Positions 1 through 52,998 of a DNA stretch of 52,998 nucleotides are shown here, in pieces. Each line of letters begins with the position of its first letter. Positions within the stretch are counted from its first letter, which is position 1. A program made the translations under genes and the position numbers. The stretch comes from a virus. Its lineage: Duplodnaviria; Caudoviricetes. A model generated the notes under the pieces. It was not told the DNA's origin. It ran no database searches and saw only the letters and a list, made by a program, of their open reading frames with translations. Where the stretch lies: positions 1 through 52,998 of the IMG/VR virus record IMGVR_UViG_3300031659_000011, one strand, 5' to 3'.

Positions 1-426
1 CGCCCTAGTTTTTACTACCTGTACATCTTCTACTTGCTGTAAAGAGTTTATATATCCAGAGGTAGCGGAAGTTGCGGTTAAAAGTACCGTATCGACGACC
101 TCTCCATTTACTGCTTGATCTACCTTGTGAGTCAAAGTACCAGTTATGTTGTTAATCCTTGTCTTGAATCTGTCTAGGTAATAGACCCATGCGGCACTCA
201 GCGAGGTAGCTGATGTATATGTACCTCGCTGGCTTACCAAGTGTGAACCGTTGATAATCAGATTCTTACGCCCACCAACGGCATTAACTCTGGTAGTCAA
301 AGCATTCGTTAAACCTGTGTCAGCCAGCGTACCGCCGCCAGTAGGCAACGTCAGCGTCTCATTCGCACTAGTTGTGCTATCCAACGTGACACCGCCACCA
401 TTGCTATTCTTGATGATTAAACTCAT
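1..426 (-). CDS. Tail fibre/receptor-binding-type protein, partial (runs off the left edge; not in ORF track)
   Basis: The ATG at 426 overlaps the TGA of the 657-aa fibre gene (ATGA). The frame is open to base 1: MSLIIKNSNGGGVTLDST...GRKNLIINGSHLVSQRGT..., and the NxIING..xxQRG motif is typical of phage tail proteins. Confidence 0.7.
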   Translation of the reverse strand, partial: MSLIIKNSNGGGVTLDSTTSANETLTLPTGGGTLADTGLTNALTTRVNAVGGRKNLIINGSHLVSQRGTYTSATSLSAAWVYYLDRFKTRINNITGTLTHKVDQAVNGEVVDTVLLTATSATSGYINSLQQVEDVQVVKTRA

Positions 427-2396
427 AGGATTACCCACGTTGAGCCAGATGCCACAGTTACCGTGTACCCGCTGTTGATTGTAATTGGGCCGATGCTAGA
501 GCCATTTTCAGACCCAGCAAAGGTGATGTTCTCAGCTATCACTTTAGCGTTAGTCCGTATTACTGAGTCAGTCCCAAGTGAAGGGCCACCACCTCCGATC
601 TCACCCCATCCTGCGGAGGTATAACCTTCAAAGGCCGCTTCCGTAGAGTTGTATCTGAGGCGACCTGTATTCGTTCCTGCTGGGCGTTGTGCCGTTGTGC
701 CTTGTGAAACTTGGAGAGAACCTGTGGATGTATTGCTTACATCGCCAGTTAGCGCACCGCCCGTCTTCGGTAGCGCCAAGGCATCTTTTGCATCTATCTG
801 CGCCTGAGTGTAGGTATCGGATAACTGAAAGAAGCTGAATGCGGATACTTCCAGTAAGTCTCCAGATAATGCTCCTGCCCCTAAAGTTACTGTGTTAGTA
901 CCCGTATTGACAGTGTAATCGGTCGTTAAGATTAGTTTTACACCATTAAGGAAAACGTGCATCCCTGTCTGTGAATCAAAAGCCATTGAAAGGGAGTTAG
1001 CGTCATTACCCGCAAACGCGGTCTGCCCTGCCGTGGCAACGTATTTAAATGTTTGAGTTAGCCCTGAGATCGCAGAAGAAACGCCAATCCACGAGGAACC
1101 ATCCCAGACTTGCATCTTGTCAGTCGTGGAGTTGAAGTACATGGCCCCTGTGAGGATAGCCGCACCATCATTGTCAACGGAGGGCGCTGAACTTTTAGCA
1201 CCTAGAAATCTGTCATCGAAAGCATCGTATGAGAGTTCTGCGGCCGCCTTTGCCGCCTCAGCAAGAACCACATCGGCATTCGTCAGTACAACATCTGCAT
1301 TAGTAATAACTACGTCTGCATTAGTAATAACTACGTCTGCATTAGTAGCAGTTTTATCATTGCCCGTGGCGGTGCGGTCTAATGCTGTTTGCACCTTATC
1401 TGCTTCTGCTAATACAACATCTGCGTGTGTAAGAACAACATCTGCGTGTGTAAGAACAACATCAGCGACTGTCAAAACGAGGTCGGCTGCAGTGTCTATT
1501 GTGTCTTGGTTAGTAGATACTAGGTCCGCTGCGGTATCAATAGTATCTTGATTAGTTAAAACTAAATCTGCCGCTACTGCTGTTCTATCCAGCCCAGTTT
1601 GGACTTTATCTGCCTCAGCAAGAACAACGTCAGCATGAGTTAAGACTACATCAGCGTGCGTAAGAACTACATCAGCGTTTGTTAGTACAACATCGGCGTT
1701 TGTTATAGCTGCTGTGGCTACTCTATCCAGCCCCGTGGCTACCCGATCAAGACCTGTTTGCACTTTATCTGCTTCAGCTAAAACTACGTCTGCGTTCGTA
1801 AGCACCACGTCTGCATTTGTAGCTGTTTTGTCGTTGCCAGTTGCTACCCTGTCTAATCCCGTTTGAACCTTGTCGGCTTCGGCGAGAACCACATCAGCGT
1901 GCGTAAGAACTACATCAGCGTGCGTAAGAACTACATCAGCGTTGGTTATAACTTTGTTAGCCTCAATCAACCCCACTACGTTAGGGGACATAGACATGAG
2001 CACATATCGGCCATTAACGCTTTCGTACCGCACGGCCACTGGCTGGTTCAGCACTATGGCGCCAGAGGCTAGTGAGGTACCGTCGGCATTCACAATGCTT
2101 TTAGCTCCTAAGGAGTTAAGATTTAGCGTGGTGGCCCCCGTGTTAGCGACCGCGGCTTTAAATACTAAGCTCATTCCGTCAGTTAACGTCAGAGTCTGGG
2201 GGAGGGAGGCTACATAAGCATTGGCGCTACCAGTGGCAACGGCGTAGTTATATCTGTTTTCGTCTAGCTCTAATTTAGAAGGCATCTTGTCGAAGCCTGT
2301 CTCTATTGCGAGAGCTACATTATTAATGTGACCAGCTACCGCGGTGGTGCCGGTAACTACTACATTGTCTGAGTGTATGAAATAATCGTTAGACAT
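423..2396 (-). CDS. Tail fibre protein with long heptad-repeat stalk
   Basis: TNADVVL/THADVVL heptads, the YDAFDDRFLGAK motif, and a C-terminal GTTAQRP...LRYNST...GPITINSGYTVTV typical of phage fibres; lies after the nozzle gene. Confidence 0.85.
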   Translation of the reverse strand: MSNDYFIHSDNVVVTGTTAVAGHINNVALAIETGFDKMPSKLELDENRYNYAVATGSANAYVASLPQTLTLTDGMSLVFKAAVANTGATTLNLNSLGAKSIVNADGTSLASGAIVLNQPVAVRYESVNGRYVLMSMSPNVVGLIEANKVITNADVVLTHADVVLTHADVVLAEADKVQTGLDRVATGNDKTATNADVVLTNADVVLAEADKVQTGLDRVATGLDRVATAAITNADVVLTNADVVLTHADVVLTHADVVLAEADKVQTGLDRTAVAADLVLTNQDTIDTAADLVSTNQDTIDTAADLVLTVADVVLTHADVVLTHADVVLAEADKVQTALDRTATGNDKTATNADVVITNADVVITNADVVLTNADVVLAEAAKAAAELSYDAFDDRFLGAKSSAPSVDNDGAAILTGAMYFNSTTDKMQVWDGSSWIGVSSAISGLTQTFKYVATAGQTAFAGNDANSLSMAFDSQTGMHVFLNGVKLILTTDYTVNTGTNTVTLGAGALSGDLLEVSAFSFFQLSDTYTQAQIDAKDALALPKTGGALTGDVSNTSTGSLQVSQGTTAQRPAGTNTGRLRYNSTEAAFEGYTSAGWGEIGGGGPSLGTDSVIRTNAKVIAENITFAGSENGSSIGPITINSGYTVTVASGSTWVIL

Positions 2397-4453
2397 TAGC
2401 GTCTTAAACCTCGTATTGTATAGTGGTAGCTCGCGCCTAATAAACTATGGGGCCGCTCGTAGTTGGATTCGCCTCTGATTACCAGAGATATGTTTATGCC
2501 GCTGCCGTCTATGTAGCCCTCAGCCTGACCTACTATCTGAGCGCCCCATACAAATTCACCCCAGACTGCGCCTCCCCAAGTTCCGCCCCTAGCGTACATT
2601 TCATCCGAAAAAGCTACGGTGTTGGCTACCGGTTGGTCCCCTCCGCCATAGGAAAATTCAGAGGTAAAAGAAAGGGGAGGGGGTTCTATCGCGTCTATAT
2701 CTAATACAACTTTAAAGTACTTTTTACGGTTTCGGGGCTTACCCATGTTAGCGAAGGGTAGTCGGAGAAAGTAGGATATTAAGGCCCCATTAAACGAATC
2801 ACCTTTCTCCATCTGGTATATAAATCCGTCGGAAGACCCGAAAAATAACTCCTCTACACCCGATGCGTTCTCGACAGAGCAGGTAACCAGAGCGGCTATA
2901 GGGAACGAAAAGGGTATGAAAGAGGGTAGACCTTCGCTATCAAACATCGCGATAAGCCCAGATCCATCTGAAAAGAACAGACGGTATTGGTCTTTAGACC
3001 TGATCCTAATAGAGGACTGCACAAGAGCTTTTTTACTTTGAAGATAAGAGTTAACCAGTAGAGATAAAGTGTTGCCGGTGAAATCACCGAAGTCTTGAGT
3101 GGTGTTTAAATCGTTTATTCCTCGGTCGTCTAGGAACACGGTGCTCCTCATGTTTTGAACCGTCCACTCTATCGCACCAGTTTTTGCGCTGTGTTCTACG
3201 AGATTCCAGTCTACAGAGGAAGTACCATAAAGTAGATACACGTGTTGTCGGTTTAGTATGCTTAACACGTCTCCCGGAACCTTAGAAAAGGCCGCAACGT
3301 CATCTCCTGTGGATATCTCTGCCGCGCCTAATATAGCTGACCACGTGTAGGGGTCCCCCGCAACGGAGTGCTGTACCGAGCTAGAAAAAGAGTAAAACAA
3401 GTGTTTTTTGTGTTCGATTACGTGCTGAGGCTTATCAACCACCATGCCTGTGTGTACGTGGGAAAAATCAGTTCCATCATACGAAAAACCGTAGCCTACC
3501 CCATTCACCCCGTAGAGGGCCGTGGTGCCTGTAGCTCCGAAGAAATTAGTTGTTACAAATTCATACCGCCCAGCGGGTGGCAGGGTCACCACGGTCTGAG
3601 ACACCGTCACAGCTAAGGCACCGCCGGAGGCTAGAGCTCCCGTGGCAAACGTACCCCCTGTTAAGGATTTTACATACACCCTGCCAATGGCGTTATTAGT
3701 CGCAAAAGATCCTGAAATTATACCTACGCTAACTACTACTGCAGTTTGCGAGCCTCCATTGGCGGTTATCGTAGCGCCTACTGCGGGGGTTATAGTCCCT
3801 GTTGTATATGTTAAGTAGTGTCCGAGAGTAACAGCAACCCACCCTGAAGCGGTAGATTTGAACATAACTCCAGCGGTTTGACCCGAGTTGTCTCTGATGG
3901 CGTACTTAACCCCTAAAAAGGACCATACGCCCCTTATTGATCCTGCTCCGGGGACAGCAGCTATACTCACCCTAGTGGCCTCTCTAGCCGCCCTTAGGTG
4001 TACGTTCTCAACCGCGTGGCTTAGAGGCGGGCGTAACTCGCTAACTGCGGATGCAACCGCTCTTGTTGCTGATATGTTTAGATTTTCCCCGCTAGTGTAC
4101 AGACCCGAAGCCCCATACACTACTATGTATCCCGCGGCATCTGACCCCCAAGTCCCTGCGGTGGTCTCTACACTTAGTACTTTACTGGTTGTACCTGATG
4201 TGCCTCCGGTTATAGTTTCCCCGACTGCGGGTATAGTTCCACTTCCTGTAGAATAATACACGTACCAAAAAGTAGCGTCAGAAGGATTAGGTTGCCCATC
4301 AAAAGCCTCGTAGCCCTCAATTCGGCGGTATCCACCAGTTACGATAGGTTCGTAATTAGAGCCCGCTATAAGGGCCCCAGCGCTTATGGAGAGGGGAGGC
4401 GTGGCTTGATCTAACCCGCCCTTTAATGGAAAGCTATAAACGCGTTGGCCCAT
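2396..4453 (-). CDS. Tail nozzle/stabilisation protein (P22 gp10 / tail tubular B-like)
   Basis: 685 aa, beta-rich; GGL near the N-terminus and a WGxxxWGxFxWG motif near the C-terminus; follows the adaptor gene. Confidence 0.7.
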   Translation of the reverse strand: MGQRVYSFPLKGGLDQATPPLSISAGALIAGSNYEPIVTGGYRRIEGYEAFDGQPNPSDATFWYVYYSTGSGTIPAVGETITGGTSGTTSKVLSVETTAGTWGSDAAGYIVVYGASGLYTSGENLNISATRAVASAVSELRPPLSHAVENVHLRAAREATRVSIAAVPGAGSIRGVWSFLGVKYAIRDNSGQTAGVMFKSTASGWVAVTLGHYLTYTTGTITPAVGATITANGGSQTAVVVSVGIISGSFATNNAIGRVYVKSLTGGTFATGALASGGALAVTVSQTVVTLPPAGRYEFVTTNFFGATGTTALYGVNGVGYGFSYDGTDFSHVHTGMVVDKPQHVIEHKKHLFYSFSSSVQHSVAGDPYTWSAILGAAEISTGDDVAAFSKVPGDVLSILNRQHVYLLYGTSSVDWNLVEHSAKTGAIEWTVQNMRSTVFLDDRGINDLNTTQDFGDFTGNTLSLLVNSYLQSKKALVQSSIRIRSKDQYRLFFSDGSGLIAMFDSEGLPSFIPFSFPIAALVTCSVENASGVEELFFGSSDGFIYQMEKGDSFNGALISYFLRLPFANMGKPRNRKKYFKVVLDIDAIEPPPLSFTSEFSYGGGDQPVANTVAFSDEMYARGGTWGGAVWGEFVWGAQIVGQAEGYIDGSGINISLVIRGESNYERPHSLLGASYHYTIRGLRR

Positions 4454-5121
4454 TACTGAGGCCTAACTACCCACTGGCCCGCTCGGACTAGTTTGTACTT
4501 AGCCTGCAAAGACCGCAGTAGACTAGTGTACTCAGAATTAGCATATGAGTACACATCAGTGGTTTCTTCGTAGCCTGCGTAATCTAGCAGGGCCCTGTAT
4601 AATATAATGTCGTGGTACTGGGACGGGATGGCTGGAGTGTCTGCGTTAGCTGTTAACACTTGGGCATCTGTCTGGTACTCAAACCCGACGGTGTAGGGTA
4701 CATCAGGCGCGGGGTAAAAACGCAAGCCGCCACTAGGCATTCTAGTGACTACTGTGGGGGTGCCATCATCAGAGGTCACTGCCCCAAACTTTAGTTGAAA
4801 ACCCTTCCAGTCTTCATATCTTACTCGGTACTTAGCGGAGGGGCCTACCGAGGTTTTAAATAAGGTTATTGAGTCCGTGTGTATGACATCAACATTGGTT
4901 AGTACATAGTCGCTGGTCGAGGCTATGGTTTCAAAAGGGGTGTACTCAGCCCACATCCACGTCCAATCATACGGCAGTGTTTGTATCTTAACCCAAGCTT
5001 CTCTAACCCAAGTTACTATGCGCTGATACTCGCCCACTTGACCCGTAACAGCAACAGGGCCGGTACCTGCGATACCAGCCTTGCTTCTGAAATCTTTACA
5101 AATAGAAAGATAGTCGGCCAT
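4453..5121 (-). CDS. Head-tail adaptor (tail tubular A-like)
   Basis: 222 aa with LRFYPAPD and PAIPSQYHDIILYRAL motifs; position after the capsid genes. Confidence 0.7.
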   Translation of the reverse strand: MADYLSICKDFRSKAGIAGTGPVAVTGQVGEYQRIVTWVREAWVKIQTLPYDWTWMWAEYTPFETIASTSDYVLTNVDVIHTDSITLFKTSVGPSAKYRVRYEDWKGFQLKFGAVTSDDGTPTVVTRMPSGGLRFYPAPDVPYTVGFEYQTDAQVLTANADTPAIPSQYHDIILYRALLDYAGYEETTDVYSYANSEYTSLLRSLQAKYKLVRAGQWVVRPQ

Positions 5122-5364
5122 CTACTTAAATGAACCAGCGTCTTTATCAGCCTCTTTAGATGCAGCCATGGCCGCATTAAGAGCGGACTTAGCGGCTGCG
5201 GCGGCTTTGTCAGCTGCGTTTTTTAAAGCGTTTTGGTGCTTAGTTTTCTCGGCTGCGTTTGCGTAATCGCCTTCGTAAGAATACCGAACTCCGGCTTGTG
5301 AAAAACGAGCTCTGTCTTTAGTTACGCCGCGGATGACGCTGAAAGGTTTGCTTTTATCTAACAT
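5122..5364 (-). CDS. Hypothetical protein
   Basis: 80 aa, translationally coupled to both neighbours. Confidence 0.6.
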   Translation of the reverse strand: MLDKSKPFSVIRGVTKDRARFSQAGVRYSYEGDYANAAEKTKHQNALKNAADKAAAAAKSALNAAMAASKEADKDAGSFK

Positions 5365-5573
5365 TACATAGGTTCCCGATCAGATAGACCTGATTTTGAG
5401 GCATCGGACTCTGTCCAGCTGCGCGTTGTTTCGTGATCATGGTCAACTTGACCCCTAATTATGCCTACGCCATTACGCGCCCGACCTCCAACACTGTGGT
5501 TCTTTGAGTTGGACATCTTGTTGCCGACGTGCTCTGAACTCTCTGGCATGATGCCATAAGCGCTGTATCGCAT
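5364..5573 (-). CDS. Hypothetical protein
   Basis: 69 aa; GGAG RBS upstream. Confidence 0.55.
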   Translation of the reverse strand: MRYSAYGIMPESSEHVGNKMSNSKNHSVGGRARNGVGIIRGQVDHDHETTRSWTESDASKSGLSDREPM

Positions 5574-5589
5574 TTCTTTTCTCCAAGTG

Positions 5590-5618
5590 AAAAGGGGTCA
5601 GACTAATGTCAGACCCCT
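5590..5618 (-). terminator. Probable intrinsic terminator after the capsid genes
   Basis: Minus strand reads GGGGTCTGAC-ATTA-GTCTGACCCC-TTTT (one internal mismatch). Confidence 0.55.
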
Positions 5619-5646
5619 CATATTAACACTCACGAACGTCAATAGT

Positions 5647-5847
5647 CTAGTCGCGACTTTTGAAAGTCCCACGGTCTGATGACACTGAGTTCATCGTCCC
5701 TACTGGGCGTTGCGTTCCTTCGCTAGTTTCGCTACGAAGTTTAGTGCTGTGGTTATGGGCTTCGCGTGAGCTAAGACCCAAATCGATAGGGTTACCACTA
5801 ATAGTAGCCTTATCGCCTTTTCCTAGTGAACCAATTGAGTTTCTCAT
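5647..5847 (-). CDS. Hypothetical protein
   Basis: 66 aa; AAGGAG RBS. Confidence 0.6.
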   Translation of the reverse strand: MRNSIGSLGKGDKATISGNPIDLGLSSREAHNHSTKLRSETSEGTQRPVGTMNSVSSDRGTFKSRD

Positions 5848-5860
5848 AAATTAGATCTCC

Positions 5861-6235
5861 TTAAGACCATTCGACAGTAACAAGAACGTCACCATCACCA
5901 GCGGCTGCGCCGCCATTAGAACTGATCTGCCAAGCGTCGTCAGCAGCAATCTTGTTGCCTAGGGCGCCAGCGGTTACGCCAGTTGTGATAGTGCCGACTG
6001 AACTAGCCGGAACTGATAGGTACGCGTACCCATCTTGGTCGCCACCCGCAACACCAATTTCGATGATGGTAGGGTTAGTAGTTAACGCAACTGTACAGTA
6101 GACAGTGATCGAGGTTACTCGACCCGTGAGGCCAGCGATTGCTGGGATGTTCTCACCACCGACAAGGACAGCGTCAGTATCTAACGCGGCTCCATCGAAA
6201 AAATGAGTGGTTTGTATTCCGTTTGAATAGCTCAT
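5861..6235 (-). CDS. Probable capsid decoration/structural protein
   Basis: Gly/Ala/Thr-rich beta protein directly after the major capsid gene. GAGGAG RBS supports the ATG at 6235 rather than 6265. Confidence 0.55.
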   Translation of the reverse strand: MSYSNGIQTTHFFDGAALDTDAVLVGGENIPAIAGLTGRVTSITVYCTVALTTNPTIIEIGVAGGDQDGYAYLSVPASSVGTITTGVTAGALGNKIAADDAWQISSNGGAAAGDGDVLVTVEWS

Positions 6236-6246
6236 AGTTATCTCCT

Positions 6247-7197
6247 CTAAGCTGCTGATGACCACTTCATGATACGGTTTTGAGCCGCGCCAGAAGCATT
6301 ATGAACGATCTTAAAGCCTTCAAGAGCATACCAAGCTACACCTTTGTCTCGGCCAAAATCTCCGGGAAGTTTACCACGGATTTCTGGAGGACAAACGATA
6401 GCTTCAATAACTGTGTCTTCGCCGAAAAAGAAAGCTTCGTCAGAAACAGCATTGCTCCAACCCTTAGAAGCAACACGAGTTTGCTCAAAAAAGCGGATGC
6501 CTTCAAAATGTCTACCAACTTCGCCGTTAAGAATCTGGTTAAAACCTTCAGCAACGTGCTGAACGATAGGCTCTAGGTCATCTTTAAAATCACGGAAAGT
6601 AGCAGGACGACCAATACAACGGTAAGAACCGTCTGAGTATACAGGTACGTCACGCTCTTTAAGCTCGTCAGAGATAAGCTTAACATGTACGTGGTTCATG
6701 GCTAGGTTGTTAGTTTGTGCTGCAGTGCCATCAGTCTCTACTGAAATAGCGGTAGCGCTGTTTCCTGAGTCTGGAGTTACTGTCAACAAAGTAGAAGCAA
6801 ATTCATTATAAGCTTCAGTCTCGAACGCTTTAGTACAGTCGTTCTTAAGTGCTTTGTGGATTATCTGCTTCACTGGGTGGCGAGCTGAGTCATCTAAGCG
6901 ACCGCTGTAAGGGACAGAGTTACCGAATTCATACACGGTACCTGAGTCTTGAGTGATAGTAAAACCAGTTTCAGGCATACGTTGGTTTTCAGCCAATCGT
7001 CCGCCTTGAGTGGCTACATCTGAATAATTGTTCCACTGAAATGCGTCACCAGCGTGCAGACCTTTATCAGTCTGATCATCGGCGTCACAATGTTGAACAA
7101 ATCGTGTCATTGGTTGAAGAGCGTTACGCAATACATCAGAGAGTTCCCCTGAGTACATGTAGCCGCCTTCTGCATTGGTTTCCCAAACTTGGCTCAT
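6247..7197 (-). CDS. Major capsid protein (HK97 fold, N4-gp56-like)
   Basis: 316 aa after the scaffold; motifs EFGNSV, ILNGEVGRHFEGIRFFE and DFGRDKGVAWY. Confidence 0.85.
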   Translation of the reverse strand: MSQVWETNAEGGYMYSGELSDVLRNALQPMTRFVQHCDADDQTDKGLHAGDAFQWNNYSDVATQGGRLAENQRMPETGFTITQDSGTVYEFGNSVPYSGRLDDSARHPVKQIIHKALKNDCTKAFETEAYNEFASTLLTVTPDSGNSATAISVETDGTAAQTNNLAMNHVHVKLISDELKERDVPVYSDGSYRCIGRPATFRDFKDDLEPIVQHVAEGFNQILNGEVGRHFEGIRFFEQTRVASKGWSNAVSDEAFFFGEDTVIEAIVCPPEIRGKLPGDFGRDKGVAWYALEGFKIVHNASGAAQNRIMKWSSAA

Positions 7198-7221
7198 TTT
7201 ATTAATTCCTATAAAAGTGTT

Positions 7222-8322
7222 TTATAACTGACCACGGCTCTGCGCTATTCGCTTGACGTACTCAGATCTAGTTTCATGCTGTGCAGGTGGGGTTCCTTGG
7301 AACCTGCCAGTGCCTGCCACAGGTCGTGCAATCACACGCTTCTCTTCTGCTTTGGTAGTCATAGATGCGGTGGGTCCTCTAGTTGTTCCTCTCCAATCCA
7401 TCACGTTTTCATACGCGGTGTCTAATATCTCTTGGGGGGTAAACTCAGGGTTAGCCCTTCTAACTACGTCAGTCTCCATGTCTACTAATTCAAATAGCCT
7501 AGGGTCGGACTTAACGTCGGGGTGTGCCGTAAAGAGAACGTCTCGCGCCTTATACACCTGCTTGGAGTACTCACGCGTTTCAATTAGTTGTGCAGCCCTT
7601 TCTGCAGCTCTGTATTCACGCGCATCAACTTCGTCTTTAGTTTCTTTGGTAGCTACTGGTGTAGCATCTCGGAGGGTAAGTAGTTGAGTCATCGCTTCAT
7701 CAGCAGCTTCATCATCGCCATCCAACAAAGCCTCGCGGTGATATTTCACCAGCTCGACCAGTTTCTTGTGATCGCCTGACTTGGCAGGTGGATCATTTCT
7801 TACAGGCTCATCAGGAGGAGGTAGGGCCTTTTTAGCTGCGATCTGATACTCTTGTGCTACAAGGGCTTCAGCTCGCCTATCTAATTCTTTTGTCCTAGCT
7901 GCGATATCTTGAAAGCCTTGGCTAACGGCCATTTCTTTCTGGTAAGCCTGTATTCCGCCTGCTTTATCGATTCGCTCTTGCTCGACTTCTCTGATCGTAC
8001 CATTAACTTTGACAGAAACCAAACCCGAATCCATTGTTTCTGGCCCTATATCACTATTTAATTCATTTTGGACACTTTCCTTGCCAAATTTTCGGTGTTT
8101 TTGGTCGTGCTTGGCAGCTATCGCCATTCTGGGGTCTTCAGTAATTACAGGGGGCGTGGGGCTTTCTGTTTCAGGTGCATCTACGGGGTCACTGGACTCA
8201 GCTAGTATTTCCTCAGTCTCAGGGGGGATGATGATGTCTTGGTCTTCTCGGACGTTTACAACTTTTGGTGCTGATGTTATTGACATTGTGGTGCCTCTAT
8301 AGTCGCCCCGCGGGGTGGACAT
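7222..8322 (-). CDS. Capsid scaffolding protein
   Basis: Charged, helical protein with the VSVKVNG..REV motif, between portal and major capsid genes; start uncertain. Confidence 0.7.
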   Translation of the reverse strand: MSTPRGDYRGTTMSITSAPKVVNVREDQDIIIPPETEEILAESSDPVDAPETESPTPPVITEDPRMAIAAKHDQKHRKFGKESVQNELNSDIGPETMDSGLVSVKVNGTIREVEQERIDKAGGIQAYQKEMAVSQGFQDIAARTKELDRRAEALVAQEYQIAAKKALPPPDEPVRNDPPAKSGDHKKLVELVKYHREALLDGDDEAADEAMTQLLTLRDATPVATKETKDEVDAREYRAAERAAQLIETREYSKQVYKARDVLFTAHPDVKSDPRLFELVDMETDVVRRANPEFTPQEILDTAYENVMDWRGTTRGPTASMTTKAEEKRVIARPVAGTGRFQGTPPAQHETRSEYVKRIAQSRGQL

Positions 8323-8325
8323 TGG

Positions 8326-8637
8326 TTAGTAGTTATTTAGATCTTCTTCTTGCAGTTCCTGCATGGCTAGCTTGCCGGAATCGACAGCTTCGTTTAGCCA
8401 CTTAATCACGTTCATAGGCACTTGTATGTCCATTCGCGCTTCTATATTACCGCCTGTATCACTCGGCGACACTTTGAAAAGTTCGGTGAAGCCTTTTTCA
8501 ATCTCAGCCTCCGCGCGCTCTACTAAGTACCTTCCTAAGCTGGATCTAAGAAACCCCTCGGCCTCTAGGCCCAACTTAGCTCTGTCCATCGTTAAATCTT
8601 GGTTGCCACTCGGCGTGTACGGTTTTCTTCCCATCAT
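8326..8637 (-). CDS. Small conserved head-module protein (Bbp19-like position)
   Basis: 103 aa helical protein between portal and scaffold. Confidence 0.5.
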   Translation of the reverse strand: MMGRKPYTPSGNQDLTMDRAKLGLEAEGFLRSSLGRYLVERAEAEIEKGFTELFKVSPSDTGGNIEARMDIQVPMNVIKWLNEAVDSGKLAMQELQEEDLNNY

Positions 8638-10772
8638 TAAATACCTGACCCTACTTTAAGTTTAATATTCATTTCGTCTACTTTGTTCTGCCGATCAGTT
8701 TCCATACCTTTAAGGTCTCGATCCAGTTGCGCTATAGATATGTTTTCTTCCATAGCTAGTCTCATCATCTGCGTCTCTCGCTCTTTATCGGCAATGTATA
8801 CCTTCATCTGGGCCATCGACTCGTTAGACTTTAATTTCATCTCAGCAATTTCACGCTCTTGAGCCAGCTTTGCCTGCTCAAACTCAGTCATAGGCTGCTG
8901 AGGTGGAGGCTCGGGTGCAGCTTCAGGGTCCGCGGGTGGGAAGAACCTTTCGGTGTCTTTGTAGCCTACCGCGCCTAGTATCTCCTTAATAACTTCCTGT
9001 TCGTTCCCTGACTGGGCCATTTGGGGCGCATAAGCCCCTATAGTACTGAAGGCCAACGCTAGTTTATTTATACGCTGTTGCGGGTTGGTAGCCCCAAAAC
9101 CTACGTTTACTTCAACAGTCATGTTTCCTTGAATCATTAGATCGGTAACTTTATTAACACCAAAGCGCTGCCACATCTTAATGTCTTCGCCTATTAGGGT
9201 TAGTAGACCCTCATCAGACTCGTGGCGCTGCTCTAATCTCACGATTTGTTTTAGGACTGGTTCCACCCACGTTTCTACCCACACGCGTAATTGGTACTCG
9301 GTTACCTCGTCAGCCGAGGCTGCCAGTAACTCCATCCCCCCTACGGTTTCGTTTAACTTTCTGTTTGTGTTTACCGAGCTTACATTAAAGCCGCCTGACA
9401 ACTCGTCAAAGTCAGCATTAACTCTGTCCTGCTCTTGGTAACTAGAGTTAGTGACGTCAGGTGGGGCTTCTACTCGAATGTCCTCTCTAGGGTTGTCCAT
9501 CTCGGTGACAGCTCCCGGAACATTACGGATCAGAGAAGAGTAGTCTATAGCTGCGTTGCGATTAACAAAATAGCGTCGGTTAAGGACCAAAGCTACGTTG
9601 TCTCTCCTCTGGTTGTTGATATCATTAGCTTCTTGCTGCACACCGCTTAGCATAGACACTGGTGACTCGGGGTACACCTTGTGAGCTTCTATGTTACAGA
9701 ACCCTAAAACGTAGGGGCGCTCTCCCGCCCGTAAGTGGGGATACTCCATCTCTAATGGTATTGGGTCGCTTAGTCTGGTGTGTATGTCTAACGTGTAATA
9801 CAACCAGTCCCGCCCATCCTGCCTTATTATGTTTCGGTGGACCCATACAGTCTGGAATCCCCTGTGCGTGTATCTTTGGTCCTTAGAATCCTCGCGCTGG
9901 CTCTCGCGTTGAGACCGAACAGCATCATAATCGGTAGTGGCGCCAATCAGTAGCTCTTCCTCGGTTAAGGTTAGCCATGGGATTTGTGTTTTTTGAGTTT
10001 GCTTTGATAGTAACATCACGTCGTCGATAGTCATCGGTAACCTGTCTATCAGGTATGCGGAAGTTCCTATTACATCTTCCCAGTTCGCGGAAGGAGAGAA
10101 TAGGAAGTTCTCGACAGGCCGCAGCTCTATAGCTGGGGTGTCTTTAACTACCGTAAAGCTTGTGGTCTTAGGCTTAATATCTTCGCCTTCAGCTGATAGG
10201 AGCTCGTCTTCATCATCTTCATCATCTTCATCAGGCATCTTGTCTTCAACTTCCCGATAGTTCCAATACTGGTGACTTATAGTTACACCAGTTACTAGGG
10301 CGTCTTGGTATGCTCCCATAGCTATGGGGAACCAAGGTATTGTGTTCTTCAGTCTGTAGTTAAGTAGCGCCTTATTGATCTCCGCGCTAGTGCGTTGGGA
10401 TTCATCCCTTCCGCGCTCGGCTGTTATGCTGACCGCGTCGGACGTACTGAACATAGCCTTAGCTGCTGCAGCTTCGTTCCTTCGTACCGTGGCGCGGGTC
10501 TTAGACCTAAATCCTTTAGCCCTGTGTTTGTATGATTCTGAGAAGTACTTAGATCCCGGAGCGTGATCGCTATTAAAGTGAGCTATATTCTTTTCCATTC
10601 CGCGTCGGATGTTGGCATCAAAATAGCTCTCAGACTGGGTGTAGGCGTCCTTGGCTAAGGATAGCCAGTAATCAGAACCTGTCGAGGTCGCACTCGCGGT
10701 CTCCGCTTGTGAGTCTAGTGAGGTGCTGGCATCCCTAAGGTTGTCACCAGCCGTATGCATTTTACTACCCAT
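8637..10772 (-). CDS. Portal protein
   Basis: 711 aa after terL; QQEANDINNQRRDNV and NETVGGMELL motifs and a C-terminal coiled coil as in P22-type portals. Confidence 0.88.
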   Translation of the reverse strand: MGSKMHTAGDNLRDASTSLDSQAETASATSTGSDYWLSLAKDAYTQSESYFDANIRRGMEKNIAHFNSDHAPGSKYFSESYKHRAKGFRSKTRATVRRNEAAAAKAMFSTSDAVSITAERGRDESQRTSAEINKALLNYRLKNTIPWFPIAMGAYQDALVTGVTISHQYWNYREVEDKMPDEDDEDDEDELLSAEGEDIKPKTTSFTVVKDTPAIELRPVENFLFSPSANWEDVIGTSAYLIDRLPMTIDDVMLLSKQTQKTQIPWLTLTEEELLIGATTDYDAVRSQRESQREDSKDQRYTHRGFQTVWVHRNIIRQDGRDWLYYTLDIHTRLSDPIPLEMEYPHLRAGERPYVLGFCNIEAHKVYPESPVSMLSGVQQEANDINNQRRDNVALVLNRRYFVNRNAAIDYSSLIRNVPGAVTEMDNPREDIRVEAPPDVTNSSYQEQDRVNADFDELSGGFNVSSVNTNRKLNETVGGMELLAASADEVTEYQLRVWVETWVEPVLKQIVRLEQRHESDEGLLTLIGEDIKMWQRFGVNKVTDLMIQGNMTVEVNVGFGATNPQQRINKLALAFSTIGAYAPQMAQSGNEQEVIKEILGAVGYKDTERFFPPADPEAAPEPPPQQPMTEFEQAKLAQEREIAEMKLKSNESMAQMKVYIADKERETQMMRLAMEENISIAQLDRDLKGMETDRQNKVDEMNIKLKVGSGI

Positions 10773-11121
10773 TATCGTGTACCGCCTCGCCAGAGAACTT
10801 GCGTTTCATATCATTTACCGCTGTAGATACCTCAACCCCTTTATCTCGAGCCACGTAGTATCTTTCAAATAGCTCTCCCGCGTGACGCACTACATTGCGC
10901 ATCTCGGAATCTATTTTAGCTATATGCATGTAAAACCCCATCTTCCCACTAATAAGCTGGTTGCGTATCATCACAACCCCTCCTCTAGTGTCGATAGTTA
11001 TAAGCCACGACCCTGTCCACTTAGGATAGGCCTTGTTTAGCGCTGTATATAAATTGTTGTGCAGGACTCTAACACCCGCTGGTACAGGATTTCCATCCTC
11101 ACCTTCAATAATGTCACTCAC
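10765..11121 (-). CDS. Hypothetical protein
   Basis: ORF-track 126-aa frame; AGGAG RBS supports a GTG start at 11121. Confidence 0.6.
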   Translation of the reverse strand: MSDIIEGEDGNPVPAGVRVLHNNLYTALNKAYPKWTGSWLITIDTRGGVVMIRNQLISGKMGFYMHIAKIDSEMRNVVRHAGELFERYYVARDKGVEVSTAVNDMKRKFSGEAVHDNG

Positions 11122-11254
11122 TTTTGTAAGCTCCTGTGTCATCAAACTGGTAAAACGTGCGTCCGCTAAATATATAAGCGGGCTCGTCTATTGTTTCTTC
11201 GTATATAGACTCATTTTCTTCTATTAACGCTAGCCACTCTATTTGGGAAGCCAT
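11114..11254 (-). CDS. Small acidic protein, 46 aa (not in ORF track)
   Basis: MASQIEWLALIEENESIYEETIDEPAYIFSGRTFYQFDDTGAYKSE; TAATG overlap with the terL stop and GTGAGTGA overlap with the next gene. Confidence 0.55.
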   Translation of the reverse strand: MASQIEWLALIEENESIYEETIDEPAYIFSGRTFYQFDDTGAYKSE

Positions 11255-12633
11255 TAGTAATCCGCCGTATGTTCAGGTTCAAGTCGTCCCAAACTTGAAG
11301 CAAGTCGGAGTCGGCTGTGCCTCGGAGCGGCCATAGCAAACTGCTGGAAAGCGTCTGCACCGTTAGAGGCGTGATCGTGATGGGGAACGTGATGGTATAC
11401 ATCATCCTCATCTACATATCTATATCTGTAGTTTCTGAGAGTTTCAAAGCCTTTCTCCATCCGCAGATGTCGAGCCACCATGTTCTCAGCTACTAACCTA
11501 TCACTTAAAGGCTTATCCTTCCACAGCAAACTAGGGTCACAGTCACCAGCGTCGTGAAACCAACACTGAGCAAAGACCTCTCTAGCCGCCATTATTGACG
11601 TGTTTTTCTCTTTAACCCTAGGAATTATAACCACAGGCTTTATGCCTGCCTTAGCAAACTGCTTAGCTACGTTGTCTACCATACCAAGGCGATCTTGGTT
11701 TGCATCATGAGGCATATGGTGTTTGCCGTAGTTGTAACCAAGTTGTTTTAAAACAGTAACATAGTGCTCTACTTCTTGAAGTCTACATTCATAGTAATCG
11801 ATGAGGCGGCATTCTCGTCCCACACGCTGTACGAACCATATCGCAGATTCGTCCCGTTTACCGAGATCAAAATAGGTATCAACTTCACAGTTCTTGGCGA
11901 TAGGAATATAGAGTTGTCTATTTTGCTTGATGCAGTCCAAGACCTGCTCGCCAAAAATAGCGCCCTCTGCGAGGAGCTTAATTTCTCCGCCCCAGATGTG
12001 AAGATATTTTTCATAGTCTCTGTCTCTCATGGCCTCCATCTGTGTGCGTAACACATCTGGAAAAAAGGGGTTATCGGCGTAGCCAATGCGCTGTACCCAA
12101 GCATTCTTAGGGGCTTCATCTACCACAAAAAACTTATGAATGTAATCGTACTTAAATCTGGTGTTGTAGGTTATCCATATCTCTGACCCTTCTTTCCGCA
12201 CCGTGGGGTCAATTATATCAAATGAGTTCTGGGTTAGGTTATGAGCTTCCTCTATCCAACAGAGGTCAATACCTTCTGTACTCTTTATTTCTTGGGTGTG
12301 GTGTCTAGTACCCATGAACATAATTTCTGTACCATTCTTCCCGTATATACCCGCCTTTTGGATCTCGTAGAAGCCTTGTAGTCCCATGAGATATATCTGA
12401 TCGCTTAGGAGCTTGTGTACAGACTGACCTAAACTTTTCTGCAGTTCACGCGTGCAGAGTATGCGGGTTTCATTTAAGTACCCGCGTAGAAGTATTTTAC
12501 GGGCTACACTCCAACTCTTAGCGGAGCCTCGGCCTCCCCACATAACCTTATAGCGATATGGCTCGTCTAACGCCCGAAATATATCAGGCGTCTGGACTAT
12601 AAGAGCATCATCTCTATTTGGTTGGCTTGACAT
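11254..12633 (-). CDS. terL: Terminase large subunit (PBSX family)
   Basis: Walker A GGRGSAKS, Walker B WIEEA, nuclease motifs FDLG and HASNGADAF. Confidence 0.95.
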   Translation of the reverse strand: MSSQPNRDDALIVQTPDIFRALDEPYRYKVMWGGRGSAKSWSVARKILLRGYLNETRILCTRELQKSLGQSVHKLLSDQIYLMGLQGFYEIQKAGIYGKNGTEIMFMGTRHHTQEIKSTEGIDLCWIEEAHNLTQNSFDIIDPTVRKEGSEIWITYNTRFKYDYIHKFFVVDEAPKNAWVQRIGYADNPFFPDVLRTQMEAMRDRDYEKYLHIWGGEIKLLAEGAIFGEQVLDCIKQNRQLYIPIAKNCEVDTYFDLGKRDESAIWFVQRVGRECRLIDYYECRLQEVEHYVTVLKQLGYNYGKHHMPHDANQDRLGMVDNVAKQFAKAGIKPVVIIPRVKEKNTSIMAAREVFAQCWFHDAGDCDPSLLWKDKPLSDRLVAENMVARHLRMEKGFETLRNYRYRYVDEDDVYHHVPHHDHASNGADAFQQFAMAAPRHSRLRLASSLGRLEPEHTADY

Positions 12634-13207
12634 ACTGTTCCACTATTAGCATTGGGGGAGCAAGTTCGCCGCCGTCTTTACCCGTGTGCTCTTGCTGTAT
12701 CTTATCCCCGTACTTCTTGGGGTTTTCTTTAGCAGCAAACCACTTGTAAGTGTCTAACTTTAACTTAGCCATACTAACTGATACCTGCGTAGGCGCTCTT
12801 ATAACTACGCCTAACACGTCCCTCATCTGCTCACCATTGGCTAGCATCACGGGTTGCATGACCGTGTCTTCTAGCTCCTCTACGAAGCCATCAAATTTGT
12901 AGTCAGCTGCTAACTTACGAGCGTCTACATACATTGCCATGAACTCAGAGTAGATAGCATCAGCCTTAGGGTCGCTAGCTTTGGCTAACCACGCGAATAT
13001 AGTCTTAACACTGGGCATATCATCTCCATCTCGGCATACCTTACGGGCAGAGCCTGTGTCTATTAACCTACTGCAGAATTCCTTTATCAAAGCGCGCGTT
13101 ATAAGCGACTTAGATACGGGCTTCTTTTTTATCTTCAAAGGTTTAATCTTTGTTTTAGGGGCTGCGTCCTTGCGGCTGCGCCCTTCTGGTGTTGTTTTTT
13201 TAATCAT
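12614..13207 (-). CDS. terS: Terminase small subunit
   Basis: MPSVKTIFAWL HTH and KLKLDTYKW...PKKYGDK...EHTGKDGG motifs; overlaps terL. Confidence 0.88.
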   Translation of the reverse strand: MIKKTTPEGRSRKDAAPKTKIKPLKIKKKPVSKSLITRALIKEFCSRLIDTGSARKVCRDGDDMPSVKTIFAWLAKASDPKADAIYSEFMAMYVDARKLAADYKFDGFVEELEDTVMQPVMLANGEQMRDVLGVVIRAPTQVSVSMAKLKLDTYKWFAAKENPKKYGDKIQQEHTGKDGGELAPPMLIVEQYVKPTK

Positions 13208-13211
13208 AGGA

Positions 13212-13301
13212 TTATGCTGCGTAATACGCCATTAGTATAATTAGTATTTCAAGCATATCAAAGCTGTCTTGCTCCTCATCGCTTGATTCCGTTGTGCTCA
13301 T
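13212..13301 (-). CDS. Possible 29-aa peptide (not in ORF track)
   Basis: MSTTESSDEEQDSFDMLEILIILMAYYAA; TAATG coupling to the upstream ORF. Confidence 0.3.
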   Translation of the reverse strand: MSTTESSDEEQDSFDMLEILIILMAYYAA

Positions 13302-13447
13302 TACTTCCGATCACGGTTATAGAGATCAAATAACGTCCTAATTTTATCTTGAATTATAGTTATATTGAGGTGCATTTTGCTTAGTATGATAACTAGCGTT
13401 ATTACCCCCATGATTAACGGCCAAAGATTAATTATCTGATCAATCAT
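13301..13447 (-). CDS. Small membrane protein, 48 aa (not in ORF track)
   Basis: MIDQIINLWPLIMGVITLVIILSKMH...LFDLYNRDRK; one TM helix; ATG directly after the upstream TAA. Confidence 0.6.
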   Translation of the reverse strand: MIDQIINLWPLIMGVITLVIILSKMHLNITIIQDKIRTLFDLYNRDRK

Positions 13448-13726
13448 TTACTTAGTCATCCGATACAAATCCGTGATGTCACTTTCTATATCACGAGTCA
13501 AAGTCTCTTGTAATCGCATCCAGCTTTTAAGCTGCTCTATCTCTGTATCTCGAACTTTCAGTTCCAGCTCGATGGATTCGCGGCGAACAAGCATCTGCTT
13601 CAGTTCCTGTACATCGTCTTGAAGTGCTTGCATGCTGTGATAAAATGCAAAACCACTGGACACCCCTGCAAAACAAAGCATAAGAACAGGCCAGAACTTC
13701 AGCATTGACGTTAGCTTATCGGTCAT
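13448..13726 (-). CDS. Membrane-anchored coiled-coil protein (lysis cluster)
   Basis: N-terminal hydrophobic helix followed by a coiled coil. Confidence 0.6.
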   Translation of the reverse strand: MTDKLTSMLKFWPVLMLCFAGVSSGFAFYHSMQALQDDVQELKQMLVRRESIELELKVRDTEIEQLKSWMRLQETLTRDIESDITDLYRMTK

Positions 13727-13935
13727 TAGCCGCTAGACCCCCTGCGGAGGGTTTTGGAGTCCTTATGCTTGTAGTACCAGTTAATACCTAGAGAAACTAT
13801 TGCGATAGCTATCGATACAATAGCGACCCATGGAATCTCAGCGGATGGTGCGGTAGCACTTGAAACAACAGCAACAGACGTGGCTGTGTACGTGGTTGGC
13901 TGGGTAACTTGAGCCACCATATCACTCATGCTCAT
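13726..13935 (-). CDS. Putative holin
   Basis: 69 aa; TM helix ending GINWYYKHK with a basic tail. Confidence 0.6.
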   Translation of the reverse strand: MSMSDMVAQVTQPTTYTATSVAVVSSATAPSAEIPWVAIVSIAIAIVSLGINWYYKHKDSKTLRRGSSG

Positions 13936-14456
13936 TTACTCTTTACGCCTCTACTTCCAAACCACCAAAGGACTGCAGTAACAGTGAGAAACACAGCTTG
14001 ATTGATAATGTGTGAGTAGAGTGCGTACAATTCTGAAACAGGTAATCCACCTAAGCCGCCGAGGAGGTTGCCTAGGTTGTAAGTTATGAGGGTAACAATA
14101 ACGAGTAGGTATATTGTGATTAAGGGGCGCATCGCTGAGCGAATCCCGTCTACCCATTTCGTACCCGAGGGCTGACTCGCCATCATTTGCGAAGCAGTAA
14201 AAGCTTCTCCTGCTACAATATCAGACTGTATGGCGCCTTCTGCTACTGCGTGTTCAATTTGTTTGTCTGCCATCTGCAGCGCTTGAGCGGATTCTGCCGC
14301 GTCCCGTTCCATATCCACCTTAGCCATGGACAGGGCGTGAGTGTTATTCATCTCATCGAGCTTACGTTGCTCTCGTTTAGCCATATAACTTCCAACTAAA
14401 CCAACAATTGCCCCTAATCCTGATGAACTCGCTATACCCAAAATCGCATCTAACAT
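13932..14456 (-). CDS. Putative 3TM holin-family membrane protein
   Basis: WVDGIRSAMRPLIT and WWFGSR motifs. Confidence 0.65.
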   Translation of the reverse strand: MLDAILGIASSSGLGAIVGLVGSYMAKREQRKLDEMNNTHALSMAKVDMERDAAESAQALQMADKQIEHAVAEGAIQSDIVAGEAFTASQMMASQPSGTKWVDGIRSAMRPLITIYLLVIVTLITYNLGNLLGGLGGLPVSELYALYSHIINQAVFLTVTAVLWWFGSRGVKSK

Positions 14457-14473
14457 CTGGTTATTCCTAATAA

Positions 14474-14746
14474 TTAAGCTGAGAGGGTGTTGATATCATC
14501 TACAATGCAGTCTGTAAAGGCACCTTCAGCAAGGGGCACCGCAGTGCAAACGTACTTAATACCAATGTTAAGCTGCTTATTTTTGCCGACGCAGCTAACC
14601 TTAGGTCCGTCTAGATCAATAGACCAGCACATATAAACATCATCGCCCATATTAAAAAAGTAACGAGCACCACTCGAGCCAATAAATTCAGCAGCATAGA
14701 AGCTGGTGCTTAAGAGCAAAAACAAAAGTCCTAACGCGAGCCTCAC
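14474..14746 (-). CDS. Small exported Cys-containing protein
   Basis: Signal-peptide-like N-terminus and four Cys. Confidence 0.5.
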   Translation of the reverse strand: MRLALGLLFLLLSTSFYAAEFIGSSGARYFFNMGDDVYMCWSIDLDGPKVSCVGKNKQLNIGIKYVCTAVPLAEGAFTDCIVDDINTLSA

Positions 14747-15285
14747 GGCGATGTTCCAACTATGTTAAGGGTAAAGCTCTGCTGTTTCATGATGCTATTA
14801 AACTTTCGCAGAGCCGTCTTTGACCCTAATACCGCTGGTTTCCCACCCAAAAATCCGCGTCTACTGCCTATTAAAGCACATCCTCTGGAATGTTCAACTA
14901 GATTTCCCGTATGAATTAGGATACCTAGCCGCGCTGGCACAGATTTAATGTGCCAAACCGCTTTGTACTTACCTGACGCGGACCGTGGTAAATAATCCAC
15001 CTCGTACATTCCAGCTGGTATGCAGCTAATATTAGATTTGTTGTTCTCCCAAGGTCTTTCTAGCACCGAAAAGACGCTACCATCGGGCAATAGGAGGTTT
15101 GACATAGTGTGGGAGGGGTAGTACTGGCGGGTTAGGATTAGCACAGCGCGCTGGGGGGTACTAGGAACGCTTGGAATTATAACTGGGGGCCTAATAGCCA
15201 CGGGCTTAGGCGTTTTAACAGGCTTAGGCGCGGGTTTTGCGGTGATTTTCTCTTTGAAAATACCTATAAGGTCTAGAAAACTCAT
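14743..15285 (-). CDS. DUF5675-family protein (putative endolysin)
   Basis: LERPW.NN...ISCIPAG.Y and ILIHTGN....SRGCALIG motifs; adjacent to holin candidates. Confidence 0.75.
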   Translation of the reverse strand: MSFLDLIGIFKEKITAKPAPKPVKTPKPVAIRPPVIIPSVPSTPQRAVLILTRQYYPSHTMSNLLLPDGSVFSVLERPWENNKSNISCIPAGMYEVDYLPRSASGKYKAVWHIKSVPARLGILIHTGNLVEHSRGCALIGSRRGFLGGKPAVLGSKTALRKFNSIMKQQSFTLNIVGTSP

Positions 15286-15572
15286 ATCATAATCCTAAAA
15301 ATTGAAAAACAGAAATCGTTATAGCACATAGCTATGGGGTTGTACTAATATTAGTAATACCTTACTATCAGATTTGAAATCCCCGCTAGTACAACTGATG
15401 ATGGCTATGAGTATGCAAGGGTGCGTCCATGTGTCCGCGGAGGGTCCCCCCAAAGAAGTCCAGATGGGACCCTTTATCGCCGTCAGCCGGCGTGCACACC
15501 CCGTCATTTTGCTTTTCGTTTCGCATTCTAAACTTATCATTTAACTTTTATCTTTTAAGGTCCACATTATCC

Positions 15573-15866
15573 CAGCCAATTAGCTATGAGCTATGAGCTC
15601 TGAGCTCTGAGCTATTAGCCCGCAGCCAATTAGCTCTGAGCTAATAAGGGTCAGGGTGTTAAAGGGTCAAGGTGTTAAAGGGTCAAGGTGTTAAAGGGTC
15701 AGGGTGTTAAAGGGTCAGGGCGTTAGCTGGTCCGCCGTTAGCTCTGAGCTCTGAGCTCTGAGCTATTAAGGGTCAGGGTGCTAGCTGGTCCACTGTTAGC
15801 TCTGAGCTATTAAGGGTCAGGGTGCTAGCTGGTCCACTGTTAGCTCTGAGCTCTGAGCTCAGGGCT
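15573..15866. repeat. Composite tandem-repeat array
   Basis: Runs of 7-bp AGCTMTG, five 16-bp AAGGGTCARGGYGTTA units (15646-15725), and a tandem 44-bp unit (about 15757-15844). Confidence 0.95.
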
Positions 15867-16021
15867 AATATAGGGGGTAGCGCTGCAGCGCTTAAACCAC
15901 AGTGGAGCTCAGCAGTGGGCTAGTGGCTATTATAGAGCTAAAAGCCGTACACTAGGGTAGGGGTGGGGGTGAGATCGTCGCTTAGAGAGCAACTGAGAGC
16001 GTCGCTTTTAGCTTGAGTCAT

Positions 16022-16046
16022 AAAAAAAGGTCCGTTAGGACCTTTT
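16022..16046 (-). terminator. Intrinsic terminator closing the early operon
   Basis: Minus strand AAAAGGTCC-TAAC-GGACC-TTTTTTT. Confidence 0.85.
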
Positions 16047-16091
16047 GGGTAGTTGATCAGCGCCTCGCGTGCGCGTACTTGATCACTCGTG

Positions 16092-16241
16092 TTAGGGGGG
16101 AGGGGTCGGCTCAGCTAGTTTAGCCATATACTTTATAGCGTCGACTTGCTCGGGCCTTACCCATACTTTGAGCTCTACCAGCCCTGCCGCCAGTCTTGCA
16201 TCGCGCAGTCTTTTCATCATAACTTTTTTTGGTATCGGCAT
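16092..16241 (-). CDS. Small basic protein, 49 aa, possible ribbon-helix-helix DNA binder (not in ORF track)
   Basis: MPIPKKVMMKRLRDARLAAGLVELKVWVRPEQVDAIKYMAKLAEPTPPP; GAGGAG RBS. Confidence 0.65.
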   Translation of the reverse strand: MPIPKKVMMKRLRDARLAAGLVELKVWVRPEQVDAIKYMAKLAEPTPPP

Positions 16242-16252
16242 ATCTTATCTCC

Positions 16253-16435
16253 TCAGTTAAATCCAAGCCCGCTATCGTTATATGTAAGGCCGTACTCATC
16301 TACGCCCATATAGCCGAGATCGTTGGCTTTATTTTCGACGGTGTTATTGCTGTCTCCTACGATAATTGCCACAATTACGTTCGTTTCTACGTTGTAAATA
16401 TAGCCCTCCACCGTACCTTTTTTTGGTATTGGCAT
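16253..16435 (-). CDS. Hypothetical protein
   Basis: 60 aa; AAGGAG RBS. Confidence 0.7.
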   Translation of the reverse strand: MPIPKKGTVEGYIYNVETNVIVAIIVGDSNNTVENKANDLGYMGVDEYGLTYNDSGLGFN

Positions 16436-16446
16436 ATCTTATCTCC

Positions 16447-17139
16447 TTATTTAAATTTGATTTGATTTTTAGCGGCGCCATGGGCTGGGAACGCTATTAT
16501 TGTGCTACGCTGTTTGCTGCACATTTGACAGCTAGTGCACGTCACGTCGTCTTTATAAGTGGCAGGGCATATTACTACGTTGTGGCCCGCTGGACTCTTA
16601 AAGTTTGATGTTTGATCTACAGGCACAATAGCGACGACGGGCGCTATATTTAAAGCCATGAGGTCGTCGGCGTGATCTATGTTATTGCCCGACAAATTTA
16701 TCGTGAACCCGTCGCGATTTGCGGCAGCGACTGTGACCCTATTTGCCTTGATTGACATATCGTGATGAGTAAAGCTGATCACCCTGCGGCCTCCGTTTGC
16801 TCGCGTTAGCCGTCGGATCTGCCCTCGGTCCATTACTTCGTCTACGTGATAAAAATCCCCCGAGACATTATGTCTCCAAATAGGCGCGGTCATAGTTTCG
16901 ACTTTGTTAATGAGAGCGTCAAATGTGCCCCCACGCTCCCCCGAGTCTAGCTTATTCCAATTTAGTTTTGTGTGGAATCCCGACTCAGCATAGCAAGGGC
17001 TCTCGTATTTGCTAGTGCTGGGGTTCCACACTCGTTTTAAGGGACAGACTGCAGGACACGTGCTCCGTTGACTGTTAGTGGTGGGCATTGGCCCTGTTTT
17101 AGCGTTTGCTGACTTTTTAACAAATTGCACGAGTTGCAT
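16447..17139 (-). CDS. Cys-rich phage protein (gp88/DUF7227-like, possible Fe-S)
   Basis: SANAKTG, CPxxCP...CYA, WRHNVSGD and CPA...TCxxCxxC...FPAHG motifs. Confidence 0.65.
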   Translation of the reverse strand: MQLVQFVKKSANAKTGPMPTTNSQRSTCPAVCPLKRVWNPSTSKYESPCYAESGFHTKLNWNKLDSGERGGTFDALINKVETMTAPIWRHNVSGDFYHVDEVMDRGQIRRLTRANGGRRVISFTHHDMSIKANRVTVAAANRDGFTINLSGNNIDHADDLMALNIAPVVAIVPVDQTSNFKSPAGHNVVICPATYKDDVTCTSCQMCSKQRSTIIAFPAHGAAKNQIKFK

Positions 17140-17169
17140 TATCTAATCTCCTATTTACTTATAGCTGAT

Positions 17170-17228
17170 GGTCTCATCAGTGCCGCAGAGAGCGGCAGAC
17201 TAAGGGCACTCTGCCCCTAGTTTCGACC
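17170..17228 (-). ncRNA. Hammerhead ribozyme, type II (copy HH1)
   Basis: RNA GGUC-GAAA-CUAGGGGC(AGAGU)GCCCUUAG-UC^UGCCGC(UCUCU)GCGGCA-CUGAUGA-GACC. All core nucleotides and stems I-III are present; predicted cut between 17198 and 17197. Confidence 0.92.
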
Positions 17229-17232
17229 TGTG

Positions 17233-17406
17233 CTACTCTTCTGGGCTATCGCATTTAGTCTCTAACGCAACTAGTGCGTCGCGCTTAGCCAATATAGCTT
17301 CGAGCTCTGGGGTCGGACGCTTGCCCGTTATAATCTCTTCCAGCATGTAGCCCGTTATTAGCTTTTCTTCGATCTCCCAGTACAACTTGCCTAATGTTTT
17401 AATCAT
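17233..17406 (-). CDS. Hypothetical protein, 57 aa, between two ribozymes (not in ORF track)
   Basis: MIKTLGKLYWEIEEKLITGYMLEEIITGKRPTPELEAILAKRDALVALETKCDSPEE; AGGAG RBS. Confidence 0.75.
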   Translation of the reverse strand: MIKTLGKLYWEIEEKLITGYMLEEIITGKRPTPELEAILAKRDALVALETKCDSPEE

Positions 17407-17436
17407 TATCTAATCTCCTATTTACTTATAACTGAT

Positions 17437-17495
17437 GGTCTCATCAGTGCCGCTGATAGCGACAGACTAAGGGCACTCTGCCCCTAGTTTCGACC
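17437..17495 (-). ncRNA. Hammerhead ribozyme, type II (copy HH2)
   Basis: GGUC-GAAA-CUAGGGGC(AGAGU)GCCCUUAG-UC^UGUCGC(UAUCA)GCGGCA-CUGAUGA-GACC; predicted cut between 17465 and 17464. Confidence 0.92.
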
Positions 17496-17498
17496 TCT

Positions 17499-18209
17499 CT
17501 ACACAGATATGGTCAAGCGAGCGTCGGCTAGCACTGACTCTATTTGATCAGTCACGTCTAGCTCACTAGCTACTATTTTAACGATATCGTCTGCGTGACT
17601 AAATATGTCAAAGTCGTCAGCGGGCCTGTAGCCTCCTTCGTACAAAATGCTTACAACTGAGTCCTCAATCATACTCTCATCTATGACGTGATCGCCAAGC
17701 TCAAACTCTCTCGCGCGCTCGTATCCATTATCACTGAGTATGCCTAGCACTCGGTCCTCGAGCTCTTCATCTAGTCCATTATCGCTGATTATGCCTAGCA
17801 CTTGGTCCTCGATCCTTGCCTCTATGTCCTCCGCGTACTCCAGGCACTCGCAGCCGCATCCGTTAGCCTCAATTATACCTAGCACCGCCGCCTCACTGGC
17901 CCCATTAATATAGGGGGTGGTGCGAGGCTCTATAACTTTAAAGCTCAGACCAAAACTGCTGGGGTTAACATGGTCTAGAGTATCTGCGTGCCTGTTTCTA
18001 CGCCCGACCAACTTCCAGTCTTCCATTTTTCCGCCGTATATGCTTGTGTCTATGTCCATTATTATAAAGGGCAGCATAAGCTCACTGTCACTCGCAGAGG
18101 GCCCGCGGACTCCGTCCCCATAATTAAGCATCAAGCCGCTCTGAGTTACTAATGCAACTAGCACCTGTTGACCGTCGTCCTTCCTTAAAAATTTAGTTAT
18201 AGCGCTCAT
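17499..18209 (-). CDS. Hypothetical protein with acidic internal repeats
   Basis: 236 aa; four E-x-x-V-x-x-I-I/L-x-x-x-G units in a D/E-rich C-terminal half. Confidence 0.75.
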   Translation of the reverse strand: MSAITKFLRKDDGQQVLVALVTQSGLMLNYGDGVRGPSASDSELMLPFIIMDIDTSIYGGKMEDWKLVGRRNRHADTLDHVNPSSFGLSFKVIEPRTTPYINGASEAAVLGIIEANGCGCECLEYAEDIEARIEDQVLGIISDNGLDEELEDRVLGILSDNGYERAREFELGDHVIDESMIEDSVVSILYEGGYRPADDFDIFSHADDIVKIVASELDVTDQIESVLADARLTISV

Positions 18210-18421
18210 GACTGCACCTCCGCTGCAATAAAGTCCGCGGTATTTGTAGACGACTCGAGGCTCGGGCTGCTAAGTATCTCAGTGACGTCGCCAACACTCA
18301 TTAGACTTGTATATACATTGCTAGCATAAAAGCCGCCAAACATGTTTGGCGCTCCTTTGTATACCGTTCTCACTTTGTACTTTCCATCTTTCCGTTTGTT
18401 CCCGATTATTGATATTTGCAT
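18206..18421 (-). CDS. Hypothetical protein
   Basis: 71 aa; AGGAG RBS downstream of HH3. Confidence 0.75.
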   Translation of the reverse strand: MQISIIGNKRKDGKYKVRTVYKGAPNMFGGFYASNVYTSLMSVGDVTEILSSPSLESSTNTADFIAAEVQS

Positions 18422-18448
18422 TTTTCTAATCTCCTATTCATGGCTGAT

Positions 18449-18507
18449 GGTCTCATCAGTGCCGCAGAGAGCGACAGACTAGGGGCACTCTGCCCCCAGT
18501 TTCGACC
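18449..18507 (-). ncRNA. Hammerhead ribozyme, type II (copy HH3)
   Basis: GGUC-GAAA-CUGGGGGC(AGAGU)GCCCCUAG-UC^UGUCGC(UCUCU)GCGGCA-CUGAUGA-GACC; predicted cut between 18477 and 18476. Confidence 0.92.
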
Positions 18508-18513
18508 TGTGGG

Positions 18514-18801
18514 CTATCTGGTGGCGGTGGGCGGTCCACCCTCCCATAAATCTAAATCAGCTATGCCCTGTATGTAGTCGGTGGGGTCCTCCATTATCTC
18601 CACCATTTGTCCGTCTTTTATGGCCCAGTATTCTAACTCGGCTGCTACTGCTTCAGCTATCGAGAGATCCCCGTACAGTTCTACCCAGTCCGATCGGTCG
18701 CGGCACTCTAGTGCGCACGCTGCTCCAAATGATACCTCGCGGCGATCAGTTGCTACCGCTTCCATAAATGCAATAAAACTAGATAAGTCATTGTTTTTCA
18801 T
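18514..18801 (-). CDS. Acidic hypothetical protein, first gene of the early operon
   Basis: 95 aa, D/E rich. Confidence 0.65.
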   Translation of the reverse strand: MKNNDLSSFIAFMEAVATDRREVSFGAACALECRDRSDWVELYGDLSIAEAVAAELEYWAIKDGQMVEIMEDPTDYIQGIADLDLWEGGPPTATR

Positions 18802-18835
18802 CGTTATATACCCTGTTGTTGTTATGTGAGATCTA

Positions 18836-18864
18836 ATTATTACATATAAAGGGTATGTGGTAAA
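18836..18864 (-). promoter_or_regulatory. Putative sigma70 promoter of the ribozyme-containing operon
   Basis: TTTACC-N17-AATAAT in an AT-rich context upstream of the first gene. Confidence 0.5.
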
Positions 18865-19026
18865 GACTTACTATAGTTATTTATGGGCTGGCTGGGGCTG
18901 TTTATATATTGGCGTCGGATTAATGGCGTGCAATAAAGCCACTGGGGCTGCAGCGTTTAGCGCGTAGGTAAGTGGAGGCTCGGCTAGGGTTAGTAGGTTG
19001 GCGGCCCCTCTGTGTGAGCCTAGGAC

Positions 19027-19152
19027 CGCTGTTGGGCTAATCGCTGTTGGGCTAATCGCTGTTGGGCTAATCGCTGTTGGGCTAATCGCTGTTGGGCTAA
19101 TCGCTGTTGGGCTAATCGCTGTTGGGCTAATCGCTGTTGGGCTAATCGCTGT
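19027..19152. repeat. Perfect 15-bp tandem array
   Basis: CGCTGTTGGGCTAAT x8 plus 6 bp. Confidence 0.97.
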
Positions 19153-19179
19153 CTGACAATTGATTGACAATTGCCTGAC

Positions 19180-19206
19180 AGCTCTGAGCTCTGAGCTCTG
19201 AGCTAT
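19180..19206. repeat. 7-bp AGCTCTG tandem repeat
   Basis: AGCTCTG x3 followed by AGCTAT; same unit as in the 15.6-15.9 kb array. Confidence 0.9.
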
Positions 19207-19314
19207 AAGCAAACATCAATAAGTCGGTCGCCCCCTAAAGCCCCATCCAATCATAAATCCACGTGAGAGCACACTCGCTATGTGCCTCTACTAACAAAAA
19301 GACTACAAGAGCCA

Positions 19315-19655
19315 GTGTGTCCTTTTTAAGGCCCTTTAATATAAATATCCGCCCCAAGGGCGGTATATATATATGACACACACCACCGTTTTACTTAGTC
19401 TTTAGATTTCAATGACTTACGTTGGACTCCCGTAACTCCCGCACACCCACCCGCGTCATATAAATCAATGACTTAAAATCAACTCCCGCATCAACAACCT
19501 ATTTTTGGAGGTACATTTACACGTGCGGAGGTTAAAACGTATATAATTCAACAGCTTAAAATCAACTCCCGCATTAAAAGGCCATCCAGCCGCATTAAAA
19601 GGCCATCCAGCCGCACATATGAAGCTAACTACCGCAGTAGTTCCGCACGTAAAAA
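19315..19655. other. Origin-like non-coding region
   Basis: GC hairpin in an AT-rich tract, IHF-consensus sites, a 34-bp imperfect direct repeat and ACTCCCGCA iteron-like motifs. Confidence 0.45.
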
Positions 19656-19696
19656 AGCGCCTTTCTAGACGCCTTTTTACCCATTTATGGCAGGAG

Positions 19697-20173
19697 CTAA
19701 ACACCTCGAACATACACGTGCGGCGACGCACTTTTACCCGCCGATTGACCAGCAGCAGCTGAGTTTATATCCTTGAGCACAGCTTTGAGCGTTAGCTCTG
19801 ACCTTTCTAAATCTGCTTCGAGCGCTATTATCTCAGCATGTACCCACGCGTGCACCTCTGAGTCGGGGCGGACCCGCTCGCTCAATAGCTCCTTAGACTT
19901 GACGCCGTCCTCACTGCCAAGACCAAGTTGGGTGGTTATGTAGTCGTGCACCTCGCCGACATTTTCAAAGCTACCGAGCCTGCCATCATCAACCTCGACG
20001 CCAAACTCGGCCTCTAGATCTAGTGTCAGCTCTATCTCATCGAGTGAGTCAGCGCCCAAATCGTCAGCAAAGCGGCTTGACCGAGTCACGTTGACAACTC
20101 CAAAACTGGAAATGATAATGTTGTCAATGGCTTGAATGACATCGTCCCTACTTCTGTGCAGTGCTTTACTCAT
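19697..20173 (-). CDS. acpP: Acyl carrier protein domain fused to a C-terminal extension
   Basis: F.DDLGADSLD.IEL...LE.EFGVEV.D with an intact phosphopantetheine Ser. Confidence 0.85.
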   Translation of the reverse strand: MSKALHRSRDDVIQAIDNIIISSFGVVNVTRSSRFADDLGADSLDEIELTLDLEAEFGVEVDDGRLGSFENVGEVHDYITTQLGLGSEDGVKSKELLSERVRPDSEVHAWVHAEIIALEADLERSELTLKAVLKDINSAAAGQSAGKSASPHVYVRGV

Positions 20174-20177
20174 AATA

Positions 20178-20423
20178 TTAATCCTCGGTTATTACCTTTA
20201 ATTCGGTCTCGAGCCAGACTTTAGCGCCGCAAGGCAAAGGCTTATCTGGCCTGTACACTAACTTAGCGACGACGTCGCCTTTGCTGTCAATCAGTGATGC
20301 TGAGTTGCATTTACGATTATTTATGTAATCTTTAACCGTCAGCACTGGCATATTTGCGCCTTTTATATTAGCACGTATGTGGTGTTGATTGACATGCAAT
20401 TTAGTCTTCATATCCCTCCCCAT
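20178..20423 (-). CDS. Conserved phage hypothetical protein
   Basis: HVNQH.IRAN...PLPCGAKVWLET. Confidence 0.65.
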   Translation of the reverse strand: MGRDMKTKLHVNQHHIRANIKGANMPVLTVKDYINNRKCNSASLIDSKGDVVAKLVYRPDKPLPCGAKVWLETELKVITED

Positions 20424-20494
20424 TTACTGATTTGTGCTACTAGATCAGGTAGCAGCGCTTCTTTGTTTTCAATCATTTTAAACTTCCCCTAGAA

Positions 20495-20842
20495 TTAGGC
20501 GTATTTGGCCTGTAGTAATGTAGTCGCTCGCTTCTCGATAAAAAGAAGACAGCTTGCAGCAGCGAAAAAATCATCGTCGTCGATATAAAGGCCGAAATCT
20601 AAGCCTAATTCGCGCAATTCACTGTCATACGGGCCATCGTCACCGTCCATTAGTCGCGGGTCGTTTTTCCCGCAGGCACAGGTGGGCCAATCATTTGCCA
20701 TGAGGTTATGATGCTCGGAAAACTCGCCCTTAATCTCAGCTTTTATTATTGCTTCCCCCCAGTAGCTCTCATGTATACCATTTTTCCGTAAAAAAGATTC
20801 TGCTTGTTTAAGCACTTGTGCTGCCTTCTTGTTTGTTTTCAT
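20495..20842 (-). CDS. Hypothetical protein
   Basis: 115 aa; AGGAGATAAG RBS. Confidence 0.7.
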   Translation of the reverse strand: MKTNKKAAQVLKQAESFLRKNGIHESYWGEAIIKAEIKGEFSEHHNLMANDWPTCACGKNDPRLMDGDDGPYDSELRELGLDFGLYIDDDDFFAAASCLLFIEKRATTLLQAKYA

Positions 20843-20878
20843 AACTTATCTCCTGTTGCTGTTAGTGTACGTTGTTGC

Positions 20879-21070
20879 TCATGGTGTACGTTTAGTTGTG
20901 GGTCCAGCTTGCGTAAGCTCAAACCTCTCTACTATGTAAAACTCGTGGTTATCGCGAATAGCTGACTCATTGAGTTGATCGCTATAGGCCTGCGCCTGCG
21001 CTTGACTATCAAACACTTTAATAACTTTGTCGGCGAGATTATCGTGCCGCATAACTATGTATAGATACAT
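20879..21070 (-). CDS. Hypothetical protein
   Basis: 63 aa; GAGG RBS. Confidence 0.65.
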   Translation of the reverse strand: MYLYIVMRHDNLADKVIKVFDSQAQAQAYSDQLNESAIRDNHEFYIVERFELTQAGPTTKRTP

Positions 21071-21225
21071 CTATTTATCCTCTTTAATTAGTGCCTGTTC
21101 GTAAATATCGGAAAGTTTCGGCATGAATCGTCCCATCAAACAGGGCTTCGCTTATTACGATCCCAAACATCAGATCGGCATCTGGGCCAGCTCCAGTTCC
21201 CGCGTCCCTAGGTTCCGCGAATTTC

Positions 21226-21387
21226 TTAGACGGTACTTAAAGCCTCTTGGACTCGAGTAAGCCTACCGCTTAAACCATCTATAACATCAATAGCCGCGAT
21301 TATAGCCTCGCGGTGGACTTGGTCCTCGGCGTCCCGCATGTTAAAACTTATCTCATAAAGCGCTTGAGTTAATTGCTCAGTTGTCAT
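21226..21387 (-). CDS. Hypothetical protein, 53 aa (not in ORF track)
   Basis: MTTEQLTQALYEISFNMRDAEDQVHREAII...; GAGGAGG RBS. Confidence 0.55.
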   Translation of the reverse strand: MTTEQLTQALYEISFNMRDAEDQVHREAIIAAIDVIDGLSGRLTRVQEALSTV

Positions 21388-21390
21388 GAT

Positions 21391-21690
21391 CTAATCCTCC
21401 TCAGATTGTAAAGTGTACAGCTCGTCGAAAACGTCAGGGTGGCACGGGTAAAAGTCACCGAGTGGCCCCCTAATTATCCACGAGCCAGTCGTAGCCTCCG
21501 CTACACCATTAAGCTTGTCTAGGTAAAATGTATTGGTCGAGTATCTAACTTTAGGAGCCTCAGCCCCCTCGGCCTCGAAAGGCTCAAAAGCCATCTCATC
21601 AAAAGCGTAAATCCAATCACAAACCTCACTGCCGTTGCCTTTAAACTGAATAGCATCTACGCCCACTGGGTTCATCGTGTATTTAGCCAT
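21391..21690 (-). CDS. Conserved phage protein
   Basis: DAIQF and G.WII.G..G.FYPC.PD.F..Y motifs. Confidence 0.7.
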   Translation of the reverse strand: MAKYTMNPVGVDAIQFKGNGSEVCDWIYAFDEMAFEPFEAEGAEAPKVRYSTNTFYLDKLNGVAEATTGSWIIRGPLGDFYPCHPDVFDELYTLQSEED

Positions 21691-21694
21691 CTGA

Positions 21695-21919
21695 CTACAC
21701 TCCGCGGCTCATGAGTATGTTATTTATTGCGACTATCTGCGCCCTTGTGCCTGCTATTTTCTGAGTTTTACTGGCAGAAAAGTTGTCAAGAATACTTGCC
21801 TTGTTTTTGTGAAACGCAAACATCTCAACCTCAAGCGGCTCAATAATACTGATCAACCACCTTTGGCGGTCCTTGAGTACCGCAGTACTCCTACCCTTTA
21901 AAACTGAATCGTATGACAT
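21695..21919 (-). CDS. Hypothetical protein
   Basis: 74 aa; GGAG RBS. Confidence 0.6.
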   Translation of the reverse strand: MSYDSVLKGRSTAVLKDRQRWLISIIEPLEVEMFAFHKNKASILDNFSASKTQKIAGTRAQIVAINNILMSRGV

Positions 21920-21940
21920 TAGTAGTCTCCGCTATTTAGA

Positions 21941-22249
21941 TTAGTAATTCTGCTTGACGAACGAGCCATTGACCCAGCTACCTTTACGCTTGGTAACTTT
22001 ATCAACAGCGCGTGATAGGCAGTCGACGGGGTTTAGCTTCTGCAGCCGAGCTTGAACGCATGCTGTAAATATCACGTCCCCAAGCTCATCGCCAATCTCA
22101 GAAATGCTGCCGCCATTGACTGCAGCTACAAGTTCTCCCACTTCCTCAGCCATTTTACCGAGCTGATCAAGCGGCGAGGAATTAGCCTCGAGATCTTTTG
22201 ATTCCATCCAATCGACTACCCTTCTATTTTCATGCTCAAAAGTGCCCAT
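21941..22249 (-). CDS. mazG: MazG-like nucleotide pyrophosphohydrolase
   Basis: QLGKMAEEVGEL...DELGDVIF...KRKG..VNGSFVK. Confidence 0.85.
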   Translation of the reverse strand: MGTFEHENRRVVDWMESKDLEANSSPLDQLGKMAEEVGELVAAVNGGSISEIGDELGDVIFTACVQARLQKLNPVDCLSRAVDKVTKRKGSWVNGSFVKQNY

Positions 22250-22395
22250 TACTGCCCGCCTACGTTGATATCAACGGCGCCACAAATGTCCCACTGGGAT
22301 AGGTCGCGCTGGGTACCAAAACTGATGGTGCCCCCCGCGAACATGACGGTCACCAAAAATACGATGACAAGGCTCTGCATTACCACGCTAATCAT
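22249..22395 (-). CDS. Small membrane protein, 48 aa (not in ORF track)
   Basis: MISVVMQSLVIVFLVTVMFAGG...; coupled at both ends (ATGA and TAATG). Confidence 0.55.
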   Translation of the reverse strand: MISVVMQSLVIVFLVTVMFAGGTISFGTQRDLSQWDICGAVDINVGGQ

Positions 22396-22682
22396 TCGGC
22401 GGCAGCCTCAGCTTCGGCCTCAGCTTCGGCCTCAGCCTTCTCAGCGGCAGCCTTCTCAGCGGCAGCCTTCTTAGCATCATCATTTGCTTTTTTGATGGCT
22501 GCAAAACGCGCGTTTACTTCGATAAGAGCGGGTACATAATCGCAACCCTCTACCGCTGCGTCGCAAGTCCCGCCAAAGCGCATGCAGAGGTATCGAGTTT
22601 TAACTTGTTTATTATGCTTAGACGCCATTAAATATCCGCAATCTACGCATGCGTCGGGTGCTCCAGTTGTGTATGTATTCAT
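22392..22682 (-). CDS. Hypothetical Cys-containing protein with Ala/Glu-rich tail
   Basis: CxxC plus further Cys; KAAAE and AE repeats. Confidence 0.55.
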   Translation of the reverse strand: MNTYTTGAPDACVDCGYLMASKHNKQVKTRYLCMRFGGTCDAAVEGCDYVPALIEVNARFAAIKKANDDAKKAAAEKAAAEKAEAEAEAEAEAAAE

Positions 22683-22684
22683 TT

Positions 22685-24778
22685 TTAAGATTCCTCTGTT
22701 AGTGTGATGTCCGATCTCTGATTTCTATTATTGATTGTAACCTCAATTACTTTATCAATTCGTAATGTCTCCATGGCATGCACGTAATCCGACATCGTTA
22801 TACTCTCGAAGTCGGGGTACAGGCGCTGCAATGCAACAAATCTGCGGGGTGCATATCTATCACCCCCGTTACTCGATGGCCCAACTGTGTCTCCCTGCTC
22901 AGTTACTATTGCTAGCAACTCGAGAAACTGATCGCGAGCAATCTGGTGGTGCCCAAGATCTTCCACTTCTGCTGATGTTAGATTTCGCATAAAACCTTGT
23001 TGATTTATGAGCGTCAAATCTGGGTGCAAAGGCCCCTTGTTAGACTTCATATGCTGAAAAGTCAAAGTGGGGTCAGCGGACGATCTCGGGTCGTTCCATC
23101 TCATATAAATTCTAGATCTCGCTGAGTTGTTCCACCCCACGTTGCCTGACGTACCTAAGCCTGACGACATACCAGCCTGACTAGGGTGGGCCAACATAAA
23201 TACGGCGGTACTATTTCTGCGAGCCAGCGCGGTGAGGCTGCGAACATACTGCCTAACCTCTGATTTAATGATCTCATTGCCGCCAAAAGTATCTGCGGCA
23301 GTGTCTATCGTGACGGACGTATATGAGTGCTCGCGACATAGAGCGTCGACGTAATCATAAAACTTAGTGCGTCTGCCCTCATCTTTTTCAAAAGTCATCA
23401 GCATGCCATCCTCGACCGTAAGGATATGCACATCTGACAACTGGTCTCGAGTTACCATCATGTTCTTTTCAATATTTTCCAGCCTGCGGTGCAAATCACC
23501 TTTGTCGTCCTCGCACGATATAAATAGCACCTTCCCCTTTTTGGTCGGTACGCCAAACATAGGTTGACCCAAAGCAATCGAGCAAGCGAGCTGGAGAGCT
23601 ACCATTGATTTACCCGCTCCGCCATCCGCATACAGTAGAGTAGTTTCGCCAACTGGCATGTATTCGTGCCAGCCCCATTGCACCTCGGGTGCTTTACCCT
23701 TTAGATCCGCGAGCGAAAAAAGCTCTCTAGTAGACTCAGCGTACTGGTCTTTACTATCTCTGTCTGACGATTTAATCTCGCCTCTTATATCATTAGCTAG
23801 CTTATGCACGGTTGCAAAAGTAGTTGAGTTCTTGCTCCCGTCAAGCTTGAAAGAGTCCCAGCGATGCCGACAGTCACTCATGCCACCGTAGGCCTCACCT
23901 CCGTCGTAGGACCAGTCATTAAAGATATCAAAACCCTCTTCGTCGCCCTGATACTGATGGTGGATAGCCATCGCTATCTGCAGCCACTTTTCACGCGAGC
24001 AGTTAGATGATATTAGGTCAAGGTCGTCTAGCACCTCCTCTGACGTCCAATCACCAACCTGTTGAGCCTTAACCCGCGCTTCGAAGTCAGATATAGGCGT
24101 GATGCTCGCGCTGTCACTCCCCCGTGCAGAATGTTCTACCCAGCCACTGGCGACAGCGCTGTTCTCAAAGTAGTCAAATAATCTACCAATAAAGCTGCCA
24201 ATCTTAATCTTAGGTAGCTCAGGTATATCAGCTGCAGCTATGTCAAACACGCTATCACCCGTGTATACATACGGGCCTTTGGTCTCGACGTGCTCACCAA
24301 AGCATATCCACTGCTGACCGTCGCCCAGCATCTCTATTCGTTGGATCTTTGCCTCTCCATCTTTGGGTCCTGATGTATGTACTGGATCGGCGGGGTTGAT
24401 GAATGATTTAGATACTTGTTTAGTGAGTTTATCTACATTTCTAAATGCGAAAAGGTGCTTAGGTTTAAACCCAAAGCGGGCTATTGTTAGCTCGGGTGCT
24501 TCTTTTTTGATGAATTTATAAACAAGCAGGGCTAATCCTTTGTCGTAAACGTCAACATCCAGACCCCCGATTTCTTTGGCCTTGACACCCCAGCCTGAGT
24601 AGTGACCCGACTGTGCCCAAGATTTAACTCCAGCTGGGTCGGCATTAATGTCCTGCCACCCCGCCATATTGGGATGCTTAAGGCCCTTAGCTATAGGCAC
24701 GATTGGGTAACCTAGATCTAATAGCCTTAAACCCGCGTCTTCAAAGTCACTGCTGTCTATCTTATTAGCAGGCATCAT
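22685..24778 (-). CDS. Bifunctional primase-polymerase / PriCT-2 / RepA-type (AAA_25) helicase
   Basis: GYPIVPI..G.K.P...GW and LDVD (Prim-Pol); WLQIAMAIH...GFDIFNDWS (PriCT-2); Walker A ADGGAGKS, ISCED, TIDT, LAHPS. Confidence 0.9.
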   Translation of the reverse strand: MMPANKIDSSDFEDAGLRLLDLGYPIVPIAKGLKHPNMAGWQDINADPAGVKSWAQSGHYSGWGVKAKEIGGLDVDVYDKGLALLVYKFIKKEAPELTIARFGFKPKHLFAFRNVDKLTKQVSKSFINPADPVHTSGPKDGEAKIQRIEMLGDGQQWICFGEHVETKGPYVYTGDSVFDIAAADIPELPKIKIGSFIGRLFDYFENSAVASGWVEHSARGSDSASITPISDFEARVKAQQVGDWTSEEVLDDLDLISSNCSREKWLQIAMAIHHQYQGDEEGFDIFNDWSYDGGEAYGGMSDCRHRWDSFKLDGSKNSTTFATVHKLANDIRGEIKSSDRDSKDQYAESTRELFSLADLKGKAPEVQWGWHEYMPVGETTLLYADGGAGKSMVALQLACSIALGQPMFGVPTKKGKVLFISCEDDKGDLHRRLENIEKNMMVTRDQLSDVHILTVEDGMLMTFEKDEGRRTKFYDYVDALCREHSYTSVTIDTAADTFGGNEIIKSEVRQYVRSLTALARRNSTAVFMLAHPSQAGMSSGLGTSGNVGWNNSARSRIYMRWNDPRSSADPTLTFQHMKSNKGPLHPDLTLINQQGFMRNLTSAEVEDLGHHQIARDQFLELLAIVTEQGDTVGPSSNGGDRYAPRRFVALQRLYPDFESITMSDYVHAMETLRIDKVIEVTINNRNQRSDITLTEES

Positions 24779-24990
24779 TTCAACCCCCGTAGGTGTTTAT
24801 GCGACGCGCTGTATGTCTGATGCGTCAGCTCGGTATCTAAGGCCAAATGGGCGTCATGCTTGACGGCGCCTGCACCCGAGTTATACCACCGAGATATGGT
24901 TGGTTGGGATACCCCGCAAAGTTTAGCGAGGTAGTCTTGTGGCACATTATATATTTCAATAAGCGCCCTGATGGTTTCATGAGTAGTCAT
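24775..24990 (-). CDS. Cro/CI-type HTH regulator
   Basis: QDYLAKLCGVSQPTISRW HTH; start at 24990 or 24999. Confidence 0.8.
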   Translation of the reverse strand: MTTHETIRALIEIYNVPQDYLAKLCGVSQPTISRWYNSGAGAVKHDAHLALDTELTHQTYSASHKHLRGLK

Positions 24991-24997
24991 AACCCCC

Positions 24998-25027
24998 ATA
25001 CTATCATTCGTAAACGAATAATGTAAA
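24998..25027 (-). promoter_or_regulatory. Putative leftward promoter with palindromic operator
   Basis: TTTACA-N18-TAGTAT with a TGn extension; ATTCGT-AA-ACGAAT palindrome (25006-25019) in the spacer. Confidence 0.55.
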
Positions 25028-25171
25028 GTAATAAATAAAAGTACAAGCTATCCTCAACCCAGCCCCAGATATATACCCATACATATCATAGAGTTAACCG
25101 CGTCCTATAGTGTCCGATACCGTCCAGCGCGGTCCACCCTTTTAAAAAAGCATAGAGCGAGGATAAAATAG

Positions 25172-25199
25172 TTGCAGGACATATTCATTCGTGTATAAT
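25172..25199 (+). promoter_or_regulatory. Putative rightward sigma70 promoter
   Basis: TTGCAG-N16-TATAAT upstream of the DUF932 gene. Confidence 0.65.
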
Positions 25200-25241
25200 T
25201 CTGGGACTGACCAAATCGGCAGCAATTAGGAGATTAGATAA

Positions 25242-26006
25242 ATGTTAATGTACAACAGTAAGAACGAACGCCACCTTTCGGAACTTGAGCTAGGCTTTTT
25301 GCAAACCCCAAAAGCACTAGGAGCTTTCCACAAGCCCTATCCTTTCAGCTCTTATATGAATGACATTAAAGATGCGTTTGACCGCGAAGGCCTCATAGTA
25401 TCGAAGGAAGAGTACGTCGTATCTAAAGATGACAATAGATTCTTCGGCACCCTCGCTATCTCACCTCAGACTACCCACAGTAACTTAATAGAATCTCAGG
25501 ACTGGGAACTATTGGTGGGCGTGAGGGGGTCGCACGACCAGCGTATCCCTCGGGGGATGGCAATTGGTAGTCATGTATTTGTTTGTTCTAACTTGATGTT
25601 CTCGGGTAACATGAGCACCTTTGCTACCAAACAGACTACTAACATAGCCGCTCGCTTACCCCGTCTTATACGTGATTCAGTTGCCCGCATCCCCGCCCTC
25701 GCAGAGCTTCAGGAGAATAAATACAATCAATTTAAAGAGCGCATTATCACTGGCGGGGATGCTGACACACTACTACTAGACATTCACCGTCGGGGTGGTA
25801 TGTCGGCGGCCCAGCTAGGCGTAGCTGTTAGCGAGTGGGATGCCCCTAAATATGTAGAGCATGGCAGCTACGGGTCTTCTCTTTGGAGGCTAATGAATGC
25901 CTGCACTGAGGCTCTGAAACCTCGGGGCGACAACGCCAACCACCAAATAGTGGCTGATCGTAGCGCCATAATTGACCAGCGCGTATCTGCCTTCGCTACC
26001 TGCTAG
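25242..26006 (+). CDS. DUF932-family protein
   Basis: SHD......G..VFVCSNL motif. Confidence 0.7.
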   Translation: MLMYNSKNERHLSELELGFLQTPKALGAFHKPYPFSSYMNDIKDAFDREGLIVSKEEYVVSKDDNRFFGTLAISPQTTHSNLIESQDWELLVGVRGSHDQRIPRGMAIGSHVFVCSNLMFSGNMSTFATKQTTNIAARLPRLIRDSVARIPALAELQENKYNQFKERIITGGDADTLLLDIHRRGGMSAAQLGVAVSEWDAPKYVEHGSYGSSLWRLMNACTEALKPRGDNANHQIVADRSAIIDQRVSAFATC

Positions 26007-26021
26007 ACCTCCAAACCCCTT

Positions 26022-26094
26022 GCGCCAACGCGACCTTCCTCCCGCGTTGGCGCCTTGCCTCGCCGCTCATAATCTTGGGCCGCGGGGCTTTTTT
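26022..26094 (+). terminator. Two hairpins followed by a T6 tract (terminator, possibly sRNA)
   Basis: GCGCCAACGCG-ACCTTCCTCC-CGCGTTGGCGC, then GCCTCGC...GCGGGGC-TTTTTT. Confidence 0.6.
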
Positions 26095-26118
26095 GGTAAA
26101 CGAACAGGAGAATCCTAA

Positions 26119-26280
26119 ATGGTTAATGCGCCACCGCTCGACGGGAATGAGGGCCTCGATTACGAGACCTATGAAGAATATGCTGCGCGGGTTGCGGAGA
26201 GGCTCTCTAGGCCCTCTCTGAGGCCTGATCGCGAATCAAGTAAGCAAGAGGGCCATGAGACCCCAGAAGATGTCTCCTAA
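26119..26280 (+). CDS. Hypothetical protein, 53 aa (not in ORF track)
   Basis: AGGAG RBS; MVNAPPLDGNEGLDYETYEEYAARV... Confidence 0.45.
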   Translation: MVNAPPLDGNEGLDYETYEEYAARVAERLSRPSLRPDRESSKQEGHETPEDVS

Positions 26281-26452
26281 GCCCCTACACTTCAGGCTGA
26301 AGCTATCTAAGCTAGCTTGTGGAGTGAGTCCCTCGCGCGGGGACGGGACTTCGGACCCTAGGGAAGTTACTTGCGTCAAGTGCAAGAAACACTACGCGTT
26401 TATAAAAGGGCTGCCACTTGCAGTTAAATATTCAGACAGAAAACAGAGGTGA
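26255..26452 (+). CDS. Small possible zinc-binding protein
   Basis: H...ACG...VTCVKC. Confidence 0.45.
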   Translation: MRPQKMSPKPLHFRLKLSKLACGVSPSRGDGTSDPREVTCVKCKKHYAFIKGLPLAVKYSDRKQR

Positions 26453-26456
26453 AATT

Positions 26457-27635
26457 ATGTCAATAGAAGAAGCAGTACCCGAGCATTCGCTCCTATCCCC
26501 TAGTGGGTCCTCAACTTGGCTGCGGTGTGCGGGCAGTATTGAGGCTCAACAGGATATGCCTAATACTTCGAGTATATTTGCGGCTGAGGGCTCAGTAGCC
26601 CACGAGCTGGCTAGCTGGGCACTCATAAATTCTGATGACCCTTGCGCTCGGCTTGATGAAGTCTGGGTGCACGACTCATTTGAAGTCGAAATCGACATGG
26701 AAATGGTTGAATATGTCAGAGGGTACATTAAGTACTGCAAACTCTTGACTCATAATTATGACCCAGAAGACGTAGCTCTAGCCGTTGAGAAGAGAGTCTT
26801 CACTACAATAGATGAGTGCCATGGTACTGCGGATTACATGGCTTACATATATAGCGTAAAAACCCTACACGTCGTGGACCTTAAATACGGGAAGGGAGTT
26901 ACGGTAAGGGCGGCAAACAACACGCAGCTACTCATATACGGGTGGGGAGCAGCTTTACAGGCTTTAAAATTCACGGGTTTTATGCCTGAGAGTATGACGC
27001 TACACATATACCAGCCCAGACTAGGTAACTATGACACGGTTACTTACACTAGGGCCGAATTTGAGCCACTGATAGCAGAAATAGAACGTAGAGCATTACT
27101 CGCCCTACAACCTAATGCCCCTCGAAATGCGGGGGAGAAGCAGTGCCAGTGGTGCAGAGCCAAAGTGGAATGCCCTGAATTCAATAACCACGTCAACTCC
27201 ACAATATATGAGGAGTTTCCAATCGCGGTTATAGAGGCTGATAATGCCTTAGGTACCGATCTGGCTAATGCTCTAAGCAAAGTGGATATGGCAAAAGCTT
27301 GGATAAAAGCGGTAGAGGCTGCAGCTTTTGAGCGCCTAGAGTCTGGGCGGGAAGTGGACGGCTACAAACTCGTGCGAGGCAGAGGATCGCGCCAGTGGGT
27401 GTGTCCCGCTGAAGACCTTAAGCCTCTACTACGGGAGCGAAAGCTACTGGTGAGAGAAATAACTAAAGTCGAGATGCTTAGCGTTGCGCAACTCGAGAAG
27501 AAATTTGGTAAGAAGAAATTCGCTGAGAAGTTCGGTGACCTTGTTATCAATAAAGAAGGCAAGCCTGCTCTGGCTATTGAGACAGACAAGCGAGTCGAGT
27601 ACCAGCCCTCGGATCAATTCGAGAAATTAAACTAG
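26457..27635 (+). CDS. DUF2800 PD-(D/E)XK (Cas4-like) nuclease
   Basis: HSLLSPS...WLRC.GS, EGSVAHE, GTAD, DLKYGKG and CQWC motifs; GAGGTG RBS supports the ATG at 26457. Confidence 0.88.
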   Translation: MSIEEAVPEHSLLSPSGSSTWLRCAGSIEAQQDMPNTSSIFAAEGSVAHELASWALINSDDPCARLDEVWVHDSFEVEIDMEMVEYVRGYIKYCKLLTHNYDPEDVALAVEKRVFTTIDECHGTADYMAYIYSVKTLHVVDLKYGKGVTVRAANNTQLLIYGWGAALQALKFTGFMPESMTLHIYQPRLGNYDTVTYTRAEFEPLIAEIERRALLALQPNAPRNAGEKQCQWCRAKVECPEFNNHVNSTIYEEFPIAVIEADNALGTDLANALSKVDMAKAWIKAVEAAAFERLESGREVDGYKLVRGRGSRQWVCPAEDLKPLLRERKLLVREITKVEMLSVAQLEKKFGKKKFAEKFGDLVINKEGKPALAIETDKRVEYQPSDQFEKLN

Positions 27636-27651
27636 AAATAGGAAATAGAAA

Positions 27652-28257
27652 ATGTTATTAAAAAATGTACGATTATCATTCCCAAACATCTTTGTAGCTA
27701 ATGCTTTTCAAGCAGGCCAAGAACCTAAGTTTGGAGCTATGTTTGTCATGGACCCTAAGCACCCTCAGCTAGAAGAGCTTAAGGAGTCTATTGTGTCTAT
27801 CGGCACAGCAAAGTGGGGGAAGAAAATCCCAGCAGCGGTGGTCTTGTGTCTTCGCAATAATGAAGAGAAAGCGCACCTTGACGGTTTTGAATCTGGAGGC
27901 ATGTTTTTTAATGCCACTAACAAGAAGCGTCCTCTAGTGTTAGACAAGGGCCGCAACCCAACTACCGAGGCCGACGGTCTCATATACGCGGGGTGCTACG
28001 TCAATGTCATGGTGGATTTCTGGGCGCAGGATAATAACTATGGCAAGCGTATCAACGCTAGCTTAGCTGGCGTCCAATTCTCGGACGACGGGGACGCTTT
28101 TGGTGGGGGAGCTAATGCGTCAGTTGACGATTTTCCCGAGCTGGAACAGGACCCAACGTCTAGGCCTAAGGAGTTTAGTGATACAGCTGAGTCAGCGTCA
28201 AAAGACACTGGCAAATCTGCAGGGTCCGCCGATGTAGCTTCGCAGATGTTTGGGTAG
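27652..28257 (+). CDS. DUF2815 single-stranded DNA-binding protein
   Basis: NVRLSFP, IYAGCYVN and L.GVQF..DGDAFGG motifs; acidic tail. Confidence 0.88.
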   Translation: MLLKNVRLSFPNIFVANAFQAGQEPKFGAMFVMDPKHPQLEELKESIVSIGTAKWGKKIPAAVVLCLRNNEEKAHLDGFESGGMFFNATNKKRPLVLDKGRNPTTEADGLIYAGCYVNVMVDFWAQDNNYGKRINASLAGVQFSDDGDAFGGGANASVDDFPELEQDPTSRPKEFSDTAESASKDTGKSAGSADVASQMFG

Positions 28258-28263
28258 AGTCTA

Positions 28264-30246
28264 ATGACTGTCGTAATAGATATTGAAACGTATTCGGACG
28301 TAGATCTAAAGGCAGTCGGCTCTTTTGTTTACGCGCAGTCCTGCGAGCTTTTGCTCGTGGGCTACGCTGTAGATGACGGGGAGGCGGCGGTTTGGGACCT
28401 AATAACGTCAGGGCACAGCCCTACAAACAACACTATGCCCCCCGAGCTTCATGAGGCTTTGCAGCGTCGCGGGGACATTCGGATAGCCCACAACGCATCA
28501 GGCTTTGAGCGTTGGGTATTGGCGACCACCCTACCCGATTATGACTGGAGCATAGAAACTTGGTTTGACACTATGATTCTCTGCGCCGTTAATGGACTAC
28601 CTAGAGGCCTGTCAATGGCGTGCGACGCGGTAGACATGCGCGATGACTACGCCAAGTTGGGTAAGTCGGGCATGCAGCTAATCACCACCTTCTGTAAGCC
28701 AGCACCCTCCAACCACAAAGCTGGTCGCTACACACCTCACAACAAACCAGAGGAATGGGGAGAGTTTATAGAGTACTGCCGACGGGATGTTACTTCCTGC
28801 CGCGAGCTGTACGACACTCTGCCCCACCAGAATTATGAAAAGGAAAAAGAAAACTGGCGGGCTAACCTCCGCATGAATGACAGGGGTTTGCCTATGGACA
28901 CGTATACCTCACAGCTTTTAATACTTGAGATACGCAAAGCGGAAAAAGAACTAGTTAAGGAACTACCTTCGCTAACTAACAACGTGGTGTCCACTGCGTC
29001 TCAAGTAGCGTTAATACTAGGGTGGATACGGGGTCAGGGTTTTGCTATGCCTGATATGAGGGCGGCTAGCGTTGAGACCGCGTTGACTATGCGAGATAAG
29101 TTTACACCTGAGATACACAGGGTGTTAAGAATAAGGCAGCTAGTCAGTAAATCCTCGGTCAAAAAGTTAGACAAGGTGATACACGCCACCGCGATGGACG
29201 GTGCGCTGCACGGCGGCTTTGAATTCTACGGGGCGGGGCGCACGGGCAGAGAAGCTGGGAGATTATTCCAACCCCAAAACTTACCTAGACCTACTAAAGA
29301 ATTTAAAGACCCTGAGGTAATTGATTCAGTTATTAAAATGCTGCACGACGGTAAGTCCTTGAGGTCGGATAACGCCCATATAGTTGGGTCCAACTTGATA
29401 AGGTCAATGCTTAGTGCGCCTAAGGGCTATGAGCTGGTGGTGGCTGACTTAGCTAACATAGAAGGTCGCGTGCTTGCATGGCTGGCTGGGGAGACATGGA
29501 AGCTTAAGGCTTTTTTTGACTTCGATAAGGGTATAGGGGAAGACATATACAAACTGGCTTACTCTAAGAGTTTTGGCGTGGACGTAGTAGACGTCGATGA
29601 CGACATGCGCGCAGTTGGCAAAGTTCAGGAGTTAGCTTGCGGATTCCAAGGGGGCGTCGGCGCCTTCACTGTTATGGCCCAGAACTACGGGGTTCATTTG
29701 CCCGAAGAGCGTATCCTAGAAATAGTACGAGCTTGGAGGGGGGCCCACCCACTCACCGTATGCTTATGGTGGGACGCGCAGAACGCGTGTTTCTCAGCAA
29801 TGAATTCCCCCGACGAGCCTTTCTGGATAGGTCCTAAAGTTGTGGTGGCGTACCGCAAGGCCTTAGACCAGCTGGCTATCCGACTACCCAGCGGGCGCCA
29901 GTTGGTGTACCCGAGCCCATCAGTTACTGAAGTAATGGGTCGTAGGCGACTATGGTTTAAAGGCCTTGAGAACTACAAGTGGGCGCCTACTGAAACCTAC
30001 GGGGGGAAGTTAGTGGAGAACATTACACAGGCGGTAGCTAGGGATATCCTATTTAATGGGGTAATAGTGTCTGAGAAGAATGGAATGTCGCCAGTTGGAA
30101 CAGTTCATGACGAAATTATAAGCCTAGAAAAGAAGGGGGCATTTACCCATGAGCAGTTGTGTGGGTATATGACCGACCGCCCTGAGTGGATAAGTGGGTT
30201 ACCACTTGCAGCTGAAGGCTACACCGCAGGACGATACAGGAAATGA
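28264..30246 (+). CDS. DNA polymerase, family A (APSE-type)
   Basis: Exonuclease motifs DIETYS, AHNA.FE and EYC..DV; polymerase motifs TGR, DLANIEGR, R..GK..EL and VHDE. Confidence 0.95.
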   Translation: MTVVIDIETYSDVDLKAVGSFVYAQSCELLLVGYAVDDGEAAVWDLITSGHSPTNNTMPPELHEALQRRGDIRIAHNASGFERWVLATTLPDYDWSIETWFDTMILCAVNGLPRGLSMACDAVDMRDDYAKLGKSGMQLITTFCKPAPSNHKAGRYTPHNKPEEWGEFIEYCRRDVTSCRELYDTLPHQNYEKEKENWRANLRMNDRGLPMDTYTSQLLILEIRKAEKELVKELPSLTNNVVSTASQVALILGWIRGQGFAMPDMRAASVETALTMRDKFTPEIHRVLRIRQLVSKSSVKKLDKVIHATAMDGALHGGFEFYGAGRTGREAGRLFQPQNLPRPTKEFKDPEVIDSVIKMLHDGKSLRSDNAHIVGSNLIRSMLSAPKGYELVVADLANIEGRVLAWLAGETWKLKAFFDFDKGIGEDIYKLAYSKSFGVDVVDVDDDMRAVGKVQELACGFQGGVGAFTVMAQNYGVHLPEERILEIVRAWRGAHPLTVCLWWDAQNACFSAMNSPDEPFWIGPKVVVAYRKALDQLAIRLPSGRQLVYPSPSVTEVMGRRRLWFKGLENYKWAPTETYGGKLVENITQAVARDILFNGVIVSEKNGMSPVGTVHDEIISLEKKGAFTHEQLCGYMTDRPEWISGLPLAAEGYTAGRYRK

Positions 30247-30533
30247 ATATGAGCATTGAAGATTTTGAAGATTTTGACGACCTAGAAGAATCAGAAGATG
30301 GGCCAATGGCTCTTACTTTTGTGGGTTATGATGACTGTATATTAGGTATGTGCGAGCGAGCGGGGGACTACCCCCGCGTAGCTTATAGTTACAACCGCAT
30401 CATAGCTAAGGTGATGACCAAGAAGGACTTGACCCGCGAAGATGCTGAAGAGTTTTTTGAGTATCACATAGCTGGATTGTGGCTCGGTGATGGCACTCCT
30501 TGGATTGTGTTTGAGAAACAAAAGAGTCATTAA
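30243..30533 (+). CDS. Conserved phage hypothetical protein
   Basis: GYDDCILG...DAEEFFEY.I.G.WLG..TP. Confidence 0.7.
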   Translation: MNMSIEDFEDFDDLEESEDGPMALTFVGYDDCILGMCERAGDYPRVAYSYNRIIAKVMTKKDLTREDAEEFFEYHIAGLWLGDGTPWIVFEKQKSH

Positions 30534-30536
30534 GCC

Positions 30537-30812
30537 GTGCGCGAAAAGGATGTTGAGGCCTACCTAGTTAAGTCAGTTAACGCATCTGGCGGTTTGTGTT
30601 GGAAATGGACCTCCCCAAACTTAGCTGGCGTGCCCGACAGGATATGCATATTCCCAAGTGGCTCAGTCGTTTTTGTAGAGGTTAAAGCTACTGGCAAAAA
30701 GCCTAGGGCCATGCAGACTAAAAGAATGCTACAGCTCGGCGCTGTGAAGGCCAATGTACACTGGCTAGATTCACCATCCCAAATAGATATACTGATAGAG
30801 GAATACACCTAG
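30537..30812 (+). CDS. VRR-NUC nuclease
   Basis: REKDVE...GVPDRI...FVEVKA.G.KP...Q. Confidence 0.9.
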   Translation: MREKDVEAYLVKSVNASGGLCWKWTSPNLAGVPDRICIFPSGSVVFVEVKATGKKPRAMQTKRMLQLGAVKANVHWLDSPSQIDILIEEYT

Positions 30813-31417
30813 TGTCTAAAGATAACTACACAATAGATTTAATAGATAAAGCGGACTGCGCTAGCGTGCTACTTAAGTGGCACTACTTGAAAGATATAAG
30901 TAAAGGTTTTAAAAGCGGGGTTAACTACGGGTTGTTTAATTGTGGGAAACTAGCTGGCGTGTGCATATACACAGGCCTGCCTGTGCCTGAACTTGTGCAG
31001 GGCATGTACGGGCTAAGTCGTGAAGACCAGAGCGGGTTTTTTGAGCTAAGCAGATTGTGTTTGACGCCTGAAGTGCAAGCGGTAGAGCACAATCTGGCTA
31101 GCTGGTTTGTAAGCAAAACAATTAAGAGACTAAGGAAACACACTAGAGTGCGCTCCATACTGAGCTACGCTGATAATGACCATCATAAAGGCACAGTATA
31201 TAGGGCGTGTAACTTCGGCTACTACGGGTTGTCTGCCGCTAAGAAAGACTTCTGGATACTGCAGAGTGACGGTAGTTATCTGAAGCACACTCGAGGAAAG
31301 GTAAAAGGCATAGCTGGCGAGTGGCGTGACAGAAGCCGAAAGCATAGGTTTGTTATAGAGTTTGATAACTCATTAAAATTAAAGTGGGATCTTACGCAGT
31401 ACGCAATAGGAGAATAG
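30812..31417 (+). CDS. Mom-like GNAT-fold DNA adenine modification protein
   Basis: HY, FELSRL, ILSYAD...H.GTVYRACNF.Y.G and terminal K.RF motifs, as in the Mu Mom family. Confidence 0.7.
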   Translation: MSKDNYTIDLIDKADCASVLLKWHYLKDISKGFKSGVNYGLFNCGKLAGVCIYTGLPVPELVQGMYGLSREDQSGFFELSRLCLTPEVQAVEHNLASWFVSKTIKRLRKHTRVRSILSYADNDHHKGTVYRACNFGYYGLSAAKKDFWILQSDGSYLKHTRGKVKGIAGEWRDRSRKHRFVIEFDNSLKLKWDLTQYAIGE

Positions 31418-31421
31418 ACGG

Positions 31422-32759
31422 ATGAAGTTTGTACCACATAGCTACCAACAACGGGCTAGCGATCTTGTATTCAAAGGCGACAGCTTAATGCTCGCCATGG
31501 AGATGGGGCTAGGCAAAACAGTAACTACATTAACTGGCGTTCAGCAATTACTCCAGTCGGGTAGGGCCAACAACGTGTTGATAGTGGCCCCATTACGAGT
31601 GTGTGAAAACGTATGGCCCCAAGAGATCGATAAGTGGGACCACATAGATCTTAGTTACTCTATGGTGCTTGGCCCCCCAGCGCGCCGCGTGGCTGCACTC
31701 AAGAAAAAAGCTGACGTGTACATTATCAATATAGACAATCTAGTTTGGCTTATTAATCTACTGAAGAAGCCAGAAGACTGGCCCTTCGACACCATCATAT
31801 TAGACGAGAGTAGTAAGTTTAAAAACCAATCTAGTAAGCGCTTCCGAAAACTTAAAAGTGTTAGACGGTTTGCTATGAGGGTCATAGAGCTAACGGGTAG
31901 CCCGTCACCTAACTCGCTACTTGACTTGTGGTCTCAGGTTAATTTGCTCGACAGGGGCGAGCGCCTAGGCACTTCCTTCACCCGATTTAAAGATAGGTAC
32001 TTCCACGCTACTGATTACATGAGATACAACTGGGAGATTAAAGCGGGGGCGGATACCTTGATCATGGAAGCTATAGCCGATGTGTGTATATCAATGAGAG
32101 CGGTTGACTATTTAGACATGCCCTCCATATCCTATAACAACGTAGAGGTTAATCTACCACCCAAGGCAGCTAAGGCGTATTCGGATATGGAGAAGCATAT
32201 GATAGCTGCGTTAACAGAGGGGGTTATAGAGGCGGCTAATATGGCTGTCGTGAGTGGTAAGTGCCTTCAGCTATCCAACGGGGCCGTGTATGTGGATGAA
32301 GACCACAACTGGACAACCGTCCATGATCTGAAACTAGATGCTTTAGAGGAAATAGTGAATGAGGCGGGGAGTGGCAACCTCCTCATAGCTTATAGCTTTA
32401 AACATGATTTAAAACGCCTTAAGCACAGGTTCCCAGACATAAGAACCGTAGACGAAGTCGGGGCTATAGAAGCTTGGAACCGAGGGGAGATAAAGAAGTT
32501 AGCTTGCCACCCCGCCAGCGCGGGGCACGGGCTCAACCTACAGTCGGGTGGGTCCACCGTCGTGTGGTTTGGTCTGCCTTGGAGCTTAGAATTATATGAG
32601 CAACTCAACGCGAGACTGCACCGACAAGGGCAGACCAAGCCAGTTATGGTGCACCACATTATGACCCGCGGGACTTTAGATTTTGATGTGTTAGACAGGC
32701 TGTCTGGTAAGCGAACCATGCAGGAAATAGTAAAAGACTTTCTTAGGAGAAAAACATGA
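31422..32759 (+). CDS. SNF2-family helicase
   Basis: MGLGKT, DESS, LTGSP, SAGHGLNLQ and Q...RLHRQGQ motifs. Confidence 0.93.
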   Translation: MKFVPHSYQQRASDLVFKGDSLMLAMEMGLGKTVTTLTGVQQLLQSGRANNVLIVAPLRVCENVWPQEIDKWDHIDLSYSMVLGPPARRVAALKKKADVYIINIDNLVWLINLLKKPEDWPFDTIILDESSKFKNQSSKRFRKLKSVRRFAMRVIELTGSPSPNSLLDLWSQVNLLDRGERLGTSFTRFKDRYFHATDYMRYNWEIKAGADTLIMEAIADVCISMRAVDYLDMPSISYNNVEVNLPPKAAKAYSDMEKHMIAALTEGVIEAANMAVVSGKCLQLSNGAVYVDEDHNWTTVHDLKLDALEEIVNEAGSGNLLIAYSFKHDLKRLKHRFPDIRTVDEVGAIEAWNRGEIKKLACHPASAGHGLNLQSGGSTVVWFGLPWSLELYEQLNARLHRQGQTKPVMVHHIMTRGTLDFDVLDRLSGKRTMQEIVKDFLRRKT

Positions 32760-33025
32760 GTGCATTAGATACACAAGTAGGCGGCGGACACTACAAGAAC
32801 ATGAAGATACAGCCAGTTGAATTTATTCACGTCAACGGGATAGGCTTCCTAGAGGGCTGCGTTATCAAGCGGGTGTGCAGATACCGAGACAAGAACGGCG
32901 TGGAGGATTTGAAGAAGGCTCAGCATGAGTTGCAGCTCTTGATAGAGTATTTAGAGGGTAGGTCAGCGCCCACCGTAGACGCTAGCCCAGCTGGGCTGCG
33001 AAAGAAGTATGGGCCCAACACATGA
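32756..33025 (+). CDS. DUF3310 (T7 gp1.7-like nucleotide kinase family)
   Basis: QVGGGHYK...IQP...GF.EG.VIK...R...KNG.EDL.KA. Confidence 0.85.
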   Translation: MSALDTQVGGGHYKNMKIQPVEFIHVNGIGFLEGCVIKRVCRYRDKNGVEDLKKAQHELQLLIEYLEGRSAPTVDASPAGLRKKYGPNT

Positions 33026-33138
33026 GGTGGGGGAAAGTAATGGAGGTGGCGCTAGTCACTCTGGCGATGTTAGTCTTTAGCTTTGTAGCTGGGACCGACA
33101 CCGCCTTAGTTGAGATGCTGTTTAACTTTTTTGAGTAG
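33022..33138 (+). CDS. Possible 38-aa membrane peptide (not in ORF track)
   Basis: ATGA-coupled; MRWGKVMEVALVTLAMLVFSFVAG...; fills the gap exactly up to the convergent stop. Confidence 0.4.
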   Translation: MRWGKVMEVALVTLAMLVFSFVAGTDTALVEMLFNFFE

Positions 33139-36100
33139 TTAATCCTCTAGAAAACGCTCGGACCCTTCCATCACTCGCTGCGCTACGCGGTTCATTCTCC
33201 TTTGTATTAGCTGCGATCTCTGCTGCTTAATCTCTGGACTATAATCGCTGCGCAGTACGGCTTCTCTTTCCTTCCGCAGATTCCTTAACGTCTTTTGTGT
33301 CTTCAGGAGAGCTGGGAGTGCACGCAATCTCTTCTTGTTATCACCATGGAGCTCCCTAGCGGCGTCAAGCCCTTGTCTGTCGGTCTTTGCTAACGCTTTT
33401 ATCGTAGTGCTTATCTCTTCGAGGTCGCCTAGTGTGTCATAAAAGTCAGTTACAAACTGCGAAGACTTAACCCTATCGCCTTTGAAGATGGCGCCAATCA
33501 ATGGCATATCAGGGAGGCCTATAGGGGTCTTAGTGGGGTTATCAGACGCCGCTCTTACCGCCATGTCTGCCGCTTTTAAAACGTAGGCCCCTAGCGTTCC
33601 AGTGTAACCCTTCCACAGGTGCTGCAATCTCTTAGGGGAAAGTCCGAGCCACTCAGCTAGGTCAGTGTCCCCTGCTGCCATGGCGAGATCGGAGGTGTAT
33701 GAGTTAAACCGTTGGCTACTAATCTTCCCTTGATCGGATCTACTCTCAATGGGCGTGTCAAAAAACACAGATCTGTTAGCAAACACTTCAGCAATAGGTA
33801 GAGCAAACTGAGGTATAGGGTTCAGCCCTAGCGTAGTTATAAGCCCGTGTACTATCGACCACGTCACTTTTTCGCTGGGTTGAGACTCAGATATCCAAGC
33901 CCGATACATACGCTCAGGTATTGTGCCAGCAATGATACCTATCTCAAAAGGCTTGGGAATTGCCCAGTGTTGTTCGCCCATAAATATGTGCCAGTAGGCA
34001 TCCTTCTCCCAGTCTTGTAGGTTTTTATAGCGCTCATCGTCGTCGTTAAGCGCAGCTAGAGCCACAGAGAATGCGGCTATCTTAGCCATTTGAAGTGCCA
34101 CTAGCGCTGGTCGGTTTGTACCCGCGCGACCTAACTTAGATAGACCCTGTAACCTAGCATTAAGGAAAGGGATCATATCCGTCAGGAATATCATAAGCGC
34201 ATAATTACCCCGAAGGCTGTAGTCCATTAAATCCTTAGACTCGAATAGCACTTGCGCCAAAGGCTTACCTTCCTCTATAGCTGAAGCAGCTGTGGCAATA
34301 CGACTTGAGTTTTCAACCTTGTCACCCGCAGACCTGTAGTGCTGCCAACCTCTGCTCACCGCGTCCTTGCCGTCGAGTAGCATGCTTGCCATCTTAGCTG
34401 GTGTGTCTACTCTGGCGTCCATATGGTCCCCAGCTTGCTGTCTACTTAGCCCGTGTTTTACGAGCTCTCTGCGCATTATCTCAGCGGAAGCCTCAGGGTC
34501 GGTACCGTGGACGTACCCGCCTTGGAAAGACGCTCCGCCAGCCATCAGCATGCGGTGTATTCCGTCTTCTTTAAAGGCGCTTTTTGCACCCTTAATAGCT
34601 GACAAACCGAAGGTCATTCCATCAGGGTTTATTGCCCAAGCGTGTGCCGCGTCACGTATAAAGTTCCTCAACATAAAGTCAGGGCTAGCGGTAACGCCCA
34701 CAGTTAGTAGACCTTTGAAGTATCTGCCTGCTCTCATCGCAACATTTTGAGACCCCTTATATCCTAGGTGGTTTATCGCGCTAATGACCGCTGGGTGGTC
34801 CTCACTCACTCGGTAGTACTCGGTCTTGCCATTCCGCTTAACGCTAAATACGTTAGCGTCGGTGGGGGTGGTGGCAGCCCAGAGCTGCTCATAACCCTCA
34901 GTGCTCAACTTGTTAACCGCGTTGACTATCTTTATTTCTTTAGATGTCTTATCCATACCTAGCCATTCAGCTACTTTAACCGCGTTTTTCCTATCCTTAT
35001 TTATGTAGGCGTTAATAGACGCCTTAGATATGTTTACCTTCTCGTATTCGATGCCTACTTCACTCATAAACTCCGTACCGTTTAGGTTCTCCACCATCTT
35101 TAAAGTGGCGCTGTTCTTTACCGACGCGTCAGTTAGTCTCATCCAGTTAGCTAGTACGTTCTCGAGTAGGTTGCCTGTAGACGCCTCGCTACCTGTTAAC
35201 ATCTTAATACCTGATGTCTGGTTAGCTAGGCCGCGGGCCGCGTTGGGGGATACGATACCCGCCCCATCTTCAGTCTGCCTAAAGAAAGGCACATACCATT
35301 CACTCTCCCATTCAGCTCTGGAATCTGGGTTTATTAACCCAGCCTCTTGGGCGAAGTCCAACATAGCTACATTGATTGCCATGTACTCTTCTTTAGCGGT
35401 CTCAAACTTAGCAGAGTTATCTGAGGTCTTCTTAGACTTTAGAACGTCTATATCCTCTCGGGTTAAATTGTGTTCTTTGCCCTCGCGCATAAGCTCTTCA
35501 GCTCGGTTTCCTGCCATCCACATGAACCAGCTATCCGCATCAGCGCCTAGGGAGGTTAGTACATCGAGCATCCCCTTAGTTTTGTAGTCCCCAACAGGTA
35601 CACCATCCTCCCACTTAAGGGCCCCGTGGTGCATGACGTGGGTCATCATGTCAGCAATACCTGTAGCTAGCCTGGCTGCCACGTAGGCGCTGCCCGCGAA
35701 ATCGTTAGCCGCAATGCCTTTACGCAAGAAGTCTTCAGCCTTCTTCAAACCGATGAGGCCATCAAATATGCCTTCGTACATACTGTCACCAACGTCGTCG
35801 ATGACGTTTATAACACCTGCGTCTATTATGTCGGCTATAGCCTTCACTAGACCACTACTGCGCCGCTTACCCATGCCCAGCTTATCTATCAGCTTACGGT
35901 TATCAGTATCTAGGACCCTATCCTTAGGGGGTTTGCGCGAGAATAATATATCAGGGCCCTCAGCATTATCTGCCTGAGTGTCCTTAGACCCTTCTGTATC
36001 AGACTTAGGACTACTCGATCTCATGAGGTCGAAGTTATCTGCGCTATCGGAATTGAACTCAGCGTTAATGGATCTTATGTCTGAGGGGTTAAACATTATG

Positions 36101-39100
36101 CGTTGAGGTACTTCCTCGCCAGCTAGAGCTACGCCTTCGTCACTTAAGGTGTCCACACCTATGTAACCTTCAGCAATGTACCCTTCTATCTCGGCCTGCA
36201 GGGCCTCAAGATCCGTGGTTTCATCTTGGAGTCGCTTGCCAAACTTGTTAGCTTCATTCCAACTTAGCTTTTTAAACTTACCCTCTTTTATATAGACGGG
36301 TATTACCTGACCGTCACCGTAGTCGGTTTGACCCGCGTATGCGCTGTTAACAGACTCTACATAGTTATTAAAGCTAGCGTCGGAGTCCGAGGGTTTAAGG
36401 TGGATCTTATCAAATTTGTAATCATAGTCTTGACTGTAGTCGGTTTCAGCGTTTGTCACAAAATCAAAACCTTGTTTTGTAAACTTGAAGACCCCTTCGT
36501 CCGTCGCCCAAATTCTGCCTACTGCGCGCTCATCGCCCATACTAATATCGTCGAGGACTCCGCTGTAGGAAACTTCGCTACTTGTTTTAGATTCAGGCAG
36601 GGTAGTCTTGCCTACCTTACCTAGCTCCTTCTCTAATCGCCTATTCATCTTAAGTTCATACATGCCGCCATACGATGAGGCTTCATCAGGCGAAGACGTT
36701 AGGAAGGTAAGGCCTCTAAAACCTTTGAAGTTGGTTTTAGTACCATGGTACCAAGTCTGACTGACATCAAAACCCATACTAACCGCTCGAGCCATGCGCC
36801 CTTTCTTAGACATGCCAAGGCGGCCTCTTCGGGAATGAGATACCTTGCGGCTGCCAGCGTTGTCAGTGTTAAATTCTGCAAAGATTGAACGTATAGTAGA
36901 TGTGTCGAATATAGCGTACTGATGGCTACCCTCTGCCATGTATTCGTTAAGTGCGCCAGACGAGCTCCACCTTCCGATGGGTCCAAGGTCTGTTATGTTG
37001 TTAAACTGCACGCCATCGACCCCGTGGCTGCGGGCTAACCTAGCTATCTGATTAGTGTCCATGCCTGCTGCAGATATCTCTGATCCGTCGGGCATTTCTA
37101 GGATTAGAAAGTCTTCTTTATCATTCCAGTTTGTGCTTCCAAAATCAACTACAGCAAACCCATCAGTCTTGAGGACAACAGGTACTACGGCTTTGTAGGC
37201 GTAAGTATTAGCCTGTAGAGTTTCACCCGCGGCCCACTGGCCCGTCCCTGCTCGGTGCATTTCACCCCTGTTAGGGTCAAACTCTTTTATATCAATACCT
37301 TCTCGCAACCCTATAAAGGCTTTAGCTACATAGCCCATCTCCGCTGCCCTAGCCATCCGAGAAGTCTTAGACATATAAGAGCTAGACTTTCTAGAATAAA
37401 CGGGGGCCGCCTTTTCAGGCTTCCGCATTTTATCAGGGGCGTACTCCATGTGGACGGTATCTGGTTTTCCTTTATTAAACTCTGAGAACACAGACTTATC
37501 CCACCCGATGGGCGCGTCACTTTGGTCCCAACTATCTCTACTTGACTCTACAAACCCTGCTGTTTTATAGATGTCGGGGAGCACAGTGTCAAAGGTATCT
37601 AGCTTGGTTCCGCCTTGCTCCACTGCTAGCGACATCATGCTGTATAAATTGCCACCGCCGTTTGTAAACACGCTGACAATAGTCCCGTCTTCCTTAATAG
37701 CAAAACCAGATGACTGATCCTTAGTTAAGAACACCTTCATATCGGAATACTCTTCTACTGAGTACACAGGTATTGATGCCCCAAACTCTAAATTGCTTTT
37801 AGCGTTTTCAATTTTATCTATAAACACCTGAGAGTTTTCTGGTGTTTGTTCAATTTCTACTAGCTCAACTGCTACGGCCTCCGCGGAGCCTAGTACGCCT
37901 TTGTAGTTGGTAGTTGGTTGGTGTATTAACCCCCGAATTCCTCCCAGAGTTCCTGCGTTCGCGGCCTTGTAAGTCCGTGTCTTGTTGACGCCTCCCCTAT
38001 CGGATCTATGCTCCCAGAGGATGTTTTGCTGGAGGAATTTCTCGCGTTGCTTGCCATCAAGTCCACTAGCTCCTGCTTGGACGCTGTCTTGCCCTGAGGT
38101 TGTGGCGTCTGGTCGTGCTGCTGTTGTGCGTCTTCTGGAATCATTTGTGTCTACCGCCTTGTTTATGGTTTTAGTATCTATGCCTTGATCTTTGGCTAAG
38201 CCAATTGCTGCGTTAGCATAGTCAGGGGCCTCATCATCTGTATAGCCCTCCTCTGAATCTTCCGCAGATTTAGCTGCGTCATATAATCTTTTCTCTGGGT
38301 ACCACAACAGTGCCTGCAAATCAGCCATAGTCATCTCGGCATTGCCGTCGCTCTGCATGTCAGCAAGAACGCCATCAAAAACCCCGCGCATCCACGATCT
38401 CTCTGAGCCATTCTGAGGGGCCTCTTTCTGCCCGTCGAGGTACCCAGCTAGTGAGTTTCCACTGGTTCGGATGCTCACGCCCGATTTAGACTGGTTAAAG
38501 ATGGTACGCAAAGCTTTAGACGTAGACATCTTCTGAATTTGCACAGCTACTTCTTCAATATTAGTTACCTTAAAAACCTCTTTACCCTTTGCGTTAACGC
38601 TGGGTTCTATCTTGAAATCCATGCGCAATGCTTTCTGAAATGAGGCTAACTTAGTAGGGGTTTTAGCTAACTTTAATATATGCTTCTCTAGCTCTTTTCC
38701 TTTAGACGCTACCATATCAGGCCTGCGCTCTATGAGACTACCTGTCCATCTGCCCCAAGTTCGCATCAGCCAACGGTCTATGGTCAATTGGTCAAAGTGG
38801 CCGTTCAGGTTGGCGAAGAAACCATTGCCAATCTTAGGGCCGAGAGTCATCGCCCCAAACACCTCAGTGCTCTGCAGCTCTCCAGTTACTTTAAACCCTA
38901 GTTTAGTTATTTGGCTAACTGAGAATTTACTTATCATGAATTCGCGGTAGGCGTCTATGCCATACTCAGCTGACTTCTCATTGAACTGAGCTAAGCTATC
39001 GTTGATTGCGCTCTGAGCCTTTCCCGCTTCTAAGTTAGTGGGCATCTGCCCTGTCTTCTTATAGTGGGAGTACACCCTTTCAGCTAGCTCAAAGTTTTTC

Positions 39101-40509
39101 TTAACCTTTAAGCCATTAGAGGTAACGGCCAGAGCAAATGTAAATGCGAACTTAGCATTCTCATCAGTAGCAATTTCGGGGTGGATCGTACTTAAAACTG
39201 CGAGGGCTTTGCTAACTGTGTTGTCATACCATCCGATAGCATTTGCGTTGCTTTTCAGGGCTTGCTTTGCGTCTTTGACCCCTAATTGTATGAGGAACTC
39301 CTTAACTTCAGGGGTAGTTTCAGACAGATTTATCCCTTGGCCTTCTACTCTTTGCTGCAGAATTTCTTTTAACTGTCGGATGTTTTTTAACTGAGTCTTC
39401 CCCGCCAGCTCGAATGATTTCTCAAGTGATGTTAGGCTTAGGTCGGAGGCGACAGGCTTGGCATCTGGAATTCGGCGGCTATTAACCACCATGGGTTTAC
39501 CCTTCGAGTCAAAGTCTCTAGTTGTGCGAAGCGCTAGAGTAACGGACCCGTCGCTGTTAACCACAGTTCCCGTGTATGTGTCTTGAGTAAACCTTGCTGC
39601 GGATATTAACAGACTATTAATTTCATTCTGGTCTAAGTCTCCCCCTAAACCGTGACGAGATAACCACAGGCGTAAGGCCTGAATGGCCTTCTTGAGTGGG
39701 CCATACTTGGCTGTTATCTCCGACATATGGGCTAGCACTTCTCGTGCTTCGGTTACTGGGTCGTTCTCTAACGCGTAAGACCCGTCCTCATTGGTGTATG
39801 CCTTTTTTAGAAAGGCGATTACGTCCATGGTAGGCTTGTGGTTAGTACGCTTTAGGTACGATATTTGGTTTACCAGCTGAGCGAAGGCGCGCTTCCCTAG
39901 CATAGTTTCTAGGCCTAAGTGGCCCACGACTTCGTGTCCCAATATTTCTATAGCTTCCTTACGGCCCTGTATAGAACCAGCTACTAGTATGATTACAGGT
40001 ACATTCTTGCCATCTTTATCTTTAATTATTGCGTATCCCCCTCCAACGTCATCGGGGTTTTTAACACCTGTTAGTTCGTCAAGATCTGCAACGGTTTGTA
40101 CTATCCTTATGTCTATCCACTTAGCTAGTTTACTCCTAGCCTTTTTAGTCCACTGACTGATTTCAACTATAGAGCTGCCGTTAGCTTTAGCCCTTTTGTA
40201 CACTACTTTAGTATCCTCAGGTTCCTTTTTTGCGGCAGGCTTAGCTTTAGTAGCTGACTTAGGTTTAAGGAGGCCTTTGACGGTTAGCTTATTTAGGTAT
40301 CCGCCTTGGCTCTTTACAAAACTAGCTAGGTCATTTCGCTCAGATAGGGCGACTTCAAACGCTGCGTTAGTGGCATGTATGTACATCTCCGCAGAGGATA
40401 TCCCTTCCGCAAAATCTTTTGCTTCCGACAGCGCTTCTTTAAACGCAGTACGGTCTGAGGAGTCAAGATTATTTAATAAATCAAAACACTTAGCTTTTGA
40501 TGACGCCAT
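33139..40509 (-). CDS. Large polyvalent internal virion protein with C-terminal LPD38 domain
   Basis: HEVVGH peptidase motif, an HhH-glycosylase-like region, a GNAT-like region, two ART-like regions (one with WYHGT), and IPFLNARLQG...IPKPFEIG (LPD38). Confidence 0.8.
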   Translation of the reverse strand: MASSKAKCFDLLNNLDSSDRTAFKEALSEAKDFAEGISSAEMYIHATNAAFEVALSERNDLASFVKSQGGYLNKLTVKGLLKPKSATKAKPAAKKEPEDTKVVYKRAKANGSSIVEISQWTKKARSKLAKWIDIRIVQTVADLDELTGVKNPDDVGGGYAIIKDKDGKNVPVIILVAGSIQGRKEAIEILGHEVVGHLGLETMLGKRAFAQLVNQISYLKRTNHKPTMDVIAFLKKAYTNEDGSYALENDPVTEAREVLAHMSEITAKYGPLKKAIQALRLWLSRHGLGGDLDQNEINSLLISAARFTQDTYTGTVVNSDGSVTLALRTTRDFDSKGKPMVVNSRRIPDAKPVASDLSLTSLEKSFELAGKTQLKNIRQLKEILQQRVEGQGINLSETTPEVKEFLIQLGVKDAKQALKSNANAIGWYDNTVSKALAVLSTIHPEIATDENAKFAFTFALAVTSNGLKVKKNFELAERVYSHYKKTGQMPTNLEAGKAQSAINDSLAQFNEKSAEYGIDAYREFMISKFSVSQITKLGFKVTGELQSTEVFGAMTLGPKIGNGFFANLNGHFDQLTIDRWLMRTWGRWTGSLIERRPDMVASKGKELEKHILKLAKTPTKLASFQKALRMDFKIEPSVNAKGKEVFKVTNIEEVAVQIQKMSTSKALRTIFNQSKSGVSIRTSGNSLAGYLDGQKEAPQNGSERSWMRGVFDGVLADMQSDGNAEMTMADLQALLWYPEKRLYDAAKSAEDSEEGYTDDEAPDYANAAIGLAKDQGIDTKTINKAVDTNDSRRRTTAARPDATTSGQDSVQAGASGLDGKQREKFLQQNILWEHRSDRGGVNKTRTYKAANAGTLGGIRGLIHQPTTNYKGVLGSAEAVAVELVEIEQTPENSQVFIDKIENAKSNLEFGASIPVYSVEEYSDMKVFLTKDQSSGFAIKEDGTIVSVFTNGGGNLYSMMSLAVEQGGTKLDTFDTVLPDIYKTAGFVESSRDSWDQSDAPIGWDKSVFSEFNKGKPDTVHMEYAPDKMRKPEKAAPVYSRKSSSYMSKTSRMARAAEMGYVAKAFIGLREGIDIKEFDPNRGEMHRAGTGQWAAGETLQANTYAYKAVVPVVLKTDGFAVVDFGSTNWNDKEDFLILEMPDGSEISAAGMDTNQIARLARSHGVDGVQFNNITDLGPIGRWSSSGALNEYMAEGSHQYAIFDTSTIRSIFAEFNTDNAGSRKVSHSRRGRLGMSKKGRMARAVSMGFDVSQTWYHGTKTNFKGFRGLTFLTSSPDEASSYGGMYELKMNRRLEKELGKVGKTTLPESKTSSEVSYSGVLDDISMGDERAVGRIWATDEGVFKFTKQGFDFVTNAETDYSQDYDYKFDKIHLKPSDSDASFNNYVESVNSAYAGQTDYGDGQVIPVYIKEGKFKKLSWNEANKFGKRLQDETTDLEALQAEIEGYIAEGYIGVDTLSDEGVALAGEEVPQRIMFNPSDIRSINAEFNSDSADNFDLMRSSSPKSDTEGSKDTQADNAEGPDILFSRKPPKDRVLDTDNRKLIDKLGMGKRRSSGLVKAIADIIDAGVINVIDDVGDSMYEGIFDGLIGLKKAEDFLRKGIAANDFAGSAYVAARLATGIADMMTHVMHHGALKWEDGVPVGDYKTKGMLDVLTSLGADADSWFMWMAGNRAEELMREGKEHNLTREDIDVLKSKKTSDNSAKFETAKEEYMAINVAMLDFAQEAGLINPDSRAEWESEWYVPFFRQTEDGAGIVSPNAARGLANQTSGIKMLTGSEASTGNLLENVLANWMRLTDASVKNSATLKMVENLNGTEFMSEVGIEYEKVNISKASINAYINKDRKNAVKVAEWLGMDKTSKEIKIVNAVNKLSTEGYEQLWAATTPTDANVFSVKRNGKTEYYRVSEDHPAVISAINHLGYKGSQNVAMRAGRYFKGLLTVGVTASPDFMLRNFIRDAAHAWAINPDGMTFGLSAIKGAKSAFKEDGIHRMLMAGGASFQGGYVHGTDPEASAEIMRRELVKHGLSRQQAGDHMDARVDTPAKMASMLLDGKDAVSRGWQHYRSAGDKVENSSRIATAASAIEEGKPLAQVLFESKDLMDYSLRGNYALMIFLTDMIPFLNARLQGLSKLGRAGTNRPALVALQMAKIAAFSVALAALNDDDERYKNLQDWEKDAYWHIFMGEQHWAIPKPFEIGIIAGTIPERMYRAWISESQPSEKVTWSIVHGLITTLGLNPIPQFALPIAEVFANRSVFFDTPIESRSDQGKISSQRFNSYTSDLAMAAGDTDLAEWLGLSPKRLQHLWKGYTGTLGAYVLKAADMAVRAASDNPTKTPIGLPDMPLIGAIFKGDRVKSSQFVTDFYDTLGDLEEISTTIKALAKTDRQGLDAARELHGDNKKRLRALPALLKTQKTLRNLRKEREAVLRSDYSPEIKQQRSQLIQRRMNRVAQRVMEGSERFLED

Positions 40510-40528
40510 TATTTAATTACTCGTTTAG

Positions 40529-40795
40529 TTATACAGGGGTCACATCAACTTGAGATATCAAGCCTTCCTCATCTCGGTGGATGTCAAGGCGGATGGGCTG
40601 CAGCACACCCTTACCTTGCGACAGTGCTTCTACTAGATCTTGGATACTATCAATTAGCCCTGACGAGGGTTCCACGTCGGGCTTTTGAGAGGAGCCGTTT
40701 GCTTTAGTTTGTTGGGGATCTTTGACAGACGCCCCAGAAGACAAGGCGCGCTGCCTCATCTCTTTAGACATAGTTAGGTTCATGATAGTAAACAC
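40529..40795 (-). CDS. Hypothetical protein
   Basis: 88 aa or shorter; C-terminal IHRDEEGLI motif. Confidence 0.55.
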   Translation of the reverse strand: MFTIMNLTMSKEMRQRALSSGASVKDPQQTKANGSSQKPDVEPSSGLIDSIQDLVEALSQGKGVLQPIRLDIHRDEEGLISQVDVTPV

Positions 40796-43700
40796 CCTCT
40801 CAGTTTATGTATGGCCTTAATACGTGAGTCGATATCAGCCAGCCAATCTCTAGCGCTTAAGCCTACCACTTCGTCGGGATTTTCGCTATCAACGACCTCT
40901 ATATCGCCTAGTGGGGTCACAGTGGAACCTTCTGGGGCCACGCTAGACGCACTAAGATTATCGTCTAGGTTTGAGGCACTATCCTCCGCACTGTCGGTCT
41001 TAGCTTCAGGCGTGACTCCACCTGAGCTATCATCTAGTAAGTTAGCTAACTCAGGGTAGTGCTTTTCAATATGAGCAACTACGTCCTCGGAGTTTGTAAA
41101 CATGCCCAGTTTGCGAGTAAGGTTGTGTATCTTACTCGGCATCTGGGATATGTCTAAGTTATTTGTCTTCCCGCTTTTTATAGTCTTAAGGTTTTTGCTA
41201 AGGGGTATAAGTGAAACAATCTCTATAAATTCACTACGCAGATCATTAACATATTTAGGGGCCATAGTGGTAGGGGCACTTAGAATATCAGCTAATGAGT
41301 ACCCTATATCCGCCGCACCTTCAATCACTTTGTTAACCAGCTTGAGGGCCGCTCCCTTAATTTCAGGGTCTATAAACTCAGGGAAGTACCCTTCGTTGAG
41401 CGAGGGTAGGCTTGCTAAATCAGTTACCAACTCGGGTCCTACAGCCTCCCGCTTAGGGTACGTGGCTTCAGCCGTGGCTTCAGCGGCCTTGGATCGAGCG
41501 CTTGAAGTTTCTTCCTGCTCTTTCTTTGGTATGCGCGAGGGAGAGGAACTACCCATCAACCCGTCAAGCAACCCAAGTATGGTCATGGTGTTGGTATCGG
41601 TTGCCATCTCCGAAGGGGTGGTAGACGACGTTTTAAGACCCGCAAAATTAGCTAGGTCTGCTCTGGTTATCTCTCCACTGCTAACGGCTTCCCTTATCTC
41701 CTTCTCAGTCTTATAGACCTTACCTACGCGCTCAAACAGTTCCCGAGCGAGGACTAACCGGTTAGCCACCGCCCTCTTGGTTCCTGCCTGTTTAACTCCC
41801 GCGTCTTTTGCAAGACTCTTTAGCTCGGTGTGGGACTTGCCCCTGAGCTTGCGTCTAAACTTAGCTAGTTTAGCTTTAATTCCTTCAAGGGAAGTGGTTT
41901 CTGGCTTAGCGGTTTCCGCTGTAGTTTCCTTAGTTTTTGCCTTCTTTTCTGTTTCGCTTTGCTTCGCATTACTTTCCTCAGTTTGTGTTGGGGTCTCTGG
42001 CTTCGGTTTAGTTAGCACCCAGCCATCGTCCACAGCCCTTGATGTGTATCCATCTAGGTCCTCCCTAGACGCGTGCATATCAGCTTCTAGCTTAGTTTTA
42101 AAGGATATTCCTTTGCCTTTGTTCTTACCGCGAGATCTAGTCCCTTTAAATACCACGTCCTCTTCTGGTCCCGCCTTTTCTACTGGGGCGACCTCAGTGT
42201 CGACCACCTCTTTACTCCCTTCTACAAAAGATGCTGAGGGTATAGTGTCGCCAGCTTGAAACTTATCTGGTGATGGAGACGTAGCTACGTCATTGTCGGT
42301 CTCTGACCCTAGTTTAATTAGTCTAGATTCTTGTCTCTGTTTTAGCTTAGATACAGGTTTAGCTTTGTACAGTATAAACCCGCCGTCCTCAGGGCGTACA
42401 GAGTACCCCTCTAGATCTTTGCTACTCGCATATATGTTGGCAGCCAACGCCGTTTTGAATGGGTATTTCTTACCTGAGTTGGCCCCTTTAGTTACCTCGG
42501 TTCGATAAACCAGATCCTCGGTAGCTGGTGCCTCGGGGGTCTCCTCTGCCTTAGGTGTTGGTAGGTTTAAGGGAGGAAGTACTTTCCCCGTTTCATCTAC
42601 TTCTGTACGGGTTCCGCTAGTCGCTGTTGGGGTGGTCGACCCTGCCTGCATGTCAAGGCGCGGCGAGCCAGCTACGGTGGTAGACCCCTCATTATTTGAG
42701 GGACCATAGTCTTTCGTTTTGGTTACGCCTGTCTCTGCTATTCGCCGCTGTTCCAGCTTAGATATAGATCGCTCTAGTACCCAGCCACTACCGTCGCTTT
42801 GAACTACAGATTTAAACTTATTTACATCTATACCTTTTTGGTTAGCGTAAAGGTCCGCAGCTTGCTTCGTTTCAAAGGGCACTCCCTCGCCCTTGTTTAT
42901 ACCTCGGTTGACCTTCCTTTGGTATATAGTTTCTTTAGTAGGATCGTCTTTAAACTTAACGGCTTTAGTGGGTTTGTCAGCCCTTGACTCAGTTACCTCA
43001 CCCGAGTCGCTGTCAATCTTAGTTGATATGTCAGTTTTAACAGGCGGGATAGCTTTACCCTGAGCGTCCACATCGACGCGCTCAACGCTAGTAGCCGTTG
43101 GCTCAGTGGCTGCGGGGGTTTGTGGGGTGTTCTTTACCGCGCTAGTAAAATCTTGAGGGTCGAACTGTAGAGCTATTAGCTCCCCGTCGGTTTTGCCCTT
43201 AGCAGTCTTTTTATCGTACTTAAATATACCAGCGTCAGAGGATACGGTTACTTCCCCCTTGTCTCTTGAAATCTTAACGTCTACATCTTCGCTACTCTTA
43301 GTAGCTACTGTGTATGTAGCGGGCGCGCCTATGCTCTCAGGCTCGCTCAGTTGTACTCTACTAGGTGTAATTAAGCTGTCTGATACGTCGCTGTATTGCT
43401 CAGACTTAAGCTTGTCAGCGGCGTTCTTAGCTATCTTAGCCCTGAAGTCGGTTGACGCGTCCATCGGCGTTTTAAGGGTGAACCCACCATCGTCGCCCTT
43501 AACGGGGACTAAGTCATCCTTGAGGCCTAGCTTCTCAGCTTGCGCCACCGCTGTGCCGCGGTCGGGGAAGGGACCTAAATCGTCTTGAGTTATGTTTGGA
43601 ACGTCAGGGCCGGTTAGGTCGTTAACGCCCTGTACAACATCCTGCCAGCCTATGCCTAGTCTTTCAGGCGCAGTTCCCTCAATATTGTTGCGGAAGTCTA

Positions 43701-44976
43701 GCTTCCCTTGACTTTTAGGGTCCATAGACACAAGCACGTCATCTATGACAGCTTGGTTTTCTTCTACGCTTTTAACCTCGGGACTAATAAACTGTATAAC
43801 AGGTTCAAAACCCTTTCCGATAATACTTTCTGAGCGCATGCCTTTTTGTAGCTCATGCTTAATCTGGTCGTCTATAGAGTACTGACGCCTGCCCACCGCG
43901 CCGGCCACCGCACCTACGGTGCCACCGCCAACTGCGCCTTGCAACCCACGCTCATGGGACTCGGCTAAATATTCTTCGGGGGTATATCTATCACCTACGG
44001 CGGTACCTATAGTTTCACCGCCAAATTCAACCTGCTCTTGGAGGTACTCAGATCCGGCCTCCGCCGTAATAGATTTAGCCATGCGAAGTAGCATTGGACC
44101 GCCTTGGGTAAACGCATCTATAACGTATTTACCACCGAAGCGCTCTGAGGCTGTGATGAGTAGGGCAGTTGCTCCGCCCACTGCAACATCGCTAGCGTTA
44201 GGTTTACCTTTTCGCCCGTCCATGGACGCGCGGTTTTGTGCAATTTCCTCAGTCCTACTGGTGAGGTATACTGGGGCCGCTAAGATAGCTGCTGCCATGT
44301 CGGGCAGGGATACTAACCCAGCCTCAACGCCAAAAGCGGCTAGAGTAGTTAGTCCATCTACGAACCCTTCAGTGTTTTTAAAATCGTCCCAGCTAGTTCC
44401 TTGCTCGTACCCTAAATCTATGTCAGTCACAGCGCTCTGAGCCTTGCGGAGTATCTTACCGCCACCGTCAGCGCTGTAGTCGGCCCACTCCTTGCCGTTT
44501 AAATATGTGAACCCATCCTTTTCACTGAGCGTAAATCCGCCGAGCCCCCCTGCGAAGGTATCACTTTCTTCTATAAGGTCGCCGACAGTGTCAACCGCGC
44601 CTACTAGGTTTCCAGCTAAGGTGGTCCCTCTGTCTACGAAACCAGCTAATATATTCCCTACGCTAAACCCTTCAAACCCCGTGTTAGAGTCTAAAGGGGA
44701 TAAGTCCCCCTCAAAGTTGAAGTTGTAGTCCTTATTTGAGCTCTCAGATTCTACAAGTGCGGGGACTTGCTGCTGCTCTTGCTCTTTTTGTTGTTCCTGT
44801 TGCTTATACTCTTCAGCTAACTGGACTTGCTGGGCCTTGTACTCCTCGGCTAATAAACTCTGTTCGCGCTTGTAGGCGTCCACAGCGTCCACGGGGGCCA
44901 CGGGCTCAGGTGTCTGTTGAATGATAGGTGCTACGTCTTCTTCTTCATCGCCTTCAAAAACTAAATTGTATCTCAT
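40780..44976 (-). CDS. Large internal virion (ejection) protein
   Basis: 1398 aa; AEAGSEYLQE glycine-zipper region, low complexity, three internal G..F.T..AA..YA repeats. Confidence 0.65.
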   Translation of the reverse strand: MRYNLVFEGDEEEDVAPIIQQTPEPVAPVDAVDAYKREQSLLAEEYKAQQVQLAEEYKQQEQQKEQEQQQVPALVESESSNKDYNFNFEGDLSPLDSNTGFEGFSVGNILAGFVDRGTTLAGNLVGAVDTVGDLIEESDTFAGGLGGFTLSEKDGFTYLNGKEWADYSADGGGKILRKAQSAVTDIDLGYEQGTSWDDFKNTEGFVDGLTTLAAFGVEAGLVSLPDMAAAILAAPVYLTSRTEEIAQNRASMDGRKGKPNASDVAVGGATALLITASERFGGKYVIDAFTQGGPMLLRMAKSITAEAGSEYLQEQVEFGGETIGTAVGDRYTPEEYLAESHERGLQGAVGGGTVGAVAGAVGRRQYSIDDQIKHELQKGMRSESIIGKGFEPVIQFISPEVKSVEENQAVIDDVLVSMDPKSQGKLDFRNNIEGTAPERLGIGWQDVVQGVNDLTGPDVPNITQDDLGPFPDRGTAVAQAEKLGLKDDLVPVKGDDGGFTLKTPMDASTDFRAKIAKNAADKLKSEQYSDVSDSLITPSRVQLSEPESIGAPATYTVATKSSEDVDVKISRDKGEVTVSSDAGIFKYDKKTAKGKTDGELIALQFDPQDFTSAVKNTPQTPAATEPTATSVERVDVDAQGKAIPPVKTDISTKIDSDSGEVTESRADKPTKAVKFKDDPTKETIYQRKVNRGINKGEGVPFETKQAADLYANQKGIDVNKFKSVVQSDGSGWVLERSISKLEQRRIAETGVTKTKDYGPSNNEGSTTVAGSPRLDMQAGSTTPTATSGTRTEVDETGKVLPPLNLPTPKAEETPEAPATEDLVYRTEVTKGANSGKKYPFKTALAANIYASSKDLEGYSVRPEDGGFILYKAKPVSKLKQRQESRLIKLGSETDNDVATSPSPDKFQAGDTIPSASFVEGSKEVVDTEVAPVEKAGPEEDVVFKGTRSRGKNKGKGISFKTKLEADMHASREDLDGYTSRAVDDGWVLTKPKPETPTQTEESNAKQSETEKKAKTKETTAETAKPETTSLEGIKAKLAKFRRKLRGKSHTELKSLAKDAGVKQAGTKRAVANRLVLARELFERVGKVYKTEKEIREAVSSGEITRADLANFAGLKTSSTTPSEMATDTNTMTILGLLDGLMGSSSPSRIPKKEQEETSSARSKAAEATAEATYPKREAVGPELVTDLASLPSLNEGYFPEFIDPEIKGAALKLVNKVIEGAADIGYSLADILSAPTTMAPKYVNDLRSEFIEIVSLIPLSKNLKTIKSGKTNNLDISQMPSKIHNLTRKLGMFTNSEDVVAHIEKHYPELANLLDDSSGGVTPEAKTDSAEDSASNLDDNLSASSVAPEGSTVTPLGDIEVVDSENPDEVVGLSARDWLADIDSRIKAIHKLRGCLLS

Positions 44977-44988
44977 GGACGTTCCTTA

Positions 44989-46326
44989 TTATTTGTTAAA
45001 CCTGCCGTCGATAACAGCTTTACTTACTTGCTCTTCAGCGTCCTTTATGGGTAGGCCAGATTCAAGGAGGAAGCTTAGGAAACTTGCCTCTGATTTCATA
45101 GCGGTTTTAGGTACTGTAAAGCCCCCTTCATTAACTGGGGCGGGGGTGGGTACCTCCGTCTCAGCGCTGGGGACAGCGGCGTTCGTGGCGGCAACTGGGT
45201 CAGTCGGTACTCCTTTCAGCATACCCATGGTTTTTAATTTAGCCTGTCCATCGGGGCTAAGTATCTTATTTAACACACTAAAATCTGCAACACGCGTGCC
45301 CTTAGCTGCCGTAAGCTGACCGCTAATCTCCTTCACCTTAGCTACCGCTTCCTTGTATTCAGATGCCCCCCACAAGAAGTGGGTCTTTGGGGTGTCAGCT
45401 AAATCGGACTCCGCCGCTGATAGGTCCATTATGAGGGTTTCTAATGGCATAGACTTATTATCTTCTACAAGCTGATATATTTTGTTCATAAAGGTATTAG
45501 GTGTTTCGCCCGTGATATCCCTATATATAGTACCGAGCGCAACCGCCTTCGCATGGTTAGCTTTGGAGTCCTCGTCAATAAACATTGAAATATTATTAGC
45601 ACCTACAGTTGAATAGTTGTCCTTAGAGGACGTGTATACGCTTTTGTAGTCGGCTTGTAGTTGTTTCTCTTCAGCCTTCTGAGCCTCAGTGAGAACTACC
45701 CTACCTGAGAATATCTTCTTGATGTTCCCACTCTCGAGGTCTTCCCCTACGAGTATTTGTCCGGGACTTAGAACCTTAGTCTGCTTGCGTATTACTTCTA
45801 GCGCGTTCTCATGAGCTTTCTTTGCCACAGATTCATCAGAAACAACTTTAGCCTCCGCAGTATCTATTTCCTGCATGTACTTAGTTGCGTTTTCGATAGA
45901 GTTACGGTTGAACTTCAGCGTTTCGGCTATCTTATTTACGTCGGCAAGAGTTTTTGCGGCGTTTATATTCGCGGTCACTGCCGCTGAGTTTTTATCTTTT
46001 TGACCAGCTAATAGCAGTAGGGCTGCGTCTTTAGCTGCTTTTACCGCGTCCTCTCCGAGCTGTATCTCCTGCATGTATCTGTCTGAATCCCTGACAACCT
46101 CACGGTTGTGACTTACTGTTGCGGCTGCTACCGAGTTCTCATTGGTGCGCTTATCAGAATCTATTTTCCACTGATTTAGCCTTACATCTCTTTTATTCTG
46201 CGCGATAGCCAGCCTCTCTTCAGCGGCTATTAGCTTAGCTTCTTCGCTGTTTTCTTTGTCAACCTCAATGTACTGATCAGCGGCGCCCTTGACTCCGCCG
46301 GCTAATGCCATTCCTAGCATACCCAT
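44989..46326 (-). CDS. Internal virion protein (putative)
   Basis: Helical 445-aa protein in the ejectosome cluster. Confidence 0.55.
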   Translation of the reverse strand: MGMLGMALAGGVKGAADQYIEVDKENSEEAKLIAAEERLAIAQNKRDVRLNQWKIDSDKRTNENSVAAATVSHNREVVRDSDRYMQEIQLGEDAVKAAKDAALLLLAGQKDKNSAAVTANINAAKTLADVNKIAETLKFNRNSIENATKYMQEIDTAEAKVVSDESVAKKAHENALEVIRKQTKVLSPGQILVGEDLESGNIKKIFSGRVVLTEAQKAEEKQLQADYKSVYTSSKDNYSTVGANNISMFIDEDSKANHAKAVALGTIYRDITGETPNTFMNKIYQLVEDNKSMPLETLIMDLSAAESDLADTPKTHFLWGASEYKEAVAKVKEISGQLTAAKGTRVADFSVLNKILSPDGQAKLKTMGMLKGVPTDPVAATNAAVPSAETEVPTPAPVNEGGFTVPKTAMKSEASFLSFLLESGLPIKDAEEQVSKAVIDGRFNK

Positions 46327-47009
46327 TAGACTACTCCCCCTGAAAGCATACCTTGAGAAGGCTGGCCCTGCATGGGTTGGCCCTGCATGGGTTGGCCCTG
46401 CATAGACTGAGTGGGTTGAACCTCTTGTCTCGGGGGTGGTGAACCGGCCATAGGACCAGCTAAGGCCTTCATGCCCTCTGTCACCTCAGCCATAATCTCG
46501 GGGGTAGCAATATGCGGATGAGACTTGGCGTACATATCCATAGTTGCCCCGAGAGCTTTAGATACGTGGTCTTGACTCATGCCTTCAATAGACTCACTAG
46601 TAAGCACATCTTCAATGAGCATACTGAATAGTTCCATGCCTACCTTTGTTATTACTAAGGGGTCTATGGCGCCTTGGTTCTCTGTCTCTAACTCTTTGAT
46701 TACAGTGTTGATGGCTGTAGCTACTGACTTATCGAATTTATCAAGACCGTTAGCTTCAAACATATTCATCAAGCTATCAAACCTTTCGTCGTATAGGAGC
46801 TTAACACCCTTCTTTATGAGCTCTTGCTCCTCGGGGGTGCCAGAATCCGTGGGTAGAGGTGCGTCTAATCCCCCTCCAGCCATACCTGCCAGCTGTCCTT
46901 CGACCGTAGAGGGCTCCCCCTCAGGCATAACCATACTTGGATCTACAGTCAAGGGGGAGGTGCTTCCTTCCCCTTCTTCGGGTAACATTCTGTCGTCTAA
47001 CATACCCAT
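46326..47009 (-). CDS. Hypothetical virion-associated protein
   Basis: 227 aa; MQGQP repeats at the C-terminus. Confidence 0.55.
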   Translation of the reverse strand: MGMLDDRMLPEEGEGSTSPLTVDPSMVMPEGEPSTVEGQLAGMAGGGLDAPLPTDSGTPEEQELIKKGVKLLYDERFDSLMNMFEANGLDKFDKSVATAINTVIKELETENQGAIDPLVITKVGMELFSMLIEDVLTSESIEGMSQDHVSKALGATMDMYAKSHPHIATPEIMAEVTEGMKALAGPMAGSPPPRQEVQPTQSMQGQPMQGQPMQGQPSQGMLSGGVV

Positions 47010-47012
47010 TAT

Positions 47013-47774
47013 CTATCTCCTATTAGGGTTAAACTGAGGGCTAGAGAGCATGCGAACCCCTCCCGTCCTAGGGTTAAAACCTCTCCACCTAGCCCTAGCG
47101 GCTTCGGCTTCGGCCTCTTTAGCCTCTTGTACTTTCTGAGCGGCGGAGCCCGTCATGTAACCATCGGCTAATCCTGATGCAGCCCCTGCGGCCACTCGCT
47201 TCATTCCGTCGCCGTCGAAGAAATCTTTCACACCGTCAAACATACCTGTATCTTTTGTAAGAGGGTCAACAGTCAAGTCCCCACCCGTCCTGTTTAATGA
47301 CAGGTCAGCAGCTTTTATAGTATCTAAGCTAGCACCCGCGGTTTCGTTTAGGCCAGCGACATCGACGCCCCCAGAAGCAACAGAGGAGGGGTCTGCCACA
47401 CCGCCGTAGTCTATAGGATCACCTGCGTGCATTGACCCTAAGTTAGACGTAGACGAACCCAGACCTCTGGTTATATTATTTGTCACGGGCGCCGATCTCC
47501 CTAGCCCAAGGTGGTCGGGCATACTGGACACGGGGGTGGGGCTGGTAACGCTGGGGGATATGCTCCCCCCTACATCCGCGGTTGTTGTAGGGGCCACCGT
47601 CGTCGTCGAGGCGCTGGCCGTCATAGACGCTTGCACCTGATAGCCGGCGTACATGCCCGCAGCCACGCCTAACATGTTGGCTATCTTAGGGTCTACACCT
47701 AAGGCCTCCGCAATCTTAGGGACAATTTTTGCCACTACCATTGAAACTACTACTTGTGCAACGTATGCTGCCAT
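47013..47774 (-). CDS. Putative DNA-transfer/pilot protein
   Basis: Hydrophobic N-terminus, Gly/Ala/Ser-rich; follows the GNAT gene as in other podoviruses. Confidence 0.5.
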   Translation of the reverse strand: MAAYVAQVVVSMVVAKIVPKIAEALGVDPKIANMLGVAAGMYAGYQVQASMTASASTTTVAPTTTADVGGSISPSVTSPTPVSSMPDHLGLGRSAPVTNNITRGLGSSTSNLGSMHAGDPIDYGGVADPSSVASGGVDVAGLNETAGASLDTIKAADLSLNRTGGDLTVDPLTKDTGMFDGVKDFFDGDGMKRVAAGAASGLADGYMTGSAAQKVQEAKEAEAEAARARWRGFNPRTGGVRMLSSPQFNPNRR

Positions 47775-47776
47775 GA

Positions 47777-48202
47777 CTACTGTACCTCTATGTAATTTAA
47801 GCCTTGTGGCTTTAAGCCTATCTTGGTAAGGAGTTTACCGTATCTGTCCCCTTTTGAGAAATCAGTTAGCTGTATAACTTGAGCACCGTTCTCCTTGGAC
47901 CACCTAATAAAATCTTCTACTAACAATTTGGTGCCGCCTTTAGCGTACATAAGTATATCCGATGCGCACATGACCCCAACATAATTTTCGGCAATTATCC
48001 CGCACATACCACCTAACATAACCCCGTCCCTGACTGCCAGTTTGGCATAGCCCTTGTCAAAGGCCATCATAGTCACTGCGGTCCTGTGGGCCTTAGACTC
48101 ATCAAAAGGTAAGTCTTTAAATATAGACTCAGCGTGCACGTACCTAATGAGAGCCATAATGGCGGGCATGTCGGCATGGGTTGCGTCTTGGATAGTTATC
48201 AT
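47777..48202 (-). CDS. GNAT-fold protein of the virion module
   Basis: IQDAT.AD.PAI...LL..FI.W.KE.GA...LL..IG pattern. Confidence 0.65.
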   Translation of the reverse strand: MITIQDATHADMPAIMALIRYVHAESIFKDLPFDESKAHRTAVTMMAFDKGYAKLAVRDGVMLGGMCGIIAENYVGVMCASDILMYAKGGTKLLVEDFIRWSKENGAQVIQLTDFSKGDRYGKLLTKIGLKPQGLNYIEVQ

Positions 48203-48206
48203 TTAG

Positions 48207-50294
48207 TTATCCTACTGCCACCATATCCTCAGCTAAACTGTCGCTATATAAGGGTAGGTCATCTTGGTTATTAGCCGCGTTTACTTGTGCGGCTTTCCCG
48301 TTCAGGATTTCAAGCATCTCATCCCACGTTTCCTTAACATATGGCTTAGTGTGTATGGGGTGGTCAGAATCAAAAACTGCATCATCGCTGAATACTTCAC
48401 CATTAACGCCGTACAGACGATGGTTAGTGGTATCCATAGTGTAGTAAGTATCAAAAGGATCAACTAGCTCGGATCGGTCTGCTTCAAATACATACTTCCA
48501 AGTTCCGTCCTCTAAGACAAAATGCTCGTCTGTCATAATGGTGCCGTTGTAGTTATAAAAGTCTCTGCTACTTAGACCCGTTCTAGTTTTCAGAACCGTA
48601 CCCCCCTGCACCTTATCACCAACCTTAATATCTTCGACTACTTTGTAGGCGCCATCGGCCATGCAGAATAGAGTGCCTTTAGCAAAACAGCCTGAGCCAT
48701 CTCCGCCACCGACTCCACCACTGCCACCACGACCACCACCATAGTTGCCACCGCCTCCATTATCGTCTCCACCTCCATTATATCCGCCGCCCTCTCCATC
48801 TCCGCCGCCGCTATCACCGCCACCGCCCCCATTAGATGGAGGCGGTGGCGGAGGCGCAGGTGTGGGGTCCCCAGCTTCAGGGGGTCTAGGAGTAATATCC
48901 GTTCCGTTGCTAAACTCAAAAGTAGCGTTAGCTGAATATAACAGTGTAGCTATCATCTTAGACGCTACTTCAGGGTCGTCGCTGTTGGCTATGATAGTCC
49001 CCATATCAGCATACAGCTGCATAACTATATTGCCGTTTATTGAGTCCATGTTCCTGTCGCTAGCCCACTTAGCCTCTAAAGCTGCCACTTCTGCGGCTAG
49101 CTGAGAGTCCATACGCATTAACTGCGCATCTAAGTCGGCTTGGTAAGCCCCAAATTCTTGGTCGTTCATGGCCCCAGCGTATAGCTTAGCGGCGTTATTT
49201 TCAGCTTCTGCATTGAACTTATTAGTCGCGTTTATTTCCGACGCGTTAAAAGCTGCAGTGTCATTTTCTTCTGTAACATTAAACTTGTTAATGTCTGTTT
49301 CAGTATTGATATTGAACTGGTCAGTAGCGTTACCCTCACCAGCATTAAACTTATTCGTGTCAGTTAAAAGACCCGCGTTAAACTTACTGGTGTCTTGGTT
49401 AGCTAATGCGTTAACTCTGTCGGCTTCGTTAGTATATCCTAAGTTAGCTAAATCCATCTCAGCTATCATCTGCGCGTCTTGCTGCGCGATAGGTAGAGAG
49501 GCGTCGATAGCCGCACCATGTGCTGCGCCTACCGCCATACTTGAGTTAAGCATTCCCCTAGCGTTCGACTGCTGGTTAGCTGCGGCCTGAGCCCGTTGCA
49601 TATAAGCGCTGTCGGAGCTTAGCAGCCCCGTCATGCGGTCTTCAACGGTGCTAGATACGTTCCCTTGGGAGGCATCATATCCCGCGTACTCCGATACCCC
49701 TGCCTCCGCGGTGTTGACTTCTGCCGTGCTCGCGGGGTTTACCTGACCAGCTTCAACAGTCTGAGCAGGGGCTGAGGTTGTAACCTCAGCTTTAGTGGCG
49801 CTGGGGGCCTTGACTTGTACGCTTCCTGCATCTAGCTTTGGCACCTCGTACCTATTGCCACCACCTGAGTCAGGTGGGGGAGGCGCGGGTGGGGTGTCTG
49901 CTGGTCCGCTATCATATACAGGTCCCCAAGTGTAGGGCGGGTGACCTAAATCATTCCTAGGGATAGCCGGCATAGGATAACCCTTGCTAGGAGTAGCCGG
50001 CATAGGATAACTCTTAGGAGGATTATGGGGCAAAGGATAATTCTTATGGGGCATCTCACGGGGAGGTGGCGAAGGCCTCCCTACCGTGAACTCGTTAGTA
50101 AAGGTGGGGGCCTTAGGTTTAGCCGCCCGAACTGGCGCTGGAGCGGGAGCCGCAACAGCCTTAGGGGGCGATACGGGCGCATGTCTAGTCTTCTGAGATG
50201 GGCCCAATGGGCGCCCGTCCGGACTTTGGCGTCTCCCGTTACTGTTGCGGGGCGGCGACGGGGCTGCGTATGTTTCTTTAGGATGTCTAGGCAT
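48207..50294 (-). CDS. Virion-module protein with N.FNA repeats, Pro/Gly linkers and a C-terminal Hint domain
   Basis: G/CFAKGT...DG..K.VEDIKVGD.V, TDEH block B, and YTMDT.NH motifs. Confidence 0.75.
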   Translation of the reverse strand: MPRHPKETYAAPSPPRNSNGRRQSPDGRPLGPSQKTRHAPVSPPKAVAAPAPAPVRAAKPKAPTFTNEFTVGRPSPPPREMPHKNYPLPHNPPKSYPMPATPSKGYPMPAIPRNDLGHPPYTWGPVYDSGPADTPPAPPPPDSGGGNRYEVPKLDAGSVQVKAPSATKAEVTTSAPAQTVEAGQVNPASTAEVNTAEAGVSEYAGYDASQGNVSSTVEDRMTGLLSSDSAYMQRAQAAANQQSNARGMLNSSMAVGAAHGAAIDASLPIAQQDAQMIAEMDLANLGYTNEADRVNALANQDTSKFNAGLLTDTNKFNAGEGNATDQFNINTETDINKFNVTEENDTAAFNASEINATNKFNAEAENNAAKLYAGAMNDQEFGAYQADLDAQLMRMDSQLAAEVAALEAKWASDRNMDSINGNIVMQLYADMGTIIANSDDPEVASKMIATLLYSANATFEFSNGTDITPRPPEAGDPTPAPPPPPPSNGGGGGDSGGGDGEGGGYNGGGDDNGGGGNYGGGRGGSGGVGGGDGSGCFAKGTLFCMADGAYKVVEDIKVGDKVQGGTVLKTRTGLSSRDFYNYNGTIMTDEHFVLEDGTWKYVFEADRSELVDPFDTYYTMDTTNHRLYGVNGEVFSDDAVFDSDHPIHTKPYVKETWDEMLEILNGKAAQVNAANNQDDLPLYSDSLAEDMVAVG

Positions 50295-50388
50295 TATATG
50301 TCTCCCACACCACTAGGTGCGTGTTGATCAAGCAGCTGCGCATGGCTAGCTACTGTTGTTGTATGCTTTAAAAAGATGTTAACTTCTT

Positions 50389-50895
50389 TCATTGGTGATC
50401 TCTCAAGTAGCTTATGGCGCGCGTAAGCGAACTTACGTCATCGTCAAAATGACCTAAAGCTAGGTTACATCTTACGCATAGTAGCCCCCTAACACCACCA
50501 GATGCGTGATCGTGGTCTACCGCCAACTTCTTAGTTAGCTCATCTTCATGCTTATCGCATATTGAGCAAGAGTAATTTTGACTCTTTAGCATACTTTCAT
50601 AGTCTGAAAGGCTTATGCCGTACCGATTTAGGAGCTTAGCGTTTATAACCTTCGCGGGGTTAGCGCGACTCCAATTCCTAGAGCGCTTCCGAATCTTAGC
50701 CCTTTCTTCTTCGCCATGGCCGCGGACTTTGCGGTTATGGCAGCTAGAGCAAGTGTTTTTTCGCCCATACTTAGATGATTTATCCTTTAGGAAATCTAGC
50801 AAATCAGTTTCAGAGTATGCGTGTTTATCACAAAGAGGGCAGACTCTTAGCGCTTCCGCCCCTCCTACATTCACAGTGCGTTCATCAAGTGACAT
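50389..50895 (-). CDS. Endonuclease VII-domain homing endonuclease
   Basis: RYGI...DY......Q...CSIC...LAVDHDH..G.VRGLLC..CN.ALG; N-terminal CxxC pairs. Confidence 0.9.
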   Translation of the reverse strand: MSLDERTVNVGGAEALRVCPLCDKHAYSETDLLDFLKDKSSKYGRKNTCSSCHNRKVRGHGEEERAKIRKRSRNWSRANPAKVINAKLLNRYGISLSDYESMLKSQNYSCSICDKHEDELTKKLAVDHDHASGGVRGLLCVRCNLALGHFDDDVSSLTRAISYLRDHQ

Positions 50896-51000
50896 TAAGG
50901 AATCCCTCGGTCAGCCTATTAATGAGGATAGCTCAGGTTAATAGCGAGCTATCCGCCGATTAGTAATACCTCAATGTAGGGGTATTACTTCTCCTAGGTT

Positions 51001-51210
51001 CTAAGCTGCCGCAGCCGTGAGTGAACTAAGGTCTTCATTAGTCCAGTAATCTTTAGCGATCATAATATCTAAGTGTTCCTTGTTACGAGCCAGCGTGTCA
51101 GCCCAATCTTCGTCGGACATACCGCTAGGTTTACCAGCGTTGATCAGGTCTACTGAATCAAGTGCTGCGCTGTAGTTTTGTGCTATTTCTTCTGCTGTTA
51201 AGTCGGTCAT
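51001..51210 (-). CDS. Small tail-associated hypothetical protein
   Basis: EEIAQNYSAALDSVDLIN...RNKEHL.IM..KDYWT; follows the fibre gene. Confidence 0.7.
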   Translation of the reverse strand: MTDLTAEEIAQNYSAALDSVDLINAGKPSGMSDEDWADTLARNKEHLDIMIAKDYWTNEDLSSLTAAAA

Positions 51211-51214
51211 TATA

Positions 51215-52996
51215 TTATCCTTCTAGTAAAGTTAAACGTGCTTCAAGGGCATCGTTCTTGGTTGAAAGTTCTTGTATGGCTTTTATCATTGACCAAAAGA
51301 TGGGGTCTGTATTGACTTGTTTTAGCCCGTGGTCATTCTCAGAAACTGCGTGGGGTAACACTAATTCTAACTCTTGTGCTATCACTCCTGTTTGCAATCC
51401 AGCAGCATCAGATGTAGTTAAACCTTCTATTGTGACTTCTTCTGGAGTTCTGAAAGTAAAGTCACGCACTTGGATAGCATCAATCTTCGCTAGACCATGA
51501 GGACTGTCTACAATGTTTTTCTTAATCCGTTCATCAGAAATAGTAGACCAAGTAGTTGTATTATCCCCCTGATAGCACCCACCTGCGGAACTACCATGTA
51601 TCCATACAGCGGCATTACCTACACCAGCATTACTACGCGCAATCCATAATTGAGTGTTCCCTACTGTTTCTGACCCACCTGCGTTGTACCCAATACGCAC
51701 GTTTTCTGACCCTGTTGTAACAGTCGAACCAGCTTGATACCCTACAAATGTATTATTATTTCCTGTTGTCGTAGCAACACCAGATAAATAGCCAACGGCG
51801 GTGTTGTTACCACCCGTGGTGGTGTAACGAAGTGCGTTATAACCATGAGCCGTGTTGCTAGATGCGGTGGTGGCTGTGGCTAATGCCCTTGAACCTGTTG
51901 AGGTGTTATAAGTTCCAGTGGTGTTGGCCTTTAAAGCCTCAAAACCAATACCCACATTCCAGCTTGCTGTGGTATTACTGAATAACGCGCTATGACCATG
52001 AGCAGTATTATTACTACCTGTAGTGTTGCTGTATAGGGAGTTTATACCTACGGATGTGCCGTTAGACGCTGTAGTGTTAGCACCTAAAGAACCTACACCC
52101 ACGCCTGTATTCTGCCCGCCTGTAGTATTTGCATCTAAAGACTGAAAACCTACCGCAACATTATAAGCACCCGTGGTATTCGCATACAAAGCTGTACGAC
52201 CGACTGCCACATTGTTAGACCCCGTGGTATTCAACTGTAATGCACTTGAACCAACTGCCACATTATAGTCAGCGGTAGTTGTTGCAGAACCAGCCCAGTA
52301 ACCTACAAATGTATTTTCCAATGCGGTGGTAGTTGCCTTTCCCGCTGAATAACCCACGGCTACGCTGTCTCCGCCAGTGGTATTTGCGGTCATTGCCTGA
52401 TAACCCAAGGCTACGCTACGTTGGCCTGTGGTATTGGTGGCTAAGGCACTTTGACCCACAGCAACATTACTGACCCCTGTTGTGTTATCTCTGCCAGAAG
52501 CATCTCCAACAAAGGTATTTCCGACTCCCGTTGTTGTTTGTTTTCCTGAGTCTGTGCCGATAAATGTAGATGAGTTTCCTGTGGTATGTGACAATCCTGC
52601 GCCATAACCGACCGCAGTCATGTTTTCCCCTGTAGTATTAGCTAATAGGGCGGAAGATCCCACGGCTACGTTCTTAGTACCTGTGGTGTTCGCCATTAAA
52701 GAGGAGTACCCAACTGCTGTATTGTTACTCGCGGTGGTGTTAGAGTTTAAAGCTTTTGCGCCAGACGCGGTATTATAACTTCCTGTGGTATTAGCAAGTA
52801 AAGCCCAACTACCAGACGCACTATTCCTCAACCCCGTGGTATTCACCGTTAAAGCACTTGAACCTACGGCGGTATTGTTAGCTCCAGTGGTGTTCGTAGA
52901 TAATGCTTCATTACCGACTGCGGTATTTAGGCTTGCGGTGGTATTTGAGCCAAGGGCGTGGCGGCCTACAGCTACGTTCTGATAACCCGTTGTGTT
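51215..52996 (-). CDS. Tail fibre with NTTG..N.AVG..AL repeats and C-terminal peptidase S74 chaperone; 5' end beyond window
   Basis: 14-aa repeats; SDERIKKNI...GVIAQE...IKAIQELS. The frame stays open from 52846 to the window edge. Confidence 0.88.
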   Translation of the reverse strand, partial: NTTGYQNVAVGRHALGSNTTASLNTAVGNEALSTNTTGANNTAVGSSALTVNTTGLRNSASGSWALLANTTGSYNTASGAKALNSNTTASNNTAVGYSSLMANTTGTKNVAVGSSALLANTTGENMTAVGYGAGLSHTTGNSSTFIGTDSGKQTTTGVGNTFVGDASGRDNTTGVSNVAVGQSALATNTTGQRSVALGYQAMTANTTGGDSVAVGYSAGKATTTALENTFVGYWAGSATTTADYNVAVGSSALQLNTTGSNNVAVGRTALYANTTGAYNVAVGFQSLDANTTGGQNTGVGVGSLGANTTASNGTSVGINSLYSNTTGSNNTAHGHSALFSNTTASWNVGIGFEALKANTTGTYNTSTGSRALATATTASSNTAHGYNALRYTTTGGNNTAVGYLSGVATTTGNNNTFVGYQAGSTVTTGSENVRIGYNAGGSETVGNTQLWIARSNAGVGNAAVWIHGSSAGGCYQGDNTTTWSTISDERIKKNIVDSPHGLAKIDAIQVRDFTFRTPEEVTIEGLTTSDAAGLQTGVIAQELELVLPHAVSENDHGLKQVNTDPIFWSMIKAIQELSTKNDALEARLTLLEG

Positions 52997-52998
52997 TG

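Follow-up and report, generated by a model that had tools for sequence, protein, structure and literature searches.

The window, the whole stretch of 52,998 bases that was analysed, is an IMG/VR virus record of marine metagenomic origin with an estimated completeness of 66%, and DNA of this phage is present in five marine DNA sequencing runs and, among the runs listed, in no RNA run. It belongs to a tailed phage that encodes a terminase, a portal protein, a major head protein, a DNA polymerase, a primase, and a helicase. The open reading frames (ORFs) surrounding the region described here are on the minus strand, and three ribozymes (HH1, HH2, and HH3) each fill an intergenic gap between them. 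BLAST comparison of positions 16000-21000 with GenBank phages gave no match. PHROGs assigned no function to the 57-, 236-, 71-, and 95-aa ORFs flanked by the ribozymes, and placed the 230-aa ORF downstream of HH1 in phrog_2554, whose function is unknown. On the minus strand all three copies consist, in this order, of GGUC, GAAA, stem III, UC, the cleavage site, stem I, CUGAUGA, GACC, and AUCAG (the tail). Stem III has 9 bp, stem I has 6 bp and a 5-nt loop, and stem II, formed by GGUC and GACC, has 4 bp.

17170-17228, minus strand: HH1, type II hammerhead, read from the sequence
17228-17225, minus strand: GGUC of HH1, with C17 at 17198 and the 3' product from 17197
17197-17181, minus strand: stem I of HH1, followed by the core CUGAUGA at 17180-17174 and GACC at 17173-17170
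17437-17495, minus strand: HH2, type II hammerhead, read from the sequence and fitting the same structural descriptor
17465, minus strand: C17 of HH2, with the 3' product from 17464, the core at 17447-17441, and GACC at 17440-17437
18449-18507, minus strand: HH3, type II hammerhead, read from the sequence, with a weak RF02276 match
18477, minus strand: C17 of HH3, with the 3' product from 18476, the core at 18459-18453, and GACC at 18452-18449

The conserved core (CUGAUGA, GAAA, and GUC before the cleavage site) is intact in 3/3 copies, and three helices are present, one open (stem II) and two capped by loops (stems I and III). Both hairpins were formed by 216 of 238 unique pattern matches, with patterns that contained no pairing requirement. 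A search of the window with Rfam at the gathering level gave no match. Below the gathering score of 37, RF02276 matched HH1 at 17159-17228 with 23.7 bits and HH3 at 18438-18507 with 23.7 bits (E = 0.057), and these weak scores are likely due to the model's expectation of the usual pseudoknot tail. The window copies lack the pairing between loop I and the 3' tail that such a pseudoknot requires, as their loops, UCUCU and UAUCA, are non-complementary to the sequence beginning AUCAGC or AUCAGU. Judged by these sequence features, the three copies are type II hammerheads, and their self-cleavage is predicted. HH1-HH3 are close, near-identical paralogues with a few compensatory changes in stems I and III, so agreement among them is weak evidence. 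Matches of CTGATGAG at 7807, 9210, and 39160 were also considered and are not hammerheads; they lie inside coding sequence.

Each ribozyme begins a few nucleotides after a stop codon and is followed by a translation start, as listed below.

17233-17235, minus strand: stop codon UAG of the 57-aa ORF, 4 nt before stem II of HH1
17137-17152, minus strand: Shine-Dalgarno sequence AGGAG (17152-17148) and AUG (17139-17137) of the 230-aa ORF after HH1
17499-17501, minus strand: stop codon of the 236-aa ORF, 3 nt before GGUC of HH2
18514-18516, minus strand: stop codon of the 95-aa ORF, 6 nt before GGUC of HH3

The AGGAGAUUAGA motif is likewise found 3' of HH2 and HH3, and AGGAG and AUG are located 12-25 nt past the tail. 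The plus strand has ctgatg at 17165-17170, 17432-17437, and 18444-18449, which corresponds to CAUCAG on the minus strand. This hexamer, composed of the last base of stem II and five more, is the exact complement of core residues C3-G8, and its pairing with them leaves AGAC as the loop. We refer to the resulting structure as the anti-core hairpin.

17165-17180, minus strand: anti-core hairpin of HH1, from direct reading and RNAfold
17180-17175, minus strand: 5' arm (C3-G8) of the HH1 hairpin, with the loop AGAC at 17174-17171 and the 3' arm CAUCAG at 17170-17165
17431-17448, minus strand: anti-core hairpin of HH2, 7 bp including A2.1 (17448) paired with U (17431), in the minimum-energy and centroid folds
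18444-18459, minus strand: anti-core hairpin of HH3, 6 bp, in the minimum-energy and centroid folds

A sequence-only reading of this DNA had claimed that the 3' flanks of the three copies complement CUGAUG over 6-7 bp, that the hairpin so formed excludes the 4-bp stem II, and that CAUCAG is retained in HH3 despite a differing spacer. The first claim is exact to the base. The second is confirmed by the base usage: C10.4 is shared by the hairpin and stem II, and GAC of stem II would be placed in the hairpin loop, so the two helices cannot coexist. The third also holds, since HH3 keeps CAUCAG intact although the next 4-8 nt differ. In RNAfold, the HH1 hairpin ties with the active fold (-32.7 vs -32.8 kcal/mol). 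A hairpin longer than 6 bp was rejected as a conserved feature, because a further pair, between A2.1 and the base next to CAUCAG, is limited to HH2 and a small number of other members. None of the three hairpins has the makeup of an intrinsic terminator, that is, a GC-rich hairpin with a U tract; the tails are followed by CUAUAAG, UUAUAAG, and CCAUGAA, and no terminator-like or pause-like site was seen at the hairpins. Promoter-like sites in the gaps did not exceed the number expected by chance. From these two sequence observations, the genes flanking the ribozymes are probably co-transcribed.

Relatives were collected by five pattern scans, four on viral contigs and one on metagenome contigs, which gave hundreds of type II hammerheads that share this architecture but are unrelated in their stem sequences. 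A structural descriptor applied to all gathered loci and the window (2.9 Mb) found at least 472 unique hammerheads, and the frequencies derived from them are approximate. Among the matches listed, AUCAG follows GACC in 28 of 125 unique GGUC/GACC relatives with U7, while the next commonest 5-mer tails occur four times each; by our own estimate, about 0.1 occurrence of one given 5-mer would be expected among 125 by chance. Stems I and III are unrelated in sequence among the AUCAG-bearing relatives. Complementarity to the core over six pairs was found in 60 of the 472 hammerheads (among the matches listed); shuffling the tails gave 11.2, and a control region located 18-40 nt downstream gave 10. 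With the same scope, 51 of the 472 unique hammerheads carry xUCAG directly 3' of the 4-bp stem II, and the anti-core tail accompanies stem II sequences GUCC and GGCC besides GACC. A scan of genome contigs for the anti-core form gave one match, in a MAG, and thus pointed to no cultured host.

The tail is nevertheless optional, because approximately 85-90% of close relatives function without it; by our sum over the matches listed, it is carried by 38 of 452 viral-contig hammerheads. Single loci have it on, for example, one of nine, three of six, or three of three ribozymes. Its presence on some, not all, ribozymes of a phage points to tuning junction by junction, with the tail set ribozyme by ribozyme and not phage by phage. 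A complete scan for hammerheads with N7 other than U gave 99 unique sequences, whose tails are mostly A-rich or run into the Shine-Dalgarno sequence; they include one C7 member with GUCAG and one with AUCAG. A complete scan for U7 with a base other than A before UCAG gave a single case, GUCAG (U-G wobble), and the metagenome scan for non-U7 with any base before UCAG gave 11 matches, all of them C7 (eight with G and three with A). Other variants that preserve the pairing are AUCGG and CAUUAG (wobble), and GUCAG after a longer spacer. Among the matches listed from viral contigs, none of 42 A7 or G7 hammerheads has an anti-core tail. In G7 members, the core itself appears to act as the Shine-Dalgarno sequence. 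The absence of the tail from hammerheads with such a core fits the idea of a hairpin that hides the core.

N7 is the only variable base of the core, and its candidate partner is x, the first base of xUCAG. The combinations of N7 and x in the 51 hammerheads with this tail, among the matches listed, are as follows.

U:A, 34 of 51
C:G, 12 of 51
U:G, 2 of 51
C:A, 3 of 51
x = C or U, 0 of 51
N7 = A or G, 0 of 51

The association between N7 and x is significant by Fisher's test (2.2e-7, uncorrected for relatedness). In a gapless alignment of 48 distinct rows, 99% of the cells are paired, and the 12 double changes observed were reached by none of 500 shuffles. Among 281 relatives with other tails, C7 is accompanied by G in 18 and by A in 54; at this rate, 12 or more G among 15 C7 members would arise with a binomial probability of 1.2e-5. 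The association is tail-specific. One close clade holds four states (U:A in L262, U:G in L249, C:G in L333, and C:A in L221 and L329), which, as far as the sequences tell, is the path expected for compensatory change. The three C7:A members have a central mismatch in the hairpin. Four of the six pairs are fixed by the selection of UCAG in the search and the core is invariant, and the covariation thus rests on a single pair. The earlier proposal had listed a lack of the complementarity in homologs as a refuting outcome; homologs instead keep the pairing and covary at N7, which makes the 3' flank a genuine partner of the catalytic CUGANG, retained in evolution. Together with the enrichment of the tail, this covariation indicates that the alternative pairing is under selection, and on these comparative data we consider it very probable that the anti-core pairing is real and selected.

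We also compared the surroundings of hammerheads with and without the tail. The distance from the stop codon to stem II has a median of 2 nt in 43 anti-core members (IQR 0-4) and of 2 nt in 221 tail-less relatives (IQR 0-5). Stop-codon proximity, which the earlier reading had tied to the hairpin, is therefore not a hairpin-specific design; it is a family-wide outcome of a ribozyme filling an intergenic gap. The spacing between stem II and the start codon is longer and narrower in the anti-core class, with a median of 30 (IQR 26-33; 47 of 48 members) vs 18 (IQR 11-24) in relatives without the tail (248 of 262). Three bases are shared family-wide: U at the first position of loop I (46 of 46 anti-core members and 201 of 207 others), A directly before stem II (48 of 48 and 245 of 262), and a purine directly after stem II (231 of 262 relatives). 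These bases suggest a non-Watson-Crick tertiary contact throughout the family. The loop I pattern UNANG is rarer in the anti-core class (18 of 46 vs 136 of 207) and is absent from the window loops UCUCU and UAUCA. No consistent complementarity of the tail to loop I, loop III, or the 5' flank was seen across the class.

The balance between the two folds was estimated by constrained nearest-neighbour folding of 35 members, each extended by 10 nt on the 5' side and 12 nt on the 3' side, a calculation that ignores tertiary contacts. The blocked fold was favoured by a median of 3.5 kcal/mol, the difference ranging from -6.8 to +1.7, and the median probability of stem II was 0.003 with the tail (35 members) vs 0.79 without it (176 relatives). 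The window copies span part of this range: HH1 gave -34.6 kcal/mol for the active and -33.4 for the blocked fold (difference +1.2), HH2 -28.9 and -30.2 (-1.3), and HH3 -30.2 and -35.1 (-4.9). HH1 has an extra outer helix, UAGC/GCUA. In these models, pairing of the flank, through C10.4 and C3-G8, would exclude the active fold, as expected of a strand that blocks in cis. In the predicted 3' products of 3/3 copies, the anti-core hairpin directly follows stem I, and the Shine-Dalgarno sequence is single-stranded in all three. This prediction agrees with the earlier suggestion that the hairpin could lock the 3' product.

The conservation of AUCAG might have a cause other than pairing with the core. 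The tail could be kept because it makes a contact, with loop I for instance, when the ribozyme is actively folded, its core complementarity being a coincidence. Most type II hammerheads pair the bases just 3' of stem II with those of loop I (PMC3088659). In the relatives collected here, the purine after stem II (231/262) and the A before it (245/262) are found family-wide. However, loops of the anti-core class such as UAGGU, UCUCU, UUAAU, and UUUUU are non-complementary to AUCAG, the active fold offers no basis for the N7:x covariation, and an exact 6-mer complement would arise by chance in about 1 of 4096 cases. We therefore regard a contact of this kind as very unlikely. Still less credible is that CTGATG-N4-CATCAG acts as a protein-binding site in DNA or was inherited with a recent duplication of the ribozyme. 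Read as DNA, the repeat is perfectly palindromic in the window, where the three copies are paralogous, but half of the repeat is made up of the invariant ribozyme core, and the repeat is conserved while both stems turn over completely. Moreover, the G-U variants (U7:G in two members, and AUCGG in L293 and L007) can pair only as RNA of the ribozyme strand.

Other alternatives accept the pairing and differ in what it does. Hammerhead cleavage takes seconds to minutes, and helices of 4 to 6 bp exchange far faster than that. The sequence-only reading had offered a co-transcriptional window, in which cutting would be possible solely before the blocker is transcribed. The blocker is indeed the last element transcribed, but it overlaps the last base of stem II and is complete 5 nt after the ribozyme; at bacterial elongation rates, transcription of these 5 nt would take about 0.1 s, whereas hammerheads cleave at a rate of roughly 1 per minute, and no pause-like or terminator-like site was seen at the hairpins. 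With so short a gap and so slow a cleavage, this window is implausible, and we give it almost no weight. The hairpin might instead be a triggered switch that keeps the ribozyme essentially off until it is opened or its flank is occupied, whether by an upstream terminating ribosome, a downstream 30S subunit or S1, a helicase, temperature, or a small RNA, which would tie cleavage to translation or to the progress of infection. Folding predicts that the blocked state predominates, and a probability of stem II of 0.003, if literally true, would make a trigger necessary within the lifetime of the mRNA; the stop codons 3-6 nt before stem II and the fairly narrow distance to the start codon (median 30, IQR 26-33, vs 18, IQR 11-24) also speak for it. 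Against a trigger, the stop codon is equally close with and without the tail (median 2 nt), a terminating ribosome would be expected to sit over GGUC and thereby promote the off state, the surroundings of the tail showed neither an aptamer-like sequence nor a conserved partner, and tertiary contacts may already offset 3-4 kcal/mol. On this evidence we consider a triggered switch unlikely, and we are similarly doubtful of its broader form, a widespread conditional class whose core is freed by ribosome loading, a helicase, or a temperature shift. If it were true, about 1 in 10 phage type II hammerheads would be conditional, phages would regulate the cutting of mRNA between their genes by coupling it to translation, the sister class with N7 = G would use the same core as a Shine-Dalgarno sequence, and the hammerhead core would serve phage operons in general as a control element linked to translation.

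The reading toward which we lean, with some reserve, is that these are two-state hammerheads with an intrinsic attenuator and a product lock, set for each ribozyme. AUCAG and the last base of stem II would pair with C3-G8 to form a hairpin that abuts stem I and excludes both stem II and the catalytic pocket. Before the cut, the transcript would switch between the blocked and the active fold rapidly relative to cleavage, and the hairpin would lower the active fraction and thereby set the amount of polycistronic mRNA that is cut at the junction. After the cut, the 5' product would be held by the 4-bp stem II alone; on its departure the hairpin could close over the core and make the cut irreversible. 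The downstream mRNA would then begin with two stacked hairpins followed by a free ribosome-binding site. What we observed is the capacity to pair, the conservation and covariation of this pairing across phages, and the energy balance predicted for the two folds. Slower cleavage, product trapping, and any effect on expression would be consequences of the model, and the data are compatible alike with a role before cleavage (attenuation) and one after it (locking and shaping of the 5'-UTR).

The role of the thousands of hammerheads in phage genomes is described as an open question in the portions of two reviews used here (PMC6155905 and PMC6765202). A covarying blocker of the core implies that at least a subset of them are not simple constitutive cutters and that selection acts on a second, inactive fold. 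The tail also offers a cheap experimental handle on the role of the ribozyme, consisting of 5 nt and one base pair, and a small natural template for ribozyme insulators that limit or lock themselves. In RiboJ-type insulators, a hammerhead followed by a hairpin is placed upstream of a ribosome-binding site. The phage arrangement is similar in that the cleaved mRNA starts with ribozyme remnants and a hairpin, leaving the ribosome-binding site independent of context, but the extra hairpin of RiboJ is not known to pair with the catalytic core.

Type II hammerheads of bacteria and phages are intergenic, occur several per phage, and flank small genes of unknown function, and most of them, though not necessarily all, form a pseudoknot that joins loop I to the 3' tail, as given in the part of Perreault 2011 (PMC3088659) used here. 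The window copies share with this class (RF02276) the canonical core of CUGANGA, GAAA, and C17 and the intergenic clustering, and differ from the description there in that they lack the pseudoknot and their tail complements the catalytic core. Competition by a natural flank is known from the HDV antigenomic ribozyme, in which AltP2 and P(-1) compete (Brown et al. 2008, PMC2396440). There, too, flank pairing excludes the active fold, and according to the passages of that paper considered here it sets the extent of self-cleavage. HDV is nevertheless a different ribozyme class with its blocker upstream, whereas the phage blocker is downstream, targets the core and not a helix strand, and is supported by comparative data only. 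In the engineered cis-blocked hammerheads of Kennedy, Liang, and Smolke (2012, PMC3553993), a tunable strand in cis hybridises to the hammerhead and prevents the active fold. As described in the sections used here, that strand is synthetic, longer, located at the 5' end, and released by a DNA activator, whereas the phage blocker is natural, 6 bp long, and at the 3' end, with no activator known. In the literature searched, we found no natural hammerhead described as having a conserved 3' tail that complements its core, in line with the earlier reading, which knew of no such description for phage hammerheads; supplementary alignments may contain such tails without comment. Thus, type II hammerheads, control by competing flanks, and engineered cis-blocking were already known, and the new element is the conserved 3' tail complementary to the catalytic core.

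Among the matches listed for the fetched loci, three positions around stem II and loop I of the type II hammerheads showed a recurrent base, the one before stem II being nearly invariant. The base immediately 5' of stem II was A in all 48 members of the anti-core class, whose 3' tail CAUCAG can pair with the catalytic core, and in 245 of the 262 others. The base immediately 3' of stem II was usually a purine (231 of 262 relatives). Likewise, the first position of loop I was U in 46/46 anti-core hammerheads and 201/207 others. The A preceding stem II was also found in the window at the following positions.

17229, minus strand, A before stem II
17496, minus strand, A before stem II
18508, minus strand, A before stem II

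Judging from this conservation, the A before stem II, the purine after it and the loop I U may form the tertiary contact that, in this subfamily, takes the place of the pseudoknot. Beyond the tail, many unrelated members carried N-A-A-C (CAAC, AAAC or UAAC) directly after CAUCAG (columns 23-26 of A2, a gapless alignment of 48 distinct tail-bearing rows); this motif was absent from all three window copies, which read CUAU, UUAU and CCAU.

Four ORFs of the window are also of note.

18877-19212, minus strand, 111-aa ORF with about nine tandem copies of the peptide AISPT
19697-20173, minus strand, 158-aa ORF with a match (phrog_5934, E 6e-15) to acyl carrier protein families of phages
33139-40509, minus strand, very large 2456-aa ORF whose PHROGs matches are all of unknown function
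40780-44976, minus strand, very large 1398-aa ORF with zero matches when compared with PHROGs

The AISPT repeats imply that the DNA immediately upstream of the ribozyme block contains a tandem repeat with a 15-nt unit. The acyl-carrier-like ORF would be an auxiliary metabolic gene sharing the minus-strand block of the ribozymes.

Some phage contigs among the matches listed (L059, L079, L030, L007 and L222) contained 5-10 type II hammerheads in a stretch of a few kb, one per intergenic gap. In these arrays, stem II was nearly always GGUC/GACC and stems I and III varied; because stem II is common, any 5' product could in principle pair with any 3' product.

In related loci with G at N7, the sole variable core base (e.g., L138, L150, L172, L179, L186, L205, L211, L212 and L218), the core was CUGAGGAG. 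Of the 28 G7 members, 24 had an identifiable downstream start codon, and in 16 of these it lay no more than 8 nt from stem II; among the matches listed, 6-16% of the U7, C7 and A7 members showed this spacing. The catalytic core of the G7 members (GAGGAG) seems to act as a Shine-Dalgarno sequence as well, in which case ribozyme folding and ribosome loading would be mutually exclusive.

Follow-up and report, generated by a model that had tools for sequence, protein, structure and literature searches.

The record IMGVR_UViG_3300031659_000011 (52,998 nt, analysed over its whole length and called the window below) comes from an uncultured marine podophage with an SU10-type portal and adaptor. Its minus strand, the coding strand of the region, carries three 59-nt type II hammerheads between the genes of one short operon (Table 1), which has replication genes on one side and lysis and packaging genes on the other. 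The initial annotation had called this operon early; no evidence for this was found, and a sigma-70-like promoter scan did not rise above chance (22 sites, 18.8 expected). A terminator scan likewise did not exceed chance, and the hairpin at 16046-16022, which probably ends the hammerhead unit, was not among its sites. The predicted hairpin at 19649-19680 separates the unit from the upstream ACP-like gene.

Table 1. Features of the hammerhead operon and its borders, in the direction of transcription.
Feature	Position	Strand	Details
Terminator-like hairpin with U-run	19649..19680	-	3' of upstream ACP-like gene; -18.3 kcal/mol, z -4.8
Sigma-70-like promoter match	18836..18864	-	TTTACC-17-AATAAT with TG; 35 nt upstream of first cistron; consensus only
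Piece 1: 95-aa ORF, first cistron	18514..18801	-	No family match
Hammerhead 3, type II	18449..18507	-	Stem III differs from copies 1 and 2 by G-U/G-C swaps; predicted cleavage 18477/18476
Piece 2: 71-aa ORF (18421-18206) and overlapping 236-aa ORF (18209-17499)	17499..18421	-	No family match
Hammerhead 2, type II	17437..17495	-	Loop I UAUCA; predicted cleavage 17465/17464
Piece 3: 57-aa ORF	17233..17406	-	No family match; 267 nt between predicted cuts
Hammerhead 1, type II	17170..17228	-	Stem II GGUC/GACC; stem III 10 bp, GAG loop; GUC site; stem I 6 bp, loop UCUCU; core CUGAUGA; predicted cleavage 17198 (C17)/17197
Piece 4: DUF7227 protein, 230 aa	17139-16447	-	PF23872, E 2.5e-76; whole piece 16092..17139
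Piece 4: small ORFs	16435-16253, 16241-16092	-	Common RBS cassette (D8), no hammerhead
Terminator-like hairpin	16022..16046	-	A-run, GGUCC-UAAC-GGACC, U7; -15.4 kcal/mol, z -4.7
Alternative core-tail hairpin CUGAUG-AGAC-CAUCAG	17165..17180; also 17432-17447, 18444-18459	-	Core C3-G8 with C10.4 and tail AUCAG
93-nt repeated cassette (family D4)	17137..17229	-	A(-1), hammerhead, tail, A/U-rich leader, AGGAG, ATG
Other D4 copies (repeat analysis)	17404-17496; 18416-18508	-	96% identical; 76% identical without gaps

In all three copies the elements follow the order GGUC-GAAA-(stem III)-GUC-(stem I)-CUGAUGA-GACC, with stems I and III closed by loops and stem II open to the flanks, as is typical of the type II topology. 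The core reads CUGAUGA (C3 U4 G5 A6 N7 G8 A9) between stems I and II, and GAAA...GUC supplies G12 A13 A14 between stems II and III, the A15.1-U16.1 pair and H17 (3/3 copies for each). The core-adjacent pairs G10.1-C11.1, U1.1-A2.1 and A15.1-U16.1 are canonical in 3/3 copies; mispairs at these positions (10.1-11.1, 1.1-2.1, 15.1-16.1) are disallowed by the published hammerhead criterion (PMC3088659, methods). The pattern CGAAAC..GTC..CTGATGAG has three matches in the window, all on the minus strand and at the expected places, and none in each of 100 dinucleotide shuffles. As isolated 59-mers, all three copies have the three-way junction as their minimum-energy fold (-28.6, -25.7 and -28.3 kcal/mol; z -3.9, -3.0 and -3.2).

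The copies differ in 5 of 65 alignment columns: two in loop I, one in stem I (C-G/U-G) and two in stem III (A-U/G-U and G-U/G-C), with pairing preserved in all three varying pairs. This agrees with the initial annotation, which had reported three 59-nt copies at these positions that differ only in loop I or without loss of pairing, and whose predicted 5' ends (17197, 17464 and 18476) are correct by count from the copy alignment. A kissing interaction of loop I with loop III (CAGAG/CUCUG) was discarded as a candidate, since it is not retained in copy 2. The TAG stops at 17235-17233, 17501-17499 and 18516-18514 lie 4, 3 and 6 nt ahead of stem II, and AGGAG stands 8-9 nt upstream of each ATG that follows, so the spacing first described (3-6 nt after a TAG, before an AGGAG) holds; from the AUCAG tail to the next start codon there are 22-25 nt. 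Since the three hammerheads are repeats of one another within the 93-nt unit, they point to a single origin and not to three independent chance events. The DNA contigs from the sequencing runs break at the repeats; the ribozymes are without internal variant, and these contigs have no bearing on cleavage or covariation.

The initial annotation had also proposed a search with the Rfam hammerhead models. At gathering scores no Rfam family has a match in the window, RF02276 (Hammerhead_II, 37 bits) included, and at E<=10 RF02276 matches one of the three copies, hammerhead 3, with 23.7 bits, which counts against a functional reading. Of 50 related hammerheads in 11 loci among the matches listed, the same model recovers no more than 3, and is therefore blind, at its threshold, to the present subclass, which has no pseudoknot between loop I and the 3' tail. 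This pseudoknot is part of the type II consensus in the majority of sequences, but not in all, and is critical for fast cleavage in the type II example studied by Perreault 2011 (PMC3088659). When a helix of at least 4 bp was looked for, the best one had 2 bp in 3/3 window copies and 4-5 bp in 3/3 Rfam-positive controls, and the pseudoknot was rejected for the window copies. With RF02276 and the hammerheads of Perreault 2011 (PMC3088659) they share the permuted topology, the 13-nt core, the GUC site and a setting in phages or prophages, but their tail pairs with the core and not with loop I; stem II has 4 bp, against 2 bp in the Rfam consensus line, and loop I has 5 nt, against ~10. Neither the missing pseudoknot nor the pairing of the AUCAG tail with the core had been part of the initial annotation.

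All sets of viral relatives used here (111, 200, 172, 103, 80 and 39 sequences) are sets among the matches listed. The covariance model R3, built from 111 hammerheads of 38 further viral contigs and from no window sequences, scored hammerhead 1 at 63.8 bits (E 1.6e-16), hammerhead 2 at 62.2 (E 4.9e-16) and hammerhead 3 at 62.6 (E 3.6e-16), while its best score elsewhere on both strands of the 52,998 b, with filters off, was 13.3 bits; because the window copies served as seeds for the models, the family was not recruited in a fully independent way. With model R1, hammerhead 1 reached 98.7 bits. In alignment A2, 98.5% of 1356 cells are paired, against 62.3% after shuffling (0/500 reach the observed value), and although fitting the alignments to the model is a step that favours pairing, slid controls gave only 29-50%. 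Both sides change in 18 of its 20 pairs. Alignment A3, which has no window rows, gave 98.7% paired against 60.7% shuffled, with two-sided change in 15 of 18 pairs, among the matches listed. The A15.1-U16.1 pair is kept in 103/103 distinct relatives among the matches listed. In the 39 relatives where the core was not forced by the search pattern, N7 is U in 29, C in 9 and A in 1, H17 is C in 35, A in 3 and U in 1, never G, and the remaining core positions are kept in 38-39 of 39; this variation at N7 and H17, as read from the alignment, is the known hammerhead signature.

The placement of the relatives is also regular. Of the 71 with an upstream ORF among the matches listed, 63 have its stop codon at -1 to +6 nt relative to stem II. 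Other contigs carry same-strand arrays of up to 12 copies (among the matches listed), in which Rfam-recognised type II hammerheads with the pseudoknot occur together with pseudoknot-less relatives. Among the 103 distinct relatives in the matches listed, 94 have A at -1, 87 a stem I of 6-7 bp, 82 a loop I of 5 or 3 nt, and 39 the AUCAG tail, many hammerheads of the same arrays being without it. These sequences indicate a pseudoknot-less subclass that is common in uncultured phages and has a 4-bp stem II, a 17-nt stem-loop I, A at -1 and often AUCAG. The window copies have its 4-bp stem II, a stem-loop I of 6 bp and 5 nt, A at -1 and the placement after a stop.

When relatives were searched for the same layout, as proposed at the outset, the intergenic placement was found to recur (68 of 80 relatives among the matches listed lie between ORFs of at least 40 codons, with an ORF end at most 60 nt upstream and a start at most 90 nt downstream), whereas no close relative of the operon itself was found across the blastn, pattern and protein searches. 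The operon had no blastn match in 50,697 phage records, and a stem III-specific pattern had no match in the viral contigs; its single match in a metagenome contig was set aside as chance, there being no hammerhead at that site. The protein searches gave one DUF7227 relative (L156, 50% identity) with no hammerhead beside it, and the 236-aa protein had no relative in the metagenome contigs. By portal, the closest cultured phages are Vibrio podophages (36% identity), of which 0/3 had an R1 match in a search run without a positive control. A scan of genome contigs gave 18 pattern matches among the matches listed, of which R1 at E<=0.01 confirmed five, each of them in a MAG.

We consider it probable that the three elements are functional type II hammerheads which split the minus-strand transcript into four mRNAs, and infer that they cleave in vivo. 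Their assignment to type II, on the coding strand and in the intergenic gaps of one transcription unit, is supported by the sequence, the ORF map and the covariance models, and the four pieces of the initial annotation follow arithmetically from three GUC sites. It is very unlikely that they are inactive look-alikes, i.e. intergenic hairpins that stabilise mRNA, or DNA palindromes bound by protein, with no cutting. Such a role would suit the Rfam score below gathering, the absent pseudoknot, the predicted dominance of an inactive fold, the fact that CTGATG-AGAC-CATCAG is also a DNA palindrome, and the inactivity in vitro of 4/18 consensus hammerheads in Perreault 2011 (PMC3088659). However, 13/13 core positions are canonical, N7 and H17 vary exactly as in active hammerheads, the pattern is absent from 100 shuffles, arrays are shared with Rfam-grade hammerheads, and a plain hairpin has no need of a CUGAUGA/GAAA junction.

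It is improbable, though less so, that the hammerhead, leader and RBS form selfish or recombination-prone modules that duplicate, or mark the joints of accessory genes, with cleavage as a side effect of little benefit to the phage. The identity of the 93-nt cassettes within the window is in keeping with this, as are stem III or stem I sequences that are more alike within a contig than between contigs, closest cultured relatives that have no hammerheads, and flanked genes that are small, mostly family-less and not constant (as also in PMC3088659). Against it, more than 100 diverse copies show strong purifying and compensatory selection on core, geometry and helices, the distances to the stop and start codons are closely maintained, and no transposase or recombinase accompanies the hammerheads in the window.

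If the three elements are functional hammerheads, a transcript of ~2.85 kb, probably running from a promoter at about 18860 down to the terminator at about 16020, would be cut after C17 of each GUC, at 18477/18476, 17465/17464 and 17198/17197, to yield four mRNAs. Each upstream piece would extend ~35 nt past its stop codon, so as to end in the 10-bp hairpin of stem III and carry a 2',3'-cyclic phosphate there, and each downstream piece would begin with a 5'-OH and be paired from its first nucleotide in stem I. The leftover core and tail would refold into a second, adjacent hairpin (CUGAUG/CAUCAG), leaving the A/U-rich leader and AGGAG free. We further infer effects of cleavage on translation and on mRNA stability, to which the 5'-OH ends may contribute, as the initial annotation had proposed. 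The predicted ends have the chemistry expected of ligation substrates, and Perreault 2011 (PMC3088659) raised the possibility of such a role; circularisation or splicing of the hammerhead-bounded pieces (1012 nt and 267 nt) by a host RtcB-type ligase or by the ribozyme is nevertheless the least likely explanation considered here. Spliced or circular products were looked for in that study and went undetected (PMC3088659), dissociation is favoured by a stem II of 4 bp and by the core-tail hairpin, and the window proteins scanned (a subset of ORFs) showed no ligase.

The core-tail hairpin cannot form together with stem II and the active core. By nearest-neighbour energies it lies 2.0 kcal/mol below the hammerhead fold in 3/3 copies, which counts against a functional reading; its probability is 0.947, compared to 0.047-0.048 for stem II, and in a context of 102-104 nt it is the minimum-energy fold. 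The alternative fold is the more stable one in 154 of 172 relatives among the matches listed (mean -1.72, sd 1.08 kcal/mol). In 200 distinct viral hammerheads among the matches listed, N7 covaries with the tail, with U7-A in 89/103 and C7-G in 92/97, and this covariation shows that the hairpin is maintained by selection. In the C7 class the hairpin is stronger and stem II is slightly GC-richer in each GC stratum; as both are stronger, the ddG stays similar (-1.56 vs -1.90). The 3' cleavage products are predicted to fold, from nucleotide 1 on, into two adjacent hairpins, which fits the functional reading.

Since the AUCAG tail hairpin competes with the active fold, cleavage may not be simply constitutive; the hairpin may lock the 3' product, or it may gate cleavage. 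In a gated ribozyme it would be the OFF state before cleavage, and cutting would occur only when it is opened or prevented, by 30S loading on the leader 22-25 nt downstream, ribosome release 3-6 nt upstream of stem II, Mg2+ or temperature, so that intercistronic cleavage would be coupled to translation or conditions. We regard this as possible but doubtful. The greater stability of the alternative fold, by ~2 kcal/mol in 3/3 copies and with a narrow spread among the relatives listed, is consistent with gating, as are the covariation, the stop codons that abut stem II, and the similar ddG of the C7 class, which hints at balancing. However, the energy model ignores stabilisation of the hammerhead by tertiary contacts and Mg2+, the narrow spread is partly imposed by the search pattern, identical covariation is expected if the hairpin matters only after cleavage, many hammerheads of the same arrays are without the tail, and the parts of PMC3088659 and PMC6765202 covered describe no natural allosteric hammerhead. 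We tentatively hypothesize that the AUCAG hammerheads are two-state devices, in which a selected hairpin, its energy tuned to within ~2 kcal/mol of the active fold, would gate cleavage between cistrons, most plausibly through ribosomes at the adjacent stop codon or RBS, and would then lock the 3' product.

Several features of the operon have precedents. The RNase III sites of the T7 early transcript, a putative analogue named in the initial annotation, are also cut between cistrons, so that single-gene mRNAs have terminal hairpins, but there a host protein enzyme leaves 5'-phosphate and 3'-OH ends; the phage RNA is instead predicted to cleave itself, leaving 5'-OH and 2',3'-cyclic phosphate ends. 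Clusters of same-strand hammerheads flank single genes or short blocks in prophages of C. scindens, A. caulinodans and A. tumefaciens, where processing into gene-length mRNAs was proposed; in vitro cleavage was shown for three triple arrangements and, for that of A. tumefaciens, in E. coli as well (PMC3088659). Both the layout and the idea of cutting a polycistron are thus already in print (Perreault 2011, PMC3088659), the present case differing in its uncultured marine podophage, its near-identical cassettes that include the RBS and its being known from sequence alone. In D. vulgaris, three type II hammerheads lie near phage-like or hypothetical genes, and both cleavage fragments were captured in vivo by cyPhyRNA-seq, so such elements do cleave inside cells (PMC8782182); they share the type and the phage-like context, but reach the Rfam model. 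The synthetic insulator RiboJ joins a satellite-RNA hammerhead to a 23-nt hairpin, and uncleaved mRNA was modelled as decaying faster (PMC7536230). The phage cassettes resemble it in the order of ribozyme, hairpin and RBS and in the same defined 5' UTR that cleavage would give each downstream gene; the RiboJ hairpin is separate from the core (PMC7536230), while the phage hairpin is built from the core itself and therefore competes with catalysis.

No printed description of the core-tail hairpin was found; supplements, including the Perreault 2011 alignments, were outside this coverage and may bear on the point. In the parts of the Perreault 2011 main text covered, the terms 'ribosome', 'Shine-Dalgarno', 'stop codon' and 'misfold' are absent, and the passages with 'alternative' or 'inactive' do not describe the hairpin. 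The three copies are additional hammerheads of a known type, with a core-tail regulatory detail that is possibly new.

The window is a compact example, with three near-identical ribozyme-leader-RBS cassettes in one short operon. As the large pseudoknot-less subclass is invisible to the Rfam type II model at its threshold, phage arrays of this kind (up to 12 per operon among the matches listed) are under-annotated. A 2019 review calls for more work to define the purpose of bacterial and phage hammerheads (PMC6765202). The covarying hairpin that sequesters the core offers a testable handle on this, separating regulated cleavage from mere refolding afterwards, and hammerheads that carry it are a natural counterpart of the synthetic RiboJ design. 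The gated reading, if true, would make these the first gated hammerheads of natural origin and would give phage hammerheads a concrete function.

On the minus strand, GGUC-GAAA, a 10-bp hairpin, GUC, a 6-bp hairpin and CUGAUGA-GACC occur in this order three times (hammerhead copies HH1, HH2 and HH3; see table). The fixed-letter pattern CGAAAC..GTC..CTGATGAG matches solely these sites in the window, with no match in 100 shuffles, and the three-way junction is the minimum-energy structure of every 59-mer folded alone. The copies vary in 5 of 65 aligned columns, 2 in loop I and 3 in helices, and all 3 helix differences preserve a standard pair. Each copy belongs to a 93-nt repeat that continues into an A/U-rich leader, AGGAG and the start ATG of the gene that follows; the copies are therefore duplicates of one cassette. 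The initial annotation had reported three type II hammerheads here, an observation that is confirmed: its coordinates and strand agree with the sequence and the pattern match, its list of differences agrees with the alignment of the copies, and its stop-codon distances of 4, 3 and 6 nt are correct, as are the positions of its predicted 5′ ends (17197, 17464 and 18476).

The Rfam search that had been proposed as a check gave no match in the window at the gathering score; at a permissive E-value, the type II model matched HH3 alone (23.7 bits vs. gathering 37). These scores fall below threshold because the copies depart from the Rfam type II consensus, which has a very short stem II, a loop I of ~10 nt and a 3′ tail pairing with loop I, whereas in the window copies stem II is 4 bp, loop I is 5 nt and loop I/tail complementarity is ≤2 bp, compared to 4-5 bp in three Rfam-positive controls. 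The features that define a hammerhead were therefore tested directly: in all three copies, 13 of 13 core positions and the three core-adjacent pairs are canonical, and the element order is that of type II.

To recover relatives, IMG/VR was scanned for stem II and the tail as in the window, leaving stems I and III free. The 39 elements found, in 34 contigs, have stems I and III that are unrelated in sequence but always keep their pairing. A covariance model built from the window copies (R1) gave 81 matches in 36 sources, one of which (E 0.034) looks false; in 11 tested loci, 3 of 50 R1 matches were reported by Rfam at gathering score. In the R1-match alignment, 98.5% of 1356 cells are paired vs. 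62.3% in shuffles (0 of 500 reach 98.5%) and 29-50% with partners slid, and both sides change in 18 of 20 pairs. In the 39 copies that had not been forced by any pattern, N7 is U in 29, C in 9 and A in 1, position 17 is C in 35, A in 3 and U in 1, never G, and the remaining core positions are conserved in 38-39. Such variability at N7 and position 17 is textbook for active hammerheads. To lessen circularity, the model was rebuilt (R3) on 111 matches drawn from 38 other contigs, with zero window rows. Under R3 the three copies reach 63.8, 62.6 and 62.2 bits (E about 1e-16), and the best other match in the window has 13.3 bits (both strands, filters off). The R3 alignment is 98.7% paired vs. 60.7% in shuffles; the margins are large, despite recruitment of the family with models seeded from the window and alignments fitted to structure. 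Of 103 relatives, 87 have a stem I of 6-7 bp, 82 a loop I of 5 or 3 nt and 94 an A at −1; U occupies position 1 of loop I. This constant geometry points to another tertiary contact that may replace the missing loop I/tail pseudoknot.

In a 102-104-nt context, a hairpin, CUGAUG-AGAC-CAUCAG, displaces stem II in the minimum-energy fold, pairing core C3-G8 with the last base of stem II plus the tail AUCAG. In each of the three copies, this core-tail hairpin fold is favoured over the hammerhead fold by 2.0 kcal/mol (predicted probability 0.947, vs. 0.047-0.048 for stem II). In the hammerhead structure, such a helix is incompatible with C3-G8 and the U-turn, which makes the hairpin fold an inactive state. 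N7, as the sole free core base, gives a test of the core-tail pairing, for which viral hammerheads with CUGA[Y]GAG-NNN-[N]UCAG were collected, excluding the window's own genome (at least 200 distinct sequences in at least 179 loci). Among the matches listed, tail A/G/C/U counts are 89/10/2/2 for U7 (n = 103) and 3/92/2/0 for C7 (n = 97), and Fisher's test of tail A/G against U/C at N7 gives 2e-39; with a single sequence kept per locus, the counts become 81/8/2/2 and 3/81/2/0. In these same listed matches, the two bases following the tail show little association with N7 (p 0.1 and 0.002), and both classes contain diverse stem II sequences. The tail is also seen, in a shifted register, behind stems II of other lengths (loci L016, L078, L119 and L143), and is not universal as AUCAG (39 of 103 distinct rows). 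Of the 214 sequences collected among the matches listed, 172 combine a 4-bp stem II with a 6-bp hairpin. Their ΔΔG (hairpin minus hammerhead) is −1.72 ± 1.08 kcal/mol, a spread narrowed by the search pattern itself, and the hairpin is favoured in 154 of the 172. No printed description of the core-tail hairpin was found in the article texts searched, and the hairpin seems new.

The window record is an IMG/VR virus, 66% complete, whose sequence is present in marine metagenome DNA runs. It encodes an SU10-type portal and adaptor, large and small terminase, an Enc34-type SSB, family A polymerase, primase-helicase and MazG; the nearest cultured relatives are Vibrio podophages (36% portal identity). 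Elsewhere it encodes a 2456-aa protein (33139-40509) whose C-terminus carries an LPD38 'large polyvalent protein' domain (PF18857, E 1.6e-38) and a 695-aa protein (48207-50294) with a weak, below-cut-off match (PF05203, E 1.5e-5; residues 536-564) to Hint, a domain associated with inteins and homing endonucleases.

Features of the hammerhead operon and its surroundings
Feature	Coordinates	Strand	Evidence
HH1	17228-17170	minus	sequence reading
HH2	17495-17437	minus	sequence reading
HH3	18507-18449	minus	sequence reading
Promoter-like site, probable start of unit	18864-18836	minus	consensus match only
Hairpin + U7, probable end of unit	16046-16022	minus	predicted hairpin
Terminator-like hairpin closing upstream ACP-like gene	19680-19649	minus	predicted hairpin
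Cys-rich DUF7227 protein, gene after HH1	16447-17139	minus	PF23872 E 2.5e-76
15-nt AGCGATTAGCCCAAC, x9 tandem	18997-19176	minus	repeat analysis
21-nt repeat, x2	19569-19610	minus	repeat analysis
About 37-nt repeat, x3	19402-19577	minus	repeat analysis
7-mer AGCTCAG runs	19182-19224	minus	repeat analysis

The hammerheads lie in a compact minus-strand unit in the order ORF of 95 aa, HH3, ORFs of 71 and 236 aa, HH2, ORF of 57 aa, HH1, DUF7227 (230 aa) and two small ORFs. DUF7227 homologues (~45% identity) occur in 181 phage records; 166 of these are Pseudomonas phages, and cyanophages are also represented. The two small ORFs (60 and 49 aa; 16092-16435) both begin MPIPKK behind a common 48-nt RBS cassette with no hammerhead in front, a second type of translation-start cassette duplicated within this operon. 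Upstream, a ~800-nt minus-strand stretch (18870-19650) holds no convincing gene and is dense in repeats that suggest an iteron/origin or protein-binding array; its 111-aa 'ISPTA' ORF is probably an artefact of the repeat. A second field (15560-15900) contains AGCTCAG 7-mer runs, a 16-nt unit x5 and 44-58-nt units, and thus 7-mer arrays bracket the operon on both sides. Beyond the first field, a 158-aa protein (19697-20173) contains an acyl-carrier-protein (PP-binding) domain (residues 29-79) and extends well beyond it at the C-terminus.

The same layout, which the initial annotation had proposed to seek in relatives, recurs there: 68 of 80 hammerheads lie between two same-strand ORFs. Of the 71 with an upstream ORF, 63 have its stop codon placed −1 to +6 nt from stem II; stem II starts at the G of TAG in 21 cases. 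Four IMG/VR contigs (L132, L069, L123 and L146) hold operons with 8-12 same-strand type II hammerheads within 4-6 kb, the largest array having 12 copies in about 5.6 kb (L132), followed by 11 in L069 and 9 in L123. The flanked genes are small and mostly without family, apart from one Ltp-type lipoprotein and one DUF6011 protein. A viral contig with two hammerheads (L124) also has a tmRNA match (RF00023, 6081-6146; 53.6 bits vs. gathering 47) spanning 66 nt only.

Perreault et al. 2011 (PMC3088659) describe type II hammerheads, propose processing of long phage transcripts and report in vitro cleavage for three triple arrangements, a 2019 review (PMC6765202) repeats this hypothesis while calling the purpose unresolved, and D. 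vulgaris type II hammerheads near phage-like genes are reported to cut in vivo (PMC8782182). The layout and interpretation proposed for the window are therefore the published view in a new phage. The proposal that the ribozymes cut an early polycistron is partly supported and already published in kind; nothing in the window supports 'early'.

The best-supported reading, which we consider probable, is self-cleavage after C17 at three sites, yielding four mRNAs. The stem III hairpin, bearing a cyclic phosphate, would form the 3′ end of the upstream pieces, and downstream pieces would start with a 5′-OH, paired from nucleotide 1. The 4-bp stem II would then release, allowing the spent core to form a second, adjacent hairpin, followed by a standard leader and the RBS. 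The core-tail hairpin may also gate cleavage beforehand, which we consider less likely than not. The likeness of such processing to T7 RNase III sites is by analogy only. The proposed arrangement is similar to RiboJ, an engineered insulator that combines a hammerhead with a hairpin (PMC7536230). The three ribozymes add to a known type, and the core-tail hairpin is possibly a new regulatory detail.

Follow-up and report, generated by a model that had tools for sequence, protein, structure and literature searches.

Three type II hammerhead ribozymes on one strand of a phage genome probably process a single polycistronic transcript, and the locus most likely yields linear messages, a layout that has been in the literature since 2011. 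The window, i.e., the whole stretch of DNA that we analysed, corresponds to the whole of one IMG/VR virus record (52,998 bp), which is of linear class and about 66% complete. Its source is an uncultivated marine SU10-like phage: the record encodes structural and packaging genes (small and large terminase, SU10-type portal and adaptor, head and tail proteins, holin), replication genes (primase-helicase, family A DNA polymerase, an Enc34/gp2.5-type ssDNA-binding protein, exonuclease), a Mom-like protein, and an SNF2 helicase, and the DNA runs containing the phage are labelled marine metagenomes. The three hammerheads bracket one unit with a single ORF and another with two ORFs (Table 1). The cut positions and unit sizes of the preliminary description are exact by sequence and motif positions, and its account of the ORFs in each unit is also correct.

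Table 1. Features of the hammerhead locus in the window, in the order of transcription except for the competing hairpins of copies B and C.
Feature	Position	Strand	Details
Sigma-70-like promoter match, could start the transcription unit	18836..18864	-	Consensus match only
ORF95, gene upstream of hammerhead C	18514..18801	-	Stop codon 6 nt before the ribozyme
Hammerhead C (type II)	18449..18507	-	Predicted cut after C18477; sequence, pattern, descriptor, Rfam (23.7 bits)
1012-nt unit, cut C to cut B (predicted)	17465..18476	-	ORF71 (71 aa, 18421-18206) and ORF236 (236 aa, 18209-17499), overlapping
Hammerhead B (type II)	17437..17495	-	Predicted cut after C17465; sequence, pattern, descriptor
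267-nt unit, cut B to cut A (predicted)	17198..17464	-	Ribosome-binding site and ORF57 (57 aa, 17406-17233)
Hammerhead A (type II)	17170..17228	-	Predicted cut after C17198; sequence, pattern, descriptor
Competing hairpin CUGAUG-AGAC-CAUCAG, copy A	17165..17180	-	
Competing hairpin, copies B and C	17432-17447 (B), 18444-18459 (C)	-	
A/U-rich leader, Shine-Dalgarno AGGAG (17152-17148) and AUG (17139-17137) of the DUF7227 gene	17137..17164	-	

Each copy starts with GGUC-GAAAC, followed by a 10-bp stem III (counting A15.1-U16.1, with loop GAG) and the cut site GUC; beyond the cut come a 6-bp stem I with a 5-nt loop, CUGAUGA, and GACC. The structural descriptor gives helix lengths of 4 bp for stem II, 10 bp for stem III, and 6-7 bp for stem I. 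Loops close stems I and III, and stem II is open, which is the type II permutation. The full core—CUGAUGA, GAAA, A15.1-U16.1, the G10.1-C11.1 pair, and the GUC cut site—is present in all three copies, and the differences between copies are neutral for pairing, both in stem I (C-G vs U-G at position 1.3, the U being that of copy B) and in stem III (A-U vs G-U, G-U vs G-C). The trio exceeds chance: a 31-nt pattern has three matches in the window and none in 100 shuffles, and the structural descriptor picks exactly these three sites in the window, against one match in total over 20 shuffled windows. In a context of 76 nt, the minimum-free-energy fold of copy A is the hammerhead fold. Our model R1 scores copy B at 130.8 bits, a self-match by construction.

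None of the three copies reaches the gathering score of the Rfam Hammerhead_II family (RF02276): copy C obtains 23.7 bits against a gathering score of 37 (E = 0.057), and copies A and B are absent from a local search at E up to 10. A whole-window Rfam search at E up to 1 returned no other ribozymes. The copies resemble RF02276 in circular permutation, core, and GUC cut site, but have a fixed 4-bp GGUC/GACC stem II where the family has 1-2 bp, and they lack the type II pseudoknot of loop I with the bases directly 3' of stem II, as loop I and the start of the tail share no complementary run of at least 4 bp. This pseudoknot is present in the majority of type II motifs, and is not universal, according to the available text of Perreault et al. 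2011 (PMC3088659). The loop I sequence UCUCU of copies A and C complements the GGAGA of the ribosome-binding site 14-18 nt further on; that of copy B, UAUCA, does not. Judged by their sequences, the three elements are type II hammerheads with canonical cores, and they are predicted to self-cleave.

The same kind of ribozyme is common in viral contigs. Scanning them with a family pattern (CGAAAC, gap, GTC, gap, CTGATGAGACC) gave matches in at least 136 stretches. Even though the pattern did not require it, GGT precedes CGAAAC in 118 of the 130 unique flanked matches listed, which confirms stem II. We then have, from a stricter structural descriptor restricted to type II and run over 116 contigs among the matches listed, at least 196 hammerheads (172 unique) in 101 contigs; the 15 other contigs hold either chance matches to the pattern or stems with mismatches that the descriptor rejects. 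Among the matches listed, stem II has 4 bp in 151 of the 172 unique hammerheads, the cut triplet is GUC in 162, and the core reads CUGAUGA in 156. Stem II is GGTC/GACC in 126 of the 172 members listed, most of which were chosen by a pattern that fixed GACC. All three helices are backed by covariation in these relatives. The alignment gathers 56 model matches (52 distinct related sequences), fitted to the model with the columns of stem III right and those of stems I and II one column off. Across the 52 sequences, 90.8% of the cells of the hammerhead structure are paired, vs 67.4% for the shuffled and no more than 51.5% for the slid controls, and 15 of the 20 pairs vary at both positions. The covariation score (0.477 vs 0.122 shuffled) was matched by none of 500 shuffles and lies above every slid control.

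These relatives also share a genomic setting. A Shine-Dalgarno-like motif and a start codon lie within 60 nt of stem II in 162 of the 171 members listed (median distance of 22 nt among them), compared with a mean of 44 of 171 for shuffled tails. No contig out of the 101 among the matches listed has hammerheads on both strands. The 95 array spacings among these matches range from 217 to 2488 nt (median 516), so that 267 and 1012 nt are typical. For the 71 listed contigs with about 5 kb of sequence, 10 have no descriptor match, 30 have one, 16 have two, and 15 have three to ten. Hence, two or more hammerheads occur within about 5 kb in 31 of the 61 listed contigs having any, and the remaining 30 of 61 have a single one, a share that is an upper bound given a strict descriptor limited to type II. 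These single cases imply that the function of the family needs no pairs. The trio appears, from motif and setting, to be an ordinary member of a large phage subfamily whose hammerheads often stand in co-oriented arrays.

Close relatives of the phage itself were not found by blastn, motif, terminase, or ORF236 searches. The blastn search of 16400-19300 against GenBank phages gave no match, queries with the large terminase and ORF236 identified no related locus, and the exact or near-exact 31-nt motif had 0 matches in viral contigs, as did its relaxed version in metagenome contigs. The protein query with the DUF7227 product, which is encoded downstream of copy A and matches DUF7227 at E = 2.5e-76, retrieved one related locus (L004), in which model R1 detects no hammerhead. 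Against phages, tblastn finds nothing for ORF57 or ORF236, and each matches only itself among 5.8 billion proteins. Since the cargo ORFs lack relatives, their coding status is judged from ORF length and ribosome-binding site alone.

The position of the ribozymes relative to the genes suggests how the transcript would be processed. Every copy in the window starts 3-6 nt past the preceding stop codon, its stem II lies 27-30 nt from the next start codon, and A/U-rich leaders with a ribosome-binding site equivalent to the one of the DUF7227 gene are also found 3' of copies B and C. Each ribozyme would thus occupy the gap from a stop codon to the next ribosome-binding site in a transcript running from ORF95 through ORF71 and ORF236 and then ORF57 to the DUF7227 gene and onward. 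Promoter-like sites in the window, the match upstream of ORF95 among them, are in total no more numerous than in shuffles. Upon cleavage, the upstream message would carry the 10-bp stem III hairpin and a 2',3'-cyclic phosphate at its 3' end, and the downstream message would begin with a 5'-OH, the stem I hairpin, and the A/U-rich leader with its Shine-Dalgarno sequence. The sequence AUCAG, 3' of stem II, would pair with the core CUGAU once transcribed. We propose that this hairpin dissolves the 4-bp stem II, so that the products part and the cut is effectively irreversible; it would also add a second hairpin to the leader of the downstream message. Linear messages, each separate and with structured ends, would be expected to result, insulated from the neighbouring genes in their stability and translation. 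A comparable order of elements is known from synthetic biology: RiboJ is an engineered insulator built from a type III satellite ribozyme, and insulators of this type place a hammerhead and then a hairpin just 5' of the ribosome-binding site, which removes the upstream context and defines the 5' end. The phage elements show the same hammerhead-hairpin-ribosome-binding-site order, but they are natural, of type II, and arrayed.

Arrays of this kind have precedents. In the available text of Perreault et al. 2011 (PMC3088659), clustered hammerheads, some of them of type II, flank single genes or short blocks in prophages of Clostridium scindens, Azorhizobium caulinodans, and Agrobacterium tumefaciens; three prophage arrays cut at all sites in vitro, and processing into single-gene mRNAs was proposed. 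A 2019 review, in the part accessible to us, shares the view of processing into gene-length mRNAs. The locus described here is similar to those arrays in having co-oriented intergenic hammerheads upstream of the next phage gene, with gene-length products expected. It differs in belonging to a marine SU10-like phage, in its orphan cargo genes, and in having three near-identical copies. The core-sequestering AUCAG tail carried by every copy is not mentioned in the available text of that study, and a targeted literature search found no description of such a hairpin, which is possibly the sole new detail here.

The evidence on this hairpin bears on the reading in which the AUCAG tail locks the core and the hammerheads act as regulated switches, with conditional or partial cutting that depends on a trigger (e.g., a ribosome or protein melting the hairpin). 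AUCAG lies directly 3' of stem II, and the 6-bp hairpin that it can form with the core is incompatible with both the core and stem II. Minimum-free-energy folding of copies B and C yields this competing hairpin. For the bare 59-nt ribozyme, a hammerhead-competent share of 65% is predicted, and the five added bases lower this to 4%; for the uncut precursor (60 nt upstream plus the AUCAG tail), the competent fraction is at most 0.044. Selection for the hairpin seems real because AUCAG is by far the commonest 5-mer after GACC, in 26 of the 118 listed members with core U7 where about 0.1 would be expected. Likewise, the 6-bp arm is present in 34 of the 172 listed family members vs 3 of 172 in a control with the tail shifted onward by 25 nt. 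Among the matches listed, the hairpin is rare in members with core C7 (2 of 62); the C7 hairpin cases number four in all, three with GUCAG and one with AUCAG. These results would suit a switch, but the latter names no trigger, and the ribozyme is complete before its tail is made, so that a co-transcriptional cut can precede the hairpin. The hairpin shows weak covariation: p is 0.13 with the pattern sets by themselves and reaches 0.003 only if two copies from one contig are included, and alignment A2, in which the core is invariant, gives no signal. About a fifth of the listed subfamily has the fold-back tail, including all three copies here, and the hairpin is absent in about three quarters of the listed members, with arrays mixing both forms, which suggests a modulating rather than an essential role. 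We regard trigger-dependent switching as unlikely. Processing into linear messages accommodates the same hairpin if the ribozyme cuts while being made and the hairpin then pulls stem II apart. As the hairpin dominates the precursor at equilibrium, efficient cutting would need either such a co-transcriptional window or tertiary contacts, which these predictions, being of secondary structure, ignore. A different reading places the function of the 93-nt ribozyme-plus-RBS repeats mainly at the DNA level, as homologous-recombination junctions for cassettes of orphan genes, with RNA cleavage being secondary. Copies A and B are indeed 96% identical over 93 nt, including the ribosome-binding site, while the intervening genes are unrelated; the cassette genes are without relatives in protein or phage searches, and tandem-repeat arrays bracket the module. 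Yet the catalytic core is conserved family-wide and the stems covary, which indicates that selection acts on the RNA. We compared four DNA runs (X1, X3, X4, X5) over 15500-19500 and found no contig joining across the repeats, although the short contigs end at the ribozyme repeats and would miss any such join. A contig of 84 nt from X5 that links 15613 to 19181, with only 21 bases on its shorter side and within heptamer repeats, is in our view a repeat artefact. A primarily DNA-level role seems improbable to us. Neither the switch nor the recombination junction conflicts with processing.

The preliminary description went further in proposing that the excised units are circularised, an idea already raised for such arrays in 2011: according to its available text, Perreault et al. 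(PMC3088659) deemed circular or spliced products possible, sought them, and detected none (data not shown there). It is doubtful, in our view to a high degree, that the 267-nt and 1012-nt units are closed into translatable circles by hammerhead reversal or a host RtcB-type ligase. The 5'-OH and cyclic-phosphate ends that had been announced fit established hammerhead chemistry, cleavage itself being predicted, and they suit both closure routes. It also holds that joined ends would rebuild a complete hammerhead, since all copies share the same stem II, and stems I and III are each a hairpin complete in itself. We considered whether circles require near-identity of the copies and rejected this: given the self-contained stems I and III, stem II alone must match, and it is a trait of the subfamily. 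The contigs with several hammerheads within about 5 kb are an argument for circles, but almost as many have a lone hammerhead. The type II layout is itself unfavourable, because the cut sits between two closed hairpins and the ends of a unit thus meet only through the 4-bp stem II. In the excised units, moreover, the competing hairpin is predicted to occupy the catalytic core (pair probability at least 0.94 in the 267-nt unit and at least 0.91 for five of the six pairs in the 1012-nt unit), and the ligation-competent fraction, with stem II formed and the core free, is predicted, with tertiary contacts left out of account, at 0.019 in the shorter unit and 1.8e-5 in the longer one. No member of the RtcB, Rnl, or kinase-phosphatase families was recognised among the 59 ORFs scanned in the incomplete record, and closure by a host RtcB is possible. 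In sum, circularisation is chemically possible yet unsupported, and the predicted folds lean against ribozyme-mediated closure.

The parallel with retrozymes and viroid-like RNAs, drawn in the preliminary description, is partial. As in the available descriptions of those elements (PMC7761336, PMC6765202), a unit of a few hundred nucleotides lies between two hammerheads, its ends are suitable for a tRNA-ligase or RtcB-type enzyme, and the ribozyme is restored at the junction. However, retrozymes and viroid-like RNAs use type III or type I hammerheads, in which an open helix beside the cut pairs the ends, whereas the phage ribozymes are of type II; a 2026 paper, in its accessible part, reports that infectious circular RNAs carry hammerheads almost exclusively of type III. 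Retrozymes and viroid-like RNAs are also non-coding, highly self-paired, repeated units that replicate or retrotranspose. The phage units differ from one another and contain protein-coding genes, and the repeated part is only the 93-nt ribozyme-plus-RBS. Unlike viroid-like RNAs, the inner 199 nt of the unit are not unusually structured (z = -1.47, 49% paired); the whole excised unit is 55% paired. An argument for circles comes from the metatranscriptome survey of Lee et al. (preprint, available text), which includes an apparent 286-nt circle with one type II hammerhead, near the 267-nt unit in size and make-up, and with 13 CRISPR spacer matches from marine samples. The same text relates that a pistol ribozyme 'circle' proved to be a segment of a dsDNA phage with a terminal repeat, and assemblies can mimic circles at the present locus too: both ends of a 293-nt DNA contig of X1 (17200-17492) fall in sequence that copies A and B share without a difference. 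That a host RtcB-type ligase makes translatable circular mRNAs, protected by the AUCAG hairpin against re-cleavage, and that some marine 'viroid-like' circles are thereby phage-encoded, we hold to be very improbable.

To find a DNA phage that makes protein-coding circular RNAs would be notable, but the present evidence points the other way; if such circles exist, some marine 'viroid-like' circles having one type II hammerhead and CRISPR spacer matches would be phage-encoded instead of being RNA replicators. Near-identical ribozyme repeats a few hundred bases apart look circular to assembly-based circle detectors, and such repeat-made pseudo-circles bear on the reading of type II hammerhead 'circles' from marine metatranscriptomes. 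The core-sequestering hairpin, if real, would be a built-in device making the cut one-way or gating it. The locus itself is most likely a further example of phage small ribozymes cutting an operon transcript into gene-sized messages.

In each of the three minus-strand hammerheads (copies A, B and C), the core CUGAU could pair with AUCAG, the first five bases 3' of stem II, forming a predicted 6-bp hairpin that would be mutually exclusive with the active fold. The same hairpin can be drawn at several related loci beyond the window (L011, L022, L038, L050, L059, L073 and others). Among the matches listed, 34 of the 172 family members have it, compared with 3 of 172 when a shifted control is used, and it is seldom found when core position 7 is a C (2/62). 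A literature search aimed at this hairpin retrieved no published description of it.

Features of the ribozyme module and its flanks, with predicted pairings
Feature	Position	Strand	Detail
Competing 6-bp hairpin (predicted)	17165-17180, 17432-17447, 18444-18459	minus	AUCAG 3' of stem II with core CUGAU
Loop I/SD-region match, copy A	17182-17186 with 17147-17151	minus	UCUCU, GGAGA
Loop I/SD-region match, copy C	18461-18465 with 18430-18434	minus	UCUCU, GGAGA
15-mer repeat, near-perfect	about 19012-19161		about nine starts (CGCTGTTGGGCTAAT)
16-mer repeats	15630-15834

In copies A and C, the loop I sequence complements GGAGA, a stretch of the downstream Shine-Dalgarno region lying 14-18 nt past stem II; the loop of copy B is UAUCA and lacks this complementarity. 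The match in copies A and C could be an anti-Shine-Dalgarno contact, a displaced type II pseudoknot, or chance. The leader found 3' of the ribozymes, TAGGAGATTAGATAA, lies upstream of an ATG and also occurs at 25220-25245 (+), ahead of the gene at 25242, in this case without a ribozyme. It is a ribosome-binding context shared within the phage and not a ribozyme component. Downstream of the DUF7227 gene, two small ORFs begin with MPIPKK, and their 48-nt regions comprising the RBS and the start (16215-16262 and 16409-16456) are 88% identical.

The 1012-nt unit gene ORF71 contains a perfect 18-nt palindrome, CGCCAAACATGTTTGGCG (18334-18351), with a terminator-like score on both strands. A match to the Xanthomonadaceae sRNA sX13 at 25978-26094 (+) is below the Rfam threshold (36.7 bits vs 50, E = 0.0021). 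The 695-aa protein encoded at 48207-50294 (-) has a weak Hint-domain match below the Pfam cut-off (residues 536-564, E = 1.5e-5), possibly an intein remnant or a self-cleaving tail-fibre domain.

Tandem-repeat arrays flank the 3.3-kb ribozyme module on either side (15563-15872 and 18997-19224), and both include heptamers of the GAGCTCT type. One short contig of DNA run X5 joins 15613 to 19181 via these heptamers, probably a repeat artefact. DNA run X1 contains a 293-nt contig (17200-17492) that covers exactly one unit and has both ends inside sequence identical between copies A and B. Circle detectors based on terminal overlaps would call such a piece of DNA a 267-nt circle.
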